A DNA stretch of 63,605 nucleotides, filler included, from Hausera hauseri (taxonomy: Eukaryota), in assembly GCA_046269625.1 (NCBI GenBank). It is 12 parts of 12 records of this genome, joined end to end, with 100 filler letters (N's around TTAATTAATTAA, not from the genome) between each part and the next. Parts side by side here need not be neighbours in the genome. Positions count along the whole stretch, not along the records: positions 54,383 to 59,366 come from JBJURY010370815.1; 11 more parts are not named here. One strand, given 5' to 3'. The position numbers and the translations under genes were made by a program. Below the pieces are notes generated by a model. The model saw only the letters and a list, made by a program, of their open reading frames with translations, searched no databases and had not been told where the DNA came from. How positions within the stretch are numbered: position 1 is the first letter of the stretch; every line of letters begins with the position of its first letter. Of this stretch, positions 1-63,605 are shown one piece after another.

Positions 1-876
1 GTGCATTGTCCTACATACCCACACTATTGTAGTACTAAAGTATACAACGTTAGTGGTTGTCATAGTATAATGGAGCAGTACTATAGCACCACAACGCTGC
101 ACAAGAAACGGACCTACGTTTGTCCCGGTTGTTCAATAGTTGAAGCTCAAATCAACCATGAACAATTTTGCAATCTGCACAAGGACCACTTAAATCAGTT
201 TAAGCGGTCGAAGAAACAAATATTTATGGACAACAGCAGCAGCAACATCCTGTCAACAACAACAACCAGTAGGAAACGCGCTCATGTACGTAACCCGTTG
301 GAAACAGAGGTGGCCAAATTCCAACACCATCACTGCAAAGTGCAATATTATGCACTTGCAGAATTTGAAAATTTGAAAGGTGACAGGAAACAATGGTACC
401 TACCACATCGAGCCAAACCGTATTACAACGATTTTATTGCCGACGTAGGCGAAAAGCTCGAGGAGAAAATCGCCATCTATACCGAAAAGGGTAGTGGATG
501 GCGAATTATAAAAATTGTCACCTTTGGCTTTATCATAACAAAATCGAGTAACATAATATATTTTTCTGGACGATCATTATTCCGACACCAGCAGCTCTGG
601 TCGTAGTGAATGTAAAAAATACTAACCATGAATACTGTTTCCTTTACAGTATTCCGGCGGTATTAAAACATGACAACGTGGACAAAAAACATGCTAATCG
701 TCCAAATCAGTATCGGCAATATTTTTCTGAATTGGATTTCGGTGAAAGCTGGATGCCGATGAAACTAAAAACCATACCGGCCTTCGAACAGTGTAATCCG
801 ACTCAGTCAATCAACGTTTTCCGGTAAAACTCAATAGTCAAAAATACCGGTAGATGAAGAAATCTATAAGAATCCC
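1..876 (+). pseudogene. Polinton/adintovirus-type protein-primed PolB gene, N-terminal part (degraded)
   Basis: Zn-finger-like start, EKGSGWRI, VNVKNTNHEYCFLYSI and PMKLKTIPAFEQCNPTQSINVF, typical of the N-terminal region of animal Polinton-like pPolB. The reading continues at 2386 after an insertion. Confidence 0.75.
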
Positions 877-2385
877 TATTAATTCACGAAGTAGTTTTGA
901 GAAGCGAGATCCTGAAGTCTCTCGTTGGCTTCTTCAGTGCAGAAAGAAGATATTTAATGACGTATTCAGTTGCCGAATTTTTGCTTTCTTGAAATCGAAA
1001 AATGAGCTGAAACGTGAAACCCCCAACAATTGAACTTCAAATTGAAATTTTAAAAGTTGAAAAAGCAGGATTCAATTGTTTGAAAAATAGTTTTTAATAT
1101 TAAGAAAATCCGAAATAAGAATTGAAACTAGAAATTTCCAAGTTATGACTTACAACAAATTCTTTGATAATGTCCAGAATGAAGTAGAAACTGATATATT
1201 TAAAAAATGTATGAAGATTTACACAACTCAAATCATCAGTTGTATTTTTTTGTTTGCACATTTACAAAATTTAAACAAAAAAATTTTATAGTCAGCTGAA
1301 AACAGAGAAACAAAATTAGCCACAGTTGCTATATAAAATCAATGTCGCTTTTTGCTTTTCTTCGACGGTTTTTAAACAATACAATCCGACAACGAAAATC
1401 GCGGCATTTGACTTTCTAGAACATCAACATTACTTTCTTGAATTGTCTGCGTACAAGAACCAAGATCATCCGTGCTGAATTTGTTGTGGATTAACGAAAT
1501 ATGTTCATTCATAAACTGACGACAAGATGCTATTTTATGGCAAATTGCACATCTGTATATAATATAATCGATCATTTTGTCAGGATGAAATTCATCAAAA
1601 TGTTCTTCAATATTGTTCAAAAGGTGGCTGTGGTAAGTACAAAGAGGACAATGGAGAACGAGAACGTCACAAGTCATTAACTGTGGTAAAAGACCCATAG
1701 TAAGTGTTGTATTATAGTCTCATCGGTAGTCTGATCACCATTTGATTCTTTGATATTTGATTCGCCGAGATTTCGTATTCCATGTCGAATGTAATTCATT
1801 TGCAAATGATGAAATGACTGCTGAGTATTATTGCAAAAAATACATTTGAACTGTCTATCAGTTGATAATGTTTTTTCGAGAACGTCGGAATTTGTTCGAG
1901 AACATGGCCGGATCTCAGGTGAATGCTGAATTTGTGATAAATCTGAACTTCTAAAACTGTTTTTTGGCTTTTTGAATAAAGTTTTCCGGAAAAGTAAATA
2001 GTAACATACGCGGTATTACCGTAAATTTCTGTTGAGTCTGGCGATGTAGATTTGGCAATTGTTGAATTGGCACTTTCTTTAGCCGGTGCCGGTGCCGGTT
2101 TCGTTTGAGAGTTGCGTTTGGCCGATAGCATATCAGTAAAAGTTTTTGGTTTAGAATTGTATTTGACAGGGCTTACAGCAGCACCAGATACTACAACTGT
2201 TGGAACCACAAGGGGCAAAATCGTCGTCCAAACTATTATCTCTCTGTTGTTTAACGCCGCGATCATATTGTGCCGTTCCAAGGCGGAAGATCAGGACCCG
2301 TCTATGGGACCGACGCGGCGGCACCGGAGGCCCAGCTGTGCCCAACCAAATGGTTCAGAGGGCACCGGCCGCTTTGGGCACCACA
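877..2385 (-). mobile_element. Cargo-carrying insertion unit E1 (TGTGGTGCCC end; 5-bp TSD ATCCC)
   Basis: ATCCC at 872-876 and 2386-2390. Removing the unit restores pPolB EEIYKNPHVDIIYRS. The GC-rich end at 2276-2385 is homologous to 42711-42820 and 37850-37958. Confidence 0.8.
1372..2281 (-). pseudogene. Host C2H2 zinc-finger gene fragment (cargo of E1)
   Basis: ORF 1372-1698 has CPLCTY...HFDEFH and YRCAIC...HISLIH fingers. ORF 1796-2281 lies upstream on the same strand and is broken. Confidence 0.6.
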
Positions 2386-4770
2386 ATCCCCATGTGGATA
2401 TAATCTATCGTAGTCGGAACCCAAATGGCCGTCCAATAAATTTCTTGCTATTGGAGCAAAATGAAAAGTATCATTACGTTGCAATGAAAAATCTGGACAG
2501 ACTGCTGAACATGGAACATTACCACTTCTTCAAAAAACGGATACAGTGTAAATGGTGTCCTGTATGTCTGCATGGATTCAGAACAAAACAACATGGGAGA
2601 AACGTGTGACTCTATGCAGACAAAATTCGTCAGGAACCACAATATATGTCATGCACGTCAAAAAACAACTCAGATTCACTGATTGGTCAAAAACACAGTC
2701 CGACATATGTAGTATATGCCGATATCGAAGCTAACATACCACGTTACAACATTTATGACCAAAAATGTGTTCCAATCGCTGTCGGTATGTGGTTGCCCAA
2801 TGAAAGCCGCAAATCAACCACAATATTACGTTCTTCATGGCTGGAACTGCGTACGCGATTTCCCGCATCATAGTGGAAACGGAAATCGCACCCTGGTACA
2901 ATAGAAATAGCAATAAACCTTTGATGTGGACAGATGAAGATGAACGCCTGACATTTACAGTCACATATTAATGTTACTTGTGCCACAAAATATTGCCGTT
3001 AGATGCACAGGAACGTCTCGTACCGGATCACAATCATTTTACCGGTCGATATCTCGGAGTCGCATGTAATTCATGCAATTTGGCAAGGCGTGTGCGGCCA
3101 TTCCAACCGGTGGTATTTCATAACTTCAGGGGTTATGATTGTCACCATATTTTGAAATTGGCAATAAACGGATTTCCACACAGGGAACTATCCTTAATTC
3201 CGACTACGATGGAGAAATACCTGCCACTGCCTGCTCGTATAAACCAGTTTTAGATGCGATTCCTTGATTCATTGCAATTTCTCAATGAATTATTGGCAAA
3301 GCTGGTAAATGCCTTGCCAGATGTGCCGCTAACAATGACTCAGTTCCCTGTACATATTGCGTGCAGCAAAGGCAAATTCCCGTATGATTTTGCGATATCG
3401 TACGAGCGGCTGAAGACGACAGACGAATTACCACCACAATGTCCCGGTATCATAGAAGAAAAATATCACAAAGCACAGTCGTTTTTTTCAGAGCTCGGCT
3501 GCAGAAACCTGTTGCCGTACATGCTTCACTATCTGAAATTGGATGTATACCTGTTAGCCAATGTGTTTCAGATATTTCGAGCTAATGCGTTGGCAGAAGG
3601 TAGACTGGAGCTATTCAACTTTTACTCAATACCCGAAATGAGTTGTGCATCAGCTTTGTTGTCACTGGATACGGATATCGCGCTATTGCAAGACCCGGAA
3701 ATGTACCGAATCTTTTATGCTGGTATTCATGGCGGCATGATATTTGTCAACAAGCATCACATAACCAGTGATGATACCACATCACTGTTGTATATCGATA
3801 TTAATAACCTGTACGGCTGGGCGTTTTCACAACCTTTGCCGTGCGGTTCATCTGAATGGGTAGTCGACAAGCAGGATCTGGACGCAATAATAGAAAATCT
3901 GCGGACAGCAGATATAACAGAAAACAGCCCAATCGAATACCTGATGGAAGTCGATCTCGTGGTACCAGATGAGCTGCATGACTTCCTGGATGAACTGCCG
4001 GTCACATCAATCAGCCAATGTCCACCGAACTTGAAGGTGAAGAAACTGTTTATGATGCATGAACCTAAACAAAACTACATAGTTCAATGGCGTCTGTTGC
4101 AATTTTACATGCAGCTGAGTGTATGCATCACAGAGCTGCATTGCACAATCCGATTTGCACAGGCCCCGATATTCAAGCCGTATATCAGTCGGATTTCGGA
4201 AAAACGAGCTGCAGCTTGTACAAAGTTTGAAAAAGACTATTACAAACTGAAAACAATTCTCGCTATGGAAAAACAGTAGAGAATCTGAAAAAGCGGCTCA
4301 ATGTACGCCTATGCAATAAGCAGTAGTTCAGGCGATCAATGCACATTGCCGATGGATTAGTTGCCGTGCTTTTAAACAGGGAAGAAGTCGTACTGGACCG
4401 GCCAAGTTATATAGAACAAGTGGTATTGGATCTGAGCAAGTAGTGGATGTATGACCTGCAGTATCACGATTTGGCACGTTACAGGTAAATGTTCGGCGAA
4501 CAGTTTTTTCTTGGAACTGGAAAACCTCAATCGCGAACAACTGCTGCAGCAAATGATGACAGACGGATTACTGCATACGTCTAATTATCCACAAATTCAT
4601 CCATTGTACACAATGCAGTCACAAACAAAATCGGCTGCTTCAAGGATAAAAGTGAAGGTCGGGTTCAGATTCGGGAATGGGTTTTTCTACGGCTAAAATC
4701 TTATAGCCTTTTAACTGACGGAAATAAAACACGGTGATTACCGCCGTATCTACGAAGGAGGAGACGGAGA
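2386..4770 (+). pseudogene. Polinton/adintovirus-type pPolB, exonuclease/EndoVII/polymerase part (frameshifted)
   Basis: HYVAMKNLDRLL, VVYADIE, DHNHFTGRYLGVACNSCNL, VFHNFRGYDCH, FLDSLQFL, motif A LYIDINNLYGWA and KDYYKLK; many stops and frameshifts. Confidence 0.85.
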
Positions 4771-5049
4771 GTAGTGGAAAATGTGAGTTCTGGCACAAAA
4801 ATCTACCCCACTGAAGTTTCATTAATTTGTCTGGGTGATTCGCAAATAAATCCTTGCAGTTCCGCACCTGACCCAACTTGATCAAGTCACAATGCACCAC
4901 GTAACATGTGTCCAAAATGTAAAAGCGGCATTTCGCAATTCCTTGATTTCAACATAGGAAACATAGGATAATAATGTCCGTAGAAATAACGCTTAGACTT
5001 CAAAATTAGTTTTTTATTTAGAAAGTCAAATTGATTAGCAATGTAAAAG

Positions 5050-5391
5050 TCAACATGCTAATAAAACAGTTTTGTATTGTGTGTTGAAGTTTGTGATTTT
5101 ATAAGGGTTTGTTCTGAAGAAGGCTGTAAACTTTTTGAAAACTGGAAGGGGTTTGTCAGTCGGAACCATATGACCAGTTCCTCGAATAGTTAGTAACATA
5201 AATGTTGACCAAACTTTAACGAATCTTGCAACTTCTAACGAATTCTTTTCATTAGTGAAAAACCATGGTCTTCGAGGCTCTTTAACCTTTTCATTAAGTT
5301 GTTGGAAATACCGCTCATCAGATAAATAACTACACATCATATCAATACCACCATTATAAATCCAAATTCTTATACCTTCAGAAAAAAGTTT
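5050..5391 (-). pseudogene. Serine carboxypeptidase (S10) C-terminal fragment
   Basis: IRIWIYNGGIDMMC and LLTIRGTGHMVPTDKP (catalytic His motif); truncated by the contig end. Confidence 0.75.
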
Positions 5392-5491
5392 NNNNNNNNN
5401 NNNNNNNNNNNNNNNNNNNNNNNNNNNNNNNNNNNTTAATTAATTAANNNNNNNNNNNNNNNNNNNNNNNNNNNNNNNNNNNNNNNNNNNN
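5392..5491. other. Artificial contig spacer N44-TTAATTAATTAA-N44 (first of 11)
   Basis: Identical 100-nt spacers with all-frame stops also start at 12363, 17970, 23018, 27431, 32171, 36732, 42237, 48098, 54283 and 59367. 29352-29451 is a plain 100-N gap. Confidence 0.97.
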
Positions 5492-6565
5492 TCCCACTGC
5501 ATATTTCATCTGTCAATCGCTTAATTTCAGCTTCTAAATCTATTTTGTAATTCTAAGTATATAAATAAATTACGAGAACACATTTAAAAACCTTACCATT
5601 TGTCACACTATTTGTTGAAACAACACCATGGTATTTTCGCACATTTATACAAATCCACCAATATTAAAAACAAAATTTAAACAAAAAATTTTAGCGCCAA
5701 ATTCAAATTTTTAAATCCGACTTAAACCCATGCAGTTCACGTGCTTGTGTGTATCACTCTCATGATCGTGTGCTCCCATCTCCACCCTATTAACCGTTTA
5801 TGTGTGTATCATTTCTTCTACATCATGACTCATCCCAAACCACTTCCTTTCCTTCCTTCCCTGGGAGATTGGAGTAATGTGCTCACATCTATCTACTTGA
5901 AAAGGAATATTTTTCACCAATAGATTGCATTGTCAACGATTCAGGAGGTTGGTTGTTTGAATAATTAGAATTTTAGCTGGAATGCAGATCAGAATTTGGT
6001 TGTTTTAAGATAGACGTCAGAGCAGTCAATAACGACTGCTGTTCAACATTTCCGGTACTTTTAGTTTATGTAAAATTTCCGCTAATATTTTATAATAGTC
6101 AGGAGAATTATAATCCTTTTGTACAGGTAGCTCTTTCCTGATAAGGTCAATCATAATTCTGGAATAACATATAACAACGTTCCACATTTAGAATAGTGGA
6201 ATACGGCTATGTAAATCTCTATCATCATTACATTTTAATGATAACGACTCGGGCAATCGTTCTTGTGGTTTTTTGCGTCAATTGAACTAATCTCATTAAA
6301 TCCTGAACAACTTTGACCTTATGGTGAGCTAGCATCGGTAATTCTTTGACTTCTTTTCTGATTATCTGATAAATTGTGTCGGATGGCCGCAGCTTCTGCA
6401 CGTTGATTTCTTTTTATGATTATCTGTCCGATGGACACGACAACGGCAAAAATCCCCAAGAAAGGAAAAACTGGTCCGAAAACAGTGCAGTTGGTGCAAA
6501 GCTAATGCACCCGGCCGTGTCCGACCTAAATAGGCCAGGGGGCGCAACGCGCGGTGGGAACCACA
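5492..6565 (-). mobile_element. Cargo-carrying insertion unit E4 (partial; far end beyond contig start)
   Basis: The reverse complement of 6506-6565 is TGTGGTTCCCACCGCGCGTTGCGCCCCCTGGCCTATTTAGGTCGGACACGGCCGGG, which aligns with the E1-E3 ends. It abuts piggyBac coding sequence. The interior is decayed host-like coding DNA. Confidence 0.6.
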
Positions 6566-8348
6566 CACTTCGTCTGCACGTACAGCGCTGCACACAAGAA
6601 GAAGGTCGCCGACTGCTACAAGATGGATTATAGACTGGATCCTTCGAAGAACAGAAAGAATTCATATCCATTCTCTACGTACGTGGAGTTACTGGTTCTA
6701 AGGGTTTACCACTATAAAGCATGTGATATGTTGAGTGGGGATTGTCGTTTTGTAAGATTACAATGACTCGAAACAGGTTCAATGAGACAGTGAAGTTTTT
6801 GAGGTTCGATATGAGGTCAACAGGAGGTACACGGATAATGAACGACAAGTTAACTCTACTGTTAGAAATACGGAATGGATTTATAGTCAACACAAGATGT
6901 GCTACATACGTGGTGAGAACATAACAGTCGACAAACAGATATTCTCGACTAAAGCTCGCTGTTACTGGACTCAGTATATGGCTAATAAATATGACAAGTT
7001 GGTATCAAGTTCTGGCTTGCTGATGATGTTGATACAAAATACCTAGCCAACGGCTTTCCGTATCTAGGGCGAGACAAGCGACGTCCAACAGGGCAAAGGT
7101 CGTCTGCATGTGTGGTTCTCCATCTAATGGATCCGTACCTTGGAAAAGGTCACAACGTCACAATAGGAATTTTTTTCACGTCTCTGAACCTGCTGACGCA
7201 ACTACAACATAAACAAACGAGTTTGGTTGGCACAGTCAATTGCAGACACGTCTGCTCAGTTGTATTCAACACGTCTGCTGAAAATTGACAACTGTACGTT
7301 GACAATCTACAGGTGCAAGCCAAAAAAGAAGGTCATTATAGTTAACTGACTGACCATAAAAAGAAATCTGAGAGTCGTATTCTACAACGCCACAAAATTT
7401 GCAATTGATGTCCTGGAATAAATGGCTCGAAAACACAGTGTGAAAGCAAGTTCGCGTCGTTGGCCAGTGCAAGTTTGGTATAACGTTCTTGACCTGTCAA
7501 CCATCAATGCATCTTGTATAAGTTGGTAACTGATTTACGCATCTCAAGAAGACAGGTCATTCTTCAGTTCGCAAAACTACATTGGTACTCAACTAACCTC
7601 TGCCGCTGTTACCTCTACTGCCAGTTGCAGACGTCGCCACTGTCAAGGTGCACAGTGTAAAGAGAACAAGACCACTGACGTTTGTTCGCAGTGTTCCCGA
7701 GCTGTCTGTGACAAGTGTACCGCTAATATTTTAAAGCAACTGATGCGCGTGGACTCTTCAGTTGGTCAAAACAACAACTCAAACTAGAATTGACTAATAC
7801 TGATATATTGTTAGTAAGGACAAACAATTGTTTAATTAATATAATTTAATAACTTACTTTATTTCTTTTTCGTTTTCATTTATGTTACCTTTATTGTGAA
7901 CAATTTGTTCCATCTGGAGTTTGAGACAGGAACGGTACGGGGCATATGCAACAGTTTTGCACAGAACGACATAATTGTTTTGTTTTTAGAAGCATTATAG
8001 GAAATGTTCCTTGACGTTATAGTTTATTAGAAGTTAACATTGTTTTTACAGACTTATAGGTTACAGTAGAAAATTGTATGAAATCTAACGTAGATTTTTG
8101 TGACTTTTATAGGCTTACACATAAACATGACTATACAGGTTGACCAAAACGAGCACCATTTTAGATGCCAATTTAAATTTTTGTACATTAATTAATGCTA
8201 CTTCCGGTCACGTGCCATACTTTTTGAACAAAATGTAAAAATCTGTATACCAGCAAAACCGTTGTTGAAATTGTTAAAAGGACAGCTAGCGGTCAATTTG
8301 ACCGTTTCTGGTCCTTCTAGGTATAACAAAAACCCGGTTCTTCTAGTG
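6566..8348 (+). mobile_element. piggyBac (PGBD4-like) transposon, 5'-interrupted remnant
   Basis: MTRNRFNETVKFLRFD, NITVDKQIF, frameshifted DKFGIKFWLA..YLANGFPYLG, RRWP and a C-terminal Cys-rich tail. Ends ...CCGGTTCTTCTAGTG followed by TTAA (8349-8352). Confidence 0.85.
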
Positions 8349-9509
8349 TTAAACATTTATGACACCAAATTCTATATTTTTGTCTTTAATACTAATTATC
8401 TGCCTTTAATCAGAGCAATTTTGCAATTCATCAGTCATTGTAGAGTAAACGTTATTTTTATTCCGCGCAATTTTGGACACAACGAACTCGGCGAGTGAAC
8501 GAATGAAGTAAAAATGATGGGGAAAAAGCGATGAAAATTGACGGTTTTTTGCTCTGATAAGTGTGTTGAAGTGAGGCATTTTGTGTATCAACATAATGAG
8601 AGGTAAAAAACCACTTCTGGCCCTCTCCAGCTTATGAGGATCTTGAGCCATCTGCCCCCCTCACGACAGTTCTATGGATGCAAAATGGGTATTTTTTTAT
8701 AAAAGTGCAAAAAAACAAATTTCGCAGCTTTATTAAATGTACAACATCCACCTGTTGAAACAGTTCGGGTGTTTTGATGAACAAATACTTTCACATTTAT
8801 TGCATTGTCCTACAAAATAATCTCGCAATGAATATTCAGAATAGGAAGTGATGTGTTATGCGATAAACTTAACGTTAGAATAGAAATTTTAAAACGATTC
8901 TAACAATTGAATGTTAGAATCAAATTTGAGTAGAATTATCAATTTCACATTGTGCACGAACATTGTCAATTTGTTTTAACCACAATGCTGAAATAGTTGT
9001 GCCGTGAATTTTACTGATTCTTGTCATGAAACAAATTTATTTTGATGTCGATTTTGTAATTTGTATATAAGCAGACATGAGACTAGAAAATTCTTCATTT
9101 CATGAATAATAGTTCATCTCGACAAGTAAATTTTTCATGTCATTTCAATTTTCTTCACTTCACAACAGAAAAGAAGGAATTTGATTATTTCTGAGTATGA
9201 AACACCTAAGGAATTGTAAATTTTTTTGACATTTCAATTTTCTTTGTCTATCAATTTAGAATTAATGTCTTCGAGAATTCGCTTATAGCCATTTTAGTCT
9301 AAAAGAAAGTTTTATAAAACGTTTACCAAAAATATACTTTCACTTATAAAAAGTTTGGATAGAAAATATTTCAAATTCCAGAAAAGGTAAAAAACAGCAA
9401 ATAAAGACTTGATAAATATATTTGTGAAATACATTTCTATAGGTAGTTAAGGCATTAGAGAAATGAATCTACAATAGAATAATATAATAGACTAAGTTCA
9501 GTATCAATA

Positions 9510-11405
9510 TTAGAATGGAACGCGCCCACGAACTAATCTAGGGCGTAACGACCGTCCAATTGTGAATTTCTTACAAAAGTGGAAAATATTATCGAAGAAT
9601 ACAGCAAATATCAATATAAGAATAGCGAACAATAATACATAGACCCAGAGTTTTGACAACTTTTCCTCATAGTCTGTAAAACCATGTCGGCATTTTGCAT
9701 CTCGACTAACTTCAACTGGATCTAGAACAGTTACTGATACTCGTCGAGATATCTCTGTATTCCGATTGTTGACATTAACTGATTCGGATGCATTAATCTT
9801 TGGAATATTGGAATGGAAAATCGATGTGAACAATGGTAGATCGTGATTACAAATCACACCATTTGTGTCGTCATGGAAATTACCCTCACTGATTCCAATG
9901 TTTAGATCACCAAAATTGTTGCTGTTCAACTGACGGCCACTTTGACCACTGATGGAAAACATTGAATTGTGCGAAATGGTTTCTGGCAGTAAGAGGACAG
10001 TATTTCGTAAAACGTCTGATAATCCCGTTGAAAAATCGTCCGAATTATTGCTTTCTTGGTTATTATTGTTCAACGTAATAATCGATGAGACATCACTGAA
10101 TGAACTCTGGTCCATGAGTGAGTCATTGTATTCTAGGGATTTGTGCAAGTGAATCGGTGGCATTGTTCGAACGATTTCACTGATATTAATGTCGCATTTC
10201 GGTTGACAAGACTCAACCGACAGTTTGCATGGTTTATGAACGGACATGAATTGACCACTGTAAATTCGATCACGACCGGCCTTGTTTGTAAAATAGAGAA
10301 TTTGTGGATCGCAAATACTGGCACGCTGTTTCATATTTAAATCGGACAGATGAACGTAAGACACTATATTGTTTGATACATAAGCCCGAGAAGGTGTAAT
10401 AAATTCCAATGGAAAACGAGCAGTTTCGGAAGAACCGAAGTTAATCTTCAACTTCAAAACGGTATTGCAAACGATTTCTTCAATAACATCCATAAACTTC
10501 AGACGGAAGGCGCTCAGACAAAACTTTTCAATAAGCTGCTCCACGAATAATGCTCTATCGGGCGATTTCTGATGATCCGACGGGCCTTGATCAAATTTTG
10601 CAATTAATTTAGACATTTTGTCGCTATGAGAGCGGGAATTTGAATTTCGCGAGCAAATCTTTTGATTCCTAAAACACTGTGATTTGTAAACCGTTAGCAC
10701 ACTTTTCATAGGAACAAACGTCGTGTGGTTCATATCGGTAATGCTCGGGCTTAAAGATGCTTCTGATAAATCGGTCTCACACCATACTTCCAGAGTTGGT
10801 CGTTTGGACAGAGTTGACTTTGACAGATTCCCAGCAGCGTTTTCCAACAAAATTCGTGATAGTCTCTGTCGAATTTTTGAAAAGCACACTGAAATGCAAA
10901 TGTTCATTTTCATTTCTGTACTCTCCATCAACAAATGATTTATGCTCTTGTTGATTAACAAACTAGAGAGCTCTTTGGACAAATACTCTTTTATATCGTC
11001 ACTGGATTCCGCGATGAATTCTTCATCTAACTTCTCATAATCCATTAGGAATTGATCAATTAAAAATTGTAGAGCTCTGTTACTTAGCTGCTGACAAATT
11101 TCGTTCATGATTATTTCGGATATGATCAGTAAATATTCAGTCCGTTTAACGTCAAAAAAGAGTAATTTTATCAGGCCCATCACGACATCATCGACTACAT
11201 TTGAACAAATGACTGTCAACTTATCATACCGAATAAGGTTTAAACGATTGTCAGTCTGTTGCTCATTGGTATTGTTATCGTCATCAAATACATGTTTCTC
11301 AACAAAGGCTAACAGAGCATTTCGTGCGGCATGAGTGGCAATTGTTGATACGTTATCCAGTATTTCATAAACTATTAATGAAAGCATTTGTTCTTCGCTT
11401 GCATT
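9510..11405 (-). CDS. Large final exon of a tail-anchored protein with a KASH-like C-terminus
   Basis: 625-aa open frame preceded by a short GT-AG intron (~11406-11464). C-terminal hydrophobic helix followed by CKKFTIGRSLRPRLVRGRVPF-stop. Confidence 0.55.
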   Translation of the reverse strand, partial: NASEEQMLSLIVYEILDNVSTIATHAARNALLAFVEKHVFDDDNNTNEQQTDNRLNLIRYDKLTVICSNVVDDVVMGLIKLLFFDVKRTEYLLIISEIIMNEICQQLSNRALQFLIDQFLMDYEKLDEEFIAESSDDIKEYLSKELSSLLINKSINHLLMESTEMKMNICISVCFSKIRQRLSRILLENAAGNLSKSTLSKRPTLEVWCETDLSEASLSPSITDMNHTTFVPMKSVLTVYKSQCFRNQKICSRNSNSRSHSDKMSKLIAKFDQGPSDHQKSPDRALFVEQLIEKFCLSAFRLKFMDVIEEIVCNTVLKLKINFGSSETARFPLEFITPSRAYVSNNIVSYVHLSDLNMKQRASICDPQILYFTNKAGRDRIYSGQFMSVHKPCKLSVESCQPKCDINISEIVRTMPPIHLHKSLEYNDSLMDQSSFSDVSSIITLNNNNQESNNSDDFSTGLSDVLRNTVLLLPETISHNSMFSISGQSGRQLNSNNFGDLNIGISEGNFHDDTNGVICNHDLPLFTSIFHSNIPKINASESVNVNNRNTEISRRVSVTVLDPVEVSRDAKCRHGFTDYEEKLSKLWVYVLLFAILILIFAVFFDNIFHFCKKFTIGRSLRPRLVRGRVPF

Positions 11406-12462
11406 CTGAACATAACATCAAATTAATGAATTTAAATATTAACATAATTGAAAAAAATAAATACTGAGTAAAATTTGAAGTAGAAGCTTTCTTTAACATT
11501 AACAACAGTAGGCTTGAAATATACCAAATTTTGTTATGGAAAAAACATTGTTTTCAAAACTAATGTTTCGGAATCGCGCCTATAAATTTATAAACTCTCC
11601 ATTCAATTACATTTTTATATTCAACTAAAACAACTGTTTTTCAATAACTCTTAGTTCATCGACAATTTAAAATTCCAAATTGGTACTCGATTACCTATTG
11701 ATTTATGCCCATTTAAATTTTTTTTAGATTAACTAAGATCACTATTGGAATGTCCGACTGAGATTTCAATGAAATTTGTAATGTATGTAAATGTTGTAGA
11801 ATGGCCATGAACCGTGAATTTGTAAATATGCAAATCAAAACGAAACTGAAAAACGAAACCGAAACTAATGTTTAACGTTAGAAATTGAAAATTATTATTA
11901 ATCAGAGAAATTGTAGTGAAAATGTAAATATGAAAATATTCATTTGGAAAAGAAGAGTTGAATATTGTACGAAATTTTGAAAAATCAATTTGTAAATAAT
12001 AAATGTGAATTTATGCATGAAATTGTTTATGGCTGCCGACTATATAAGGCAATACCAAATCAGTTGATACAAACATTTGTGAAATTGAAGTTGAATTGTA
12101 TCGAGCTATTGGAAAGCTCTGAAGATTGCAAATTGAAATCGTTCAAGCTATTGAAGTATTCTACGATATTCGAATCGTCCTCGAAGGATTCTCAGTTGAT
12201 TGGTAAAGACTTGAAATTGTTACTAATTGCTAATCCGACGACTGTATCGTCCGGTATATTGTTTTATTTGTTAATAAAATTGTACTGTAAAATTCTCTTA
12301 TAGTTTTCCGTCGCTCCTTACGAGGGACTAGTACCACATTAAGGATTAAAATCATATTAAACNNNNNNNNNNNNNNNNNNNNNNNNNNNNNNNNNNNNNN
12401 NNNNNNTTAATTAATTAANNNNNNNNNNNNNNNNNNNNNNNNNNNNNNNNNNNNNNNNNNNN

Positions 12463-12640
12463 TCGTGCACGTTAAAAATCCCTTGGCAGTTGAAAATCGA
12501 AAAAGAGTAGGCCTAACGGCCGCTGTCCGGGCAAAATTCAAGGAAAAATCTACCCCCCCCCCCGGGCAGAAATGTAAACAGGCAATACTGCCTATTTCTC
12601 CACCCTGGTTAAACAAAGATCTTATCTATCTTATCTTGAT
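12463..12640 (+). repeat. SINE 3' part, Deu/Nin-domain-like
   Basis: GTGCACGTTAAAAATCCCTTGGCAG...GAAAAAGAGTAGG core, near-identical to 16930-17080, with a short (ATCTT)n tail. Confidence 0.55.
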
Positions 12641-12710
12641 ATTTTCGATGATCTCTGAGGGAGCGTGTTTCCAACGATTGTCCTCTGATGTCCACGTATC
12701 CTGTCGTTCT

Positions 12711-13824
12711 TGTCGCAGATTTCTAGGACACCTTTCAGGCTTGAACGCACACGTTCTCTCGTTTCAGATGCAACACGACAAGGGACTGCAATCTTCGGCA
12801 AGTTCTTCAATTGCGATACGAAGTTGGCTTCTGTTCACGAATGTTTATTCGAATACAATCTTTCGGGCTGCTTGGCTAAGTTCGAGCGTTCAAGAATTTT
12901 CCCACTAATCGCCTGTGCAACATTCTCGACGTTCTAGCGTTAATAATTTATCGAAACGATTTGCATCACGATGGAACTGGCATTCTCAAGAAGTTTGTTG
13001 ACTAAGATCGTCTCTGACGGTCGGTTAACGAATCATGCTTGTACAAAGCTTCTCTTGGCGACGGTGTTTTTCTTTTCTCGGTGATTGTGACGTGACGTAA
13101 ATCGCCTTGCGTTCTTCTCGGTGCTGACTTCCCGAGTTGCACATCAATTCGCTGTTCCTAAGTGACCCATGCCTGCACTCATCTCGCTTTGTCTTATACA
13201 GTAATTAGATTACAGTCGGCTTTAGGGCCCCAGGCGTTCAGGATCCGACTGCCTCAAGTACAGATGCTGGGTCCTTTCCGCGGGACGTTTGATGGGTTCA
13301 GGATTTCCCTCGTTCAGATGTCGACAGCAAGACTCACGACAATAACGATGTCTAGCCAAAAACGTGATCTATCGTTCTGGCTCTGCTCTAGTTAAGTTTC
13401 ATGTCTTCGTGAATTGGCTCCTGGTTCCTTGCTGATTTAGTGCTGGGCTATTACTACTTCGTCTCTGTTAGCTCAGTTGTATGGTGCAAGTGTCACTGTC
13501 TCCGTCTAACTTTACGCCGTTCCCTTGGGGTTTTTTATCTGACCACCCAGCTACTTGAACCTAGATTCCGTCATATGTGATTCCTTCCTGTTTCTAAAAT
13601 ATTTAGCCCTTAAAGTTTATTCCGTCACATGGAAAAAGTGGCTTTCCGTACCTTACGATGGTTTTCTAATGTCTCTGGCCCTAACCGTGCAGTATACCGG
13701 TAGTGTCTTTTGTCCTTCTAATTTGAAAAACCCTGCACCAGTCCATCTGACAGTACTAATTACCCTAATCATTTGTCAGTTCCAGTTCAGTCTAGTTCTG
13801 TCGCTCTATTTGGATACTACGACA
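12711..13824 (-). repeat. Gypsy 3' LTR (left boundary uncertain)
   Basis: On the minus strand, PPT AAGGAAGGGAGGGATA is followed by TGTCGTAG at 13824, the same start as the LTR at 33955. Confidence 0.5.
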
Positions 13825-15620
13825 TATCCCTCCCTTCCTTAATGGAGATATTTGACTGCTCCCCGTTACGTCAAAGTCCAACCTTTTTCGATCCCTTCAT
13901 TTCCTTCTTGCCTGTCTAAATCCTCTCTTCTCTATCTGCTATTTTCATATGTCTTCCCTGGTATGGGTATATCATCTTCCTGTGACGAATGTGTCCCTCA
14001 CTCTTCTAGATCGTTCCGATTGCCGTAGTTGTGCTGGTTTCTGTTCTTTTCTTGACGGCCACTCTGGTGTTTTGGTATGAGGCGTCCATACATTCTTCTG
14101 ATTCACCGATTGCCTCTCCAGATGATTTGTATCCTTCTCTTCATCTCTTTTACTACCTCGCATTCCTCCTGGATATGCAACTAGTATGAAATCTCCAAAT
14201 GATTCATTTTCTAAATCGGATAAGAAGTCATCTTCACTCACAACCACCGATTCTTTTCCATCTGTTGTTTCTGGGGTCACTGCATACCTTGATTTCGTAA
14301 GTCTTTTATCTCCTTCCTCTTTTTGCCAATTCGTCCCATCCTTTGTCACCTTTCCTCAGTCTGAAGTAGTCGTCACTTTGGCCTTGTGTCCGTTGTAATG
14401 GTTCCTTATTCCATATGTTACTGGTACTTTTCTCTCTCGATGATGATGTATCCTTTTATCCATTTGTTGTCAAATTTGGAGTTTTTGCTATGTGCCTTGT
14501 AATACAATTTGTCACATACTTCCAATTCCTGTGATTCGGCATATTTGTCTGCGTGTTCTTTCCTTTTCATGAATACTTTTTAACACTCCTACGTACCTTT
14601 CTATGCATCTCCTGCAACAAGATTTCATGAAATTCTTCTCGTGGGTATTTTCTGTATGGCTTCAAAAATAGATCCCGTCGAAGGATCATTACAACACTTC
14701 CATACAACAATTCCAATCGCGAACGTTTCCTGCTTCCGTTCTCACTCATTTCCAACGCTGCTAATGCTTGATTGAAATATAAGTCGCAATTCCTCTGACT
14801 GTCTTCCACATATTTCGCTATAATGCCGTACATAGTTCTATGCTGTCTCTCATGTTTTCCGTTACTTTGTGAATGATAGAATGTTGTCGTTATAATGTTT
14901 GATGTTCAGTTTTATCAGCGTCTCCTTGAAGGCGTGTCTTATAAATTCTTGACCGTTGTCTGTTAGCAGGACCTGAGGACATCCGAATCTTGGGACAAAA
15001 TCCTCTATGATTATGTTCACGATGACTTCGCTTGTTTTGTCATCCACTACGTGTAAAATGTATTTGTTTCCTGACATTGTTGTGGGATGTAGTCCTGAAA
15101 TGTCCATGCTTTTTTTGTATGGGATAGTCCTGATAGTCAATTTCCTGCATTGATGGGTTTCAGCATTTTAACATGCAGGTTTCCGAAATAGTCATACCCC
15201 TCCCGAAATAAATCTGGCAAGTAATAATTTCCTTCTGGTGGCTTTATAAGTTCGATCTCTCGTGGTACTGTCTCAACATCGCTTCTCTTAGATAGGACAT
15301 ACTTCTATAGTCTACCTTCCTCCTGCAGTAACGTGAAGTTTTTCCACTTCTTGTACTTCTCCTCACTTCCTGACTTCCAGACCATTTTTATCTGTCTGAT
15401 GTGGGACATAGACGAAGTCTTTAAGTCTGGCTCTCCAAGTCCCGATGCTTCTTCTTCTTTGATCTTCTGCTTTTTTGAATACTTCATACAACTCCAGTCG
15501 ATTTGTGTTGACTATGTCCGGAATGCTCTCATTTTCATCTTCCGGCTCATTGTTATGTGTGACCCTTGACCATGTGTTCTCTGGTCCAGGGATGTAATTC
15601 TATCCGCATTATATCCCTGT
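13825..15620 (-). mobile_element. Ty3/Gypsy integrase and 3' region, degraded
   Basis: SGNKYILHVVD, RFGCPQVLLTDNGQEF (rve core), AKYVEDSQRNCD and ELLYG; many frameshifts. Confidence 0.75.
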
Positions 15621-16879
15621 AAATTCAAAACCCATGTTTGAATTCTCCAAACATCCTGACTTCAACAAGCTCTTAAGTGGCATGTGATTTATCTTATCAC
15701 ACAACATTCGCTTTGTGCGCATAATTAATCTTTTTAACCATTGTCTTCTCCTGTCTTGTCTCTGATCCACAGTCATCGAGCGTCCGCTCTTGTTGGCGAC
15801 CAACTTAAAGAATATAGGGATACTTAAACAAGAGAGGGAAGGTATTTTTATTCGACAACGACCACAAAAGTTCGTATCAGTCGACCTATCCCAATTGGGA
15901 ACCAATCTCAAACTTTATAAGTGGCACGCGCATCGTTTCAACTTTCCCTTTTCTTAAATGTCCACGACTAAATTATAACCAAATCAAATTCAACTGGGTT
16001 TCAAACCAGCAACTAACGTAGAACTCCTTTCTTAATTATATTGATGTTGTTTGGAACTAGCTACAATCTCGACTGTGGAATTCATATCAATAATGAAATT
16101 CAACTAAACCAAATTTCATCATTAAACGACGTAATTTAACTAATTAAGATACATAATTATTAATTGACATCTCATTCATCATCCTAAGTTCCCTCAAGTT
16201 TTAAAACGCGAAGCTTACTCCTCCAGTAACTTTATCAATCGTCGCTTTAAGTTAGACAAACTCAAACGAGTATGGGGGCCTTGTCTAGAAATAGAAAAAC
16301 ACTTCATTTGAGAGCTGAGTTCAAATCCTACAAAGGAGTAGTGGTCTGAGAATCCAAATACCAAAACACAATTGAGCCTCTAATAATTTCATAACAAATT
16401 ATCCCGAAAATGTTCTTCACCAAATCTGAGTCTCCAAAAGATGCTATTATCGGAATCAACCTTCGCAAATAAGCACTCAATAAATATTCAATTAATTAAA
16501 AAAACAAAACACATATTCTTCGTCTTACTAAATTCTCAATTAAGTTTAAACACATAGTCGCGTCGTTTGTCTTTTGTCCTTCTCTCTTGTACCCAATCAA
16601 ATCCAATCGTAAATTAAAATTAAATATTGGTCATACATTCTATCTAAATAAATATGTCATGAACCCCTTTCGCTTGATTAAACGCTCGTTTCTTAGTTCT
16701 TACTTATACATAATTTATTCTAAGTTTAAAAAATCATAATTTTTTTTTTGGAAATTATTCAAAGGTATTAAAAAATACATTTGATTAAAAAAAATGTTTA
16801 TTCTTTTTCCGTACTTCCATTATTTTAAGTTGCACCTGCCTTGTTGATTTTGGGATTTTTTTATCCTGGATCTTCTAGT

Positions 16880-17110
16880 TAAAAATTCCCCTGATCTCTG
16901 GGTAGTGAGATCGGACATCTGTGTACATTGTCGTGCACGTTAAAAATCCCTTGGCAGTTGAAAATCGAAAAAGAGTAGGCCTAACGGCCGCTGTTCGGGT
17001 AAAATTCTAGGAAAGATCTACCCTCGGGGCAGAAAAGTAAACAGGCAATATTGCCTATTTCTCAACCTGGTTAAATAAAGATTGCATTGATTCATTCATT
17101 CATTCTTTCG
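16880..17110 (+). repeat. SINE copy, Deu/Nin-domain-like, with (ATTC)n tail
   Basis: Second copy of the 12463 repeat; ends in GATTCATTCATTCATTC. Confidence 0.55.
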
Positions 17111-18069
17111 TTCATCTTCTATTTTTTCAACAAGTTATGTACCTACACCAGGATTCAAAGGCATGAGGTTAGAAAAAAAAGATTGGAGATATGTAGGAAT
17201 GAAATATAACACATAATTTAATTTAAGGCATTTTGCTAATTATTGTTGGATTATTTTTGGAACCTGGCTACGACGGGGTCTCCAGACGAGAAACGGTTGG
17301 GAACCGCTGCCTAGTGGATGGTTCAAAACATCCAGTTTAGTGATCGCATAGTTTAGTTCCAATACTCCAGGTTGTGTGGGAACCCTTGATTACTAATGTC
17401 TGTTCTAAACTGTGACGACCCACTACATTTACATATACGTTTCTTCTATAAAGGGTAGTATTAACATACTTCCTCAGCTGTGGTAGTTTTAGTCTTTAAC
17501 TTACATGACAAGGACAGTACACAATTTTGTAACGGTTAATTTGTTTTTAAAAATGAGCCGAACCACATATTAAGGCAATTTGCCACATACGAGTAGGCTT
17601 ATATGGATCACATATATATTCACCATCTGACCTTCACCACCATTAGTGGTTTTAACTTTCCCTGGAAAGCTCTTGGATTGATTAACAGCTGGGTACACTT
17701 GAATGTGACGGCAATGGAGTCGAACTGTAAACCTTACCTTGATAAGCCTATGTTTAACTGTAGACCAATCCCAGTTTTTTTAGTAGCAGTAATTTACATT
17801 GTGACTATTGTAGTTACTGTATAAATACGTACATGTATTAGAAATCAAATTGTTGATGCCGACTCCGATAATGTTGACGATTGCCGATAAATTGCAGATT
17901 AACTAAACCAAGCAACAAATGTAATTTATAGTAAATCCACAAAAATGTGAGACTTTTTAATTTTTTTGANNNNNNNNNNNNNNNNNNNNNNNNNNNNNNN
18001 NNNNNNNNNNNNNTTAATTAATTAANNNNNNNNNNNNNNNNNNNNNNNNNNNNNNNNNNNNNNNNNNNN

Positions 18070-18478
18070 GATTATTGTTGCGACGTTTATCATAGACTTG
18101 AGATTTTCAACTGCTGGCTCTCTTACGATCGTGATTCCCTTACTAATTTGTAAACTTCTGTCAGGCTGACACTGACTTTCTAGTCAGGAATCAAGGCAAA
18201 TTCGTTGACTTCACCTTACAAAAACGAGCTCAATAACGTATTCAACCTTCTCGGTCGAATACTAAAAGTTAACTCCTTGTCTTAATTTCTCTACTACATC
18301 CTGTCACCTTCTGAGTTCTACTCAGCACACAGGACCCGTGTTTTACCCAGACGCCACCAGCGTTTAGAGTGACTTCCCAAGAGGAGATAACCCTTATTAA
18401 TTTCTGGTTATTTCTCTTCTACCGATTTTCAATTTCGTGTAGGGCCCTTTTTATGGTCAGCCTCTAATTACTGTCACA
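18070..18478 (-). repeat. Gypsy 3' LTR (partial)
   Basis: Minus-strand PPT-like ACGGGAAGGGCATAT followed by TGTGACAG at 18478, downstream of the pol remnant. Confidence 0.55.
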
Positions 18479-21400
18479 ATATGCCCTTCCCGTTACAAAG
18501 AAGAGTGACATTTACACTCCAGTAAATGGAAGTCTTCTAAAAAATCTCCTCTTATTCTCTCTATCTTTTGGTTTCTATTTCTTATCTCCCCTTTTCTGTA
18601 AATATGTCAGTTAATTTGACCTCTACCCTTAATTCTTATAATTCTTATTTTTATGTATGTACATGCCATTATCAAAGCACAAGTTATATCATTACTCCAT
18701 AAAATTCTCTCCACATATTGAATCACATGATAATTCAAAGTATCAGAAATTGCGAACATAAACAAAAATCATATTAATTTCCTCACGAAGCGTACCCCTT
18801 ATATTAAGAGTACAATAATTGCAAATGTGAATATTTCAATACAAGTTGATTACAACAAACACTGTACATGAGACTTTTCCATGCGTCAAAAAGGAAGAAA
18901 ATTCTACATAGTAACATTTTCATTCAGCATCACTTTGTGCCGATCAAAACTTCCCTGTCTACAATTCAACAATTATCGACGTTTTTCATTGAAAAAATTC
19001 ATTTTTCCCCTCACCAAAGTAAAAAAAAAATGAGCAAAAGTTTCAAAACTCAGAACATTTAACAACATTTTCAACCAATTTATTATGCATCTTCAAAAAT
19101 TTCAGTGCTTTTCATCTCTCAATTCTACCGGTCTGAACACACTTTCATCCTTCTCATTTATTCATCTTTTACGCTTAGTGTTATGTATATGTCTGCTGTG
19201 TTAATGTAGTCTTTCATGCGATTCCTTTCTCTCCTCACTCGCGGATTTGGGTTTAGGTCGTTCGTCTCCCATTCCATTCCCTGTGGGTTTTCTTATACTT
19301 CTTTATCTCCCTCGCTAGTTTCTAATTGGGGGTTTCCTTTGAAAGCCACCTTATTTCGCCCTCTCCTTTATTACTTCGTGTATCTGAATTGATTTGCATT
19401 TTCTCTTTGCTTGCATTGCCGTACTAATAGGAATCTTTGACGTTTTATAACTATCGTATGTTTTCCTAGCATGTTTTTGTCTGTGTGCTGATTGTTTCTT
19501 AACTTTTGCTCTCGGTTAATCGTTTGAACTGTTGTCGGAGTCTCTAAGTCTTTTCAACCTTCTTGTCATTTCTTCCATATCTGACACTTCTGTATCTTCG
19601 TCACCTTAGTCTTCATCTTCTTGTTGCTCTTTCTGTGTTGTTTAGTCATTATCTGCTGCATCCTGTTGTACGTGTCTTTGCTCTCTGTACACTAGTCTTC
19701 TCTTTCTTTCTACCAATGGAAGGTCGCTATCATTTGACGAACTACTAACTATGTTTTTTCTCCTCTTCCGTTGTTGTTCTTGTGCTTCTTCGAATCTTCG
19801 CCTAGCTGCTGCTCGAGTATTGCGATATGATGCATCGGTGGCTATTCGTTCTTGACTATCTGATTTCGCTTGTAGGAGTTTCTGTAGGAGTTTCTGCATT
19901 TCTCATTTGAGGCAAAAGAAACAGTGGTGTAACTAATTCGTATCTAGTGTCTGACTCATCGTTCTCTGACGTTTCTGTTGTACTGGACTTATTTGATGTA
20001 TCAGAGTCGCTATTCTCAGGTGGAACTGCGTAACGTGATTTCCTTTCTGTACCCGACGCTTCTGACTGTTTTCCTCTGGGAATGGTCTATCTTGCCTTCT
20101 CGGGTGGCTCGTAGTGACCTTTGCTGTCTGTCCTGTACGCTGGTTGATCATATGAGCAGGTACCCATAATAAGAATCCACCTTCACCATCAAGTCTGTAT
20201 AATATGTTATCCTCAGCCATGTACTTTTTCAGTTTTTTCAAACTGTCTTCGCTCTCAGTTTTCAGATCAGTGATAATTTGTTGGAGTTCACTATCTTTTT
20301 CTTGTTTGTCTTTCTACTTATTTCTGTATCACTTGGCTCAGATTCTATATTACTGTGTGTTTCACATGTCTGTCGATCAGTGGAATTGATGACTGATATT
20401 TGTAATGTGAAATCATCAATATCTGGTTTTCCTTCTTTGTCTTCAAACTCCATTTCTGCATGACCCTTTCAGGTATTCGAGACAGCAGGTCAGCAACAGT
20501 ATTCTTCGGACCGGGAATATATTCGATATTCATTTTGTAGCCTTGCAGATTTCAAATCCACGGTTGTATGCGTCTGTTTTGTACGTCTGCCTTCATCATG
20601 GCTTTCATGGGCATGTGATCGGTTCTAACAATGAATTCGCTATTATGTAGGTAAAAGTTAAGCTTCTGCAGAGCAACGTGAATTGCGTATGCTTCTTTTT
20701 CTGTTACAGACCATTTCTTCTGTGATTTCGTTTGCCTATGTGGTAAAACGTATATAGGTTTCTCCTTGACCTTGAGCTTCCCGTTTTCTTCTTCTTGACT
20801 TTATTCTTGAATTAAGACCGCACCTATTGCATTCTCCGAGGCACCCGTGTAAAGCTTATATGGTTTATTTGGATTTGGATATGCCAGAAGTGGTACAACT
20901 GATAGGCTGTCTTTTAGATATTCAAAAGCTTTCTGGCAAGTTTTGTCCCAGTGGAAACGTGTGAACTTCCTTATGAGGGCTACTATAGGTTCCGTGATTG
21001 CTGAAAAGTTTGGAATGAAGTGTCTGTAGTATCTACAGGTTCCCAAAAATGTGCGAACTTCCCTTGAGTTTTCGGTGCACCCATCGACTTAATTGCTTGT
21101 ACTTTCTCATTGTCTTCCTTGACTCCATCTTTAGTGATTATGAATCCTAGATTTTAAAAAGTCGCACTTGCTAAGTTTTAGGCGTACTTTATGTTGCCGT
21201 AGTCTGTCGAATACTATTTCGATATGCCGTAGGTGATCGTCTATATCCCCTATCGTGAATATCAATATATCGTCGATATACGCAAGAGCAAATGTTTGTA
21301 GACCTTCCAATACCCTATTCATTAGTGACATGTATGTCGCAGGGGATCTCTTAAGACCAAAAGGCATTACGTTCCATGCGTATACTCCTGAAAAAGTACA

Positions 21401-23017
21401 GAATGCACTTTTAGCTTTGGCATCAGGTGCCATTGGAATACACCAGAACCCTGATCTAGCATCAAGTGTGGTGAAGTATGTTGATCCGCCCAGCATGCCC
21501 AAAATGTCATCAATTAGAGGTAAAGCGAAACTGACATTTGTCGTTATATCATTGAGAGATCGGTAATCAACACAAAATCTATGTGTTCCGTCTTTCTTTG
21601 TGACGATGACTACCGGGAATGACCATTCAGAACGAGTACGTTCGATAATGCCTGCTTTCAGCATCTCCTCGATTGCTTTTTCGACAACCTTTCTGTTTCC
21701 TAGTGGAGTGCGATATGGTCTCAGACAGATAGGAGTATGATCACCGGTATCTATCTTCATTTCCTTCATCTGCATTCTTCCCAACTCCATGTCTGACAAA
21801 GCAAAGACATAGCTATGTTTTCGAACGAACTGTGCAGTTCTTTCTTTGTTTTCGTCTTCAACCTTTAGCGTTGCTAATAATTGCTGCATTCTTTCTTCAT
21901 CATGCATTATCACGGCTATTTCATTACTTGTATTTCTCCATTGACCTTGTCTTATCTCCTGTAATACCTTGGTTCTATGTGCATATCTTTGGTCTTTTCC
22001 ATCCTTACAAGGTGTTTGTTGCTTGACTTTATCTGGTTCTTGGCTTATTGGTGAACTCTGATTCTCTATCTGACTTAAATCTTTTGGTCTTTCTGATTTC
22101 GCCACTATACACCCTTTCTTTAAAGTGATTGTTTTCCCCGTATGGTTGACTAACATTACCGGAAATTCTCTCTTTGAATTTAGCTGGACCATACCATGTA
22201 TTATCTGTAGTTAACGTCGATGATGTTATCCTCTAATGGTTCAATCCTTGCTTGGTCAACATGTTTCCAATACTCGTTTTGTTTCATGGTGGCTATAACC
22301 AGATTTATTGAATTCGGTTTCCAGACTGCTTTTTGCTTCTCCCGTACAATGGAGGCAATGTGTATGTCGTCTTGAAGGTCGATATAGTCGTTATTGATCC
22401 GAATCTTCTTAGATCAAAGTGAATACGAGCATTGCTCTTATGTAAGAAGTATCGACCAAGTATGGTACTTCTAGACATGTTCGTAACTATGATGAAGGTG
22501 TGTTTCCTGGTGGTCTCTCCGATCTTAAATTCAAGGGTAGACTTTCCTTTAACCTGTATTGTACTTCCCGATACGGACCTAAGCTCAATGTCAGATGGTA
22601 ATAATTTGCCTTTATTCGTCAACGCTTTGTATATTCATTCACGCTGTATACAGTGTGCAAGAGGCATCTTACTCTCGTCTTTCCGAAATATAATATACAA
22701 GAACTTGGGTCGGATATATAATTGATTTCATAAGTTTTCTTTTTTCTTTCTGGAGAATTGTACGTACTAACGGTCTTGGACTCTTCTGTATACCCGTGAT
22801 GTTGCAGCTTTACGTGAAAGACTAGTTCGTGATTCATATTTTCGGCTTTGATTATTCTATGTCTTGTTTCACATCGACTGTGTGTTTGGGAGGGGACTTC
22901 TTGAACTCGTTGATGATGGGCATGAGCAACCTTGGGTACATGGGGAATGGGTGGGACATTTCTTATCTTGCTTGCTTTTCTTGATCGCAGGTTGTCAGAT
23001 GCACTTGATTTTACCGG
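18479..23017 (-). mobile_element. Ty3/Gypsy pol (protease, RT, RNase H) remnant lacking integrase core
   Basis: Protease-like ILGRYFL. RT motifs RFCVDYRSLN, LDARSGFW, VMPFGL and YIDDILI. RNase H YYRHFIPNFS and LYTGASENAIGAVL. Confidence 0.9.
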
Positions 23018-23138
23018 NNNNNNNNNNNNNNNNNNNNNNNNNNNNNNNNNNNNNNNNNNNNTTAATTAATTAANNNNNNNNNNNNNNNNNNNNNNNNNNN
23101 NNNNNNNNNNNNNNNNNATGCAGCATGCACGTCGCATC

Positions 23139-23321
23139 AAAGCAGGTGGGGATCAAACCCACAGTGTCGAATCGACACTCGCTCATTCCGCTTTCTATAC
23201 GCGACGGGCACGCCACATACAACCAGGCGACTCATTAGAAGCTCGCAATAAACCTAACAATTTCCAATTTAACATGGTTGGCTAGTCATTCCACAACCGT
23301 TGTCCCAATACGGAACTTGCA
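23139..23321 (-). ncRNA. tRNA-like structured repeat (SINE head or ncRNA), copy 1
   Basis: T-arm-like GTGGG-TTTGATC-CCCAC and a variable-arm-like hairpin; homologous to 54384-54553. Confidence 0.4.
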
Positions 23322-25224
23322 TTTTTTACAACACCTTTGTGTCATTTCGTTGTCAGCTTTGACACGAAAAACTCTACCGAGCAGGCGAAACGTTCCATCT
23401 CGACCTGAACACATGTGAAATTTAGTTTCCCTAATTGCCAAAACCAGACAGTACCTGCAGTCCGTCCAAACTTTAACTACAAGAATTACTATAATATTCC
23501 ACAAATAAATCTCTATTGTTCCACACTATAATGTGTGAAAGGAGACTGTAAAATATAATAAAATTTCGTTGGAGGCATTTTTAAATTAGTGGAATAATAT
23601 ACAAGTATGTTAAAATATCTAAAAACCTCACAAAAATAAAAAGTTATATAGTTAGATACAATATTAAGCAAATAACAAATTGCACCACTTGCAAATGTTG
23701 TATGACCATTATAAAATTACCTTTTAAAAATCACAGCTCCTCTAATTTTACATCTCGGTAAAACTGAAATCCAACTACGTAGACATGCGTTTGAAAAAGA
23801 CCTCATGTTCGGTGATTTTACATTGCAGTTTGAACGAACAATTGATGGATAGATCTAATTTTGTGAATTGTATTTTTAATAGTAAATTATTGAATAATGC
23901 AGAAATGTTAAAATAGTTAATAATTATGTAAAATATTTGTATAATACAAGATGAAACTTATTGAGGAAACGAATCATTCTAAAATTTGTCAATTCGAGAT
24001 TCTTCCAAATTTTAAAAATATACCTGCGTTGCTCATTCGACGTCTTACATAAATAAATCATGACGCTTAATAAAAACTATATAGTTGTAAAATTCAGAAG
24101 ATAATGGTTTTAACTGACTAAAAGAAACTAGTTTTACGAATTAGCAATGTGTACTAAAAAATCAATAATTCAAACTGGCTTCATCAATTTCGTTTTGCAA
24201 TACATGACCTATTTACCCTTCGGAAATATACAGAAAATTTAACAAGCACGAAAATACTAGATAGTTTCCGCACACAAACACCAATTAAAATGTTTTGGCA
24301 AGTAAAAACGCAGTTTTATTTCAACCAAAAAACAACAAAAAACAAAATATTTATAAAACAATACATGTAATCAAATGCTACTTAAAAGACAAAACAAATA
24401 TAAAATAAATGGTAAAAAATATTCCAATATCACTTCCATTACCTACGGTATTTCAACTAATTGAATTGCATGTGAGCTTGTTCGTGCATTTCGTCAAATG
24501 TCATACAAATTAATTTGGCGAACTTCTCGTTGAAATCATCGAGAAATGGAGAAAAATATTCAGATAGACCTTCTAAGATAACGAATTTTAATTCTATATC
24601 GGGTGTTAGTTCTTTCTCATAGTGGACTAATATATTTTCGGCTAAAATAAAATATCGTCATTGACAAATTCATTCACAATCGTAAATAAAAATCGTACAA
24701 TTATGTAAATCTTTTCTTAAAAATGACATAAAGAAGAACAGAAACTGTCTACAGACTATCTGAAACTTGAAAAATCAGTTATAAATAATACCTTTTTCTC
24801 AGTCGATTAATCTCTTGCTATGGAATCGTATTATTTCACGAAACAATTTTCTGTTAGGATTTCATAAAGCACAAAGAATCAATGCTACTACTAAATTTTT
24901 CTGTCACTCATTTGTTAGCCTTCAAATTGTCACCGTTGGATACGTAGTGAATTGTAAAAGTTGTGTTGAAATATAACTACAGCATTCTCATTATGTTTGA
25001 TTTATCAGCCACAGATAGGATATTCAAATTTCGATGTTGAAATGAAGTTATCGGTAAAATTTTTATTAGATTAATTTTTATTGCACTGTTTTTCTATAAT
25101 TGTTAAAATATTGTGAACCATTTTCGTCATATTTTAAACAAAATTTATTTCAGGGATCCAAATTATATCTTTGATAAAACATCTAAAAACAAAACAAGAC
25201 ATAACTTATATTTATATGTACATT

Positions 25225-27430
25225 TTTTATCATCACTTAGTCATTTAGTGGATCCCCGTTCATGACTTTGTCTTGGGGTTGGATTTTTTGTATTTGTCGT
25301 CGGTCTCTGATCCGGCAGGATGGCCTCCCTGTTTGGCTGGTCAGTCTTTTGACTGAGCTGGAGCTGCGGTCGGGAGGGCTTTTGTGACTGGATTTGTGAC
25401 TCCTGTCACAGACTGAACGGAGGAAGATTCCGTCAAGGTTTCCAGAGCCTCTGGAGTTTATGTAGCACTGGGGTGTGCTAAGCCATTCCGATCCTTTGGT
25501 GTTGTTTCGGACCTGGCAGTTTCGTTGTTTTTGGATCTTAATTCAACAGAGTGTAAAAGTATGTTTAATCCGAATTATAATATTTGATTAGCTTATTGTA
25601 GTCCCATAGAGTTGATTATAAGTCCTATTATTATATATTGGGTAGTGGTTTTGTTATTTTAAGTGGGTAGTTTGAAGCCTATTCGTTCTGTCTAGTGTTG
25701 TGAGTGTTGAAGATGAGGAAACTGGTTTTAATAGCTGCTGCTGTGGTCTTCAGCGCAAGGGTCGCAATCTCAGGCTTTCTAAATCCCAGTTTTTTCAGTA
25801 TGGCATCATTTGTAGGGTACCAGCTGCCCATTGCGCATACCATGAATGTTTCCACGAAAATGTTCTCTAATTTTACACCCGTTTTTTTATGGTATAGTTG
25901 TTTAAGTGGCGAATATTTCTCGATGTTCTGTTTATCCACCAACTGTGCTGCTTCCCAGTCGTCGAAAGATGATTTCACATCGATAATATGCAGTTTACCC
26001 TTGTTGTAAATGACTAGATCCGGAAGGAGTACTTCTATTGACCAGCTTGGTTTTTCTTCCCTCGTTAGTTTTATCTTTTTCTCTAATAGGGTATCTGTGA
26101 GGATATCTAGTATTTTGTCATGCCTGGTTGTTATGAGTGCCATGTTTCTTTCGCAGTGGTTGAGGACATGTGCCTGTCCTTCTAGATCCTCGAGGCAATG
26201 TCTGCATTTCTGATTAGCACCAATGATTTTACGGAAGTATCTGTTGTTGAGTGGCAGGATGTTGTTACGTGCCAAGTATGCGAATCGCCATGTGCTAGGT
26301 GGCAGGTCTATTGTGTTCATTATTTTATTGGATAAATAGTGTTTTGATATCATTGATGCAGATTTTCCTTGGTAGTTGGAACTCTTCTCAGATTTTGGGG
26401 GTTTTGCCCATTCTTCATAGTAGTAAGTGTATACGAATTGGTGAAGTATTTTGCAGCATTGTTTGTATTTAGTTCTGTCCACGCTACATTCTTGTTTGGG
26501 TCGATTGATTATAAGTTTTATGTCGTTGTTCGAATCGGATTGAAGGCTGATTTTGATGCCCATACGTTTAAGGTGTTTGACTGAGCTCCTCACTTTGCTC
26601 CACCACGTCGCTGCGGGGTGTGTTATAGGAGTGGCCGCATCATTTAGCCATCTAAGTGCGTCCTCGAAGTTGGCTTCAGAACTGAATCTATCTTGCGTTA
26701 CTTGTACTGCATGTTTCCTGGCAGTTTCTCTCACAGTAGGGTCCTTGCTGTTGAATAGTTGAAACGCATGAGTTAGGTTCTGTACTGCATATTCGTCTTT
26801 TGCTGCAAGGAGTCCAAGGCCTCCTTCCTTAGTTCCGACATATGGGTAGTCGTTTCCTGCATGGTTTATTTGGGCTTTTAAGACATTGGTCTTCAGTATT
26901 TGTAGGACTTTGTGGTCATAATTAATGAATTTTGAGTCCGGTCCATTGGTACCTGAGCGTAGTGACTGCCACGGTACTGTTCTATTTCGGAGGTGGAACA
27001 ATAGAGTGGAGTGGATGAATGTCTTGTAGGCGTGTATTTTCTGAGCTGGGTGTAGTCCACTGTTGGATATTGTTGTCCAGTTGTTTATGCTAGTTTCAAG
27101 TATTTCTTTCATGCCTCTTCGTTTCTCGTGTCCGAAGGGAACACCCAGGTATTTGTAGTATTGCTCTCCAGTGATAGTTGGGACTGGTTGATTGTAGATT
27201 TTGAGAGTTTGTAGATTTGATTGTTTTCCTAACTTGAGATATCCACATTTTGTTGGATTGAAGATGAGGTTTGCTTGGGTAGCAATGTGGGCTATTCTTT
27301 GAACGGTATTGTTCAGTTCCTCAAAAGTCTTGGCAACGTACACTATATCGTCTGCATAGGCCAAACATCGTAGAGGCTTGTCGAAGATTTGTATTGGATC
27401 CTGAATGGTAGTTTCTGTTTCCGTCAACAT
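25225..27430 (-). mobile_element. RLE-type non-LTR retrotransposon (R2/NeSL/Utopia group), 3' half with 3' UTR
   Basis: Open 583-aa ORF 25679-27430 with LAYADD, YKYLG, CCHC knuckle CRHC...HVLNHC, RHD and PD-(D/E)xK endonuclease PDLVIY..IIDVK. About 450-nt UTR ending in a short A run. Confidence 0.9.
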
Positions 27431-27829
27431 NNNNNNNNNNNNNNNNNNNNNNNNNNNNNNNNNNNNNNNNNNNNTTAATTAATTAANNNNNNNNNNNNNN
27501 NNNNNNNNNNNNNNNNNNNNNNNNNNNNNNTTAATTTCTTTAGCGAAACCATGAGTTATGTGGAGTAATGGGTGCTGGGTGGTGGCATGTTATGTTTTTG
27601 TAGTAAGTTAGATATACACCATCATTATCATTCTTTTTGATGACGTCAGCATCTTGATGACGTATATTCTTTAGTTATATAGTAAGGGGTTATGAGGCGG
27701 TGATGGTGACGTGTTAGATATCATCAGGTTCCGTATTCCTCATTCGTGGGCATGCTTATGGGACATGCAAGGGTCATATTTTCTGTTAAGGGCGGGTATC
27801 TTAAGGGTACTGGAGGTGGTTTAGGTCAC

Positions 27830-28500
27830 CAGCATGACAAAATCGCTGACATGACCATTGTCGACATGAAAGCTTATCAATGTGAAAAATCCAAACATGA
27901 AAACTTGAGACGTGGAACATTGCTGCTATGAAAACTTACTGACATTCCACGCCGACATACAAATTTGCAGAGATCCCAAAGTCGCCGACATGAAAATTGA
28001 CGACACGAAAGTTGTCGGCGACATGAACGTTGTCGATGTCAAAGTTGGCGACATGAAAACTTGTCAATGTGAAAAATCCTAACATGAAAACTTGAGACTT
28101 GGACCGTTGCTGCTATGAAAACTTACTAACATTCCAAAGTCGCTTCACAAAAGTTGTCGACTCGAACGTTATGGATATGAAGGTTGTCGACATGTAAAGT
28201 CGCCAACATGAAACGTCACCAACATGACAAAGCCATCGACGTGAAAGTTGACGATACAAAAGGTGTCGCCACGAACGTTGTCGCAATAAAGGTTGTCGAC
28301 ATGAAAGTTGCCAACATGAAAAGTCGCCGACATGAACGTTGTTGACAATAAAGTTGTCGACCTGAACATTGTCGACTTGAAGGATGTCAACGTGAAAACT
28401 TGCTGACGTGAGAAAATCCTAACATGAAAACTTTAGATGTGGAACGTCACCGATATGAAAACTTACTGACATGTCCAAAGTCACTGACATAAAAACTGCC
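27830..28500. repeat. Degenerate ~19-20-bp minisatellite (CATGAAAGTTGTCGA-like) with higher-order repeat
   Basis: Many CATGAAA/GTCGAC variants. The block TGTGAAAAATCC.AACATGAAAACTT recurs at ~27880, ~28068 and ~28408. Confidence 0.8.
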
Positions 28501-30545
28501 CACATATGATCCTATAAGCATGAAGAAGACGACCTAAACCACCACCAGCACCCTTAAGAAACCCTACCTTAACAGAAAATATGACCCTTCTTGTCCCGAC
28601 TTCCTCCCATAGATATGCTCAAGCATGAGGAAGACGACCTAAATATCGTCAGCACCCTTAAGAAACGCAATTTTAACATAAAATATGACCCTTCTATGAC
28701 CTAACGTGCTATTAAAGACATGCTCAAGCATGAGGAAGTCGACCTTAACATCGCCAGCACCCTTAAGAAACCCAACCTTAACACAAAATGTTACCCTTCC
28801 ATGATCCGACATGCCCCTAAATATAAAGAAGATGACCTAAACCACCACCAGCACCCCTAAGAAACCCAACCGTAACAGAAAATGTTACCCTTCCATAATC
28901 TGGCATACCCCTAACCATGAAGAAGATGACCTAAACCACCACCAGCACGCCTAAGAAACCCAACCTTAATAAAAAAAATGTCACCCTTCCATGATCCGAC
29001 ATGCCCTTAAACATGAAGAAGACGACCTAAACCACCTCCAGCACCTTTAAGAAACGCAACCTTAACAGAAAATATGCCCCTATAATGATCCGACGAGCTC
29101 CCATGAACATGAAGAACACGACCTAAACCACCCCCAGGACTCTTAGGATACCCGACCTTAAGAGAAAATATTCTCCTTCCATGGTCCGACTGTCTCCCAT
29201 GAACATAAAGAACACGACCTAATCCACCCCCAGGACTCTTAGGATACCTGACCTTAAGAGAAAGTATTCCCTTCCCATGATCCGACATGCCCTAAACATG
29301 AAGAAGATGACCTAAACCACCTCCAGTACCCTTAAGATACCCAACCTTAACNNNNNNNNNNNNNNNNNNNNNNNNNNNNNNNNNNNNNNNNNNNNNNNNN
29401 NNNNNNNNNNNNNNNNNNNNNNNNNNNNNNNNNNNNNNNNNNNNNNNNNNNCCATGATCCGACATGCCCTAAACATGAAGAAGATGACCTAAACCACCTC
29501 CAGTACCCTTAAGATACCCAACCTTAACATAAAATGTTATCCTTCCATGTCCCAACTTGCTCCATGAACACGAAGAACACGACCTAAACCACCTCCAGCA
29601 TGCCCAAGCTTGGGGAAGACAACCTAAAGTAGCTCTATCACCCTCAATAAACCTAACCTTAACAGAAAATATGACCCTTCCGTGTCCCGATTTGCTCCCA
29701 AAGAAATGCTCAGGTATGAAAAATACGATCGAAACCACCACCAGCACCTTTAAGAAACCCAAACATAAATGAAAATATGACCCTTCCATAACCCACATTG
29801 CTCCCATAGACTCAAGCATGAGGAAGACGACCTAAACCACACCCAAAACCTTTTAGAAACCCAACATTACCAGAAAATATGCCCTTCTATGACCCGACTT
29901 TCTCCCATGAATATGAAGAAGACGACCTAATCTACTTCCAGCACCATTTAGATACCCGCGCTTAACAGAAAATATGTCTCTTCCATGTCCCGACTTGCTC
30001 CCATGAACATGAAGAAGACAACCTAAACTACCTCCAGCACCCTTAGTATACCCAACATGCCCCTTCCATGACCCGACTTGCTCCCATAAACATGAAGAAG
30101 ATGACCTAAACCACGATCAGCACCCTTAAGATATCCAACATGCCCCTTACTTGATGCAACTTGCTTCCGTAGACATATCCAGCATGAGGAAGACTATCTA
30201 ATCACCGCCAGCACCCTTAAGAAACCGAACTCTAACCGAAAATTTGCCTTTTCCATGACCCATCTTGCTCCCCTACACACGCTCAAGCATGAGGAAGACG
30301 ACCTAAACAACTCCAGCACTCTTAAGACACCCAACCTTAACAGAAAATATGCACCTTCCATGATTCGACATGCCCCTAAACATGAAGAAGTCGGCCTTAA
30401 CCACCACCAGCACCCTTAAGATTCCCAACCTTAACATAAAATATGCCCCTTTAATGATCCGACATGTCCTTTAACATGAAGAAGATGACCTGAACCACCG
30501 CCAGTACCTTTAAGATACCCAACCTTAACAAAAAATATGACCCCT
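28500..30545. repeat. ~95-110-bp tandem satellite
   Basis: About 20 units of CATGAAGAAGACGACCTAAACCACC.CCAGCACCCTTAAGA.ACCCAACCTTAACAGAAAATATG.CCCTTCCATGA.CCGAC; an inverted partial unit at ~27745-27829. Confidence 0.9.
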
Positions 30546-33500
30546 TATAAATGTATATGGAGATGTCGGAAGATCATGGTCCCTAATAACTCTTACAATG
30601 CTACACTTATATGACATGGCACATGGTAATATCTAGACATAACACGTCATAATCCCCTCCTCATCACCCCTACTATATATGTCATCAACAATGATGATGG
30701 TGAGACTAACTACATAAAAACCGATAAAAATATTTACTTACTTAAATATATCTAATGGAGGTGACGGAAGGTCTTGGTCACTATCCTTATAAGATAACAC
30801 CCCCATCCCATCACCCCTACGACCGCTACACATCATCGCTTCTATCACTATTCCCGCTCCCTAATCCTAACTAACTTTGTCATAAACAAATGATGATGAG
30901 GGAAAAAAATGAAAACATGATGATGATGAAAAATTCTTACCTTACAGAAAAACAAGAAATCTAACTACATAAATTCCTTATATAACCTTAGCTCCAGAGC
31001 CCCTAATTAAAAAGAATGATGATGATGAAAAAAAAAAATTTAACAACATAAATATGCTTACTTTGCGGAAAAATAAGGAATCTAACTACATAAAAATGCT
31101 TACGTTGCAGAGAAAGATAGAGCCTTGTTATCTAAATCGGACCCCCTTTTTCCCTTGTAACCTTACTGCATGTGATCTTCAGATCCACATGAATACTTTG
31201 TTATATGGGATCGTATGATCCACATGCAAATTCTAAACATTATGTACATCCTATTACTACTCACCTTCGCTAGGACTCGGGGTTAGCGAAATTATTTATC
31301 TCTTCCGCTTACCTGTGTTTCGAACCATGGCCTTTCTTGTCAAGCTTTGAAGTGCAAAACATTAAATCCTTCTGCCAGACCATTCCTCGTCCATTTTATA
31401 TGGAGACGTGTTGCAAGCCCATTACAAAACTCCGATCTTTTCACACCCTGCCCAAAAGCCAAAAGACTTTCCAAATCGCCTGCTTTTTCAAACTCCTACA
31501 CTCCATGTTCAGAGTTTCTTTGATGTCTTGTGTCCAGCGGTGTCTCGGTGAAACTTATGCCAGAAACCGTACTTTCCTTTATAATTCCTTCTGGACCATC
31601 ATGTTCTTTTATGTGACGAAGTTTTACAGTTTTTGAGCCGTGATAATGTTTATGAGTCTGGTTCTCTGATGTTCACTTCTTGCAGCCTGACTTATTTTTG
31701 TTGTTGCACGATTGTCTGAAGACTTTTCTGTAACAATTTGTTTCTAAATGTTCAGTCATTTGTTAATGGTCTATAACTCACACCTGTAGGTCGCCACAGA
31801 ATAAATACGTGCTTCAGAAATTTTACTTTGGCCATATGGTCTTCAGATCAACGAACTTCTTTGGTCAAGCTAGTTCTGTCTTCCTTTCAACAGTCTTCGG
31901 TTTTTTTAGCTATGGAATTACATTATTCGAAATTAGTAACAATTTTAATGTCTAAATTATTGTTGTTAATTTGGGGTTGGCGGTTAATTTTATCAGCAGG
32001 CATTATTTTTGGTTTGTTTTTAATGTTCAGGGAAATGTTTTGTGCTTTCTTTTGTTTTGTAACAGACATGCTGAGTTTTTTTTTTTACTCCAGACCTTTA
32101 TGACTGGAAGAATGACTGTATCACATGTGTATATTAGTTCTGAAAATGAACTATAATCAGTTATGAAAGGNNNNNNNNNNNNNNNNNNNNNNNNNNNNNN
32201 NNNNNNNNNNNNNNTTAATTAATTAANNNNNNNNNNNNNNNNNNNNNNNNNNNNNNNNNNNNNNNNNNNNATCGATGGCACACATTAGCACTTTAACTTT
32301 ATCGATTTATTGATTGATGCAATATTGATTTACCCATTTACCAAAGATCAATTTATCGATTTTCTCGCTTGACCGATTATCGGTTACCATGGCAACGGCC
32401 ACCTTGTGCGGTATCTAAAGAACGGCCTCCATAGTGAAGTTTCGTAGTTACGATACCCTCGGGAGGCTGGTGTAGAAACCCCATCTCATCTACTAACTGT
32501 AGAGGAATTGATCATAACGTATAGCATAATAACACATTTAACGTATCTTTATGCATACATCCCATTTCTCTCAACCAAATAAGTCGTCATAAATAAGTTC
32601 AACTGAACCTAAAACTTAAATTTGGTGAGTTAAATTTGTATTAATAATTGGTTTATACATTTGGTATGATGTTAACTTTTTTTATTTTCAAAATCAATTC
32701 ACCACGACGTGATGGAATTGATCTATAAAGGTTTTCTAGCATTTCACTGTCACTTATATTCCATGTTGACGAAATGACAGATTTTTATTCTTATTTGGTT
32801 GCATACTGCCTTCAATTTTCGTTAACTTCACGTGATGCGGCAGACCAAGCAATTTCAATTATGTTAATATCTGGAGAGTACACCAACCATTTCAAAAACC
32901 TTAATATAATGGTCTTCAAATCAGTTTTGATTCTCTTTAGCTGTACTGCTGGAATACATTGTTGTCTCTAATAAATAGTAACACTTTGCAAAGCATGATA
33001 TTTACACAATTCTTTGTATCCCCAGTTCCCTTGGTAATGAATACATCCAATTTTGCGTCGCACAATATGGTACTCCATACCATAATTTAGTTTCCCAAAA
33101 AAATCAAGTTTTGTTAAATATGATCAATTTGTAAGAAAAATTTGACTATTCAGTTGAAATGTTCTAACTATATTGTTAAGGGAAAAACGTTTTCCATTCT
33201 ATTGAATGGTTAATCACATACTGAGATAACAATAGGTCATATTCTACAAAATGCAATGAGTTATGGTATGTAGTGTTATATCAATTCCCACGTAACTCTC
33301 GAATGGGGAGCAGTATTATTATTATTTTTACGACAACGACGCACTCCACTCAGTTTGAATATTTTTAGTAATTTAGCAGATTAGTCTACGTATGACTTTA
33401 TGAACCGACTGTCCCAAATGGAACTGCTTGTACGACCACGAGCTAATAAAATCATTTGTTTACTTATCCTAATACAAAAGTTGTTTGACAAATAAAATAT

Positions 33501-33954
33501 TAAAATTCAAATGTCATTGGCTGTCTACTTCACTGAGTTTTGTTTATGATTTTTAAAAATCTATTATTTTGAGCTGTTGAGATGATAAACAATGCTTTTT
33601 TTTGTTAGCTTTTAATGATGCTCTGTGTTTGCATCCACAGTTTAAAGCCATAATGACTTTAACTTCATAAACTTTATTGTCATTCACAATTGTACAGGGC
33701 ACCATGCACAATTAAAAAAAAATAGGTTTTCCAGAAATATTTCATGGTAGGAGGTGTGAAGAGTATGAACGATCCTGATCAGACAAATTTTCTTAGGTAC
33801 GTATGTATTTAACGGCTTTCGTTAAATTAAAATATCATTTACACTACAACTGCAGATCAGTCTTTCTTTCTTTTTTAAAATTAATTTTATTAAGCCACGC
33901 AGAGTCGATCAAATAGACACTGATTTTCGGTTCGGAAAATCAAACTAGGCACTG

Positions 33955-35450
33955 TGTCGTAGAGTAAAGGCCGCAAAGTCAGAAAAAGCCATAGAAGAAG
34001 AACCGCAACACTAGAAAGAGACATCAACACGTCAACTACAAAGGACACCGACGCACGGAAGGCGGAAATGGGAGTGTAAAAATTACAAAGAAACGCCGAT
34101 GATCGCCCACACACGATACAGAGGCGGAAAGCGCCAACACAAAAGCAACGTTAATTGCGTAGGCGGAGGACGGAGATAAACAAAAAGTGTTGGAAACATA
34201 GCAACGAGGAGCAGTATTCAGGAGACTTTGAAGTGAGCAGATGTGCTCAGTGTTTGTGATAGAGCCAGTATTCTCAGGACTTCTGAGGAAGTAAATGTGT
34301 TCTACATGGCGGCAAGGAAAGTTTTCCTTGGCAAGCTCCTGCAGTGTATGTGAGCCGATTTTATGGTCCAGTTGGACTTGGCTACAGGCTCCCTAACGTT
34401 TGGAGTATGAAATCATCGTGACTATGGAGAGTCACCAACGTTTTCGTGCAGCAGAAGAAACAGAGGTATCTCTCACCCCAGACCAAGTGTGTATTTTGTT
34501 AATCAACGTTCGTGATAGAGAAGCTTGCAGAATGGTAACAGCATCTCATCTACAGTTTGTTTACAGTGGCTAATCAGCCATTGCAACACAGGGTAGCAAA
34601 ATTGTGGAGAACCCAGCGCTGTGAAAGGAGCAGTTTGAAATTGTGTTGGAATTCTAGAAAACTGTGAGTACAGTTAAGCGTTTACATGTCTAGAAATATT
34701 GACTATAGTGCGCACATGTGAACAATGAACAGAAAGCTGCATATAATGAGATCCGAAAGGATGTGCCACCACATCGTGGTGTTGAACACTGAAATTGTAA
34801 AAACAGTGATAATTAGCATTAATTAGTGGTGCGCACTTTTAGCTGTCTTGAATGTTTAAATGTGATTGGCTCATGTACATTGTTTGTGAAACAGTCTATA
34901 TGTTTTCCCCTTCACACAGAGATGAGACTCGCCAAATATCGGCTTGACCCTTCTCTCCCCATTGTGGCGTTTCGTTAGACGGAAGTCCCAATAGTGTGAC
35001 TTGATTCAGTCAGGTCGCCAATGTAGTCGTGTCCGAGAGCAATTATTTATGTATGTTTATTTAGAGATTTTACTTCAGTATTGGTATTGAGAACCAAGAG
35101 AGGCCTATACCATTGAGATTATTATGTTGCACATGATTTCATTGATGATTGTCAATAGTTACGTTAACAAACTTGATTTTATTTAAAGGACTAGCATTCT
35201 CCAGTCTATAGTATTCGTGCCAAAGTTTCGTTGCACGCTTTAACTATTGAAATATATCGTTGGTATTGGTTGTGTTGCTTACGGTTGTAGACTGTGTTGT
35301 TACTACGGGTGCTGTGGTGAATACACGAACACTGGGGCATTTCTATTACCATCGTCATATTGAGTAAGAAATGCAAACACAATACTATCACCGTGCCAAT
35401 GATTTTATTATCCCAATTTGTATAGCGTCGGTAGCACAAAAACTACGACA
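33955..35450 (+). repeat. Gypsy 5' LTR
   Basis: Terminal inverted 8-mer TGTCGTAG...CTACGACA, followed by PBS-like TGGTGCCGGTGA at 35462 and then gag. Confidence 0.7.
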
Positions 35451-35752
35451 GTAATGTTTATTGGTGCCGGTGAGATTACGGTCACCGACAGCACACTGCT
35501 ATCATAGATCAGAGATGTAATTATATTGAGATATTGTGCACAGCGTACATATATACTATAAATACAGTGTGAAAAGACAGTGTTTCAAACGCCGCACAAT
35601 TGGTATATTTATTGAGTGCTAGCTAAAATAGTTCAGTGACAAATACAAAAGAAATTTCTTGAGCAAGAAATTGAACACTGCCTGGTTGAAAACCAACGAA
35701 AATTGATTTTAATCAGTTCGTAATTGACTTAGAAGAAAGTTTATCAGACAAC

Positions 35753-36731
35753 ATGGCGGAAGGTACTGAATGGATGGTCACGTTACCTCAAGCACAACTA
35801 GACACCATCGTGGCCGCAAATGCAGCCATGCGCACGGAGTGTGAGGAAATTCGCAAAATGATAGCAGATCTTCAAGTCGGAAGTCAAACTCAGAGCAAAG
35901 AAGTGAAAACACGTCCAGCTACACAAGATGATCCTGTAAGGAAGGCCATAGATAAATTCGAGACTATGGTGACTAAAGTGAATCTTAACAGCAAACACCA
36001 AAATGTGAGAACGGTTGTTCAACCCTTCAGTGGTAAAGACACGAGACAGTTCAAGACCTGGATTTCTCAGATCGAGAAATATAGTTACCTGGTGTAGGTG
36101 ACAGAGGATGAGAAGAAGGAGCTTGTTATATGACCACAGATGGTCTCGCGAACGACTTTGTTAAACGCAAGCTTAGCACACATCCCAATGACACGTGGGA
36201 TGCATTTAAGAAAACGCTCGAAAACAGCTATGCAGAGGTGAGCGACATGCACTATGCCATCGCTGCCCTCATGAAGATACGTCAGGCAAAAAGCCAAGCA
36301 GTACAGTTGTACGGAGACGAACTTTGGAAAATGGCGGAAAGTTGCTTACCCTGGTCAAGATGTACTTTCTGAAGAAATCGGTAAACTGCTGATACCCATC
36401 TTTATTGATGGCTTGAGAAACACAAGAATTAAAATTAAACTGATGAAAGAAGAGCACAAGACGATCGAATCAGCAATTCAGACAGCAGTTGATGAGGAGA
36501 ATTTTAGAAAGCGAATTAACATACGAATGGGAAGAGACAAGTTCGAAGACCAAGGTGAAGAACAAATGAATGTTGACCATTATAGACACAAATGTCGAGG
36601 AAGACATTCAGATGATGAACGTTATCATGAAAGATGACATGAACACAGACGCATGGTTCATGAAGTAGAAAAACACATAAAATGATAAGGGTGTGGAAAA
36701 GATGGGCATATTGCGAAAGAATGCCACAGTA
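35753..36731 (+). pseudogene. Ty3/Gypsy gag, disrupted
   Basis: QPFSGKDTRQFKTWISQIEKY, TWDAFKKTL, KIRQ..SQAVQLY, FIDGL and a degenerate CxxCxxxGHxxxxC knuckle near 36690-36725. Confidence 0.75.
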
Positions 36732-36831
36732 NNNNNNNNNNNNNNNNNNNNNNNNNNNNNNNNNNNNNNNNNNNNTTAATTAATTAANNNNNNNNNNNNN
36801 NNNNNNNNNNNNNNNNNNNNNNNNNNNNNNN

Positions 36832-37849
36832 CACAACGACTACCAAATTTAACGCCACAAATGTAAATGTTCTGTATGTACAAAATGTAAATAACTTACG
36901 AAACATGAAATGATTGAAGATATGTGTTGCCACCACGCTTCTGGATAACTTCCTGGATTCGTCGAGACATGGACTCATAGAAAGTGTCTAATATGTTCTG
37001 AGCCGTTCCCATCCAAAGATCTTTGGCTAACTGAAAAACGTCGTTGAGATTGAGAGGACTGTGCTGGTCCAGTCTAAACTTCAGGTTAGACCACAGATTT
37101 TCAATCAGATTAAGGGCTGGACTCATAGCTGGCCACCTGGAAACCTCAATGTTATTAGCCTGAAGCCATGCATTGGTGCGCCTTGCTGAATGTGATGGCG
37201 CGTTTTCTTGTTGGAAAATTCGGGCAAGATGTTGCTGTAAATGAGGCAAAAGTACGTTCTGGAGCACTTTAATGTATGCTGCGCTATTTAGCGTGCCACA
37301 AACTCTCTGTAATGGCAAAACGCCAGCTGAGTGAATGGCGCCACACACCATTACTGTACCACCACCAGCCTGAGTCTCTAAACAAAACACATTTGGTTGC
37401 CGGTGGACATTATCGCGCCACCGAAAATAATGTCGCTTCCGTCCTTGGAGAAGGTGAAGTGGTATTTCATCGAAGAATATTATATTGAGCCACTCATTGA
37501 CATTCCAATGACGATACTGCAATGCGAAATCAAGACATCGATCTTTGTAACGAGCTGTATGGAGTGGTTTTCGCTTTGCGACCTTTATTTTCAATCCAGA
37601 TTGAAGCAATCTTCGTCGGACTGTGCGAGAACTGATATTAAGTTGCAACTGCTGGTTGAATTCCTGTAGGGTACAACGCAGGAATATACCATATATTTGT
37701 CTGTTTTGTCACACAAATGTTAATCTTGGCCAGGAAGACCCAGGAAGTCTTTCAACAGTACCATGGATGTTGTGCTTCATCATAATTTTGGAAATAGTAG
37801 TCCAGCTAACGTTCAATCATCTGGCCAGCTCAGCTCTTGAGATGTCCTC
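36832..37849 (-). mobile_element. Tc1-family transposase remnant
   Basis: SRTVRRRL, KRKPL, IIFFDE, VMVCGAI, FQQENAPSH and WPAMSPALNLIENLW. The 5' part is cut by unit E3. Confidence 0.9.
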
Positions 37850-39503
37850 TGTGGTGTCCACGGCGGCCGGTGCCCTTTGGCTCATTTGGTTGGGCACGGC
37901 CGGGCGTCCGTTGTCGCCGCGTCGGATCCATTGTCGGGCCCGATTTTCGGCCTCAAAAAACTTCACAATTTCTACATCATAAAAATGACTCCAATTACAC
38001 CATCGTTGAAGAACAAAGAAAATAAAAGATTAGAAAAATTGATGACGATGAAACTGAAATTATGTATAAAGAACCAATATTTTTCTCCGAAGTCGAAGTT
38101 TTAGATTTATCACAAAGCAAATCTCCATGTCGGTCAGCGTATGCTATCGGTACAATCACTGATCGTAGTAATGCCAACGAATCGTTGAATTTTCTAGCCA
38201 TGGTCAGTCTTCATATCGAATAGATGATCTTAATAATAGTGATATATGGAATAATATAGGAAAAATACGCCTATATATTGAAAGGTTTTGGAGCGCACAG
38301 TTTAGCCAATATTCTACCAACGATTCCGGAATTATCGTTACAGACAACAGTTCACAAGACATTAAAACCATCGTGTAAATGCCTGAATATTGAACAATTG
38401 CAGAAAATATTGTCTGTTGTTGATCACTGGGTTATACAATCCAATAACTCACATTTGTCGTCCCACACAAGGCAGAAGAAAACATTTCTGAGTGAAATTG
38501 TATTAGAAGAAATTGTAACAAGTAAGCTGATTAAACCATTAGAATCGTCCGTACTAGCAAAAACGTCGTTGCGAAAAAAATCAAAGAAGTCGAAATACGA
38601 AAAATATTGGGAAAAATTGGTGTTGAAACATCTGAACCGTCGACTGTGTCTCACCGATAAGCCTCATTTGCACTGGAGCTTAATGCAGCCGGTTTTGTTC
38701 AAAGGTGAAGCAGTTCGTTTCTGTGCTGTAACAAATAAACACGAGCTTGAAAGTCTGTGAAATATAATTAAAATTATCATCCGATACGCTTGACTCTCGC
38801 CTCCGACAGTTGATACTAAAACGATGTCTCAGATGCTATTTATGAGCCTATGTACAAATACGATTCTTATGCACTATCTGACTTTTTATCTTTATTTTCT
38901 ATTATTCGTTGTTATTGTTACTGATATTACTATTAGTAGTATTAGTATTATTGATAGTACTACTGACTTATCATCATTATTATTGGCATCATTGGCTACT
39001 TCGGCTTTGCGGATTTTATGCACGTTTTATATACAAAAAACGCAGATTTATCGCGGCTGATATCTCTGAACATCTGGTTTTCTGTTTTCATTAGCATAAT
39101 GTCACGTTCTTTTTGTACAATTCGTTTTGCGATGTGCCGGATTCGCCGGCCTTGTTTTGTGTGTCGTTCCTTATGACATTGTAAAAGTTTAAAAAAATTT
39201 GTTTTCTTGAATAATTGACAATTGTTGTTGAAGTTCGATTTTAAATTTCTGGCCATTTTGAAGTCTTCAATTACTGCTCATATTCAGTTCGTTTACACCA
39301 TTTTTGAAGTTTTGTTTAAGAACAACTATTATTGCGATTAATACAAAAGGAAATTTAACGGTGGAATTATTCAAAATTATTTTCTAAAAGTGTAGAAGCA
39401 AAAAATACAGAAATGATCGATGAGGAGTTGGCGAAATTTTATCAGAAATTTTGGCTGCAGTCGTCTCCGCAGGATTTAATCATCACGAATTTTGCAATTA
39501 ATA
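37850..39503 (+). mobile_element. Cargo-carrying insertion unit E3 (no matching TSD)
   Basis: Starts TGTGGTGTCCACGGCGGCCGGTGCCC (homologous end to ~37958), then host-like ORFs (38278-38760 + and 38996-39256 -). Ends ...AATTAATA like E1, where the Sola2-like frame begins. Confidence 0.6.
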
Positions 39504-40905
39504 CCTGTGTCAAAATTTAGCATAGTTTGGGTAGAAATATCTTGTGGATTGCTTGCAGGCACCATATGCAAGAAGTCCTTCTTTCAGATGTATTCAAGTC
39601 TGCATATGGTCCCTCGAGAGATCCGAACATACCATTCTTCATTAAGTTCAAGGAAAGATGGCATTCGATAAACCATGATGACTGGTGTTCCTCACTTTAT
39701 GATCCTCTTTTGTCAGAAAGATTCTCAGTGACAGGGGACCCTATGCAGCTGAAATAAAAATTAGTGACATACCTCAAGTCAGCAATTGAATCACCTCACC
39801 ATACACGTGACGATTACAAAGAGCTGCTGGTTTTTTCCTATGCATTTTTTGGGTGCACAGCCTGAAGGAGGATTGCATATCAGATTGCCCGGCTCATTCC
39901 ATCAAGCAAGATGGATGGTAAAGGCAATCTGTGCTCTTAAGATCTTCCTTTTCAGAAATCAGATGCAGCTGTCTCAAAGTGAACTGAACGTTCTAAAAGA
40001 CCTCCGCCTCTTCGATAGCTTCCTATATTGTTTTACTGGAATGAGACACCAATTTTTTCTCATGCTCCAAAAACTATCCAGACTTCATAAAGGAGCTGTA
40101 ATTGGGCCTACATGATGCAGCACTGACTTCTGCGGCTTTCAATGCCTTTAAAAGACATCTCTGGCATGTATCAGAACAGCTGGTAGCATTGGCATTCTTT
40201 GACAGTCGCATCTGTCCAGAGGAAAAGCTACAGATGGTAAAGAACTTGGACCTTCCAGAGCATAAAGATGGCAAGAAACTAAAACGGCTTGACAAAAATG
40301 TTTTTACAGCAACATGCATTTCTGACTATGTTATGAAGCGAAAGAAGTTTCTTTGACAGAATTCTTTCCGATGGACAACAAAGATCATAAACCTTTCTCC
40401 CAACACCACCAGCAACATGGGAGCATGATGCAACTTATCAGGAGTTTAAGGACGCTGTACAGGACATTAAGGTCGTTAATGATACTGCAGACCAGATAAT
40501 TGCCCTTGATACTAAATTTAACAGTTCTCTAACTAAGGAAGAGTTACACAAACAGTATCTACTGAAGGTGGTTGCAAAGCACTTCAAAGGTATGCCTTCA
40601 ATTTTAACCAGTTTTCATTTTAATTTATGGACACTGAACCAGTCGCTAGTTAATATCTACTGTATGATATCTCTTATTCTGACAACAGTAATGTTTCTGT
40701 TTCTAATACGTCTAATTGTGCAGTGATAAATAACTTTGAAAGGAGTTCATTTCAGTTTTCCTATGTTAAAGATAAAGTACTTAGGAGGGACCCCTAAACT
40801 TTAATGTAGACTGCTGAAATTTCTTACGTAAGTAATTCATAGTGAATGACACTAAACTGCGATGTGCCTCAAACGAAATGGAATAATATATTATTTTGAA
40901 CCACC
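39504..40905 (+). mobile_element. DDE transposon remnant, probably Sola2-like
   Basis: CVKI*HSLGRNILWIACRHH, DDYKEL, PGSFHQARWM, RHLWHVSEQLVALAFFD and VVNDTA. The terminus is ...TTTTGAACCACCC; family assignment is tentative. Confidence 0.6.
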
Positions 40906-40908
40906 CTA

Positions 40909-41891
40909 GTGAGGACAGACAGTAATATTTTTTTGCCAAAAACTCGCGAATCAGAAGAGATGTGTGGCACGGTGCATTTTCGTGATAAAGGAGGAAGCCA
41001 TTAGCCCATATTTCTGGTTTCTTCCGCCCTATATCGTCTAGCAAACGTTGTAGCAAGCCCTCGTAACATTCAGAGTTCACAAACGTTCCCCTTAAAACGA
41101 TTTCCGATCGCATTATGCTCTCACTATCAAAAACCGATGAGCATGACCTTAGCGTTCGACTTTGACTGACATGTCTTCTTAGGGCGAGGAGAACTACTAG
41201 TTTTCCATTGGGAACACAGCATTTTCGTTTCAGGATCATATGCATACATCCAACTTTCATCTACAGTTATAATTTGGCCACCAAGTCGGGATCTGCATAA
41301 AGACGACCTTTAAGTTCCATGCAAACTGCTCGTCACTCAAAAGTCTGGTAAAAAATTTCGCACTGACTCGTCTAATTTGCAAATCATTGGTTAAAATGCT
41401 TTGCACGAACCCGTATGAGACGTTTAGTTCCTCGGCAAGCTCTTGAATCGACAATCGCCTGTTTGATTGAATCATTTTTGCCACTTTTGCGCGTTTTCGT
41501 CTGTTTTTTAGGTCAAAGGACATCCACACCGTTGCTCTTTTTCAACAGATTCATTCCCGCTTTCAAGTCGCTCATACCACTTGTAAGCAGTCTTCAGAGT
41601 CACCACATTATCACCATATACTGATTTCAACATTTCATGAGCTTCTTTGGCACTTTTTAGCAACTTAAAACAAAATTCAATGTTAACACGTTGTTCGAAA
41701 TCCATGATGCGCAACAAATACAGTAAATATGACCTATAGCTCCTGAAGCTGATGTACAAGTCGCAACTTGTTTAAATTTGGTACTGATTATCTCAGTGAA
41801 TCGGACTACTGAACGTATTATTTCAAACGGATTTAGCATCAGCAGTTCCTGGAATAAAAATTCATTCACCGTATTTTTTGACCACACCTTG
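40909..41891 (-). mobile_element. mariner transposon, 3'-truncated
   Basis: EQRVNIEFCFKL, NRRLSIQELAEEL, RRVSAKF and LYHENAPCHTS. The TIR CAAGGTGTGGTCAAAAAATACGGTGAAT is flanked by TA at 41892-41893. Confidence 0.85.
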
Positions 41892-42336
41892 TATAGTGTT
41901 CTCGTTATATTCTGCCGAAGTAAAAAATATCCATCGAATATTTGGTATATACCCATGTGTGTAGTCTAAATTTATATAATAAATTGTGCATTTTTAATAA
42001 GATGAATAAAATTTAAATTGACAACACTTTCAAAAATCGAATATTAAAAAAACATTAGCTAGCGATAATGAGCAAAAATGTCATCAAAATTTAAAAATTT
42101 GTAAACATAATGGTGATGGCAAATGTCATGTGAAAATTTTTCCAACTTTTGAAAAAATATTTTTCAAGCTTTTTCTTCTTGTTCACAACTAACATTTTTA
42201 GTTACACAAATGTCGTTTATGGTTCGCGTTGGAGGTNNNNNNNNNNNNNNNNNNNNNNNNNNNNNNNNNNNNNNNNNNNNTTAATTAATTAANNNNNNNN
42301 NNNNNNNNNNNNNNNNNNNNNNNNNNNNNNNNNNNN

Positions 42337-42710
42337 CCAGATGAGCTGCATGATGTTTTGGACGATTTACCGGTCGCACCGTTTAACCAATATCCGCCAG
42401 ATTCAAAAGTGAAGAAACTGCTGATGACTCATGAACCGAAGCTGATTTACGTGGTCCATTGGTGTCTGCTTCAGTTCTACATGCAGCTCGGTGTACGCAT
42501 TACACAGTTGCATCGTGCAATCCGATTTGCTCAGGCTTTCATATTCAAGGCGTACATATACGGAGATTCAGAGAAACCAGCCGCAGCTTGTACAAAGTTC
42601 GAAAAGGACTATTACAGGCTGAAAAACAATTCTCTGTACGGAAAAACAGTGGAGAATCTGAGAAAGCGGCTCAATGTACGCCTATTCAATAGCGAAAAGC
42701 GATTGGTCAC
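42337..42710 (+). pseudogene. pPolB copy 2, part upstream of E2
   Basis: Highly similar to 3965-4320; motif B YYRLKNNSLYGKTVENLRKR. Confidence 0.85.
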
Positions 42711-44710
42711 TGTGGTGCCCACAGCGGCCGGCGTCCTCTAGCCCATTTGTTTGGACACGGCCGGGCGTCCGCCGCCGCCGCGTCGGGTCCATAGGCGGGC
42801 CCCGATCTTCCGCCTTGAAAGACGTTACGTCAAGTAGCACCTCTAGTATCACAAATGACTGCACTGTTGATCCGTCAAACGATGCACAAGATGCAGTCAT
42901 CTGTTCAGAGAAAAATACTAAAGTTATTTGTAGTTTCTACCAAAACATAAACTGAGTTTAAAGCAACCGAAGCAGTTATTGTCATGTCGAGTGCCTGAAA
43001 TTCTGAAAGCTGAACTGTTGAATTGTCTGTCTGTATTCTGTCAGCAACCTGAAGATGTAAGATCCATTTGGAATGCTCTTCAGTCCTGTAAAGTCATCGC
43101 CAATTCATCTGAATATTCGAATTCAAGTATTCAAATAGAACTTGAAGTTGTGGAACCGCGGTCTGAAGAGTACTCAATTACCAGGGAATTTATTAAGTTC
43201 CTTTTGTGCGTTACTCCACATCTTGTTCGTGACATAATACACATGGATTTGCATGGTCAACCCGGTGACCAGTTCAATACGTCAATGGTCTCTTTACCAT
43301 CAATGCATCCGTCTGTCGACAGTCTGACGAACATCATTCAAATGGTGACGGAGTCTGTATTTCTAAAACATTCCCTGAGAACCTATAGAAACATAGAGGA
43401 AAAATTCGAGATTGCTGAATTATTTTTGAAATTGTGTTACAAGTGTTGATTTGTTTCTTGGTGTCAATACGATCCTGGATTCTATATAATAACACAACTG
43501 CTCACCGAGTCGCCGTTTTTTTAAACTGTTGTCAATATTATCGAAGAAGGATTTTGCTAAGTCACAGAAGCCTTAAACAACGTTACTTATGGACCGAGGA
43601 CAATTTTCAATGAGGCGTTAAAGTCACTGGAAAGTTCAATTCAATATTCCATGGATCTGCTGTGTATGTTGTAGAAAAACGAAACACACTTGTTACCTTT
43701 GATGAGATCTGTCAACTAGGAACATAAATGATTGATGTCGATCAAACATTTTATTGAACCGTAACCGTCCATTAGTGATGGTCGGATGTAGTCATTTAGT
43801 GGTGACATCGAATTCTAGTGAAGGATTTCTGACAAATCTCATCAAATGTGAAACTTGTTAATGAATGTGACGAATTATGTATGAAGGCATTGGAATTATT
43901 TCATTACTGTACCAAACTAATTCATTGCCATAAGTATATCATGTTACCATTTGTACGTAGAAATTTGACGATTACCGATTATGATTTAATGCAGATACTT
44001 GTCAATTGCCTTGATAAATATGGCGATATTGATGACGACATATTTGATGATGAAATGGAACAATTTCGTGACAACTTTTCCATGAAATTATTCTTTACCG
44101 ATGATCATTTACTGATAACACCCCGTTCTATTATTTTACAAATACTCGTTACTTGTCTACAATATCCGACACCAAATATCGGTCAACATTTGATGGGTTT
44201 TTGCTGTGAAAATGTCAATTCAGTAAAACATAGAGCACTACAAGAAGCCAGTGTCGGCGATTTCCCAAAGACCTGTCTCCATTATTAAATCTGGTCCAAC
44301 GATTAACGAAAGATATTTTATCCAATCTTTGTATGAATAAGAATTGCGATACGAATTGTGATCCACATGCTTTGTCATCATTTTATGCCAATAATATCCA
44401 TTTATGTTTGTCATATCAAATACTGTATTTGTTATGCAGTAAAAGTTGTACATCCGTAGTCGGGACATTAACTAATGTATTTGTTTAAATAATGTAAAGA
44501 AATTTATGCTTTAGTTTGTGAAATTTGATTTTAATTAAAACGTGCATATAATCCGACACTGAATTAATTTTATTGATACTGCTTTAAAGCATTTGCCATT
44601 CAATTTCAGAATTTTATTTTGATTCCGTTTTTTTTAAATTCTGGATTTGTCGCTGGACGAGTTCATTGCCATATATTCGGCTACCCTTTGTGATTATATT
44701 TAGATCCTCA
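42711..44710 (+). mobile_element. Cargo-carrying insertion unit E2 (TG...CA, 2000 bp, 5-bp TSD GTCAC)
   Basis: GTCAC at 42706-42710 and 44711-44715; termini TGTGG...CCTCA. Excision restores pPolB NSEKRLVTYTSRTQFRRSMHIADG. Confidence 0.88.
42870..44460 (+). pseudogene. NUP205: Nucleoporin Nup205 internal fragment (cargo of E2)
   Basis: LKAELLNCLSVF, IQIELEVVEPRSEEYSITREF and ILQILVTCLQYPTPNIG..LMGF...GDFPKTCLH match remembered Nup205 segments; stops and frameshifts; no obvious introns. Confidence 0.75.
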
Positions 44711-45405
44711 GTCACGTACACGAGTAGGACTCAGTTTCGGCGGTCAATGCACATTGCCGATGGATTGGTTACGGTTCTGTTAAACAGAGAAGTCATTCTG
44801 GACCGGCCAAGTTACATCGGACAAGTGGTATTGGACCTGACCAAGTTGCGGATATATGAGCTACAGCATCGCGATTTGGCACGTTACCGGTAAATGTTTG
44901 ACGGCTGTGACATTAGTATAATTGCCCGTGACACATAGAGTTTCTTACTGCGGCTGAAAAAAGTCAATCGCGAACAGCTACTGCAGCAAATGCAGTCAGA
45001 TATGTTACTGGACACGTCCAATTACCCACCGGATATCCGTTGTACAGCAGCGCAATTACCAACAAAATTGGCTGCTTCAAGGATGAAAGTAAAGGCTGGG
45101 TTCAGTATTTGGAATGGATAATTCTACAGCCAAAATGTTATAGACTTTTAACTGACGGTGGACCGAAAATTCGCACCAAAGGAGTTCAGTTGGCCTAGAC
45201 GGAAATAAACCACGGTGATTATTGCCGTATTTATGAGGAAGAAGGACAATCAAAGCCTCTTGTATCACAAACGATTATCCGATCGATTGAGCACCAGCTG
45301 TATACGGTGACCAATACAAAATTTGCTTTATCATGAAACGATGATAAGCGTAAGCGGGTGGGACGAAATAAGAGTTTGGTGTACAGACATTGGCGTTTGG
45401 AATAA
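44711..45405 (+). pseudogene. pPolB copy 2, C-terminal part
   Basis: LDRPSYIGQVVLDLTK, degenerate motif C (DT*S), IGCFKDE and DDKR; similar to 4330-4770. Confidence 0.8.
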
Positions 45406-47821
45406 AACGCACGCATGAAATCGGTGCAGACAGATCAAATTATTGTGACAATTCATTGTGATCTGTTTGTTTTGCATAAATAATATATATTCGTTGTTTT
45501 TGCCTTTTGTTTTATTATCATTTAATTTATCTATTGAACTTAATGTGACGAGAAACAGAATGAAAAACAAACAAAATCAATAAATTTATTAACCATCATA
45601 AGCTAAAATCAAAAACAAAGTAAGTTAAATGAGCATAAACTTTCCCATATTGGTGATTTAACGCCGTGCAGATCCTTGTATCCTTTTAACTTCAATATTA
45701 GGTGGCCTTTAGCTTCTTCCGGCGGCAAAACTGCTTTTTCTGCTGCTGCTGTTTCTACACCATGTGAACTGACAATTTTCGCCATATTTCCTTTGAGAAA
45801 AATCGACGATGTATCTCGGATATCGTTACACAACGCCAAATCACTGTCAACTTTTCTAATTGTGCCTTCCATCGTATCCAAATCATCGTCGCTGATCTTT
45901 TTCAGCAATAGACCATAATTCACCGTATAAGGTTTAAAGCTAAATATCCATCGATCACGAATGATTGACGAAATAGAATGACAAAGGACTGTAAAACGAA
46001 AAAATCACAAAAAATGGCCAATAGCGAATTAAAATTCAAAACGGTGAAAACTTTCCAAAATGGAGGTGACAAACCGGAAATTCAGTAAAGGCCAAAAGCA
46101 AATCTTTTATTAAAACAAAGTTTCGAGATATTTTAAACGCAAGACCGTCAAATCTGGCAAGGTCAAAAAACGCACACATATGTACTAATACAGAACGATT
46201 ATAAGTTATTTACAATAAAAGGACCGTTTGAATAAATACAGAACAGTGATGTAACGCAGTCAGTACTGCATTCGTTGCTTGAATGCACACAAAAACTGAA
46301 TCTGAGAATTGGTGTATTGCTCAATTGGCACACAGAAAATTGAATTCTGAATTACTTGTGTACATTCTGTTGATGATGTAGTCTTTGTCTGTTTCTTTAA
46401 AATTTACCGCAATCATGCCTCTATTGTTTCCCATTACACATTTTCTAGAATAACTGATACCGAATGTCATAATGACGATAAGTGAAAGCGCCAATGTCGC
46501 CATGCAACTAATGAATTCACATTTCGTAATTCTGGTAAATTCGTCAATTTGCTCTGTACTACTTTTAATGAATTTTTGATGGGTACATTTATAGTGTTTG
46601 ATGTGTTGTTTTTTGATTTCTGTTTTTTTGTCTAAATTTCTTTTTCGATTTAATTTCGTATCCCACCCATCATCTAAATCTCTGATCATTTTGACCGATA
46701 CTTCTGAATTTTCATGACGTTTCAAAATACACGAATTTTCCTTTGGACAGTGGTAAAGATAGCGATCATTCGTTTTGAAACTAATTATGATTAAATAATA
46801 TTTTTTATTTCACATGTCATTTGGCATTCAGTAAAATTATCAAAACGATCGAGAAATTCTGCTCCTTTCATCATTTTTGTATTTCGAATTCGTAAGAGTC
46901 GCAACTGTCTTATGAAATTTTACCAGATACATAATTACTAATCAGTAAAACCAAAATAAATGGAAGACTCCATGAAAGTAATTAATTATCTTGAAAAGAA
47001 AGACTTGTGGTTGACTAAAAATGATACGAAATCTAATGTTGCTTTATTTATCTCTTGTGTTTTCTGAAACTGCATGTTGCAGCAATGACATTAAAACATA
47101 CAATTTCTGTATACACACTGGGAGTAAGGGCTGAAATTTGTTTGGGCATGTCAGTCACGGCAACCCTGCCTTCACAAGATCTTTGAGCATTATGAACAGT
47201 GCTCTGCCACCTCCTCTTGCAACTGCATGGGGAGAGCTGTTCAGATGGTTAACAAAAATCTAGTTTTTGAAGCCAGACACTGGGATCGGACATAGTTCTC
47301 TGTAATGGTACATTCCCAGAGTTGTCCACACCAAACGCTAATGAGAAGAAGTAATTTGAAGGAGCAGAAAATTATATGAGTTACTATTTTTAATATGTTA
47401 ATGCATTTGTATTTAAATGTATGAAGACCACAGATTCGGTGATAGCTGCAGCCACAAGTTTGATTAATGAAGGCACAGCTCCATTTTCATCAAGAAAGTC
47501 TGCAACAGAAGAGGAGCTGAGGTCTGCAGTTGAGTATGAGACAACAACAAATGCAACTGTCCTTGAGTAAGTTCCGCTTCACTAGTCATGGTTCGTTACT
47601 GTAGAGTAAAAGGGATGGTGAGAATGACTGGGAGGGAGGCTGGGGGGAGGGGAGGTGTTAATGGCAGAATGAAATACTTGTTAATATTTTTTCTGGCTTT
47701 TTTTAATGTCAGAATATGTACATTTTGTTGTTCCTCTTCTTAAAGCCTTGACATCCTGTACGAACTACTTTTAATTAGGACAAAAGAAAAGAATAACACA
47801 ACAAAATAAATAATTTAGTAG

Positions 47822-47940
47822 TTTTAAAAATGTAATGACAGAGTAACTGTTTTTTTTTTCTTTTAAAAATGTAATGACAAAGTAACTGATTTTTTTTTTT
47901 CTTTTAAAAGTGTAATGACAAAGTAACTGATTTTTTTTTC
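47822..47940. repeat. Three ~40-bp tandem repeats
   Basis: TTTTAAAA.TGTAATGACA.AGTAACTG(T)n three times, ending just before a CAG acceptor. Confidence 0.7.
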
Positions 47941-48197
47941 TCCCACAGAAACTACAATCGTTTAAGTGATGAGCTTATAAATTTGGTGGAGAGTGGAAAT
48001 CTGTGAGTAGATACTGTTTTGTTTTTTCCTTTCAATTTTTTTTTTTGCTATCATGTTAAAGTAGATGTAGCCACTCTTGCCAAGAGGAGCATGGGGCNNN
48101 NNNNNNNNNNNNNNNNNNNNNNNNNNNNNNNNNNNNNNNNNTTAATTAATTAANNNNNNNNNNNNNNNNNNNNNNNNNNNNNNNNNNNNNNNNNNNN

Positions 48198-48380
48198 CCT
48201 AAATGGGTTAATAATTTTCTGAATTTTCCGCCAGGTGGTTTTTTTGATTCCGGTAGGAAAGGTAATTGATCATGATCTGCATGCTGAAGCCAATCGTAGT
48301 GAATATCTACCTCAAATATATATCCCGTTTCTGCATCATCGGTAATGCTCATAATATTTCATAAATATTGTTCATAATAC
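48198..48380 (-). pseudogene. pPolB fragment, divergent third family
   Basis: GYIFEVDIHY...HDQLPFLPE...KLL. Confidence 0.7.
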
Positions 48381-49594
48381 TTAAGTGACCTTGATCTGAT
48401 GTGACATTTGTGGTTGTGTGGGGTGGATAAAACATAAGTACCAATTCATGATTTCACTCAGTCGTCAAAAGAATTTTGTTTGAACGCATAAATTCAAATA
48501 AAATTCCCCATAAGAGGTAATTTGACCAGAAATGTCATTTAACCAGCGGTACTTGTGCTGTATCCTCCCCAAAGTGTAAATTGACTAAAAGAATGACGTC
48601 ATGATCAATCATTTACTCAATTTTGAAATCATCTGTTTTATTGAATGAGATGGGCATATTTGTTTTTTGTTTCAAATCTATGTTGGCAATTCAATTTCAA
48701 TGAATATCGGATAACAATATGACAAGTGTGATGAAGGGATTTAAAATTGGTGAAATGGAGTAAAATTTCATTTAGATAATTTTGATTTTATCAAAATGTT
48801 GTCACAGAATTCAGTTATTCATTTTATCCCGATTTAGTAATGAACTCTGTGTGTATGTGTGTGTGTCTGCCATAAATAAATTTTTGTTACAGTCAATGAA
48901 TGAATTTCTTTTGGACTAATAAGCCGTAACAAATTATTTCTGAATAATATTCGGCAACAAATGGAAATATTGGAAATGTGGCAATAGAATTTTGTGTGTG
49001 TGTGTATATGTCATCAAATGATGGAATAGAAAACGATTATTTGAACAATTGTGTTGAACAAAATTTATTTCTGACACACACACACACACATACATGCGCA
49101 CCTTTCTAAAAATGTTTTGTTTTTATTTGGAATTTCAATGCAAATTGGTAAAAATATCAATAAAATATTACATCACGGAATGCGTTATTATCATCAATTA
49201 TTCTTGTCCATTATTCCTCATAAGTATGCATCAATAAAGGAAAATAAGTCAAATTGACACACTTCAATAATTTCCATTTTGATCATACAAAGAGACATGT
49301 CAAACTGTCAGAGAGGGGATTCTTATGATAAATAATCAGACTGACATAGAAAATATATTTTTAGGGGAAGGCAGAGGCAGGGGGAGAAGTGAACAAGTGC
49401 CATAAATAAATTATAAATAATGTCTGTCTGATTATTTATTATAAAAAATTCTGTGTGCAAATTACAAATGTTGCCTTGTAAGAGACATTCAACAGATTGT
49501 ATGAGAACTATATACGAAACAACAGATTAATAAATCAAGGAGACAACAACAGATCCATAACAACACAATTAACAATCTGTCTCTGTCATTACAG

Positions 49595-52111
49595 ATATTT
49601 GCTCCATAATGAGAGTCACTACCCGTTGTTGTATTACCGGTCGTGTTTCATGGACATCTAATGATATTAACTACTACGTCCAGCAAATTGATCGATCTCC
49701 GGTGAGTCCGTTAGTCCATCGTCCTGTTGTTTATTAGTTGTCAATTTTTGCGTGCTGCATACAGTGCGTTGGGCATTGTCATTTGCTTGCATTTCATTTT
49801 TATTTTTCTGTTTCTCTGTTTGTGTGTGTTTAATGATTGATTAAGGATAATTCATTTATTACATAATATATACATATATATACGACCAGACCTCAAATTT
49901 CATTGCCTTTTTGTTTTGATGCCCATCGGACGTTACCTGCATGTTGATGTTTCTATTCCCGTACAATGGGCATCATCGGTAAGACCATTTCATCAATATT
50001 TGTTTTTTTGTTCTCCATCTTGTACATCTCTCTCTCGCTCTTCTCTCTTTCTCTCTCTCTCTGTGTATATCATACATGACTTAGACATTGTATGTAGATG
50101 TCGGCTCTATTCTACGAGTGAAATCTCTAAATGCTATGGAAAATGCTGTATCGTGGACTTGTACGGCATTTAGTTACTATCTCCATCAAGTCGACTATTC
50201 TATGGTAAGGTTCATTGATTCTCATTCTATCTGTCTGTTTTGTCATTGGGTCTGGTCGTGATTGTTTGTTTGTTTGCTGGCATCGTTGTTTTCATGTTTA
50301 TCATTGGTAATTGGACTATTGACTTTACATTAACAACAGCATCTTTTGATAATGATTATTAAATTATTTTCCCAAACAAAACCAAATTATGCAACACGGG
50401 CTTCTAAATGTTACGTCATTAAGAAACTGGTTAGTAAATATAACCAGTATGGATATTCCCCCTCCATACATTTTTCATGCATAACACCCCCTCCTCATAT
50501 TGCAGTAAAATTGGTTTTTTTGTGTAACCGGGGGAATTATGTACAAGTGTATGGAAGGAAAAACATATCTGTGAATACTGGATAATCCACAATAAAAAAT
50601 TCAATTTAGTAGTATAAAAAATAATTTATTGAATGAGAATTATGAAAATTACCCATGACAAATGTTGTGTGCGTGTGTGTAAGCGGCTGTGTGTGCGTGT
50701 GTGTGTGTAATTGAGTATTTTGAATGATGTTGACAAAATGTTATTTCTTATGTAGCTGGAAGATTATTTTGCCAAATACAAACATAACAGACAATCAAAG
50801 GCAATTGAAGCCGACAACAGTAAAAGCAAGACGGGTAGTAGTAGTAGTAATAACAACAGAAACTCAGAAGCACCATCAACAGAAGGCAGCAGTAATGAAG
50901 GGAAATGTCATCAAAAAGAGAGTCAATCATTAGATAAATTATTACAACCGCATAATGAACGTGTCATGAATGAGTCCAATGAAGGAATCAATGGACGTCC
51001 ACGTAGATTGTCAAAATCATTAGATGGGAAAAAGGACATATTGAGGAATAATCGAGTTAGTGAGAGGATACGACAGAATACGAAGAAACGTCCATTGCTT
51101 ACTCGAGGTCAGAATGAGGAAGGAGCGGGAAGAAATAGGAAATCATTAACAAGTAGTCATCATTACCAGGCACCATTAATGAAGAGAGGACGATTACGTA
51201 AGACTGAATCAATACCGAGAAAAGATACAACAACAACAACAGCAGTAAGTGGAGAGGGAGGAATAATCGATGAAAATAAACAACCTGGTATGACAAGTGA
51301 TGCAGTCAACATAGAATTACTGTACCAAACAACAATAGGGAATATTTATGGACAACGACCATCAGCCAATGGTGCTGAATTGTGTCGTTATGTCAGTCAG
51401 TATGTTCCACGATCATTTGATAATATCACTGATGCCTTGCGATATGCTAATGAATTATCCGATGATATCAACATAGGTCAAATGGGATCAGTACCAGTTG
51501 CGGTACATCAATATTTAGAATTAATTAAGCATCAGTTATTACGACATATAACATTAATGCGTCATCCTGATTATCGTAATCACTTATTAATGGAAATTGA
51601 CAATCAACGGGCAATAAGGGATATGTTACACACACGGGTACATGAACTAGAATTACAAATACCAAAATTGCATAAAGAAGGGGTGTCATTATTGACCGAC
51701 CATTTATGCAGATTGGGTATCAATGCTGATTCTCCTAGTAGTTTCTTCTCGGAGGCACGTAAACTAATCAAAGAACAGGCTGTTGTTGAAGCGGACAATT
51801 CTCGATTGAAAGCAGAAATCAGCGAATTACTCGCATCTCAACGTGAATTGCGCGAACACATCCGTCAACAAGATGCCCGACGACAACAAGAAGCGGCTAT
51901 CATGGCATTGCATAGCAGTCAAATGCTGGAACATTTGATGATGACATCTGTTGCACAACAACACGATTGTAATAATTCTATCCTTGGTGGTGGTGGTGGT
52001 GGTGGTGGTGGTCCCACATCAGAATATGTGACATTGTATTCACCAATCAGTAAGGCATCTAGTCCAGATCTTGCTTCTGGTACTGGTGGTGATACGTCTT
52101 TGATTTGTTGA
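49595..52111 (+). CDS. DOT1L: DOT1L/grappa H3K79 methyltransferase, 3' exons (49595-49701 or 50098-50204, then 50756-52111)
   Basis: DVGSILRV...AVSWT...SYYLHQVDYSM|LEDYF matches the DOT1L DIGTIMRV..SVSWTGKPVSYYLH.IDR.ILENYF segment. The downstream coiled coil (QYLELIKHQL...LGINADSP) is like DOT1L/gpp. Splice sites are canonical and in frame. Confidence 0.8.
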
Positions 52112-52390
52112 TCCAATGGAAGGGATACATCTGTCATGTGATGTGCGAGATTTTGCCTTGAGATCCGATTTGATAGGTTTAATATTATATTTTATCACTG
52201 CCACTTTTCCACCAAGGCATAAATTTCTTCAATTGTCTTCATTTATTTAACCTTTTTGGGGGGGTGGAGGAGTGAGTTGTTTATCGTTTATTTACTTCCC
52301 GTGATGGCATGCGCATTTCTCATTCTCGCAATTACCATTCACTAAATTTATTTTGGCAAAGTTAACAAATATATGCGAACCTTAAATATA

Positions 52391-53624
52391 GGATTCGCCA
52401 TTAAAATTTCGCTTAACAACATAAAAATTTTATTTTGGTTTAATTACAAAATTATGATTTGTTATTGAAAAATACAAAAAGATGTAAATGTACTTTAAAT
52501 TTCTGTTCAGTGAATATGAATCAAACACAATCCCAATTAATAACGTTTTCAAGATGTTCTTAATGCTCTCTGTACTCCTTGTTGAAGTCAGCTGCTGTAA
52601 AAGTTGCTACATATTGATCAACCGAGTTCTGTACATCATCAAGTATATCGAAATTCATACTGCGCCTAAAAGCTCCATAATTACGAAAGACGTATCGATC
52701 TTGAAGGTTGAAATCTGGTGAATATGGTGCTTTTGCTATTATGGCTACATGATTTCTTTCTAAAAATTCTGTTATAAATCTCGCTGTATGGACGAAGGCA
52801 TGGATTGTCATGCATAAGTAGCATATTTTCAGCTGTCAAGAGTGGAATTACATGTTGGTTGTCTTGAATCATATCATTTAAGAATTCAGCTCAAATTTCC
52901 GCGTTGACTCTTTTGCCATAATTTCACATTCGATAGTAGCACCTTCATTCAAAATTGCACACCATAAGCCACAAAAACGCTTTCTATTCGTCAATTTTTG
53001 CCGGGAATCTTTGGGATGATCTCCTGCATTATCCAGTCAAAAACGTTCAGCAACAGGAAACACGCAGTCGAAATGTATCCAATTTTCGTCTGTAACGACA
53101 ATTCTACGCATAATCCATCTCGAAAAGGTGTTTATTTTCTTTATATTCTTCTAGCTAGGAGACATTTTTTATGTAAGTGTAACAATAAAATCATGTTAAT
53201 GGACCTGCTTGGAATATCTAACTCTGCCAAGCATTCTCTTCCATAGCCTACCCCACTTTTTCAATGTTATCAACACTGCTAAATGTTCATAGTTCAACAG
53301 ATCCATTATCACGAAATTCCTTTGCAATTTGTTGAATTCTGCATAAGCTTATCAAATCTCCGAATTTATTACGCACCATAGTTTTAATAAAAAAATTGAT
53401 CTCACCAACAGACGCCATGAAAGATTAAAAATCTATGCAAACAACATTCGTCGTAAACTACTTGCTATAATTCAAAAACCATTAATTATTGACCTGAATT
53501 TAAATTTATTTATAACTATTTAAATAGTACATTTAAACAAACGTAGGAAATTGAGTGACTAATTAATTGCCGCCAATTCTTTATTAAATCTTCTGAATTT
53601 TATCGAATTTTTAATGGCGAACCA
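52391..53624 (-). mobile_element. mariner remnant with TIRs
   Basis: Inverted ends GGATTCGCCATTAAAA / TTTTAATGGCGAACCA flanked by TA; APYSPDFN motif. Confidence 0.7.
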
Positions 53625-54383
53625 TACAAATAAAGTGTTTTATGAAACTTCGTTTTAAATATTGCGACGAAAACAATTATTTATTTATGATATTGCTAAA
53701 ATATTCAATAATGTCACACGTTTTAGTATAACAATTTCCATAACATCGGTGCAACAAAAGTATGTACAGTTCTATTCAATGAATTTTGTTTTCAAAGAAA
53801 TTTGATTAACCGTATTTTAATTTCGTCGTATTTGTTTACATATATAGAATAAGAAATTTTGTTTGAGCAAATCTTTTGCTTCTTTAACATTAAAGCTGCG
53901 ATAAATTTTGCTATACCTTAAGTGGAGCCAAATTGACCACCACAGAGCTTTTCTCTTTAACGGTAACCTTTTGAAATAATCAAAACAAAATTCAAACTGA
54001 TATTTAAAGTGTGTAATTTGGTGATAAAAGCGTAGTCGCCTCGGGCAATTGAAATCTCGTGATGAGCCACATACACATATCAGATCGATGGACTTACAAA
54101 TAAATATACTCATGATAACAGATGTAACAATTAGCCCGTGTTTCCCCATCCTAGTATTTTGTTTTGCATGATCAGCGATTGACATGCGAACTCTTATCAC
54201 AGACAAGAACTCTTCTGCATTACCACATACATTTGGATAGATTCTATTTTCTGCATTGTGTGTCATTTCGTGGACAATTTTCNNNNNNNNNNNNNNNNNN
54301 NNNNNNNNNNNNNNNNNNNNNNNNNNTTAATTAATTAANNNNNNNNNNNNNNNNNNNNNNNNNNNNNNNNNNNNNNNNNNNNG

Positions 54384-54553
54384 AAAGCAGGTGGGGATCA
54401 AACCCACAGTGCCGAATCGGCACTCGCCCATACCGCTTTTAATAAGCGACGGACACGCCACATGCAACCGCACGAAGCATTGGAAGCTCGCTGAGAAGTC
54501 GAACTATTTTCAATTTGATACGATTAGAACCGTTGTCCCACTACGAATTTGCA
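54384..54553 (-). ncRNA. tRNA-like structured repeat, copy 2
   Basis: Homologous to 23139-23321 with a compensatory change in one hairpin. Confidence 0.4.
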
Positions 54554-55630
54554 CAACCCTTTGCAATGCCATTGCGTCGCCAAGCGCTTAACACAAAACC
54601 TATCGACACGGTCCACCTCAACACCACTACATAAATGTTGAACTGGAAGTTACAAATTGAGTTTTCAAAGCTATTATGGATTTTAAATTTAACACACGTA
54701 AATTTGATTGAAAACATTTTGTGTGTAATATATGGAAATCCACTTACAACATATGGAAAGGGCAAAAAAATTCGGTTAAAATGTTAATCATATATAGATA
54801 AAATTATGGATCAAATAACAAAAGACTAAAAAAAACTGTGAAATGTCGCTGTTATTGTCTTAATTTGATGCAGGAAATGTCCAGAGATGACTAAAAATTT
54901 CGATAGGAGTGCGTGGTATTTAAATAGCGAACAAGTGCAAATAATTATCAATCTTACAAACGTATGATTGTTTTAATAACTATCAAGGTCACATTCATAA
55001 CCACAATTCAAGATTTTCTCTCGACTCTGCACATTGAACTTCGATATACTGTGAAAATTCAATAAATATATATATGGTTTTGTTTTATTTTTTAAAATTT
55101 CAGTCTACTCTATTAACTTGTTTAAATTTACAACTCGAGAAAGACTTTATAATTACCATACATGTTGATTGCATCAAATGAATGCTACACGTGTATGCAT
55201 GCAATTTAGTTTATGTTGATATATCATTTTGATAAACTTGGTACATTTCTGTAAAATTTCCACGGACTGCAACAAAATTTACTAATCTTCGCAAGTAGTT
55301 TGTATGAATTGCATAATAAGAATGCAACATTATTAATTGAAATCACACATTTTAATTAGTCATATTTGCTTAAATGTCAAAAAAATTCAGATATGTAAAC
55401 AGAATTCAAAGTTTGTATGTTATAAAAAGCATTCGTTAATGCATAACAAGTGGCATTAGTCCAAAATAATAACATTCATTTTTATCGTAAGATACATCAA
55501 ATTCCCACATGCACAGCTGAAGAGCAATAAACATGTTACAAACAAACAAATAAAATCAGACAAAAAATCGATAAGCAGTCACGTAGAAAAACAACATGGT
55601 TTATTAAAAAATATCTATCATAAAAATTCC

Positions 55631-56299
55631 TTACAAATCTTCTTTCGTTTTTAACGCACTAACAATGGCCGGTTCTAATACATTTTCCATACTAAAATTA
55701 TCGAAATACTCAATGAGCTGCCCACTGCGGCCGACTGGATGCTTCCGGGAATTCCAACCGGGGGATTCCGATTTGTCTACGCTAAATAAATCAAGAATGT
55801 CATTATTTATTTACCCAGTATGAATTTCCAAACATCAGGAAGTTCTGATTCATCACTTGTGAGGCTGATTTTTTGCATCAATGGAAAATTAATTTTATAT
55901 TGCTCGCTTGCCCATTTATTAACAAATACCGAATTCTACTTGTAACATTATTAAGTACCACGTGTTAAACTATTTACCGAAGGTTCCTGTCTGCCGAAAT
56001 CGTTGCACGGAAAAGCTAAAATAACTAAACCAGAATTGCCGTATTTTTTCTGCAATTCCACGTACATTTTGTAATGACTGTCTGTATAACCGCATTCGCT
56101 AGCTACATTTGTTAATAACAAAACTTTTCCGGCATAATCTGATAATTGTACAGTTTTTCCTTCATAATCTTTGATTGCCAAATTAAAAACAGAATGTTCA
56201 CTATGTGCATAACCTTAATTTGTATACGTGATTTTTAATATATTTTTCATCAAACTTACTTATAAATATGAATAAAAATATCAATAGCATCCTTGACAT
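55631..56299 (-). CDS. ER glutathione peroxidase, GPx7-like (exons 56260-56299, 55978-56213, 55815-55935, 55631-55776)
   Basis: Signal peptide, TNVASECGYT (Cys type), LAFPCNDFGRQEP, C-terminal KEDL. Three 38-46-nt GT-AG introns keep the frame. Confidence 0.85.
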
Positions 56300-56672
56300 A
56301 CCAGAAAAATTGCAAAAAAATTACAAAATCTGTCCCTCCGACTTTGAACTCGAAATAATTAAAACAAAAGTTCATTATTTGAATCAAATAGAGGGTGATT
56401 GCGACAAAAATACAAGTGTACTTTGAAATTAATCATACATTGCTGTGGCTATCATGACATGTTGGGTAGTCATAGTTTCAATATTTATATTACGACTGTC
56501 CAAGACTATTGACAGCTTCAGTATTATAAAGAAAAGTTCTTAAAGTAATTTCTTACGTTGCATACACACCCGCACGCTTACTAAGGTTTGAATTACAAGA
56601 AATTGTTTTAATATCTTATAAGATTTGTGCATATTTAAAAATTTTAGTACACAATTTTTGAGTAAATCGAAA
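56300..56672. promoter_or_regulatory. Divergent intergenic region between GPx and PRP31 (putative bidirectional promoter)
   Basis: Head-to-head start codons about 370 bp apart; no specific motif identified. Confidence 0.4.
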
Positions 56673-58338
56673 ATGTCTCTAGCTGAAGCAATGATGAATG
56701 ACTTTGACATGGCTCAAATGGAGTCAATGAACGTAAATGAAAACGTTGGTGAGTTGGAGGAAATTGACGAAAATGTCGATTTAGAAATGACTCAATATTA
56801 TCTGGATAAACCTGCGTCCGAGATATCCAAATTAAAGGACAGCGAAAAGGTAAATAGTGTCTGATGTTAGAATTTACGCAAATTCTATTTCAAATTAGTA
56901 TTATATTATTCAAATTTAGTTGAAGGAAATGCTGCACAGTATTGAAAATTTCCGTTCCGTAAACATAGAAAAAAGATTTGGTTCGTTTGAAACAGATCCC
57001 GAATATGAACTTATCGTCAAATCGAATGATCTGATTACAGAAATTGACAATGAACTAAATGCGTTTCACAAGTACACAAAGGATATTTATTCGGCAAGAT
57101 ACCCAGAATTAGCAACTGTCGTAGCAGATCCAGTGCAATACATTCGATGTGTTAAGGTGTGTTAATTTCGCTGAATTTTTGTTGTCTTCATGATTTATTA
57201 ACAACAATGATATTATCAATTTATTTTATCCAGATATTCGGAAACGACATCAGCAGCATTACGCGACATCAAGACGCTCTTAAAAAGTTCCTCGATCCAG
57301 CAATTATCATGAGCATATCCGTATCTGCCGCCAAATCCAATGGTACAGAACTGACAGACAGTCGATTGGCGAACGCGATGTTGGCATGCGACAACGCAAT
57401 TGAGTTACAGGATGTAAAGGATTACATTTTGATCTTTGTCGAATCTCGAATGGCCTTCTTCGCACCGAATTTATGTACACTGCTGGGTCCGTCTGTGGCA
57501 GCAAAACTTATGGGTAATGCTGGGTACGTTCTCAATTGGACTTGTGTTAAATGCACGGTTTGTAGGACGAGCCGGTGGATTGAAGTCACTGGCAAATACT
57601 CCCGGATGTAATTTGTTGAATTTTGGCGCCACGAGACGCGGTGATTTTAGCGTAGTGAATCCCGTGACGAGGAATCGCGGTGGATATATCTGCAATTCCG
57701 ATGACGTGAAGAAATTGCGACCGGACATTCGTCTGAAAGCCGCCAAGCTATACGCAAATAAGGCCGTCATTGCGGCTCGCGTTGATTTATCCAACAGATT
57801 CCGGAACGGAGAGGAGGGAGAAAAGTTGCGAGAAGCCGTACAGAAAGCCATCGACAAGCTTCTAGAACCGCCGCCGGTGAAAGCTATCAAACCACTTCCG
57901 GCACCGATTGATTTACCATCGAAGCGACGCGGTGGTCGACGCTATCGAAAGCGCAAGGAGCGACTGGGAATGACGGAAGTGCGAAAGAGTGCAAATCGAA
58001 TCGAATTTGGTGGTATTGAAGACTCGTACGATAATGAGATGTCGGTGAATGCCGGTCGATTGGGTCGAACGAATAAAATCAGGGCGCCGATTGCTGACGC
58101 AAAAACGAAGGCCCGAGTCAGTAAGACTCTGAATCAGCGACTACAGAAACAACAACAAGCACAGACGGCACTTTGGGGAGGTACGACGTCGATCAAGAGA
58201 AACATTTCGGGTGTGTCAACGACTGTCGCGTTTACGCCGATGAAGGGCGTAGAGATTTCTAATCCAACTCCAATAGACAACAAGCCCGAAGTTGGATCGA
58301 AATATTTTTCAAATTCTGCTGCATGGCAGAAGAAATAG
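56673..58338 (+). CDS. PRPF31: U4/U6 snRNP protein Prp31 (exons 56673-56849, 56920-57156, 57234-57513, 57566-58338)
   Basis: MSLAE, DPEYELIV..N.LI.EIDNE, YS.RYPEL, FVESRM.FFAPNL, AARVD and KPLPAP...KRRGGRRYRK; in-frame canonical introns. Confidence 0.93.
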
Positions 58339-59466
58339 TTTTCGTTATCATGATTTGCATTTGTTCTTTCTTGATGTTGTTTGAATTTTTATTTCTCCGT
58401 TCCAGCTTTTCTGTCTGGTTCTGACGACCGAGAAAACCTTGTGATAATTTCAATTTTCTACCCATCTGTGAACATTATTCTCGTAGCATATTTACCCGGT
58501 TTATGGATTTTATTATTTTCTAATATTGCGAAGATCACAAATGGAAGTGGCTGTAAAACGCATTCGGGAAAAATGCGACCTTATGCACAATGGACTTTTC
58601 AATTGGAATTCAATTCAGCCGTCAATGCTATTACATAATACTGCTTTATATGGGGTTGTAGTATAAGTTATGTCAATTGACATTTTTGTTACTAAGTAAC
58701 GAATATTTTCAACCTATTGTTACCGATTCTTCTACCATAACAATAGTTGCGACGTCATATTCACTTTAGATATACGAAAAAGTCAATCGATTACTCGAGT
58801 AAATTGTAAAATAATTTATCAAAAATTTCCAATAATTTTGTAAATTACGAAAATTTAAAAGTTAAAATAATAAATGTTTGAAGTGATTTTCATGAATCAT
58901 TAAGAACAACTTGAGTCATATTCTAGATAAAACAACTCAATAAAAACAAGTAATTATGAGTTTCTGTCATCAGTGCTTTCAATAAAACTGGGGAAATTGA
59001 TGCAAATTTGGAATATCCTATAATTGTCCAGTAAAATGTTAAAATGCTGCATTTGTTTTGTTTATTTAAATATCTAAATTCATATTATTTGACCTGTGGG
59101 TTTTTGATTAATATATGCTTCTTTCTGAATTTAATTGACCCAACAATTTCTTTTTAAAATGACTATAAAAATACAGTAATTGCAACTTATACTACAACCC
59201 CGTATAAAGAACTATTATGCGGTTGAAATGAACCTGGAGACTGAAGTGAGCTATTCCCAGCGGCTGATGTTACGTAAAAATTATGACATAATGTTGATTG
59301 TGTCCTTCAACGTTTTTTTAAACTTTTCTAACGGTCCGTTTTCTATCATCCTATCTTTATTTTTATNNNNNNNNNNNNNNNNNNNNNNNNNNNNNNNNNN
59401 NNNNNNNNNNTTAATTAATTAANNNNNNNNNNNNNNNNNNNNNNNNNNNNNNNNNNNNNNNNNNNN

Positions 59467-59890
59467 TCAGCTGAATCCACACAAACCTTTCTTAACTCCT
59501 TCAATTCTCCCTCCATTCTACATACACGGCAACCTGCTACTCCTAAACCTGCATCAGTTTAAAAGACTACGCAAAACGACATACCGACTATTTCTCAAGC
59601 TGCTGACACGTCATATCAAAATTTAACTTTCTCCCAACGAACTCAGCAAGCAATCAAACAACACAGTAAGAAACATAAGATGGTTACCTTCAGCAAATAC
59701 AGCAGAGAACAGAATGTTGACAAAATTCAACGCCTTGTCCATACAAAAATGCAATAGCTCACATTACGTATTCTTTCCACGTTTCAATCACATCAAAAAA
59801 TTTGCTTTTTTTAATAGTTCTTCTACACCTCACTACTTTGTCTTTCAATTTCTTTTCTTTAATACAGTGTCATTTCCGTAACGCGTGTAG
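59467..59890 (+). mobile_element. Gypsy pol 3' tail, copy 1
   Basis: Direct repeat of 60990-61371. Confidence 0.7.
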
Positions 59891-60693
59891 TGTGGTGCCG
59901 CGGACTCGGGGCCGCTACAGTACCAGTTGTTCCATCAGATCTCTCGGTTGTGGAATATCTGCACAAAATATTGCCGAAAGGATAACGTTGTTAAAACTCC
60001 AAATGGAATTCGTAAAAAGTAAAACGGAAAACAGTGGCGCCGATTGTGTAGTAAAGGGAATTGTACAAAAGAATCACTACTCGATCTACTAATTAGTTTT
60101 CCTGACAAATTCTGTATCTGAAAAGAAATTTCCCGTGTTAGAAGATGACACATATAATTGCAAAGTACGTAATGCGTCAATGTGCCGCAACTCGTCCCAC
60201 AAATATTAATTAAGTCGGTATTAGCTCAAATTAATCAAGTGCTTGACATTTTGATATTGACTCAATCACTATTACCGAAAAATTCGAAGGTGAAATTTAG
60301 AGATTATTTGGTAAATCTACAAAAGAAACACGAGAGTAGACAACCAAAACAGTAATTGAAAAGAGAATTAACATGTCGCCGTTGATATGGATATTTTTCT
60401 AAATTCTAGCAATGAGGAAGGTTGTGAGTTGAGTTATAATGAAATTTCGCCCAATGATAAAAAACATCCCAATATTAAAGCAGTTAATAGCAGCGAAAAG
60501 AAATTGCCTGAAATGAGAAAAAACGTCGTTCCAGTAAACTATCGTTGGTTTTGATCAGTGATTGTGCACATTTTATGCCAGATTAAGAATTTATCTTTTT
60601 GTAATATATTGTGACTGAAATAAGAAAATTGATTAAATAAAAAATTTGAAAAGAATGATAATAAATAAATGTTATTAGTTGTTATAGCTAACA
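59891..60693 (+). repeat. Putative 3' LTR L1 with host-like interior
   Basis: Starts TGTGGTGCCG after the pol tail; AATAAA near 60660-60668, then ...CTAACA abutting integrase sequence. Confidence 0.5.
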
Positions 60694-61371
60694 ACACCAA
60701 CTGACGAAACAATTAGGTCAGCACAAAATCACTTTGTTCAGCTAAGCCAGGATTTGTTCTGCAAAATAGTACATGGCGATTAGACATATTTACCCGATTC
60801 ATTATTCAAAGCAAAATTTATTTGGTTAAAAAATCCGTCACCCTCTGGATTCCAACCAAACTATTTAGGACCATTTAAAGTCCTCAACCTAAGTTCACAC
60901 ATAGTTACCATACTTAGAAAAGATAAAGAGCAAAACATACACATAAACAACGTAAAACCAGCATTCTTCGTCGATGATACACGGGAATCTTCAGCTGAAT
61001 CCACACAAACCTTTCTTAACTCCTTCAATTCTCCCTCCATTCTACATACACGGCAACCTGCTACTCCAAAACCTGCATCAGTTTAAAAGACTACGCAAAA
61101 CGACATACCGACTAGTTCTCAAGCTGCCGACACGTCAAATCAAAATTTGACTTCCTCCCAACCAATTCAGCAAGCAGTCAAACAACACAGTAAGAAACAC
61201 ATGACGGTTACCTTCAGCAAATACAAAGATGCAATAGCTCATAGAAAGTATTCTCTACACGTTGTTGCTTCTATCACATCAAAAATGTGCTTTTTTCAAT
61301 AGTTCGCCTACACCTGTCGGCTTTGTCTTCTTGCTTTCGCCCTGACAGTGTCATTTTATAACGGGGGGTGG
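60694..61371 (+). mobile_element. Gypsy integrase C-terminus (GPY/F), 3' tail and PPT
   Basis: FQPNYLGPFKVL...IHINNVKPAF; PPT-like CGGGGGGTGG immediately before TGTGG at 61372. Confidence 0.75.
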
Positions 61372-62580
61372 TGTGGTGCCGCGGGCTTGGGCGCCTGCAC
61401 AGTCCAATTGCAATTTTTCTTTTTAACGAAATGCTCAAACAATTTTTCAAATCTTTCAAGGAATTTGTGGACACCTTTGCCATTACATTCCAAATTTGTC
61501 AAATCCAACAAGTCGTTTTCTCGCATCACACCACTAATACAACAGCTGTCGGTCATCCAGCAACTAATGTAAATTATACTGTACGAGACGCTTTATGATA
61601 TTGCCAAAGAAGCTTCCATGAATTCTTCTATTTACGGACCGAAATATTCGTTAACATTCTTAAATAGTTCTAGCTGCAATCAGTATAAGAAATGGTATTT
61701 CTGCAATACGAATAATTCCGGAGAAAATCTACTTCAGTCGGGAATTGAAAAGAGCAACCGTGATTTAGTAAACATTGAATCGAAACATTAAAGGTTGTTA
61801 GTGCATTGAATATTCGTACTTGTTGTGCAATCTATATATAACATTGCGTATTATTGTGTGTGAATAACGCATAACTAATTACTAGGTAGTCAAATGACTA
61901 TTCAGTCCAAACATTATGCAAAATCAATCGTTTAAAAACGATTATTTTTTTGTAAGCTGACACTGAATTTTTATGCACGTATACTTTCAACATTATTATA
62001 CGAAATAAAGAAATTTTGTCAATTTTTTTGTAATAACTACGTGTTAAATTTGTATTCGCTTTTCATTTTTCTGCCTCAATTATGGAACTGAAAACGCTGA
62101 TGTTAGTATTCTATATTGACAAATGAAATTTCAATGAAATATTTTTCATTAAGTGCGTTTTCGTAGATTAACCGAATATTTGGTATGATCAGCCGAAAGA
62201 CATTTTGTTTTGTATATTTCAATATAGTGATTGTAGAAAGTTTGTCACATTGACAAATCATCAATTTGTGTATTATAACAGTATAGCAGTAAAAATTAAG
62301 TGGACAATGTTGGGCTGCTGTCTGTCAGTAATAAAATTGGACAAATCATGAAATAGTGCATTGAAAGTAGATTGAATAATGTGAATTCTGGATAACTGAT
62401 TTATTAGTTAATTAGAAAATTTTGATTTTTGAAAATAAACAGTTATTTGGCTTTATTACTTCATTATCTGTGTTGGAATTTATCGTATACAAAGCTTTAA
62501 CAATGGTGTCAGATATGCAAATAAAAGACAATGAAAACAAGTTGATAAAGCACTCAATTGTCCCACAGCCCTACAAATGA

Positions 62581-63108
62581 ATGATATTGGAAGCAATAAG
62601 ATTATTTGTACGTAGCTCAATGGATCTGTTCCAATCGTTGTCGAATATGACTGATCCGAAAACAATGTATGAAGCAGGAAAACAACTTAGTAGACTATAT
62701 TTTGATTGTGCAAACCATCAACGAAAACTTGCCGAAATATTACTGGAGCTTCAATTTCCAGAATATTCAATTAACAACATGAAAAATCCCAACAATATGG
62801 ATGTTTTTAAAAACGACGTTATATGGTTTTCTTCGTTCTATTTCTGCAACATTTGCTGGAATTATTCTGATGCATCGTTTGAATTTGCAACCGCATTAGC
62901 ACTCTGTGGTTTACCGAATTTCTTAAATCTAAACATGGACTTACAAAAGACGGCCATACAAACAAACAACACTGGTCAATCTAGATTAAGAAAATGTCCA
63001 CAAAAGTTACCAATTTATTTCATTAATGCTAAAAATTGGCAAATATACATGCAATTCACAACCGTTAAAAATACTTCTGTAGCCAGTATTTGTTCAAAAA
63101 AAATTTAA
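62581..63108 (+). pseudogene. Host gene fragment, helical/ARM-repeat-like
   Basis: 175-aa ORF with ICWNYSDASFEFATALA; frame broken on both sides; identity uncertain. Confidence 0.35.
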
Positions 63109-63605
63109 CGTTGCTGGATCGTCAGGAAAGATCACAGAAGTGAAATCGAAAAAAATTCATCGGCTGATAAATACTATTTATAATTTATATCGGGAATTCG
63201 GAACTATTCGTCTAACGTCAACGCTACAAAATGAATTGGAAAATTCTGATGATGGAAAATATGGTACGACGGGCAAACTATTTAACCGACCTTTTACCAA
63301 ACTCCAAAAGACTTGCTAGGACATTAGATATTTTATATAATGCAATAATGAAAGTGATTCGCGAATCGGAACTAAAATTATCGGCGAACAAAAAATTCGC
63401 AAATGTAAGACTTATATTTTTTTGAAGTAACATATAGTACATATACTGGATACGAAAAGTTGCCAAACATCACCTTCACTTCATTACATTCACTCTCGAT
63501 GCCGTTGGTTTTGTGCACAGATTTATCAAAAACCATCAATTTTTATATATTCTCAACAACCACTATTTTTGAATCTTGTTATACGCGTACATCCTATTTC
63601 ATTAT

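Follow-up and report, generated by a model that had tools for sequence, protein, structure and literature searches.

The DNA analysed here (the window, 63,605 nucleotides from Hausera hauseri) is a chain of small contigs linked by N linkers. Its first part holds a decayed pPolB gene that is interrupted by a unit termed E1 (Table 1). The earlier note had described E1 as a 1509-bp unit in reverse orientation flanked by ATCCC duplications, and had called for an empty site to be sought in other pPolB copies; both points were borne out, and E1 was confirmed as a genuine insertion with a 5-bp target duplication inside the gene. The duplication copies lie at both edges of the unit; left of E1, ATCCC occurs at no position other than 872-876, and the chance of a matching duplication for a given 5-mer is about 7e-4. 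A sixth letter also fits, which leaves the cut site ambiguous by one base, and the duplication is read as 5 bp because that of a sister unit, E2, is strictly 5 bp and a TGTGG start is common to the units. The pPolB homologue P0001 is collinear across the site (aa 345-356 align to 844-879, and aa 352-489 to 2379-2789), and six contigs of run X1 join position 870 to 2385, skipping 1514 bases.

E1 reads TGTGG... from 2385 and finishes ...TAATA at 877, in agreement with the TA, rather than CA, reported earlier for its far end. That far end is unrelated to the far end of E2. Neither a terminal inverted repeat nor a direct repeat was found at the two ends of E1, the cargo lying inside a single unit, and no poly(A) or simple-repeat tail was found on it. 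No paired LTR copy of E1 was seen in the sequence examined.

Table 1. Coordinates of E1, its target gene and related features in the window
Feature	Position	Strand	Remarks
Decayed pPolB gene, target portion left of E1	1..876	+	
Target-site duplication ATCCC, left copy	872..876	+	
E1 unit	877..2385	-	1509 bp, TG...TA; likely solo LTR with cargo
Far-end module	877..1280	-	common to contigs with other interiors; variants in up to 11 contigs
Segment Y and AT-rich stretch	1281..1479	-	
Cargo block A	1480..1715	-	~17-nt leader, start codon at 1698, zinc fingers 1 and 2; P0060 aa 37-109
Cargo block B	1716..2086	-	linker, conserved YxxxYFxGxL motif, zinc finger 3; P0060 aa 111 to ~231-238; one frameshift near 1960
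Segment X	2087..2236	-	open frame without Pfam family; covered by no cargo homologue
42-nt extension	2237..2278	-	common to a larger subfamily that then continues with other sequence
Conserved GC-rich head, 107 nt	2279..2385	-	common to E2 and E3; likely LTR start (U3)
Target-site duplication ATCCC, right copy	2386..2390	+	
Decayed pPolB gene, portion right of E1	2391..4765	+	many stops and frameshifts
Third head E3	37850..37960	+	inside Tc1 transposase gene
Sister unit E2	42711..44710	+	same head, TG...CA, GTCAC duplication, Nup205 cargo; in another pPolB copy
Related head Hb	61372..61410	+	directly behind integrase C-terminal tail and purine tract; twin Ha at 59891

Shared heads, sister units and copies

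The homology between the conserved ends of E1 and E2 that had been claimed earlier holds, with 83% identity over 107-110 nt (E2 head at 42711). A third head, E3 (37850), adds to that pair and is 81% identical to the E1 head; overall, identities of the E1 head to E2 and E3 range over 81-84%. The search gave three head matches against 0 in 100 shuffles. TGTGG starts all three units, and their bodies are unrelated, sharing no match longer than 31 nt. Both units with a far end found (E1 and E2) combine a TG start with a 5-bp duplication; for E3, three TCCTC candidates were judged by eye, and none is followed by a recognisable Tc1 start.

Two further heads, Ha (59891) and Hb (61372), both start TGTGGTGCC, each after an integrase C-terminal tail, and diverge from each other past ~40 nt; a purine tract is clear ahead of Hb and degenerate ahead of Ha. 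The integrase tail gave an MLVIN_C-like lead in the Atlas (0.92) and no match in Pfam, PDB or viral contigs. Significant likeness of the E1-E3 heads to Ha and Hb is confined to the first 9 nt (past these, the score is equalled by 19-270 of 300 shuffles), and the sequence examined showed no head of the E1 type that follows a PPT or precedes a PBS. A structured RNA or ribozyme was rejected as the nature of the head, which has no Rfam match and unremarkable fold z-scores (-0.7 to +0.6); inspection by eye revealed no T-arm pattern of a tRNA-derived head or PBS. The heads had 0 matches in viral contigs and, as a two-block pattern, 0 in metagenomes, and five short-pattern matches in public collections were all dismissed as chance, lying in 63-71% GC DNA.

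The cargo of E2 is Nup205, and 26-44 spare nt separate its two matches, the second of which is weak (E 0.04-0.2). Since this spare length is below that of host Prp31 introns (52-77 nt, n=3), spliced RNA is a candidate source of the E2 cargo. Among 197 candidates, a search for Nup205 homologues found nothing at E 10 or better. Wherever cargo was identified, it is sense to the head.

In run X1 the head is high-copy, with a summed contig depth of 2533 in bin 2161-2340 versus 35-78 in the interior. Contigs ~90-94% identical to E1 cover the head edge, the cargo and the far end, and the cargo was therefore captured once and then multiplied; these sister copies, with a common interior, have diverged by ~6-10%, and variant contigs occur along the entire interior, as secondary amplification would leave them. 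All interior bins are present and one contig crosses 2086-2288, while no piece among those listed spans the whole of E1. Among the loose ends listed, six contigs break at 2236/2237 (bin depth 330), and contigs match the far module and then diverge at 1119, 1236 and 1280; another subfamily departs from E1 at nt 150. Because some contigs share the far 400 bp and then diverge, this part looks like a family module. Among the X1 rows listed (6 of 38 loose ends, 8 of 138 pieces), there was neither a cargo-free form nor an unpermuted donor joint. The proposal in the earlier note that cargo is exchanged between mobilisation events stands in so far as the same head precedes different host cargo (zinc fingers in E1, Nup205 in E2); a change at each mobilisation is not shown, and the sister contigs keep the E1 cargo.

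Zinc-finger cargo and the order of its parts

Comparison with homologues identifies the E1 cargo as the N-terminal part, with three fingers, of a flatworm zinc-finger/TALE-homeobox gene, in circularly permuted form. The fingers run ZF1-ZF2-ZF3 in 28 of 29 homologues and ZF3-ZF1-ZF2 in E1, and the swapped order was also recovered by profile search. Identity to P0060, the closest homologue, stops at K109 in block A and starts at P111 in block B, so that the outer ends of the cargo would meet at one point of that protein (aa 109/111) after about one full turn, with the joint between the blocks placed only to 1716-1740 and linker alignments soft by ~9 residues. The length of 607 nt compares with 606 predicted for P0060 aa 37-238. 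At the outer joints, with segment X before block B and segment Y after block A, a proxy test gave no microsimilarity (1059 of 2000 random pairs were as good).

The P0060 frame is entered from an F/V/S-rich leader and stops at ...NEP|VN, edges that we infer to be those intron read-through would give, and block B ends within ~8 codons of the exon end inferred in this way. The cargo lies in one probable exon, so that E1 by itself does not demonstrate an origin from RNA. A retained 33-nt mini-intron in block B was considered and rejected, as the stretch encodes a motif conserved in homologues.

As had been stated earlier, the C2H2 cargo is sense to the conserved end, and the interior of E1 derives from a host gene family, which answers the question of whether it was merely fixed LTR sequence without a host gene. 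The permutation and the split over three frames are additional to that description. Protein identity to the nearest homologue is 74% and 62%; the cargo amounts to ~200 codons, and long family members have 953-1378 aa. The cargo is most likely a dead, frameshifted copy and probably functionless. An Atlas search with it returned generic C2H2 clusters. The flatworm ZFP-1 family is described, in the available part of its source, as having QRSNLQR and RKDHLxR in fingers 2 and 3 (PMC5927768); it was rejected as the identity of the cargo, both motifs being absent from the E1 translations and the long homologues carrying Homeobox_KN instead (3 of 3 scanned).

Possible origins of E1

We consider it probable that E1 is the solo LTR of a Gypsy-type family, likely of flatworms, in which template switching put host RNA sequence in place of the LTR interior. 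While synthesising the minus strand, the enzyme would have switched from element RNA to host RNA at a point within what was to become U3, and would have switched back just short of the constant start of U3, so that the head was kept and the interior changed. Its entry into the zinc-finger RNA may have lain immediately past finger 2, from where it would have run on through the start codon; copying would then have resumed from the end of the exon-sized region and halted at the entry point, presumably since RNase H had by then cleaved the template at that place. On a back-spliced circle the permutation would simply be one turn, whereas a linear mRNA would require run-off at the 5' end and downstream re-entry. 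Our tentative first choice is a back-spliced circRNA; two passes over one linear mRNA are a possible second, and a captured DNA circle or tandem duplicate is an unlikely third. The new LTR would have multiplied into the diverged sisters; one copy did integrate into the pPolB gene with its 5-bp duplication, and LTR-LTR recombination may afterwards have left a single LTR.

Ty3/Gypsy solo LTRs start with TG and have a short target duplication, and E1 shares both features. It has the TG start, a duplication within 4-6 bp and an empty site, and lacks the CA end; a single transition would turn CA into its TA. A solo LTR suits the evidence better than a one-ended unit moving alone, the reading closest to the earlier note. 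Such a unit would be a cDNA chimera, with a true LTR start at one end and an arbitrary far end, that a retrotransposon integrase inserted directly without a two-LTR stage. The unrelated far ends of E1 and E2, the missing CA, the lack of a paired copy and the perfect duplications agree with such a single-repeat unit, but we hold it unlikely: the far 400 bp recur with other interiors and the interior has diverged sisters, so repeated replication would be needed, and integrase requires two proper ends according to the available text of PMC5131818.

Less probable again is a Pack-type non-autonomous DNA transposon with one conserved end, which would have captured genomic DNA and permuted it via a DNA circle or tandem duplication. 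The fixed duplication length, the several DDE transposases in the window and the single probable exon of the E1 cargo are consistent with it; against it stand the terminal inverted repeats that were not found, the TG start with a 5-bp duplication, the similar heads behind integrase tails, the uniformly sense orientation of identified cargo, and an E2 cargo that seems to leave no room for introns. We regard as very unlikely an ordinary long LTR with a single old zinc-finger capture, the heads being conserved starts of three unrelated LTR subfamilies without any recurrent process: the capture may indeed be old, given the protein identities, and the cargo is common to sisters, but a different host gene follows the same head in E2, and the likeness of E1 to another subfamily stops at nt 150. 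An assembly chimera, suggested by the short contigs of the window and by the lack of a listed X1 piece across E1, is scarcely credible given the perfect duplication, whose site is set by homology, the empty site, and the X1 coverage of all interior bins with a contig across 2086-2288. Helitrons make no target duplication and have TC...CTRR ends, and were ruled out by the 5-bp duplication and TG...TA ends; a LINE-driven processed pseudogene or SINE was ruled out by the absence of a tail and of an Rfam match for the head.

Known systems and wider meaning

LTR-mediated retroposition in metazoans (Tan et al. 2016, PMC5131818) resembles E1 in that partial sense host coding pieces are joined to LTR-element sequence and later amplified. 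E1 carries a partial copy of a host gene, probably of its mRNA, with secondary amplification, but its cargo does not lie between two LTRs; in the available account of Tan et al., part of the internal region between the LTRs gives way to the retrocopy, whereas the E1 cargo occupies the LTR position behind a 107-150-nt head. The terms "solo LTR", "within the LTR" and "circular" are absent from the main text of that paper. CircRNA-derived pseudogenes (Dong et al. 2016, PMC4897178) share with E1 non-colinear gene parts, no poly(A) tail and an association with LTR sequence. As far as the accessible text goes, they are mammalian and defined by an exact back-splice joint, whereas E1 shows about one full turn within a unit bearing its own target duplication; their mechanism is there called unknown and mysterious. 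AUG circRNAs, as outlined in PMC6487579, are circles with a start codon and N-terminal frame, like the template proposed for E1. Planarian Burro elements are flatworm Gypsy elements with host-like domains, which the portion consulted of PMC6431247 places within a working polyprotein, whereas broken host pieces fill the repeat in E1. Pack-MULE and Pack-TIR elements are likewise non-autonomous, carry host cargo that varies and duplicate their target, but in the excerpts available (PMC6431247, PMC8277862) they have terminal inverted repeats, lacking in E1, and capture genomic DNA. A literature search at the level of titles, within openly available main articles, found no paper that describes either cargo within the LTRs of flatworms or LTR cargo in permuted order.

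Gene capture by LTR elements is already known, and in the literature compared, as far as its available text extends, the cargo lies between LTRs. In E1 it fills the repeat itself and differs among relatives, which implies that the element may need little fixed LTR sequence past its start. The one-turn permutation bears on how circular RNAs become reverse transcribed and integrated, and the circle and linear-RNA models make differing predictions that would be easily checked given the donor gene and more copies. In its fullest form, which we think somewhat unlikely to hold entire, a flatworm Gypsy lineage would keep a short fixed U3 head and have the rest of its LTR repeatedly overwritten by host RNAs, including circRNAs, E1 being a fossil of exactly one turn around a start-codon circRNA. 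If true, circRNA-derived pseudogenes would gain a concrete mechanism (a switch of template, a single turn limited by RNase H and a switch back), and such LTRs would be a readable archive of packaged host RNAs.

Insertion of E1 and its empty site

The window consists of short eukaryotic contigs linked by runs of N. The earlier note had described E1 as a 1509-bp unit with an ATCCC target-site duplication in a pPolB copy and had named contiguity of other pPolB copies across the site as a check, and both were borne out. ATCCC stands on either flank, which for a fixed 5-mer has a probability of about 7e-4 by chance, and the target gene, which carries numerous further stops and frameshifts, is 69% identical to P0001, a 1235-aa pPolB protein that aligns across the insertion (aa 345-356 at 844-879, aa 352-489 at 2379-2789); in the homologues P0010 and P0011, too, the two parts adjoin. 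In the sequencing run X1, which contains 0.43 of sampled words and could come from the source sample or from a different one, six contigs join 870 to 2385, skipping 1514 bases, i.e., 1509 plus 5. Given the flanking repeats, the homologue adjacency and the X1 joint, the insertion and its empty site are genuine.

Features in the window, with positions
Feature	Position	Description
E1	877-2385 (minus)	1509 bp, in first contig (1-5391); start TGTGG at 2385, end TAATA at 877
E2	from 42711	2000 bp; TG...CA ends, GTCAC duplication; in another pPolB copy
E2 cargo	42820-44710	central part of Nup205 (from aa 633 to ~1034 of the human protein), collinear; AT-rich stretch after; first 150 nt past head without assigned source
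E3	37850	breaks up Tc1 transposase
Region after E3 head	37850-38760	decayed sense frame (166 aa, 38260-38757), no Pfam match; more transposon pieces beyond
E1 block B	2086-1716	finger 3
E1 block A	1715-1480	start codon, fingers 1-2
P0060 match 1 (aa 31-119)	1716-1450	74%
P0060 match 2 (aa 111-159)	2086-1961	57%
P0060 match 3 (aa 152-232)	1985-1740	62%
Ha, Hb region	59467-63605	two tandem units, each with a TGTGGTGCC head that follows an integrase tail and purine tract and leads into unrelated sequence; coding-like sequence downstream of Hb
TGGCGCCG stretch	near ~60036	candidate primer-binding site; would make Ha a 145-bp LTR
Host Prp31 gene	56700-58340	three introns of 70, 77, 52 nt
Gypsy-type pol, decayed	18070-23017 (minus)	RT, RNase H; no recognisable integrase behind
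Transposase-like frames, decayed	39400-40600	CRHH motif (Spy-like)
Mariner-like piece	40784-41965	adjoins the transposase-like frames
Tandem arrays	27759-30543	15/30-nt and 94-105-nt units; strong strand skew; partly mirrored at 27760-27828
GC-rich island	6471-6630	lone, ~150 nt, without match to heads

The shared head and LTR elements

The first 107 nt of E1, its GC-rich head, are present three times in the window, in E1, E2 and E3, which are 81-84% alike, and such matches appeared in 0/100 shuffles; the three bodies have nothing in common beyond 31-nt matches. The head recurs much more often than the E1 interior does: summed X1 contig depth, which shows only relative repetition and not copy number, was 14-19 at the contig tail (5041-5391), 35-78 within E1, 2533 in the head-edge bin and 4,600-76,000 on pPolB. 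An Rfam search of the head gave no match, and its fold showed nothing unusual. The model of the earlier note, in which a chimeric unit with one conserved end moves alone, appears unlikely, and a Pack-type DNA transposon slightly more so; an inverted partner of the head is absent from the far end of the unit. pPolB-like sequence (1-4765, 42337-45462 and 48200-48358) makes up 4738 of 62537 bases, yet holds two of the three heads, and a target preference for pPolB is possible, on numbers too small to establish it. pPolB homologues bear an endonuclease VII domain, and the family's summed depth in X1 is very high.

Related heads, Ha and Hb, start with TGTGGTGCCGCGG at 59891 and 61372, each behind a copy of one 460-bp tail (77% alike), and agree for about 40 nt before passing into unrelated sequence. 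A purine tract precedes Hb and a degenerate one precedes Ha. Ahead of the second tail copy lies a 66-aa frame, and C-terminal domains of retroviral integrases are among the Atlas clusters closest to it (0.92); the frame had no Pfam or PDB match, and its GPF motif is similar to Gypsy integrase tails. A 3′ LTR begins with just this arrangement. The heads of E1-E3, past their first 9 nt, bear no significant likeness to Ha and Hb, and hence would at best represent a different subfamily.

Identity and permutation of the E1 cargo

The E1 cargo is a piece of a host zinc-finger gene. Of 10 clusters of its homologues that were looked up, the 8 with names belong to trematodes, cestodes and monogeneans, which makes a flatworm the probable host. 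The search with the closest, P0060 (244 aa), gave 31 proteins, 20 with E <=1e-10, most of which start at the MGLLP motif, and a Homeobox_KN domain was found in all three long family members scanned. The flatworm proteins P0070, P0073 and P0077 combine three N-terminal C2H2 fingers with a TALE homeodomain; in the portion of the literature covered, we found no paper devoted to such a flatworm family. Assignment to the ZFP-1 family was rejected by comparison with features given in PMC5927768.

The finger order is 1-2-3 in 28 of 29 family proteins, a set that omits short or distant matches of the P0060 search, and the remaining one is a fragment without these fingers. In E1, finger 3 is followed by the start codon and then by fingers 1-2, and a 19-homologue profile gave the same picture. 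Identity to P0060 ends at K109 in block A and begins at P111 in block B, so the outer cargo ends meet at one donor point, within a margin of about 9 residues (the linker alignment is soft). The cargo is 607 nt long versus 606 expected for aa 37-238, and the inner joint lies somewhere in 1716-1740. The P0060 frame has an F/V/S-rich leader at its start and NEP-VNYYW at its end, and several homologues terminate in Q-VS, K-VS or similar. Judged from these sequences, such ends would be intron read-through, which would place an exon end at aa 238, about 8 codons or less from the block B stop. A 33-nt intron in block B was rejected, the stretch being conserved coding sequence.

Origin and multiplication of the cargo

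E1 itself has no power to tell RNA from DNA origin. The E2 cargo matches human Nup205 at aa 633-771 and, weakly, aa 984-1034; the two hits are collinear and leave 44 nt to spare between them (26 against the Xenopus chain). Set against the host Prp31 introns, this spacing favours spliced RNA as the putative source. In E1 as in E2, the identified cargo reads in the sense direction of the head.

On 852-2300, 136 X1 contigs were aligned, 71 of them <95% alike. E1 variants occur along the full length, each in 1-12 contigs, and 150-200-nt pieces with 9-20 differences lie over 1162-1313, 1258-1432, 1421-1589, 1768-1947, 2017-2187 and 2086-2288; one contig with variants at 1638-1706 suggests a span across the block A start. 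Six contigs track E1 up to nt 150 and then diverge, and others have the far end in common and differ from 1119, 1236 or 1280. On the strength of these variants and diverging contigs, E1 is a mosaic of modules differing in copy number, and its cargo was multiplied following capture. Neither a cargo-free nor a donor-order joint was seen among the 6 of 38 loose ends listed. An ordinary long LTR with one old capture and no recurrent process is very improbable, and an assembly chimera is scarcely credible.

We consider it probable that a Gypsy-type reverse transcriptase switched template onto host RNA within U3, with solo LTRs arising later; template switching onto mRNA is established (PMC5131818). 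While copying the U3 region, the enzyme would jump onto a co-packaged host RNA and return to the element RNA close to the U3 start, and the new LTR would be duplicated, multiplied and afterwards cut down to solo LTRs. An RNase H-active enzyme entering the RNA past finger 2 would have to halt on return to its entry point, which may explain why the outer cargo ends meet. As the template behind the permutation we tentatively suggest a back-spliced circle that includes the start codon, which would also account for block B ending at the putative exon end. Run-off at the 5′ end of a linear mRNA with re-entry, a possible and only slightly less probable route, accounts only for the meeting of the outer ends, yet its template is far commoner. 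A proxy test for microsimilarity at the joints was negative.

LTR-mediated retrocopies (PMC5131818) are one of the two closest known systems; the other, circRNA-derived pseudogenes (PMC4897178), is LTR-associated and of unknown mechanism. In literature searches that cover few subscription papers, nothing turned up about cargo carried within the LTRs of flatworms or about LTR cargo permuted by one turn. E1 behaves as a solo LTR does, yet it has no terminal CA and its paired form was not seen, and it is therefore not classed as a proven member. The permutation of the cargo is the part of E1 worth following.

Follow-up and report, generated by a model that had tools for sequence, protein, structure and literature searches.

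Template switching by LTR elements is an established route of gene capture in animals (PMC5131818), and the capture sites reported in a review lie between the LTRs or near pol and env. The LTR-mediated retrocopies described in PMC5131818 are truncated host pieces without poly(A) that are joined to LTR-element sequence and can be recopied as non-autonomous units, features that they share with E2, the Nup205-carrying unit of Hausera hauseri analyzed here. Unlike E2, in which the cargo lies directly behind a 110-bp end, these retrocopies are described as replacing internal ORFs between two LTRs (PMC5131818); E2 has a single head, lacks an internal region and a second LTR, and ends in sequence that is not shared. 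Gene-carrying TRIMs and maize Bs1 resemble E2 as non-autonomous units (1.2-1.5 kb) with exon cargo and 5-bp duplications, but in the account given in PMC4717578 they keep both LTRs and hold the cargo internally. Pack-TIRs and Pack-MULEs likewise carry a host gene fragment in a mobile unit and are defined there by two TIRs, of which E2 has none (PMC8277862, PMC6431247). Ginger1 and Ginger2/TDD elements have the same TGTNR start as E2, with 5-bp duplications in TDD, but are described with TIRs of 40-270 bp, absent from E2 (PMC2836005).

Among Ty3/Gypsy elements, the CsRN1 clade, common in flatworms, comes close to the units studied here in its TGTGGYG start, permitted ATA end, and GPY/F-type integrase tail (PMC3601003, PMC2582038). 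The start is listed as the 5' integrase motif of the clade's LTRs (PMC3601003, Table 3), and CsRn1-like elements are reported with LTR ends AAA or ATA and 4-bp duplications (PMC2582038), the duplication length also given for the tapeworm Saci2 elements (PMC12471100). The clade as described differs from E2 in these 4-bp duplications, in LTRs that do not exceed a few hundred bp, and in carrying no host cargo. Among the titles and abstract openings that we searched, which covered few subscription journals, none described a solo LTR occupied by host gene sequence after a constant head. We consider E2 likely to be a variant of LTR-mediated gene capture with a new layout, and not an unrelated system; a preliminary description of this DNA had set it apart from two-TIR Pack-MULEs and from retrocopies held between two LTRs.

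The window, that is, the whole stretch of 63,605 nucleotides that was analyzed, consists of 12 short contigs with spacers between them. It was rich in mobile DNA, including 2 pPolB genes, Gypsy and non-LTR reverse transcriptases, and Tc1 and other transposases. A Gypsy protease-RT-RNase H remnant (19300-23017, minus strand) and a Gypsy region that is gag-like and follows a long leader (33950-36731) had no head linked in their contigs, and we also observed an open 583-aa C-terminal half of a non-LTR RT with a zinc-binding and nuclease-like end (25679-27430, minus strand) and a diverged repeat array with units of about 90-105 bp in both orientations (27700-30550). The Prp31 gene in the window had 45-52% identity to that of other animals, and the introns of the host were few and short; this very divergent gene (56673-58338) had three introns, each about 42-76 bp in length, and its last exon was long. 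In a quick tree of 10 rows, the Nup205 piece of E2 grouped with flatworm Nup205 outside the fluke-tapeworm clade (SH 96), and a quick Prp31 tree placed flukes nearest by path, without support. On the basis of these two trees, the host is probably a flatworm.

Table 1. Coordinates of features in the window, counted along the whole stretch
Feature	Position	Strand	Remarks
E1, sister unit	877..2385	-	1509 bp, TG...TA, inside second pPolB gene
E1 duplication ATCCC	872-876 and 2386-2390		5 bp, exact
E4 head, diverged	6511..6565	-	adjoins piggyBac-like transposase (presumed family)
E3 head	37850..37961	+	interrupts Tc1-type transposase
pPolB gene, left part, interrupted by E2	42337..42710	+	cut by contig edge
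E2 left target-site duplication GTCAC	42706..42710	+	5 bp, exact
E2, whole inserted unit	42711..44710	+	TGTGG...CCTCA, 2000 bp
GC-rich shared head of E2	42711..42820	+	likely left (U3) end of Gypsy LTR
Lead between head and Nup205	42821..42975	+	155 bp; AG immediately before Nup205 match
Decayed Nup205 fragment, intron-free	42976..44455	+	1,480 bp
AT-rich tail and right end	44456..44710	+	255 bp; possible further Nup205 remnant at 44566-44610
E2 right target-site duplication GTCAC	44711..44715	+	5 bp, exact
pPolB gene, right part, interrupted by E2	44711..45399	+	further breaks present
Second copy of spacer/LTR-like-start joint	starts at 59891
Integrase-C-terminal-like tail, 3' spacer, purine tract, LTR-like start at 61372	60784..61410	+

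We identified the insertion of E2 as real and well bounded (Table 1), and its boundaries are trusted because they were established along two independent lines, from a pPolB relative that is unbroken, P0195, and from empty-site contigs of a public run, X1. The flanks of E2 matched consecutive residues of P0195, and in 6 X1 contigs position 42705 was followed directly by 44711, 2005 bases being absent and 5 letters assignable to both sides of the joint; these contigs had a summed depth of 59.5, which by the tool's own warning is a rough guide and not a copy number. X1 shares 43% of the window's words and may be the window's own source sample, so that the empty site is confirmed in paralogues and not in an independent population. 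A CA followed by recurrence of a 5-mer within 300-2400 bp was found at 18% of 4,294 random positions, and this pattern alone is therefore weak, whereas, once a boundary is known in advance, the probability of a 5-mer match there is about 1 in 1000. The preliminary description of a 2000-bp unit between GTCAC repeats within a pPolB gene was thus borne out, its duplication being persuasive at the prefixed boundary and not as a pattern by itself.

As also stated there, no transposase, RT, or TIR was found in E2, nor was an internal direct repeat, and in E2 and E1 the reversed tail scored below shuffles against the head. An X1 contig without differences bridged the joint of head, lead, and Nup205 (42786-43016); the two outer junctions of E2 were not among the 8 X1 pieces listed, with 12,286 further pieces. 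The interrupted pPolB copy was broken elsewhere too, so it is dead regardless of E2. The nearest pPolB relative was P0195 (69% identity), and both pPolB copies carry head-bearing insertions; a third short pPolB fragment lies at a contig edge (48203-48373, minus strand). An endonuclease VII domain was present in many pPolB relatives, and the family (window 1-4734 and 42337-45399) had very high X1 depth, 23,000-99,000 per bin.

The cargo was colinear with residues 395-888 of P0124, the nearest Nup205 relative, without an intron, and had accumulated 6 stops, 3 frameshifts, and one 15-codon deletion. Firm homology covered 1,480 bp of the ~1.6 kb first attributed to Nup205. X1 contigs were about 97% alike over the cargo, with 22 differences from E2 listed in the Nup205 block, 17 of which were classified (4 silent and 13 changing). 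Where P0124 allowed a comparison, X1 agreed with it at 7/11 differences and E2 at 0/11, and the X1 contig at depth 33.7 also keeps 45 bases absent from E2, as inferred from record lengths. This contig is likely the intact host Nup205 gene or a younger copy. Because X1 fits the relative where E2 does not, and because the piece groups with flatworms, the E2 cargo is most likely derived from the host's own Nup205.

The evidence on an RNA step pointed both ways. The likely donor contig appears intron-free over about 400 bp, and introns are few and short in the host, so the missing introns of E2, which the preliminary description had proposed to compare with the donor locus, do not prove passage through RNA: the comparison found no intron in either, over 1.48 kb in the cargo and about 400 bp in the likely donor. 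The ORF of a relative, P0125, stops at an apparent intron start where E2 reads through, and a stop at this probable intron site would speak for an RNA step. A candidate GT-AG intron of 57 bp in the body of E3 (38203-38259; 26% GC, stop-containing, between two in-frame ORFs) may count against it.

The lead and tail around the cargo were also considered as Nup205 sequence, which a 27-sequence profile did not support, with 166 and 140 of 200 shuffles scoring as well; against one frog sequence 3 of 150 shuffles reached the score of the tail, a result that did not recur with P0124. The window holds 5 copies of TTTGTTTAAA, and 3 of these lie, oriented as the head is, within the 3' parts of E1 (1279), E4 (5685), and E2 (44480); noticed post hoc, it is possibly a promoter or poly(A) relic. 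A 25-bp AT motif was common to E1, E4, and, weakly, E2.

The head of E2 (72% GC over its first 100 bases) was found at 4 places in the window, 42711(+), 2385(-), 37850(+), and 6565(-), as against 0 in 100 shuffles. The heads were 81-83% alike, and likeness to E2 ran for 110 bp in E1 and 113 bp in E3, in keeping with the preliminary view that only the first ~110 bp are shared, but for only about 55 bp in E4. Summed X1 depth, as before a rough guide, was about 14,000 in the head and 6-123 per bin in the E2 body, and X1 contigs identical to the window had a depth of 4-14. Depth within the body was 105-115 near its two ends (9-10 contigs) as against 33-41 in the middle, which hints at sister copies, and that of the last 46 bases is inseparable from the pPolB signal. 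The contrast of two to three orders between head and body implies that most heads do not lead into the body of E2 and that its right end, unlike the head, is no repeated terminus.

The start TGTGGTG fitted the CsRN1-clade motif at 7/7 positions in 5 of 6 starts (E1, E2, E3, and both LTR-like starts of contig 12), and the E4 start fitted at 6/7. The clade's 3' motif, MSYYAMA, was matched at 5/7 by the last 7 bases of E2 and at 4/7 by those of E1, with a full match in E3 at head positions 102-108, the motif being common (0.24% per position); identifying the head as a complete mini-LTR by this motif was dropped for that reason. A structured RNA, tRNA-derived SINE, or ribozyme was likewise set aside (no Rfam or tRNA match; fold z +0.6 to -1.8 in 7 folds), and a Transib-like CAC start was ruled out, since the other three heads begin at TG with different flanks. 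Searches of metagenome contigs with head patterns returned 0 matches in one case and 1 in another; this match and 1 in a viral contig fitted over the first 23-24 bases only and were dropped as chance. No relatives of pPolB or of the integrase-like tail were found among viral contigs, and no element combining an E2-type head, primer site, and gag-pol was seen in the window, nor an internal region linked to a head that could carry the CsRN1 clade's tRNA-Trp primer site, CHCC Gag, and Pol.

E1 is the second unit bounded at both ends, its duplication falling exactly at the joint between P0195 residues 355 and 356. Both duplications begin with G, and an alternative 4-bp reading with AG ends needs this coincidence twice. 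E1 ends in ATA and has only the head in common with E2; their bodies and right ends are unrelated, the last 30, 60, 100, and 300 bases being no more alike than shuffles. The body of E1 contained C2H2-zinc-finger-like coding remnants in the head's sense, with a best Pfam E of 0.003, below the cut-off. The bodies of E3 and E4 had no family match and those of contig 12 no firm match, and neither the far ends of E3 and E4 nor the other halves of their transposase genes were found in the window contigs. We take the transposase next to E4 to be piggyBac-like from its motifs. Likeness between E2 and E3 beyond the head was discarded, as 208 of 2000 shuffles were as good. After the E3 body, positions 39400-41800 hold a decayed transposase and a mariner-like element, possibly nested in E3.

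The preliminary description had counted four cargos behind the same end in four contigs. Four heads are indeed present, but both ends are available for E1 and E2 only, and while the Nup205 cargo is firm, the zinc-finger remnants of E1 are sub-threshold and E3 and E4 match no family. A systematic shuttling of host DNA, as suggested there, is made plausible by the depth contrast between head and body, the examples at present being two units bounded at both ends and a single cargo with a firm name. Insertion by a retroviral-type integrase of a unit with a host-gene body was supported, E1 being a second bounded example. Of the two forms offered for E2, a solo-LTR-like and a one-ended mobile unit, the former gains from the CsRN1 motif and from the nine-base motif behind an integrase-like tail; membership of the Ginger type fails on TIRs.

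In contig 12, we identified two LTR-like starts whose first nine bases are the same as those of the head. This nine-mer, TGTGGTGCC, occurred 4 times in the window against 0.16 expected, with 2 sites at unit starts and 2 behind the 3' spacer of an integrase-like tail, 1 of them with a clear purine tract. The tail was compared with an integrase C-terminal cluster (score 0.92, 192 shared features). The two contig-12 copies diverge after about 39 bases, and beyond the nine bases their likeness to the head was weak (p 0.05-0.37), so that these starts represent a related lineage at best. The stretch 59467-63605 is stacked, with a 3' spacer, the start at 59891, ~800 bp of coding-like sequence, then the tail, another spacer, the purine tract, and the second start; the coding-like sequence after the 61372 start differs from that after the 59891 start.

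We lean, by a modest degree, towards E2 being a solo LTR of a Gypsy family in which host sequence has overwritten the LTR beyond the head. Integrase would bind the head as the left end of the LTR, and the promoter may lie there as well. Reverse transcriptase would move between two templates, element RNA and a spliced or unspliced host transcript, placing host sequence directly behind the head; LTR regeneration would copy this sequence into both LTRs, Gypsy integrase acting in trans would insert the copy, and LTR-LTR recombination would leave a solo unit that later decayed. Since E1 and E2 have no common 3' sequence, the overwriting probably extends to the right end, where the integrase may need little beyond the terminal CA or TA. 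This capture route and the origin of the right end are what we infer. The TG starts and the exact 5-bp duplications at independently fixed joints of E1 and E2 favor the solo-LTR reading, and the TGTGGTG start and the nine-mer behind an integrase-like tail and purine tract would point to Gypsy. The lack of a common R-U5 or right end in E1 and E2 would count against a solo LTR, R and U5 being described as usually the best-kept parts of an LTR (PMC3601003). The 4-bp duplication expected of the CsRN1 clade was not seen, E1 and E2 having 5 bp, and for this reason E2 is not assigned to that clade. Duplications of 5 bp are made by other Gypsy clades. A one-ended Gypsy lineage, with an integrase site and promoter in the 110-bp head, everything else including the right terminus drawn anew from differing host genes, and hundreds of gene pieces moved as units with exact target duplications, is a tentative extension that we rather doubt.

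Read-through transduction is a known process, and the head may instead be a complete short LTR (about 105-113 bp). The cargo would then be host DNA that lay downstream of an earlier insertion and was acquired by read-through; cryptic priming within host RNA would have created a new right end, and integrase would have inserted head and flank as one unit. Such a history would explain the unrelated right ends, the possible E3 intron, and the AG before the Nup205 match; three heads diverge at nearly one point (105-113), E3 has the full 3' motif at 102-108, and CsRn1-like LTRs as short as 146 bp are reported (PMC2582038). That motif is common, however, and neither E1 nor E2 matches it fully there; divergence comes at 55 in E4 and at 39 in the two contig-12 copies, and no tie between the lead upstream of Nup205 and the donor locus was established. 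We consider the short LTR unlikely, though a close rival. Taken together, the overwritten solo LTR and the short LTR make a Gypsy origin quite likely.

We consider improbable an ordinary origin in which a non-autonomous LTR or TIR element acquired its interior from the Nup205 locus through gap repair or deletion, the original right end having since decayed or belonging to an unsampled subfamily. Capture of this kind is described as common in animal Pack-TIRs (PMC8277862), the assembly favors unique bodies, so that short contigs may overstate body variety, and the 25-bp AT motif recurs in E1, E4, and weakly E2. This origin predicts, however, a right end as repeated as the head, whereas depth was about 115 against 14,000; right ends were no more alike than shuffles where heads were 81-83% alike, and there is no TIR. 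The bacterial ISEcp1 mobilizes adjacent DNA by one-ended transposition, and a Ginger-type integrase-like transposase could similarly bind the head and select a cryptic CA in the host DNA next to it. Such movement would fit right ends that are unrelated and introns that are retained, as well as the shared end pattern, the 5-bp duplications of TDD-4/5, and the GPY/F tail also present in Ginger1 (PMC2836005). Against this stand the 4-bp duplications given for animal Gingers in the same source, the absence from the window of an inverted head copy at an element end and of a Ginger transposase, and the direct orientation of the contig-12 start after the integrase-like tail and purine tract, like a 3' LTR; we regard such transposition as very improbable. 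An assembly chimera of repeats would be conceivable given the short contigs, the repeat-rich genome, and outer junctions that are not among the 8 X1 pieces listed, but exact duplications at two independent gene joints, the X1 contig without differences across 42786-43016, and a cargo with decay of its own make it scarcely credible.

An integrated unit without a conserved right end is at present based on two elements. If the cargo lies inside the terminal repeat, as in the overwritten solo LTR, it would be copied to both ends in each cycle and persist as a solo unit. Such units would scatter gene pieces that repeat finders miss and gene finders call pseudogenes. If the right end is host-derived, Gypsy integrase and reverse transcriptase would manage with much less fixed sequence than they are assumed to require, and these units would provide a countable natural test of host RNA entry into LTRs.

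Follow-up and report, generated by a model that had tools for sequence, protein, structure and literature searches.

A dense tract of A/T-to-G/C transitions separates two versions of a GPx7/8-like exon in a likely triclad planarian

Why should a peroxidase gene that looks otherwise intact carry WNSRKHPV in place of WNFWKYLV? The window, that is, the whole stretch of DNA analysed here, comprises 63,605 nucleotides (filler included) from Hausera hauseri, and in exon 4 of its GPx gene the minus-strand positions 55756-55733 encode WNSRKHPV. The first-pass annotation traced this reading to plus-strand G at 55749, 55747, 55741 and 55737. It considered obligatory C-to-U editing of the mRNA, A-to-I hyperediting by ADAR of an antisense RNA, with the product written back into DNA by reverse transcription, or a local read artefact. 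The four G are present, and four C-to-T changes do yield WNFWKYLV. The question is whether the motif has to be restored in RNA or was altered in the DNA. Our answer is that the altered tract is probably a real derived DNA variant, for which no RNA editing is needed.

The window contains 11 gaps (e.g. 54283-54382 and 59367-59466), each of which is an N44-TTAATTAATTAA-N44 linker. It consists of contigs of 2-7 kb joined end to end, and adjacency in the genome is not implied across the gaps. Because the linkers join separate contigs, the physical context of the GPx gene is limited to 54383-59366. The main features of this contig are as follows.

56260-56299, minus strand: exon 1 of the GPx gene, a hydrophobic N-terminus with a signal peptide that is putative from the sequence; the N-terminus of the Dugesia japonica homolog is similar
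55978-56213, minus strand: exon 2, with the GSHPx domain (PF00255, E 9e-24, above the cut-off), the active-site Cys and the glutamine of QEP
55815-55935, minus strand: exon 3, from the gene model
55631-55776, minus strand: exon 4, ending in KEDL-stop
57433-58338, plus strand: PRP31, by its Pfam domains Nop and Prp31_C; it and the GPx gene are arranged head-to-head
54383-54630, no strand assigned: high-copy repeat about 1 kb past the 3′ end of the GPx gene, with a summed depth of 519 in the bin 54500-54630

The gene is an ordinary GPx7/8-type peroxidase. As had been claimed, it is intact outside the patch: four exons on the minus strand, separated by GT-AG introns of 46, 42 and 38 bp, encode 180 amino acids. 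Cys, Gln, Trp and Asn form the catalytic tetrad of GPx enzymes. In the homolog alignment, the window protein carries C54, Q89, W140 and N141, with a peroxidatic Cys rather than Sec. The hydrophobic exon 1 and the C-terminal KEDL, both read from the gene model, are ER-targeting features. The closest protein is the GPx of D. japonica, at 71% over exon 2 (next best 63%) and with 98 of 160 residues identical overall. The best solved relatives of the latter are human GPx8 and GPx7, both of which carry WNFWKYLV, as had been stated for GPx7. Because the closest GPx protein comes from D. japonica, the host is likely a triclad planarian, the GPx match being the one ground for this assignment. No further triclad GPx orthologs were recognised among the homologs listed.

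The neighbouring PRP31 gene is very divergent. It is about 50% identical to all the listed animal homologs, with an end branch of 1.87, and in the tree it forms a long branch whose placement is unsupported, with no triclad rows named. Among 100 conserved columns of PRP31, 26 differ, and no A/T-to-G/C pattern was evident in them on inspection. Beyond this gene, a 36-bp inverted repeat (58634-58669 and 59184-59219, 92% complementary, 514 bp apart) is possibly a MITE.

Several other features were observed elsewhere in the window. An open frame of 635 amino acids at 9510-11417 on the minus strand had no Pfam matches. Its C-terminal end is a hydrophobic segment followed by a short tail that may resemble a KASH peptide, and its last 40 bases are locally GC-rich. 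Remnants of mobile elements lie at 25679-27430 (minus), 3254-4279 (plus), 36896-37708 (minus) and 21131-22210 (minus). Their types include non-LTR reverse transcriptase (RVT_1, zf-RVT), protein-primed type B polymerase (DNA_pol_B_2) and Tc1/mariner transposase, and one of the frames is, by its motif, presumably LTR-type RT-like. The segments 42934-44288 (plus), 50756-52111 (plus) and 5050-5439 (minus) include a Nup192/205 fragment and a serine carboxypeptidase fragment. We assume that 50756-52111 (plus) resembles the C-terminal part of DOT1L, a likeness that is without Pfam support. In addition, self-alignment revealed a degenerate tandem array at 28500-30550, with units of about 100 bp.

The first-pass annotation had proposed looking for an unmutated paralog or allele, and an intact version was found at equal depth. 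The evidence for it comes from the contigs of one public run, whose type is not on record, whose depth is low (about 6) and which is probably the source of the assembly, and so not independent of it. In the comparison over 54500-58400, this run spans the introns and shows no splice joints; therefore, it behaves as DNA. Over 55695-55813, the bin depths are fully accounted for by exactly two contig arms with a summed depth of 11.6. One arm is the window version (5.7). The other (5.89 of the 11.6) is intact over the patch and reads WNFWKYLV, and the adjoining unique contig has a depth of 5.72. As the two versions are separate contigs at equal depth (about 5.7-5.9), a simple consensus or base-calling error, which had also been suggested, is unlikely. 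We found 12 differences between the versions, 11 of them in 55725-55764 and one in intron 3.

55725-55764, minus strand: hypermutated 40-bp tract of exon 4, with 11 transitions, A/T in the intact version and G/C in the window version
55727, 55730, 55737, 55741, 55747, 55748, 55749, 55763 and 55764, plus strand: nine A>G changes from the intact to the window version, by comparison of the versions
55725 and 55742, plus strand: two T>C changes from the intact to the window version, which are A-to-G on the coding strand
55783, no strand assigned: the intron 3 difference, T in the window and C in the intact version, opposite in direction and not polarised
55503-55724, no strand assigned: shared flank on one contig, depth 14.6, no listed differences
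55784-56151, no strand assigned: shared flank on one contig, depth 13.2, no listed differences, holding intron 2 and most of intron 3

The four substitutions recognised at first are real, but as a description of the patch they were incomplete. The 11 changes cause six amino-acid changes in the window version (F137S, F142S, W143R, Y145H, L146P and N150S), and three of them are synonymous. The two shared flanks together comprise 590 bp without listed differences. The tract was correctly described as unusually GC-rich: its GC content is 67.5% in the window version versus 40% in the intact version, and it comes fifth when the window's local GC excesses are ordered by size.

Comparison with homologs indicates which version is the older. 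The S, R, H and P of the window version at the four motif positions were found in none of the 212 homologs aligned (of 214), and in none of the 141 homologs with WN aligned (of 149 examined) in a second, more diverse representative set. The earlier statement that WNF.K.LV is near-invariant held for W, N, F and K, but not for V, which is present in only 85/141 and 11/212 homologs. At residues 137 and 150, D. japonica has Y and D rather than the S of the window version; the simplest reading is therefore that the intact version is ancestral at all sites of the tract. With the polarity taken from D. japonica and the homologs, the window version is the derived one. It lacks the WNFWKYL motif that the intact version has, and it is probably non-functional.

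All 11 changes run in the same direction (P ~0.001), and all are transitions (P = 0.0005-0.02 for assumed transition fractions of 0.5-0.7), with 0/11 transversions and no indels in the tract. Clustering this tight was obtained in 0 of 200,000 random placements, and it has P = 3e-6 even under 5% heterozygosity. It is likely that the 11 changes came from one burst. On the plus strand, 9 of 15 adenines (60%) were changed, versus 2 of 9 on the other strand, an asymmetry that is not significant (P = 0.10). Grouped by 5′ neighbour, the changed plus-strand adenines were 3/3 after T, 3/6 after A, 1/2 after C and 2/4 after G. The WA context was not enriched (8/11 of the changed versus 8/13 of the unchanged sites, P = 0.68), and changes were not adjacent more often than by chance (P = 0.39). 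A one-strand model with 1% background lay 4.5 log-likelihood units below a free two-strand model, the ADAR neighbour weights in this comparison being assumed. Two extra background differences within 40 bp would have P = 0.002-0.026.

The local sequence was also surveyed. As RNA, the plus strand of the intact tract folds weakly (-3.6 to -9.1 kcal/mol), and several of the changes convert A-C mismatches of the predicted fold to G-C pairs. No inverted repeat covers the tract among the 25 longest of the 68 in the contig, and no donor sequence for the tract, with a match longer than 15 bp, was found within the window. Templating by a hairpin or quasi-palindrome was rejected, as the window version is no more stable (P = 0.07-0.99) than random sets of equally many changes, drawn 1,500 times in each of 8 settings.

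Whether the two versions are alleles or duplicates is a separate matter. Depth is 13-14.6 over the 3′ part of the GPx gene. It is 5.7, 3.3, 4.7 and 6.8 on four unbroken contigs over the 5′ end of the gene and PRP31, for which no variants are listed. The step down to 5.7 falls at 56151, inside exon 2, where 406 depth-letters of the bin are unexplained by the listed pieces; depth dips by themselves are no finding. Judging from depth, a second copy or haplotype likely branches off at 56151. Because depth dips are no finding and the branch is known by depth alone, these data give a weak hint of a 5′-truncated duplicate beside the high-copy repeat. If there is a truncated duplicate, the damaged arm would most naturally belong to it, and the window may be a chimera formed through 368 identical bases. 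Alternatively, the damaged version may be a null allele in a heterozygote whose haplotypes differ in structure further upstream. Further single differences, at shares of about 1/3 to 1/2 (5.9/17.1 at 55493 and 55502), occur 3′ of the gene in 55344-55502, which suggests a third copy or haplotype there. The high-copy repeat itself has a perfect palindrome with an 8-bp stem near 54409-54425 and is 76% like 23139-23321. Pfam in six frames returned no matches for it, and Rfam returned none on the contig. It is a possible, putative source of antisense read-through.

The explanation that we place first, tentatively and with somewhat less than even confidence, is ADAR A-to-I editing of an antisense RNA followed by reverse transcription into DNA. 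A plus-strand transcript, antisense to GPx and perhaps reading out of the neighbouring repeat, would remain unspliced and pair with the GPx mRNA. ADAR would then edit the nine adenines of the antisense RNA in the tract, and reverse transcription of the edited RNA would create a second, intron-containing copy, possibly 5′-truncated and ending inside exon 2. The assembler may have crossed from the full-length gene into the damaged arm within the 368 identical bp, in which case the working gene would encode WNFWKYLV. The purity of the changes, all A-to-G on one strand or the other, and their density on the plus strand suggest an adenine deaminase. As an antisense transcript would be unspliced, introns are expected in the copy, and the introns kept in the shared flank agree with this origin. 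In the available text of PMC8797187, T is over-represented just before the sites edited by planarian ADAR2, and the change of all three adenines after T is in line with that preference. According to the part of PMC9989829 at hand, ADAR is known to act on paired sense and antisense RNAs in some animals.

Some observations fit ADAR imperfectly. The earlier suggestion of this mechanism agrees with the plus-strand density and the adenines after T, but less well with the changes on the other strand and with those after G. ADAR avoids a 5′ G, and two of the four adenines after G were changed. The two opposite-strand changes are interleaved with the other nine. Moreover, the tract is just 40 bp long, and no change is listed in exon 3 or elsewhere in exons 2 and 4, which would pair with the mRNA as well. 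The accessible part of PMC5625713 describes hyper-editing as rare in coding regions, which also counts against ADAR, as does the weak fold of the intact tract. Nor was any poly(A), target-site duplication or antisense transcript observed.

The short tract and the two strand classes would be better accounted for by a single error-prone synthesis pass over a short repair patch, made by a Y-family or similar polymerase or with a skewed dNTP pool. Taken as a whole, this explanation is doubtful but of appreciable weight. In it, the polymerase would have made nine insertions of G across from a template T and two of C across from a template A, and the product would be a null allele or damaged duplicate that persisted in a mosaic, regenerating animal. 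The consulted portions of published studies agree with parts of it. Errors of translesion polymerases may lie close together or in tandem (PMC1635245); regenerated Schmidtea polychroa gains C>T and T>C changes, for which polymerase errors under weak mismatch repair were suggested (PMC10899757); and planarians, in which damaged variants and mosaicism are common, tolerate many non-synonymous variants (PMC4654569; PMC6587288). However, 11 of 24 A/T sites were changed without any transversion or indel, which is far above the rates given for pol zeta in the same part of PMC1635245 (about 3e-5 for tandem mutations and about 1% for complex mutants). The lack of enrichment for WA and for adjacent changes is also against this explanation.

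A library artefact is decidedly unlikely. One aberrant molecule would have to be amplified, by PCR or whole-genome amplification, to haplotype depth and then be picked by the assembler. The data leave some room for this, coming at the contig level from a single low-depth run with no library type on record. Nevertheless, the depth of the window arm matches those of the intact arm and the adjoining unique contig, and we know of no common library chemistry that yields 11 pure A/T-to-G/C transitions within 40 bp.

GC-biased gene conversion, or conversion by a diverged pseudogene donor, might have left a weak-to-strong island between homogenised copies. All 11 changes are weak-to-strong, and GC-biased conversion is able to fix harmful AT-to-GC changes, as stated in the available part of PMC12290510. 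The complete lack of transversions, the 590 bp of flank without listed differences, the placement of all the changes on one version and the absence of a donor in the window make this improbable. Equally improbable is an R-loop route, in which the gene's own mRNA paired with the template and ADAR deaminated the DNA strand of that hybrid, the two remaining changes being RNA edits copied by RNA-templated repair, so that the resident gene was altered in place. No antisense RNA would be required; the plus strand is the template strand, and the expected pattern, a majority of plus-strand A>G and a minority of T>C, matches the data. Long matched hybrids are substrates of full-length ADAR2, which edits their DNA strand, but in the excerpted text this was shown in vitro only (PMC5389660). 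No support in vivo was found, and Drosophila Adar controls R-loops independently of its editing activity (PMC12261683, likewise in part). A density of 60% on DNA would also be extraordinary. Obligatory C-to-U editing of the mRNA, for all that four C-to-T changes give WNFWKYLV, deserves practically no credence, because the intact genomic version makes it unnecessary, the two coding-strand A-to-G changes, which no C-to-U reversal can reach, make it insufficient, and the three synonymous changes are left unexplained.

It is unlikely that ADAR adenine deamination is inherited in planarian host-gene DNA, whether by conversion or duplication of the gene from an edited antisense transcript or through editing of the DNA strand of an R-loop, with two-strand A-to-G bursts that disable exons in one step.

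If the tract is real, it would be a clean one-step A/T-to-G/C mutation burst in a conserved host exon. Because its unmutated source is present in the same data, RNA editing and an error-prone polymerase can be directly tested against each other in planarians as the writer of the changes. Should inherited ADAR deamination hold, and should haplotypes of these animals often differ by such clusters, this would be an undescribed mutational process in stem cells. Motifs that seem to need RNA editing in low-coverage assemblies can also reflect the assembler's choice of a damaged copy.

Among known systems, the protein itself compares with the GPx7/GPx8 Cys-peroxidases (human GPx7, PDB 2p31; GPx8, 3kij/3cyn; D. 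japonica, M9NV22). It shares with them the active-site Cys, QEP, WN, an N-terminal hydrophobic segment and an ER-retention-type end, and the intact version matches the WNFWKYLV of both human enzymes. The window version differs by its S, R, H and P at four positions, residues that no examined homolog has there.

For the tract, the comparison under the ADAR reading is with viral and retroelement DNA. ADAR-type A-to-G hypermutation is known in proviral and retroelement DNA (RAV-1, avian leukosis virus), where dense A-to-G changes in DNA affect about half of the adenines of one strand. Here, in contrast, an exon of an intron-containing host gene is affected, over 40 bp, and two of the 11 changes fall on the opposite strand. 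Pol eta makes A>G clusters at WA, a context without enrichment in our tract. Translesion-polymerase clusters such as those of pol zeta, as far as the available text of PMC1635245 describes them, are similar in placing several substitutions in a short patch in one event, whereas the density here is much higher and the changes are transitions only. APOBEC footprints in LTR retrotransposons likewise consist of clustered transitions of one type between near-identical genomic copies. In the part of PMC4866542 at hand, they are strand-biased G-to-A changes in vertebrate LTR elements and are at noise level in 19 invertebrate genomes; the changes here are A/T-to-G/C in an invertebrate host gene. Our literature search, in the portions of the sources available, turned up no comparable cluster described for a host gene of a planarian, which is weak evidence of absence. 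The present case stands apart in that the burst of A/T-to-G/C changes is dense, involves both strands and lies in an exon of an intron-containing host gene, the intact source being present in the data as well.
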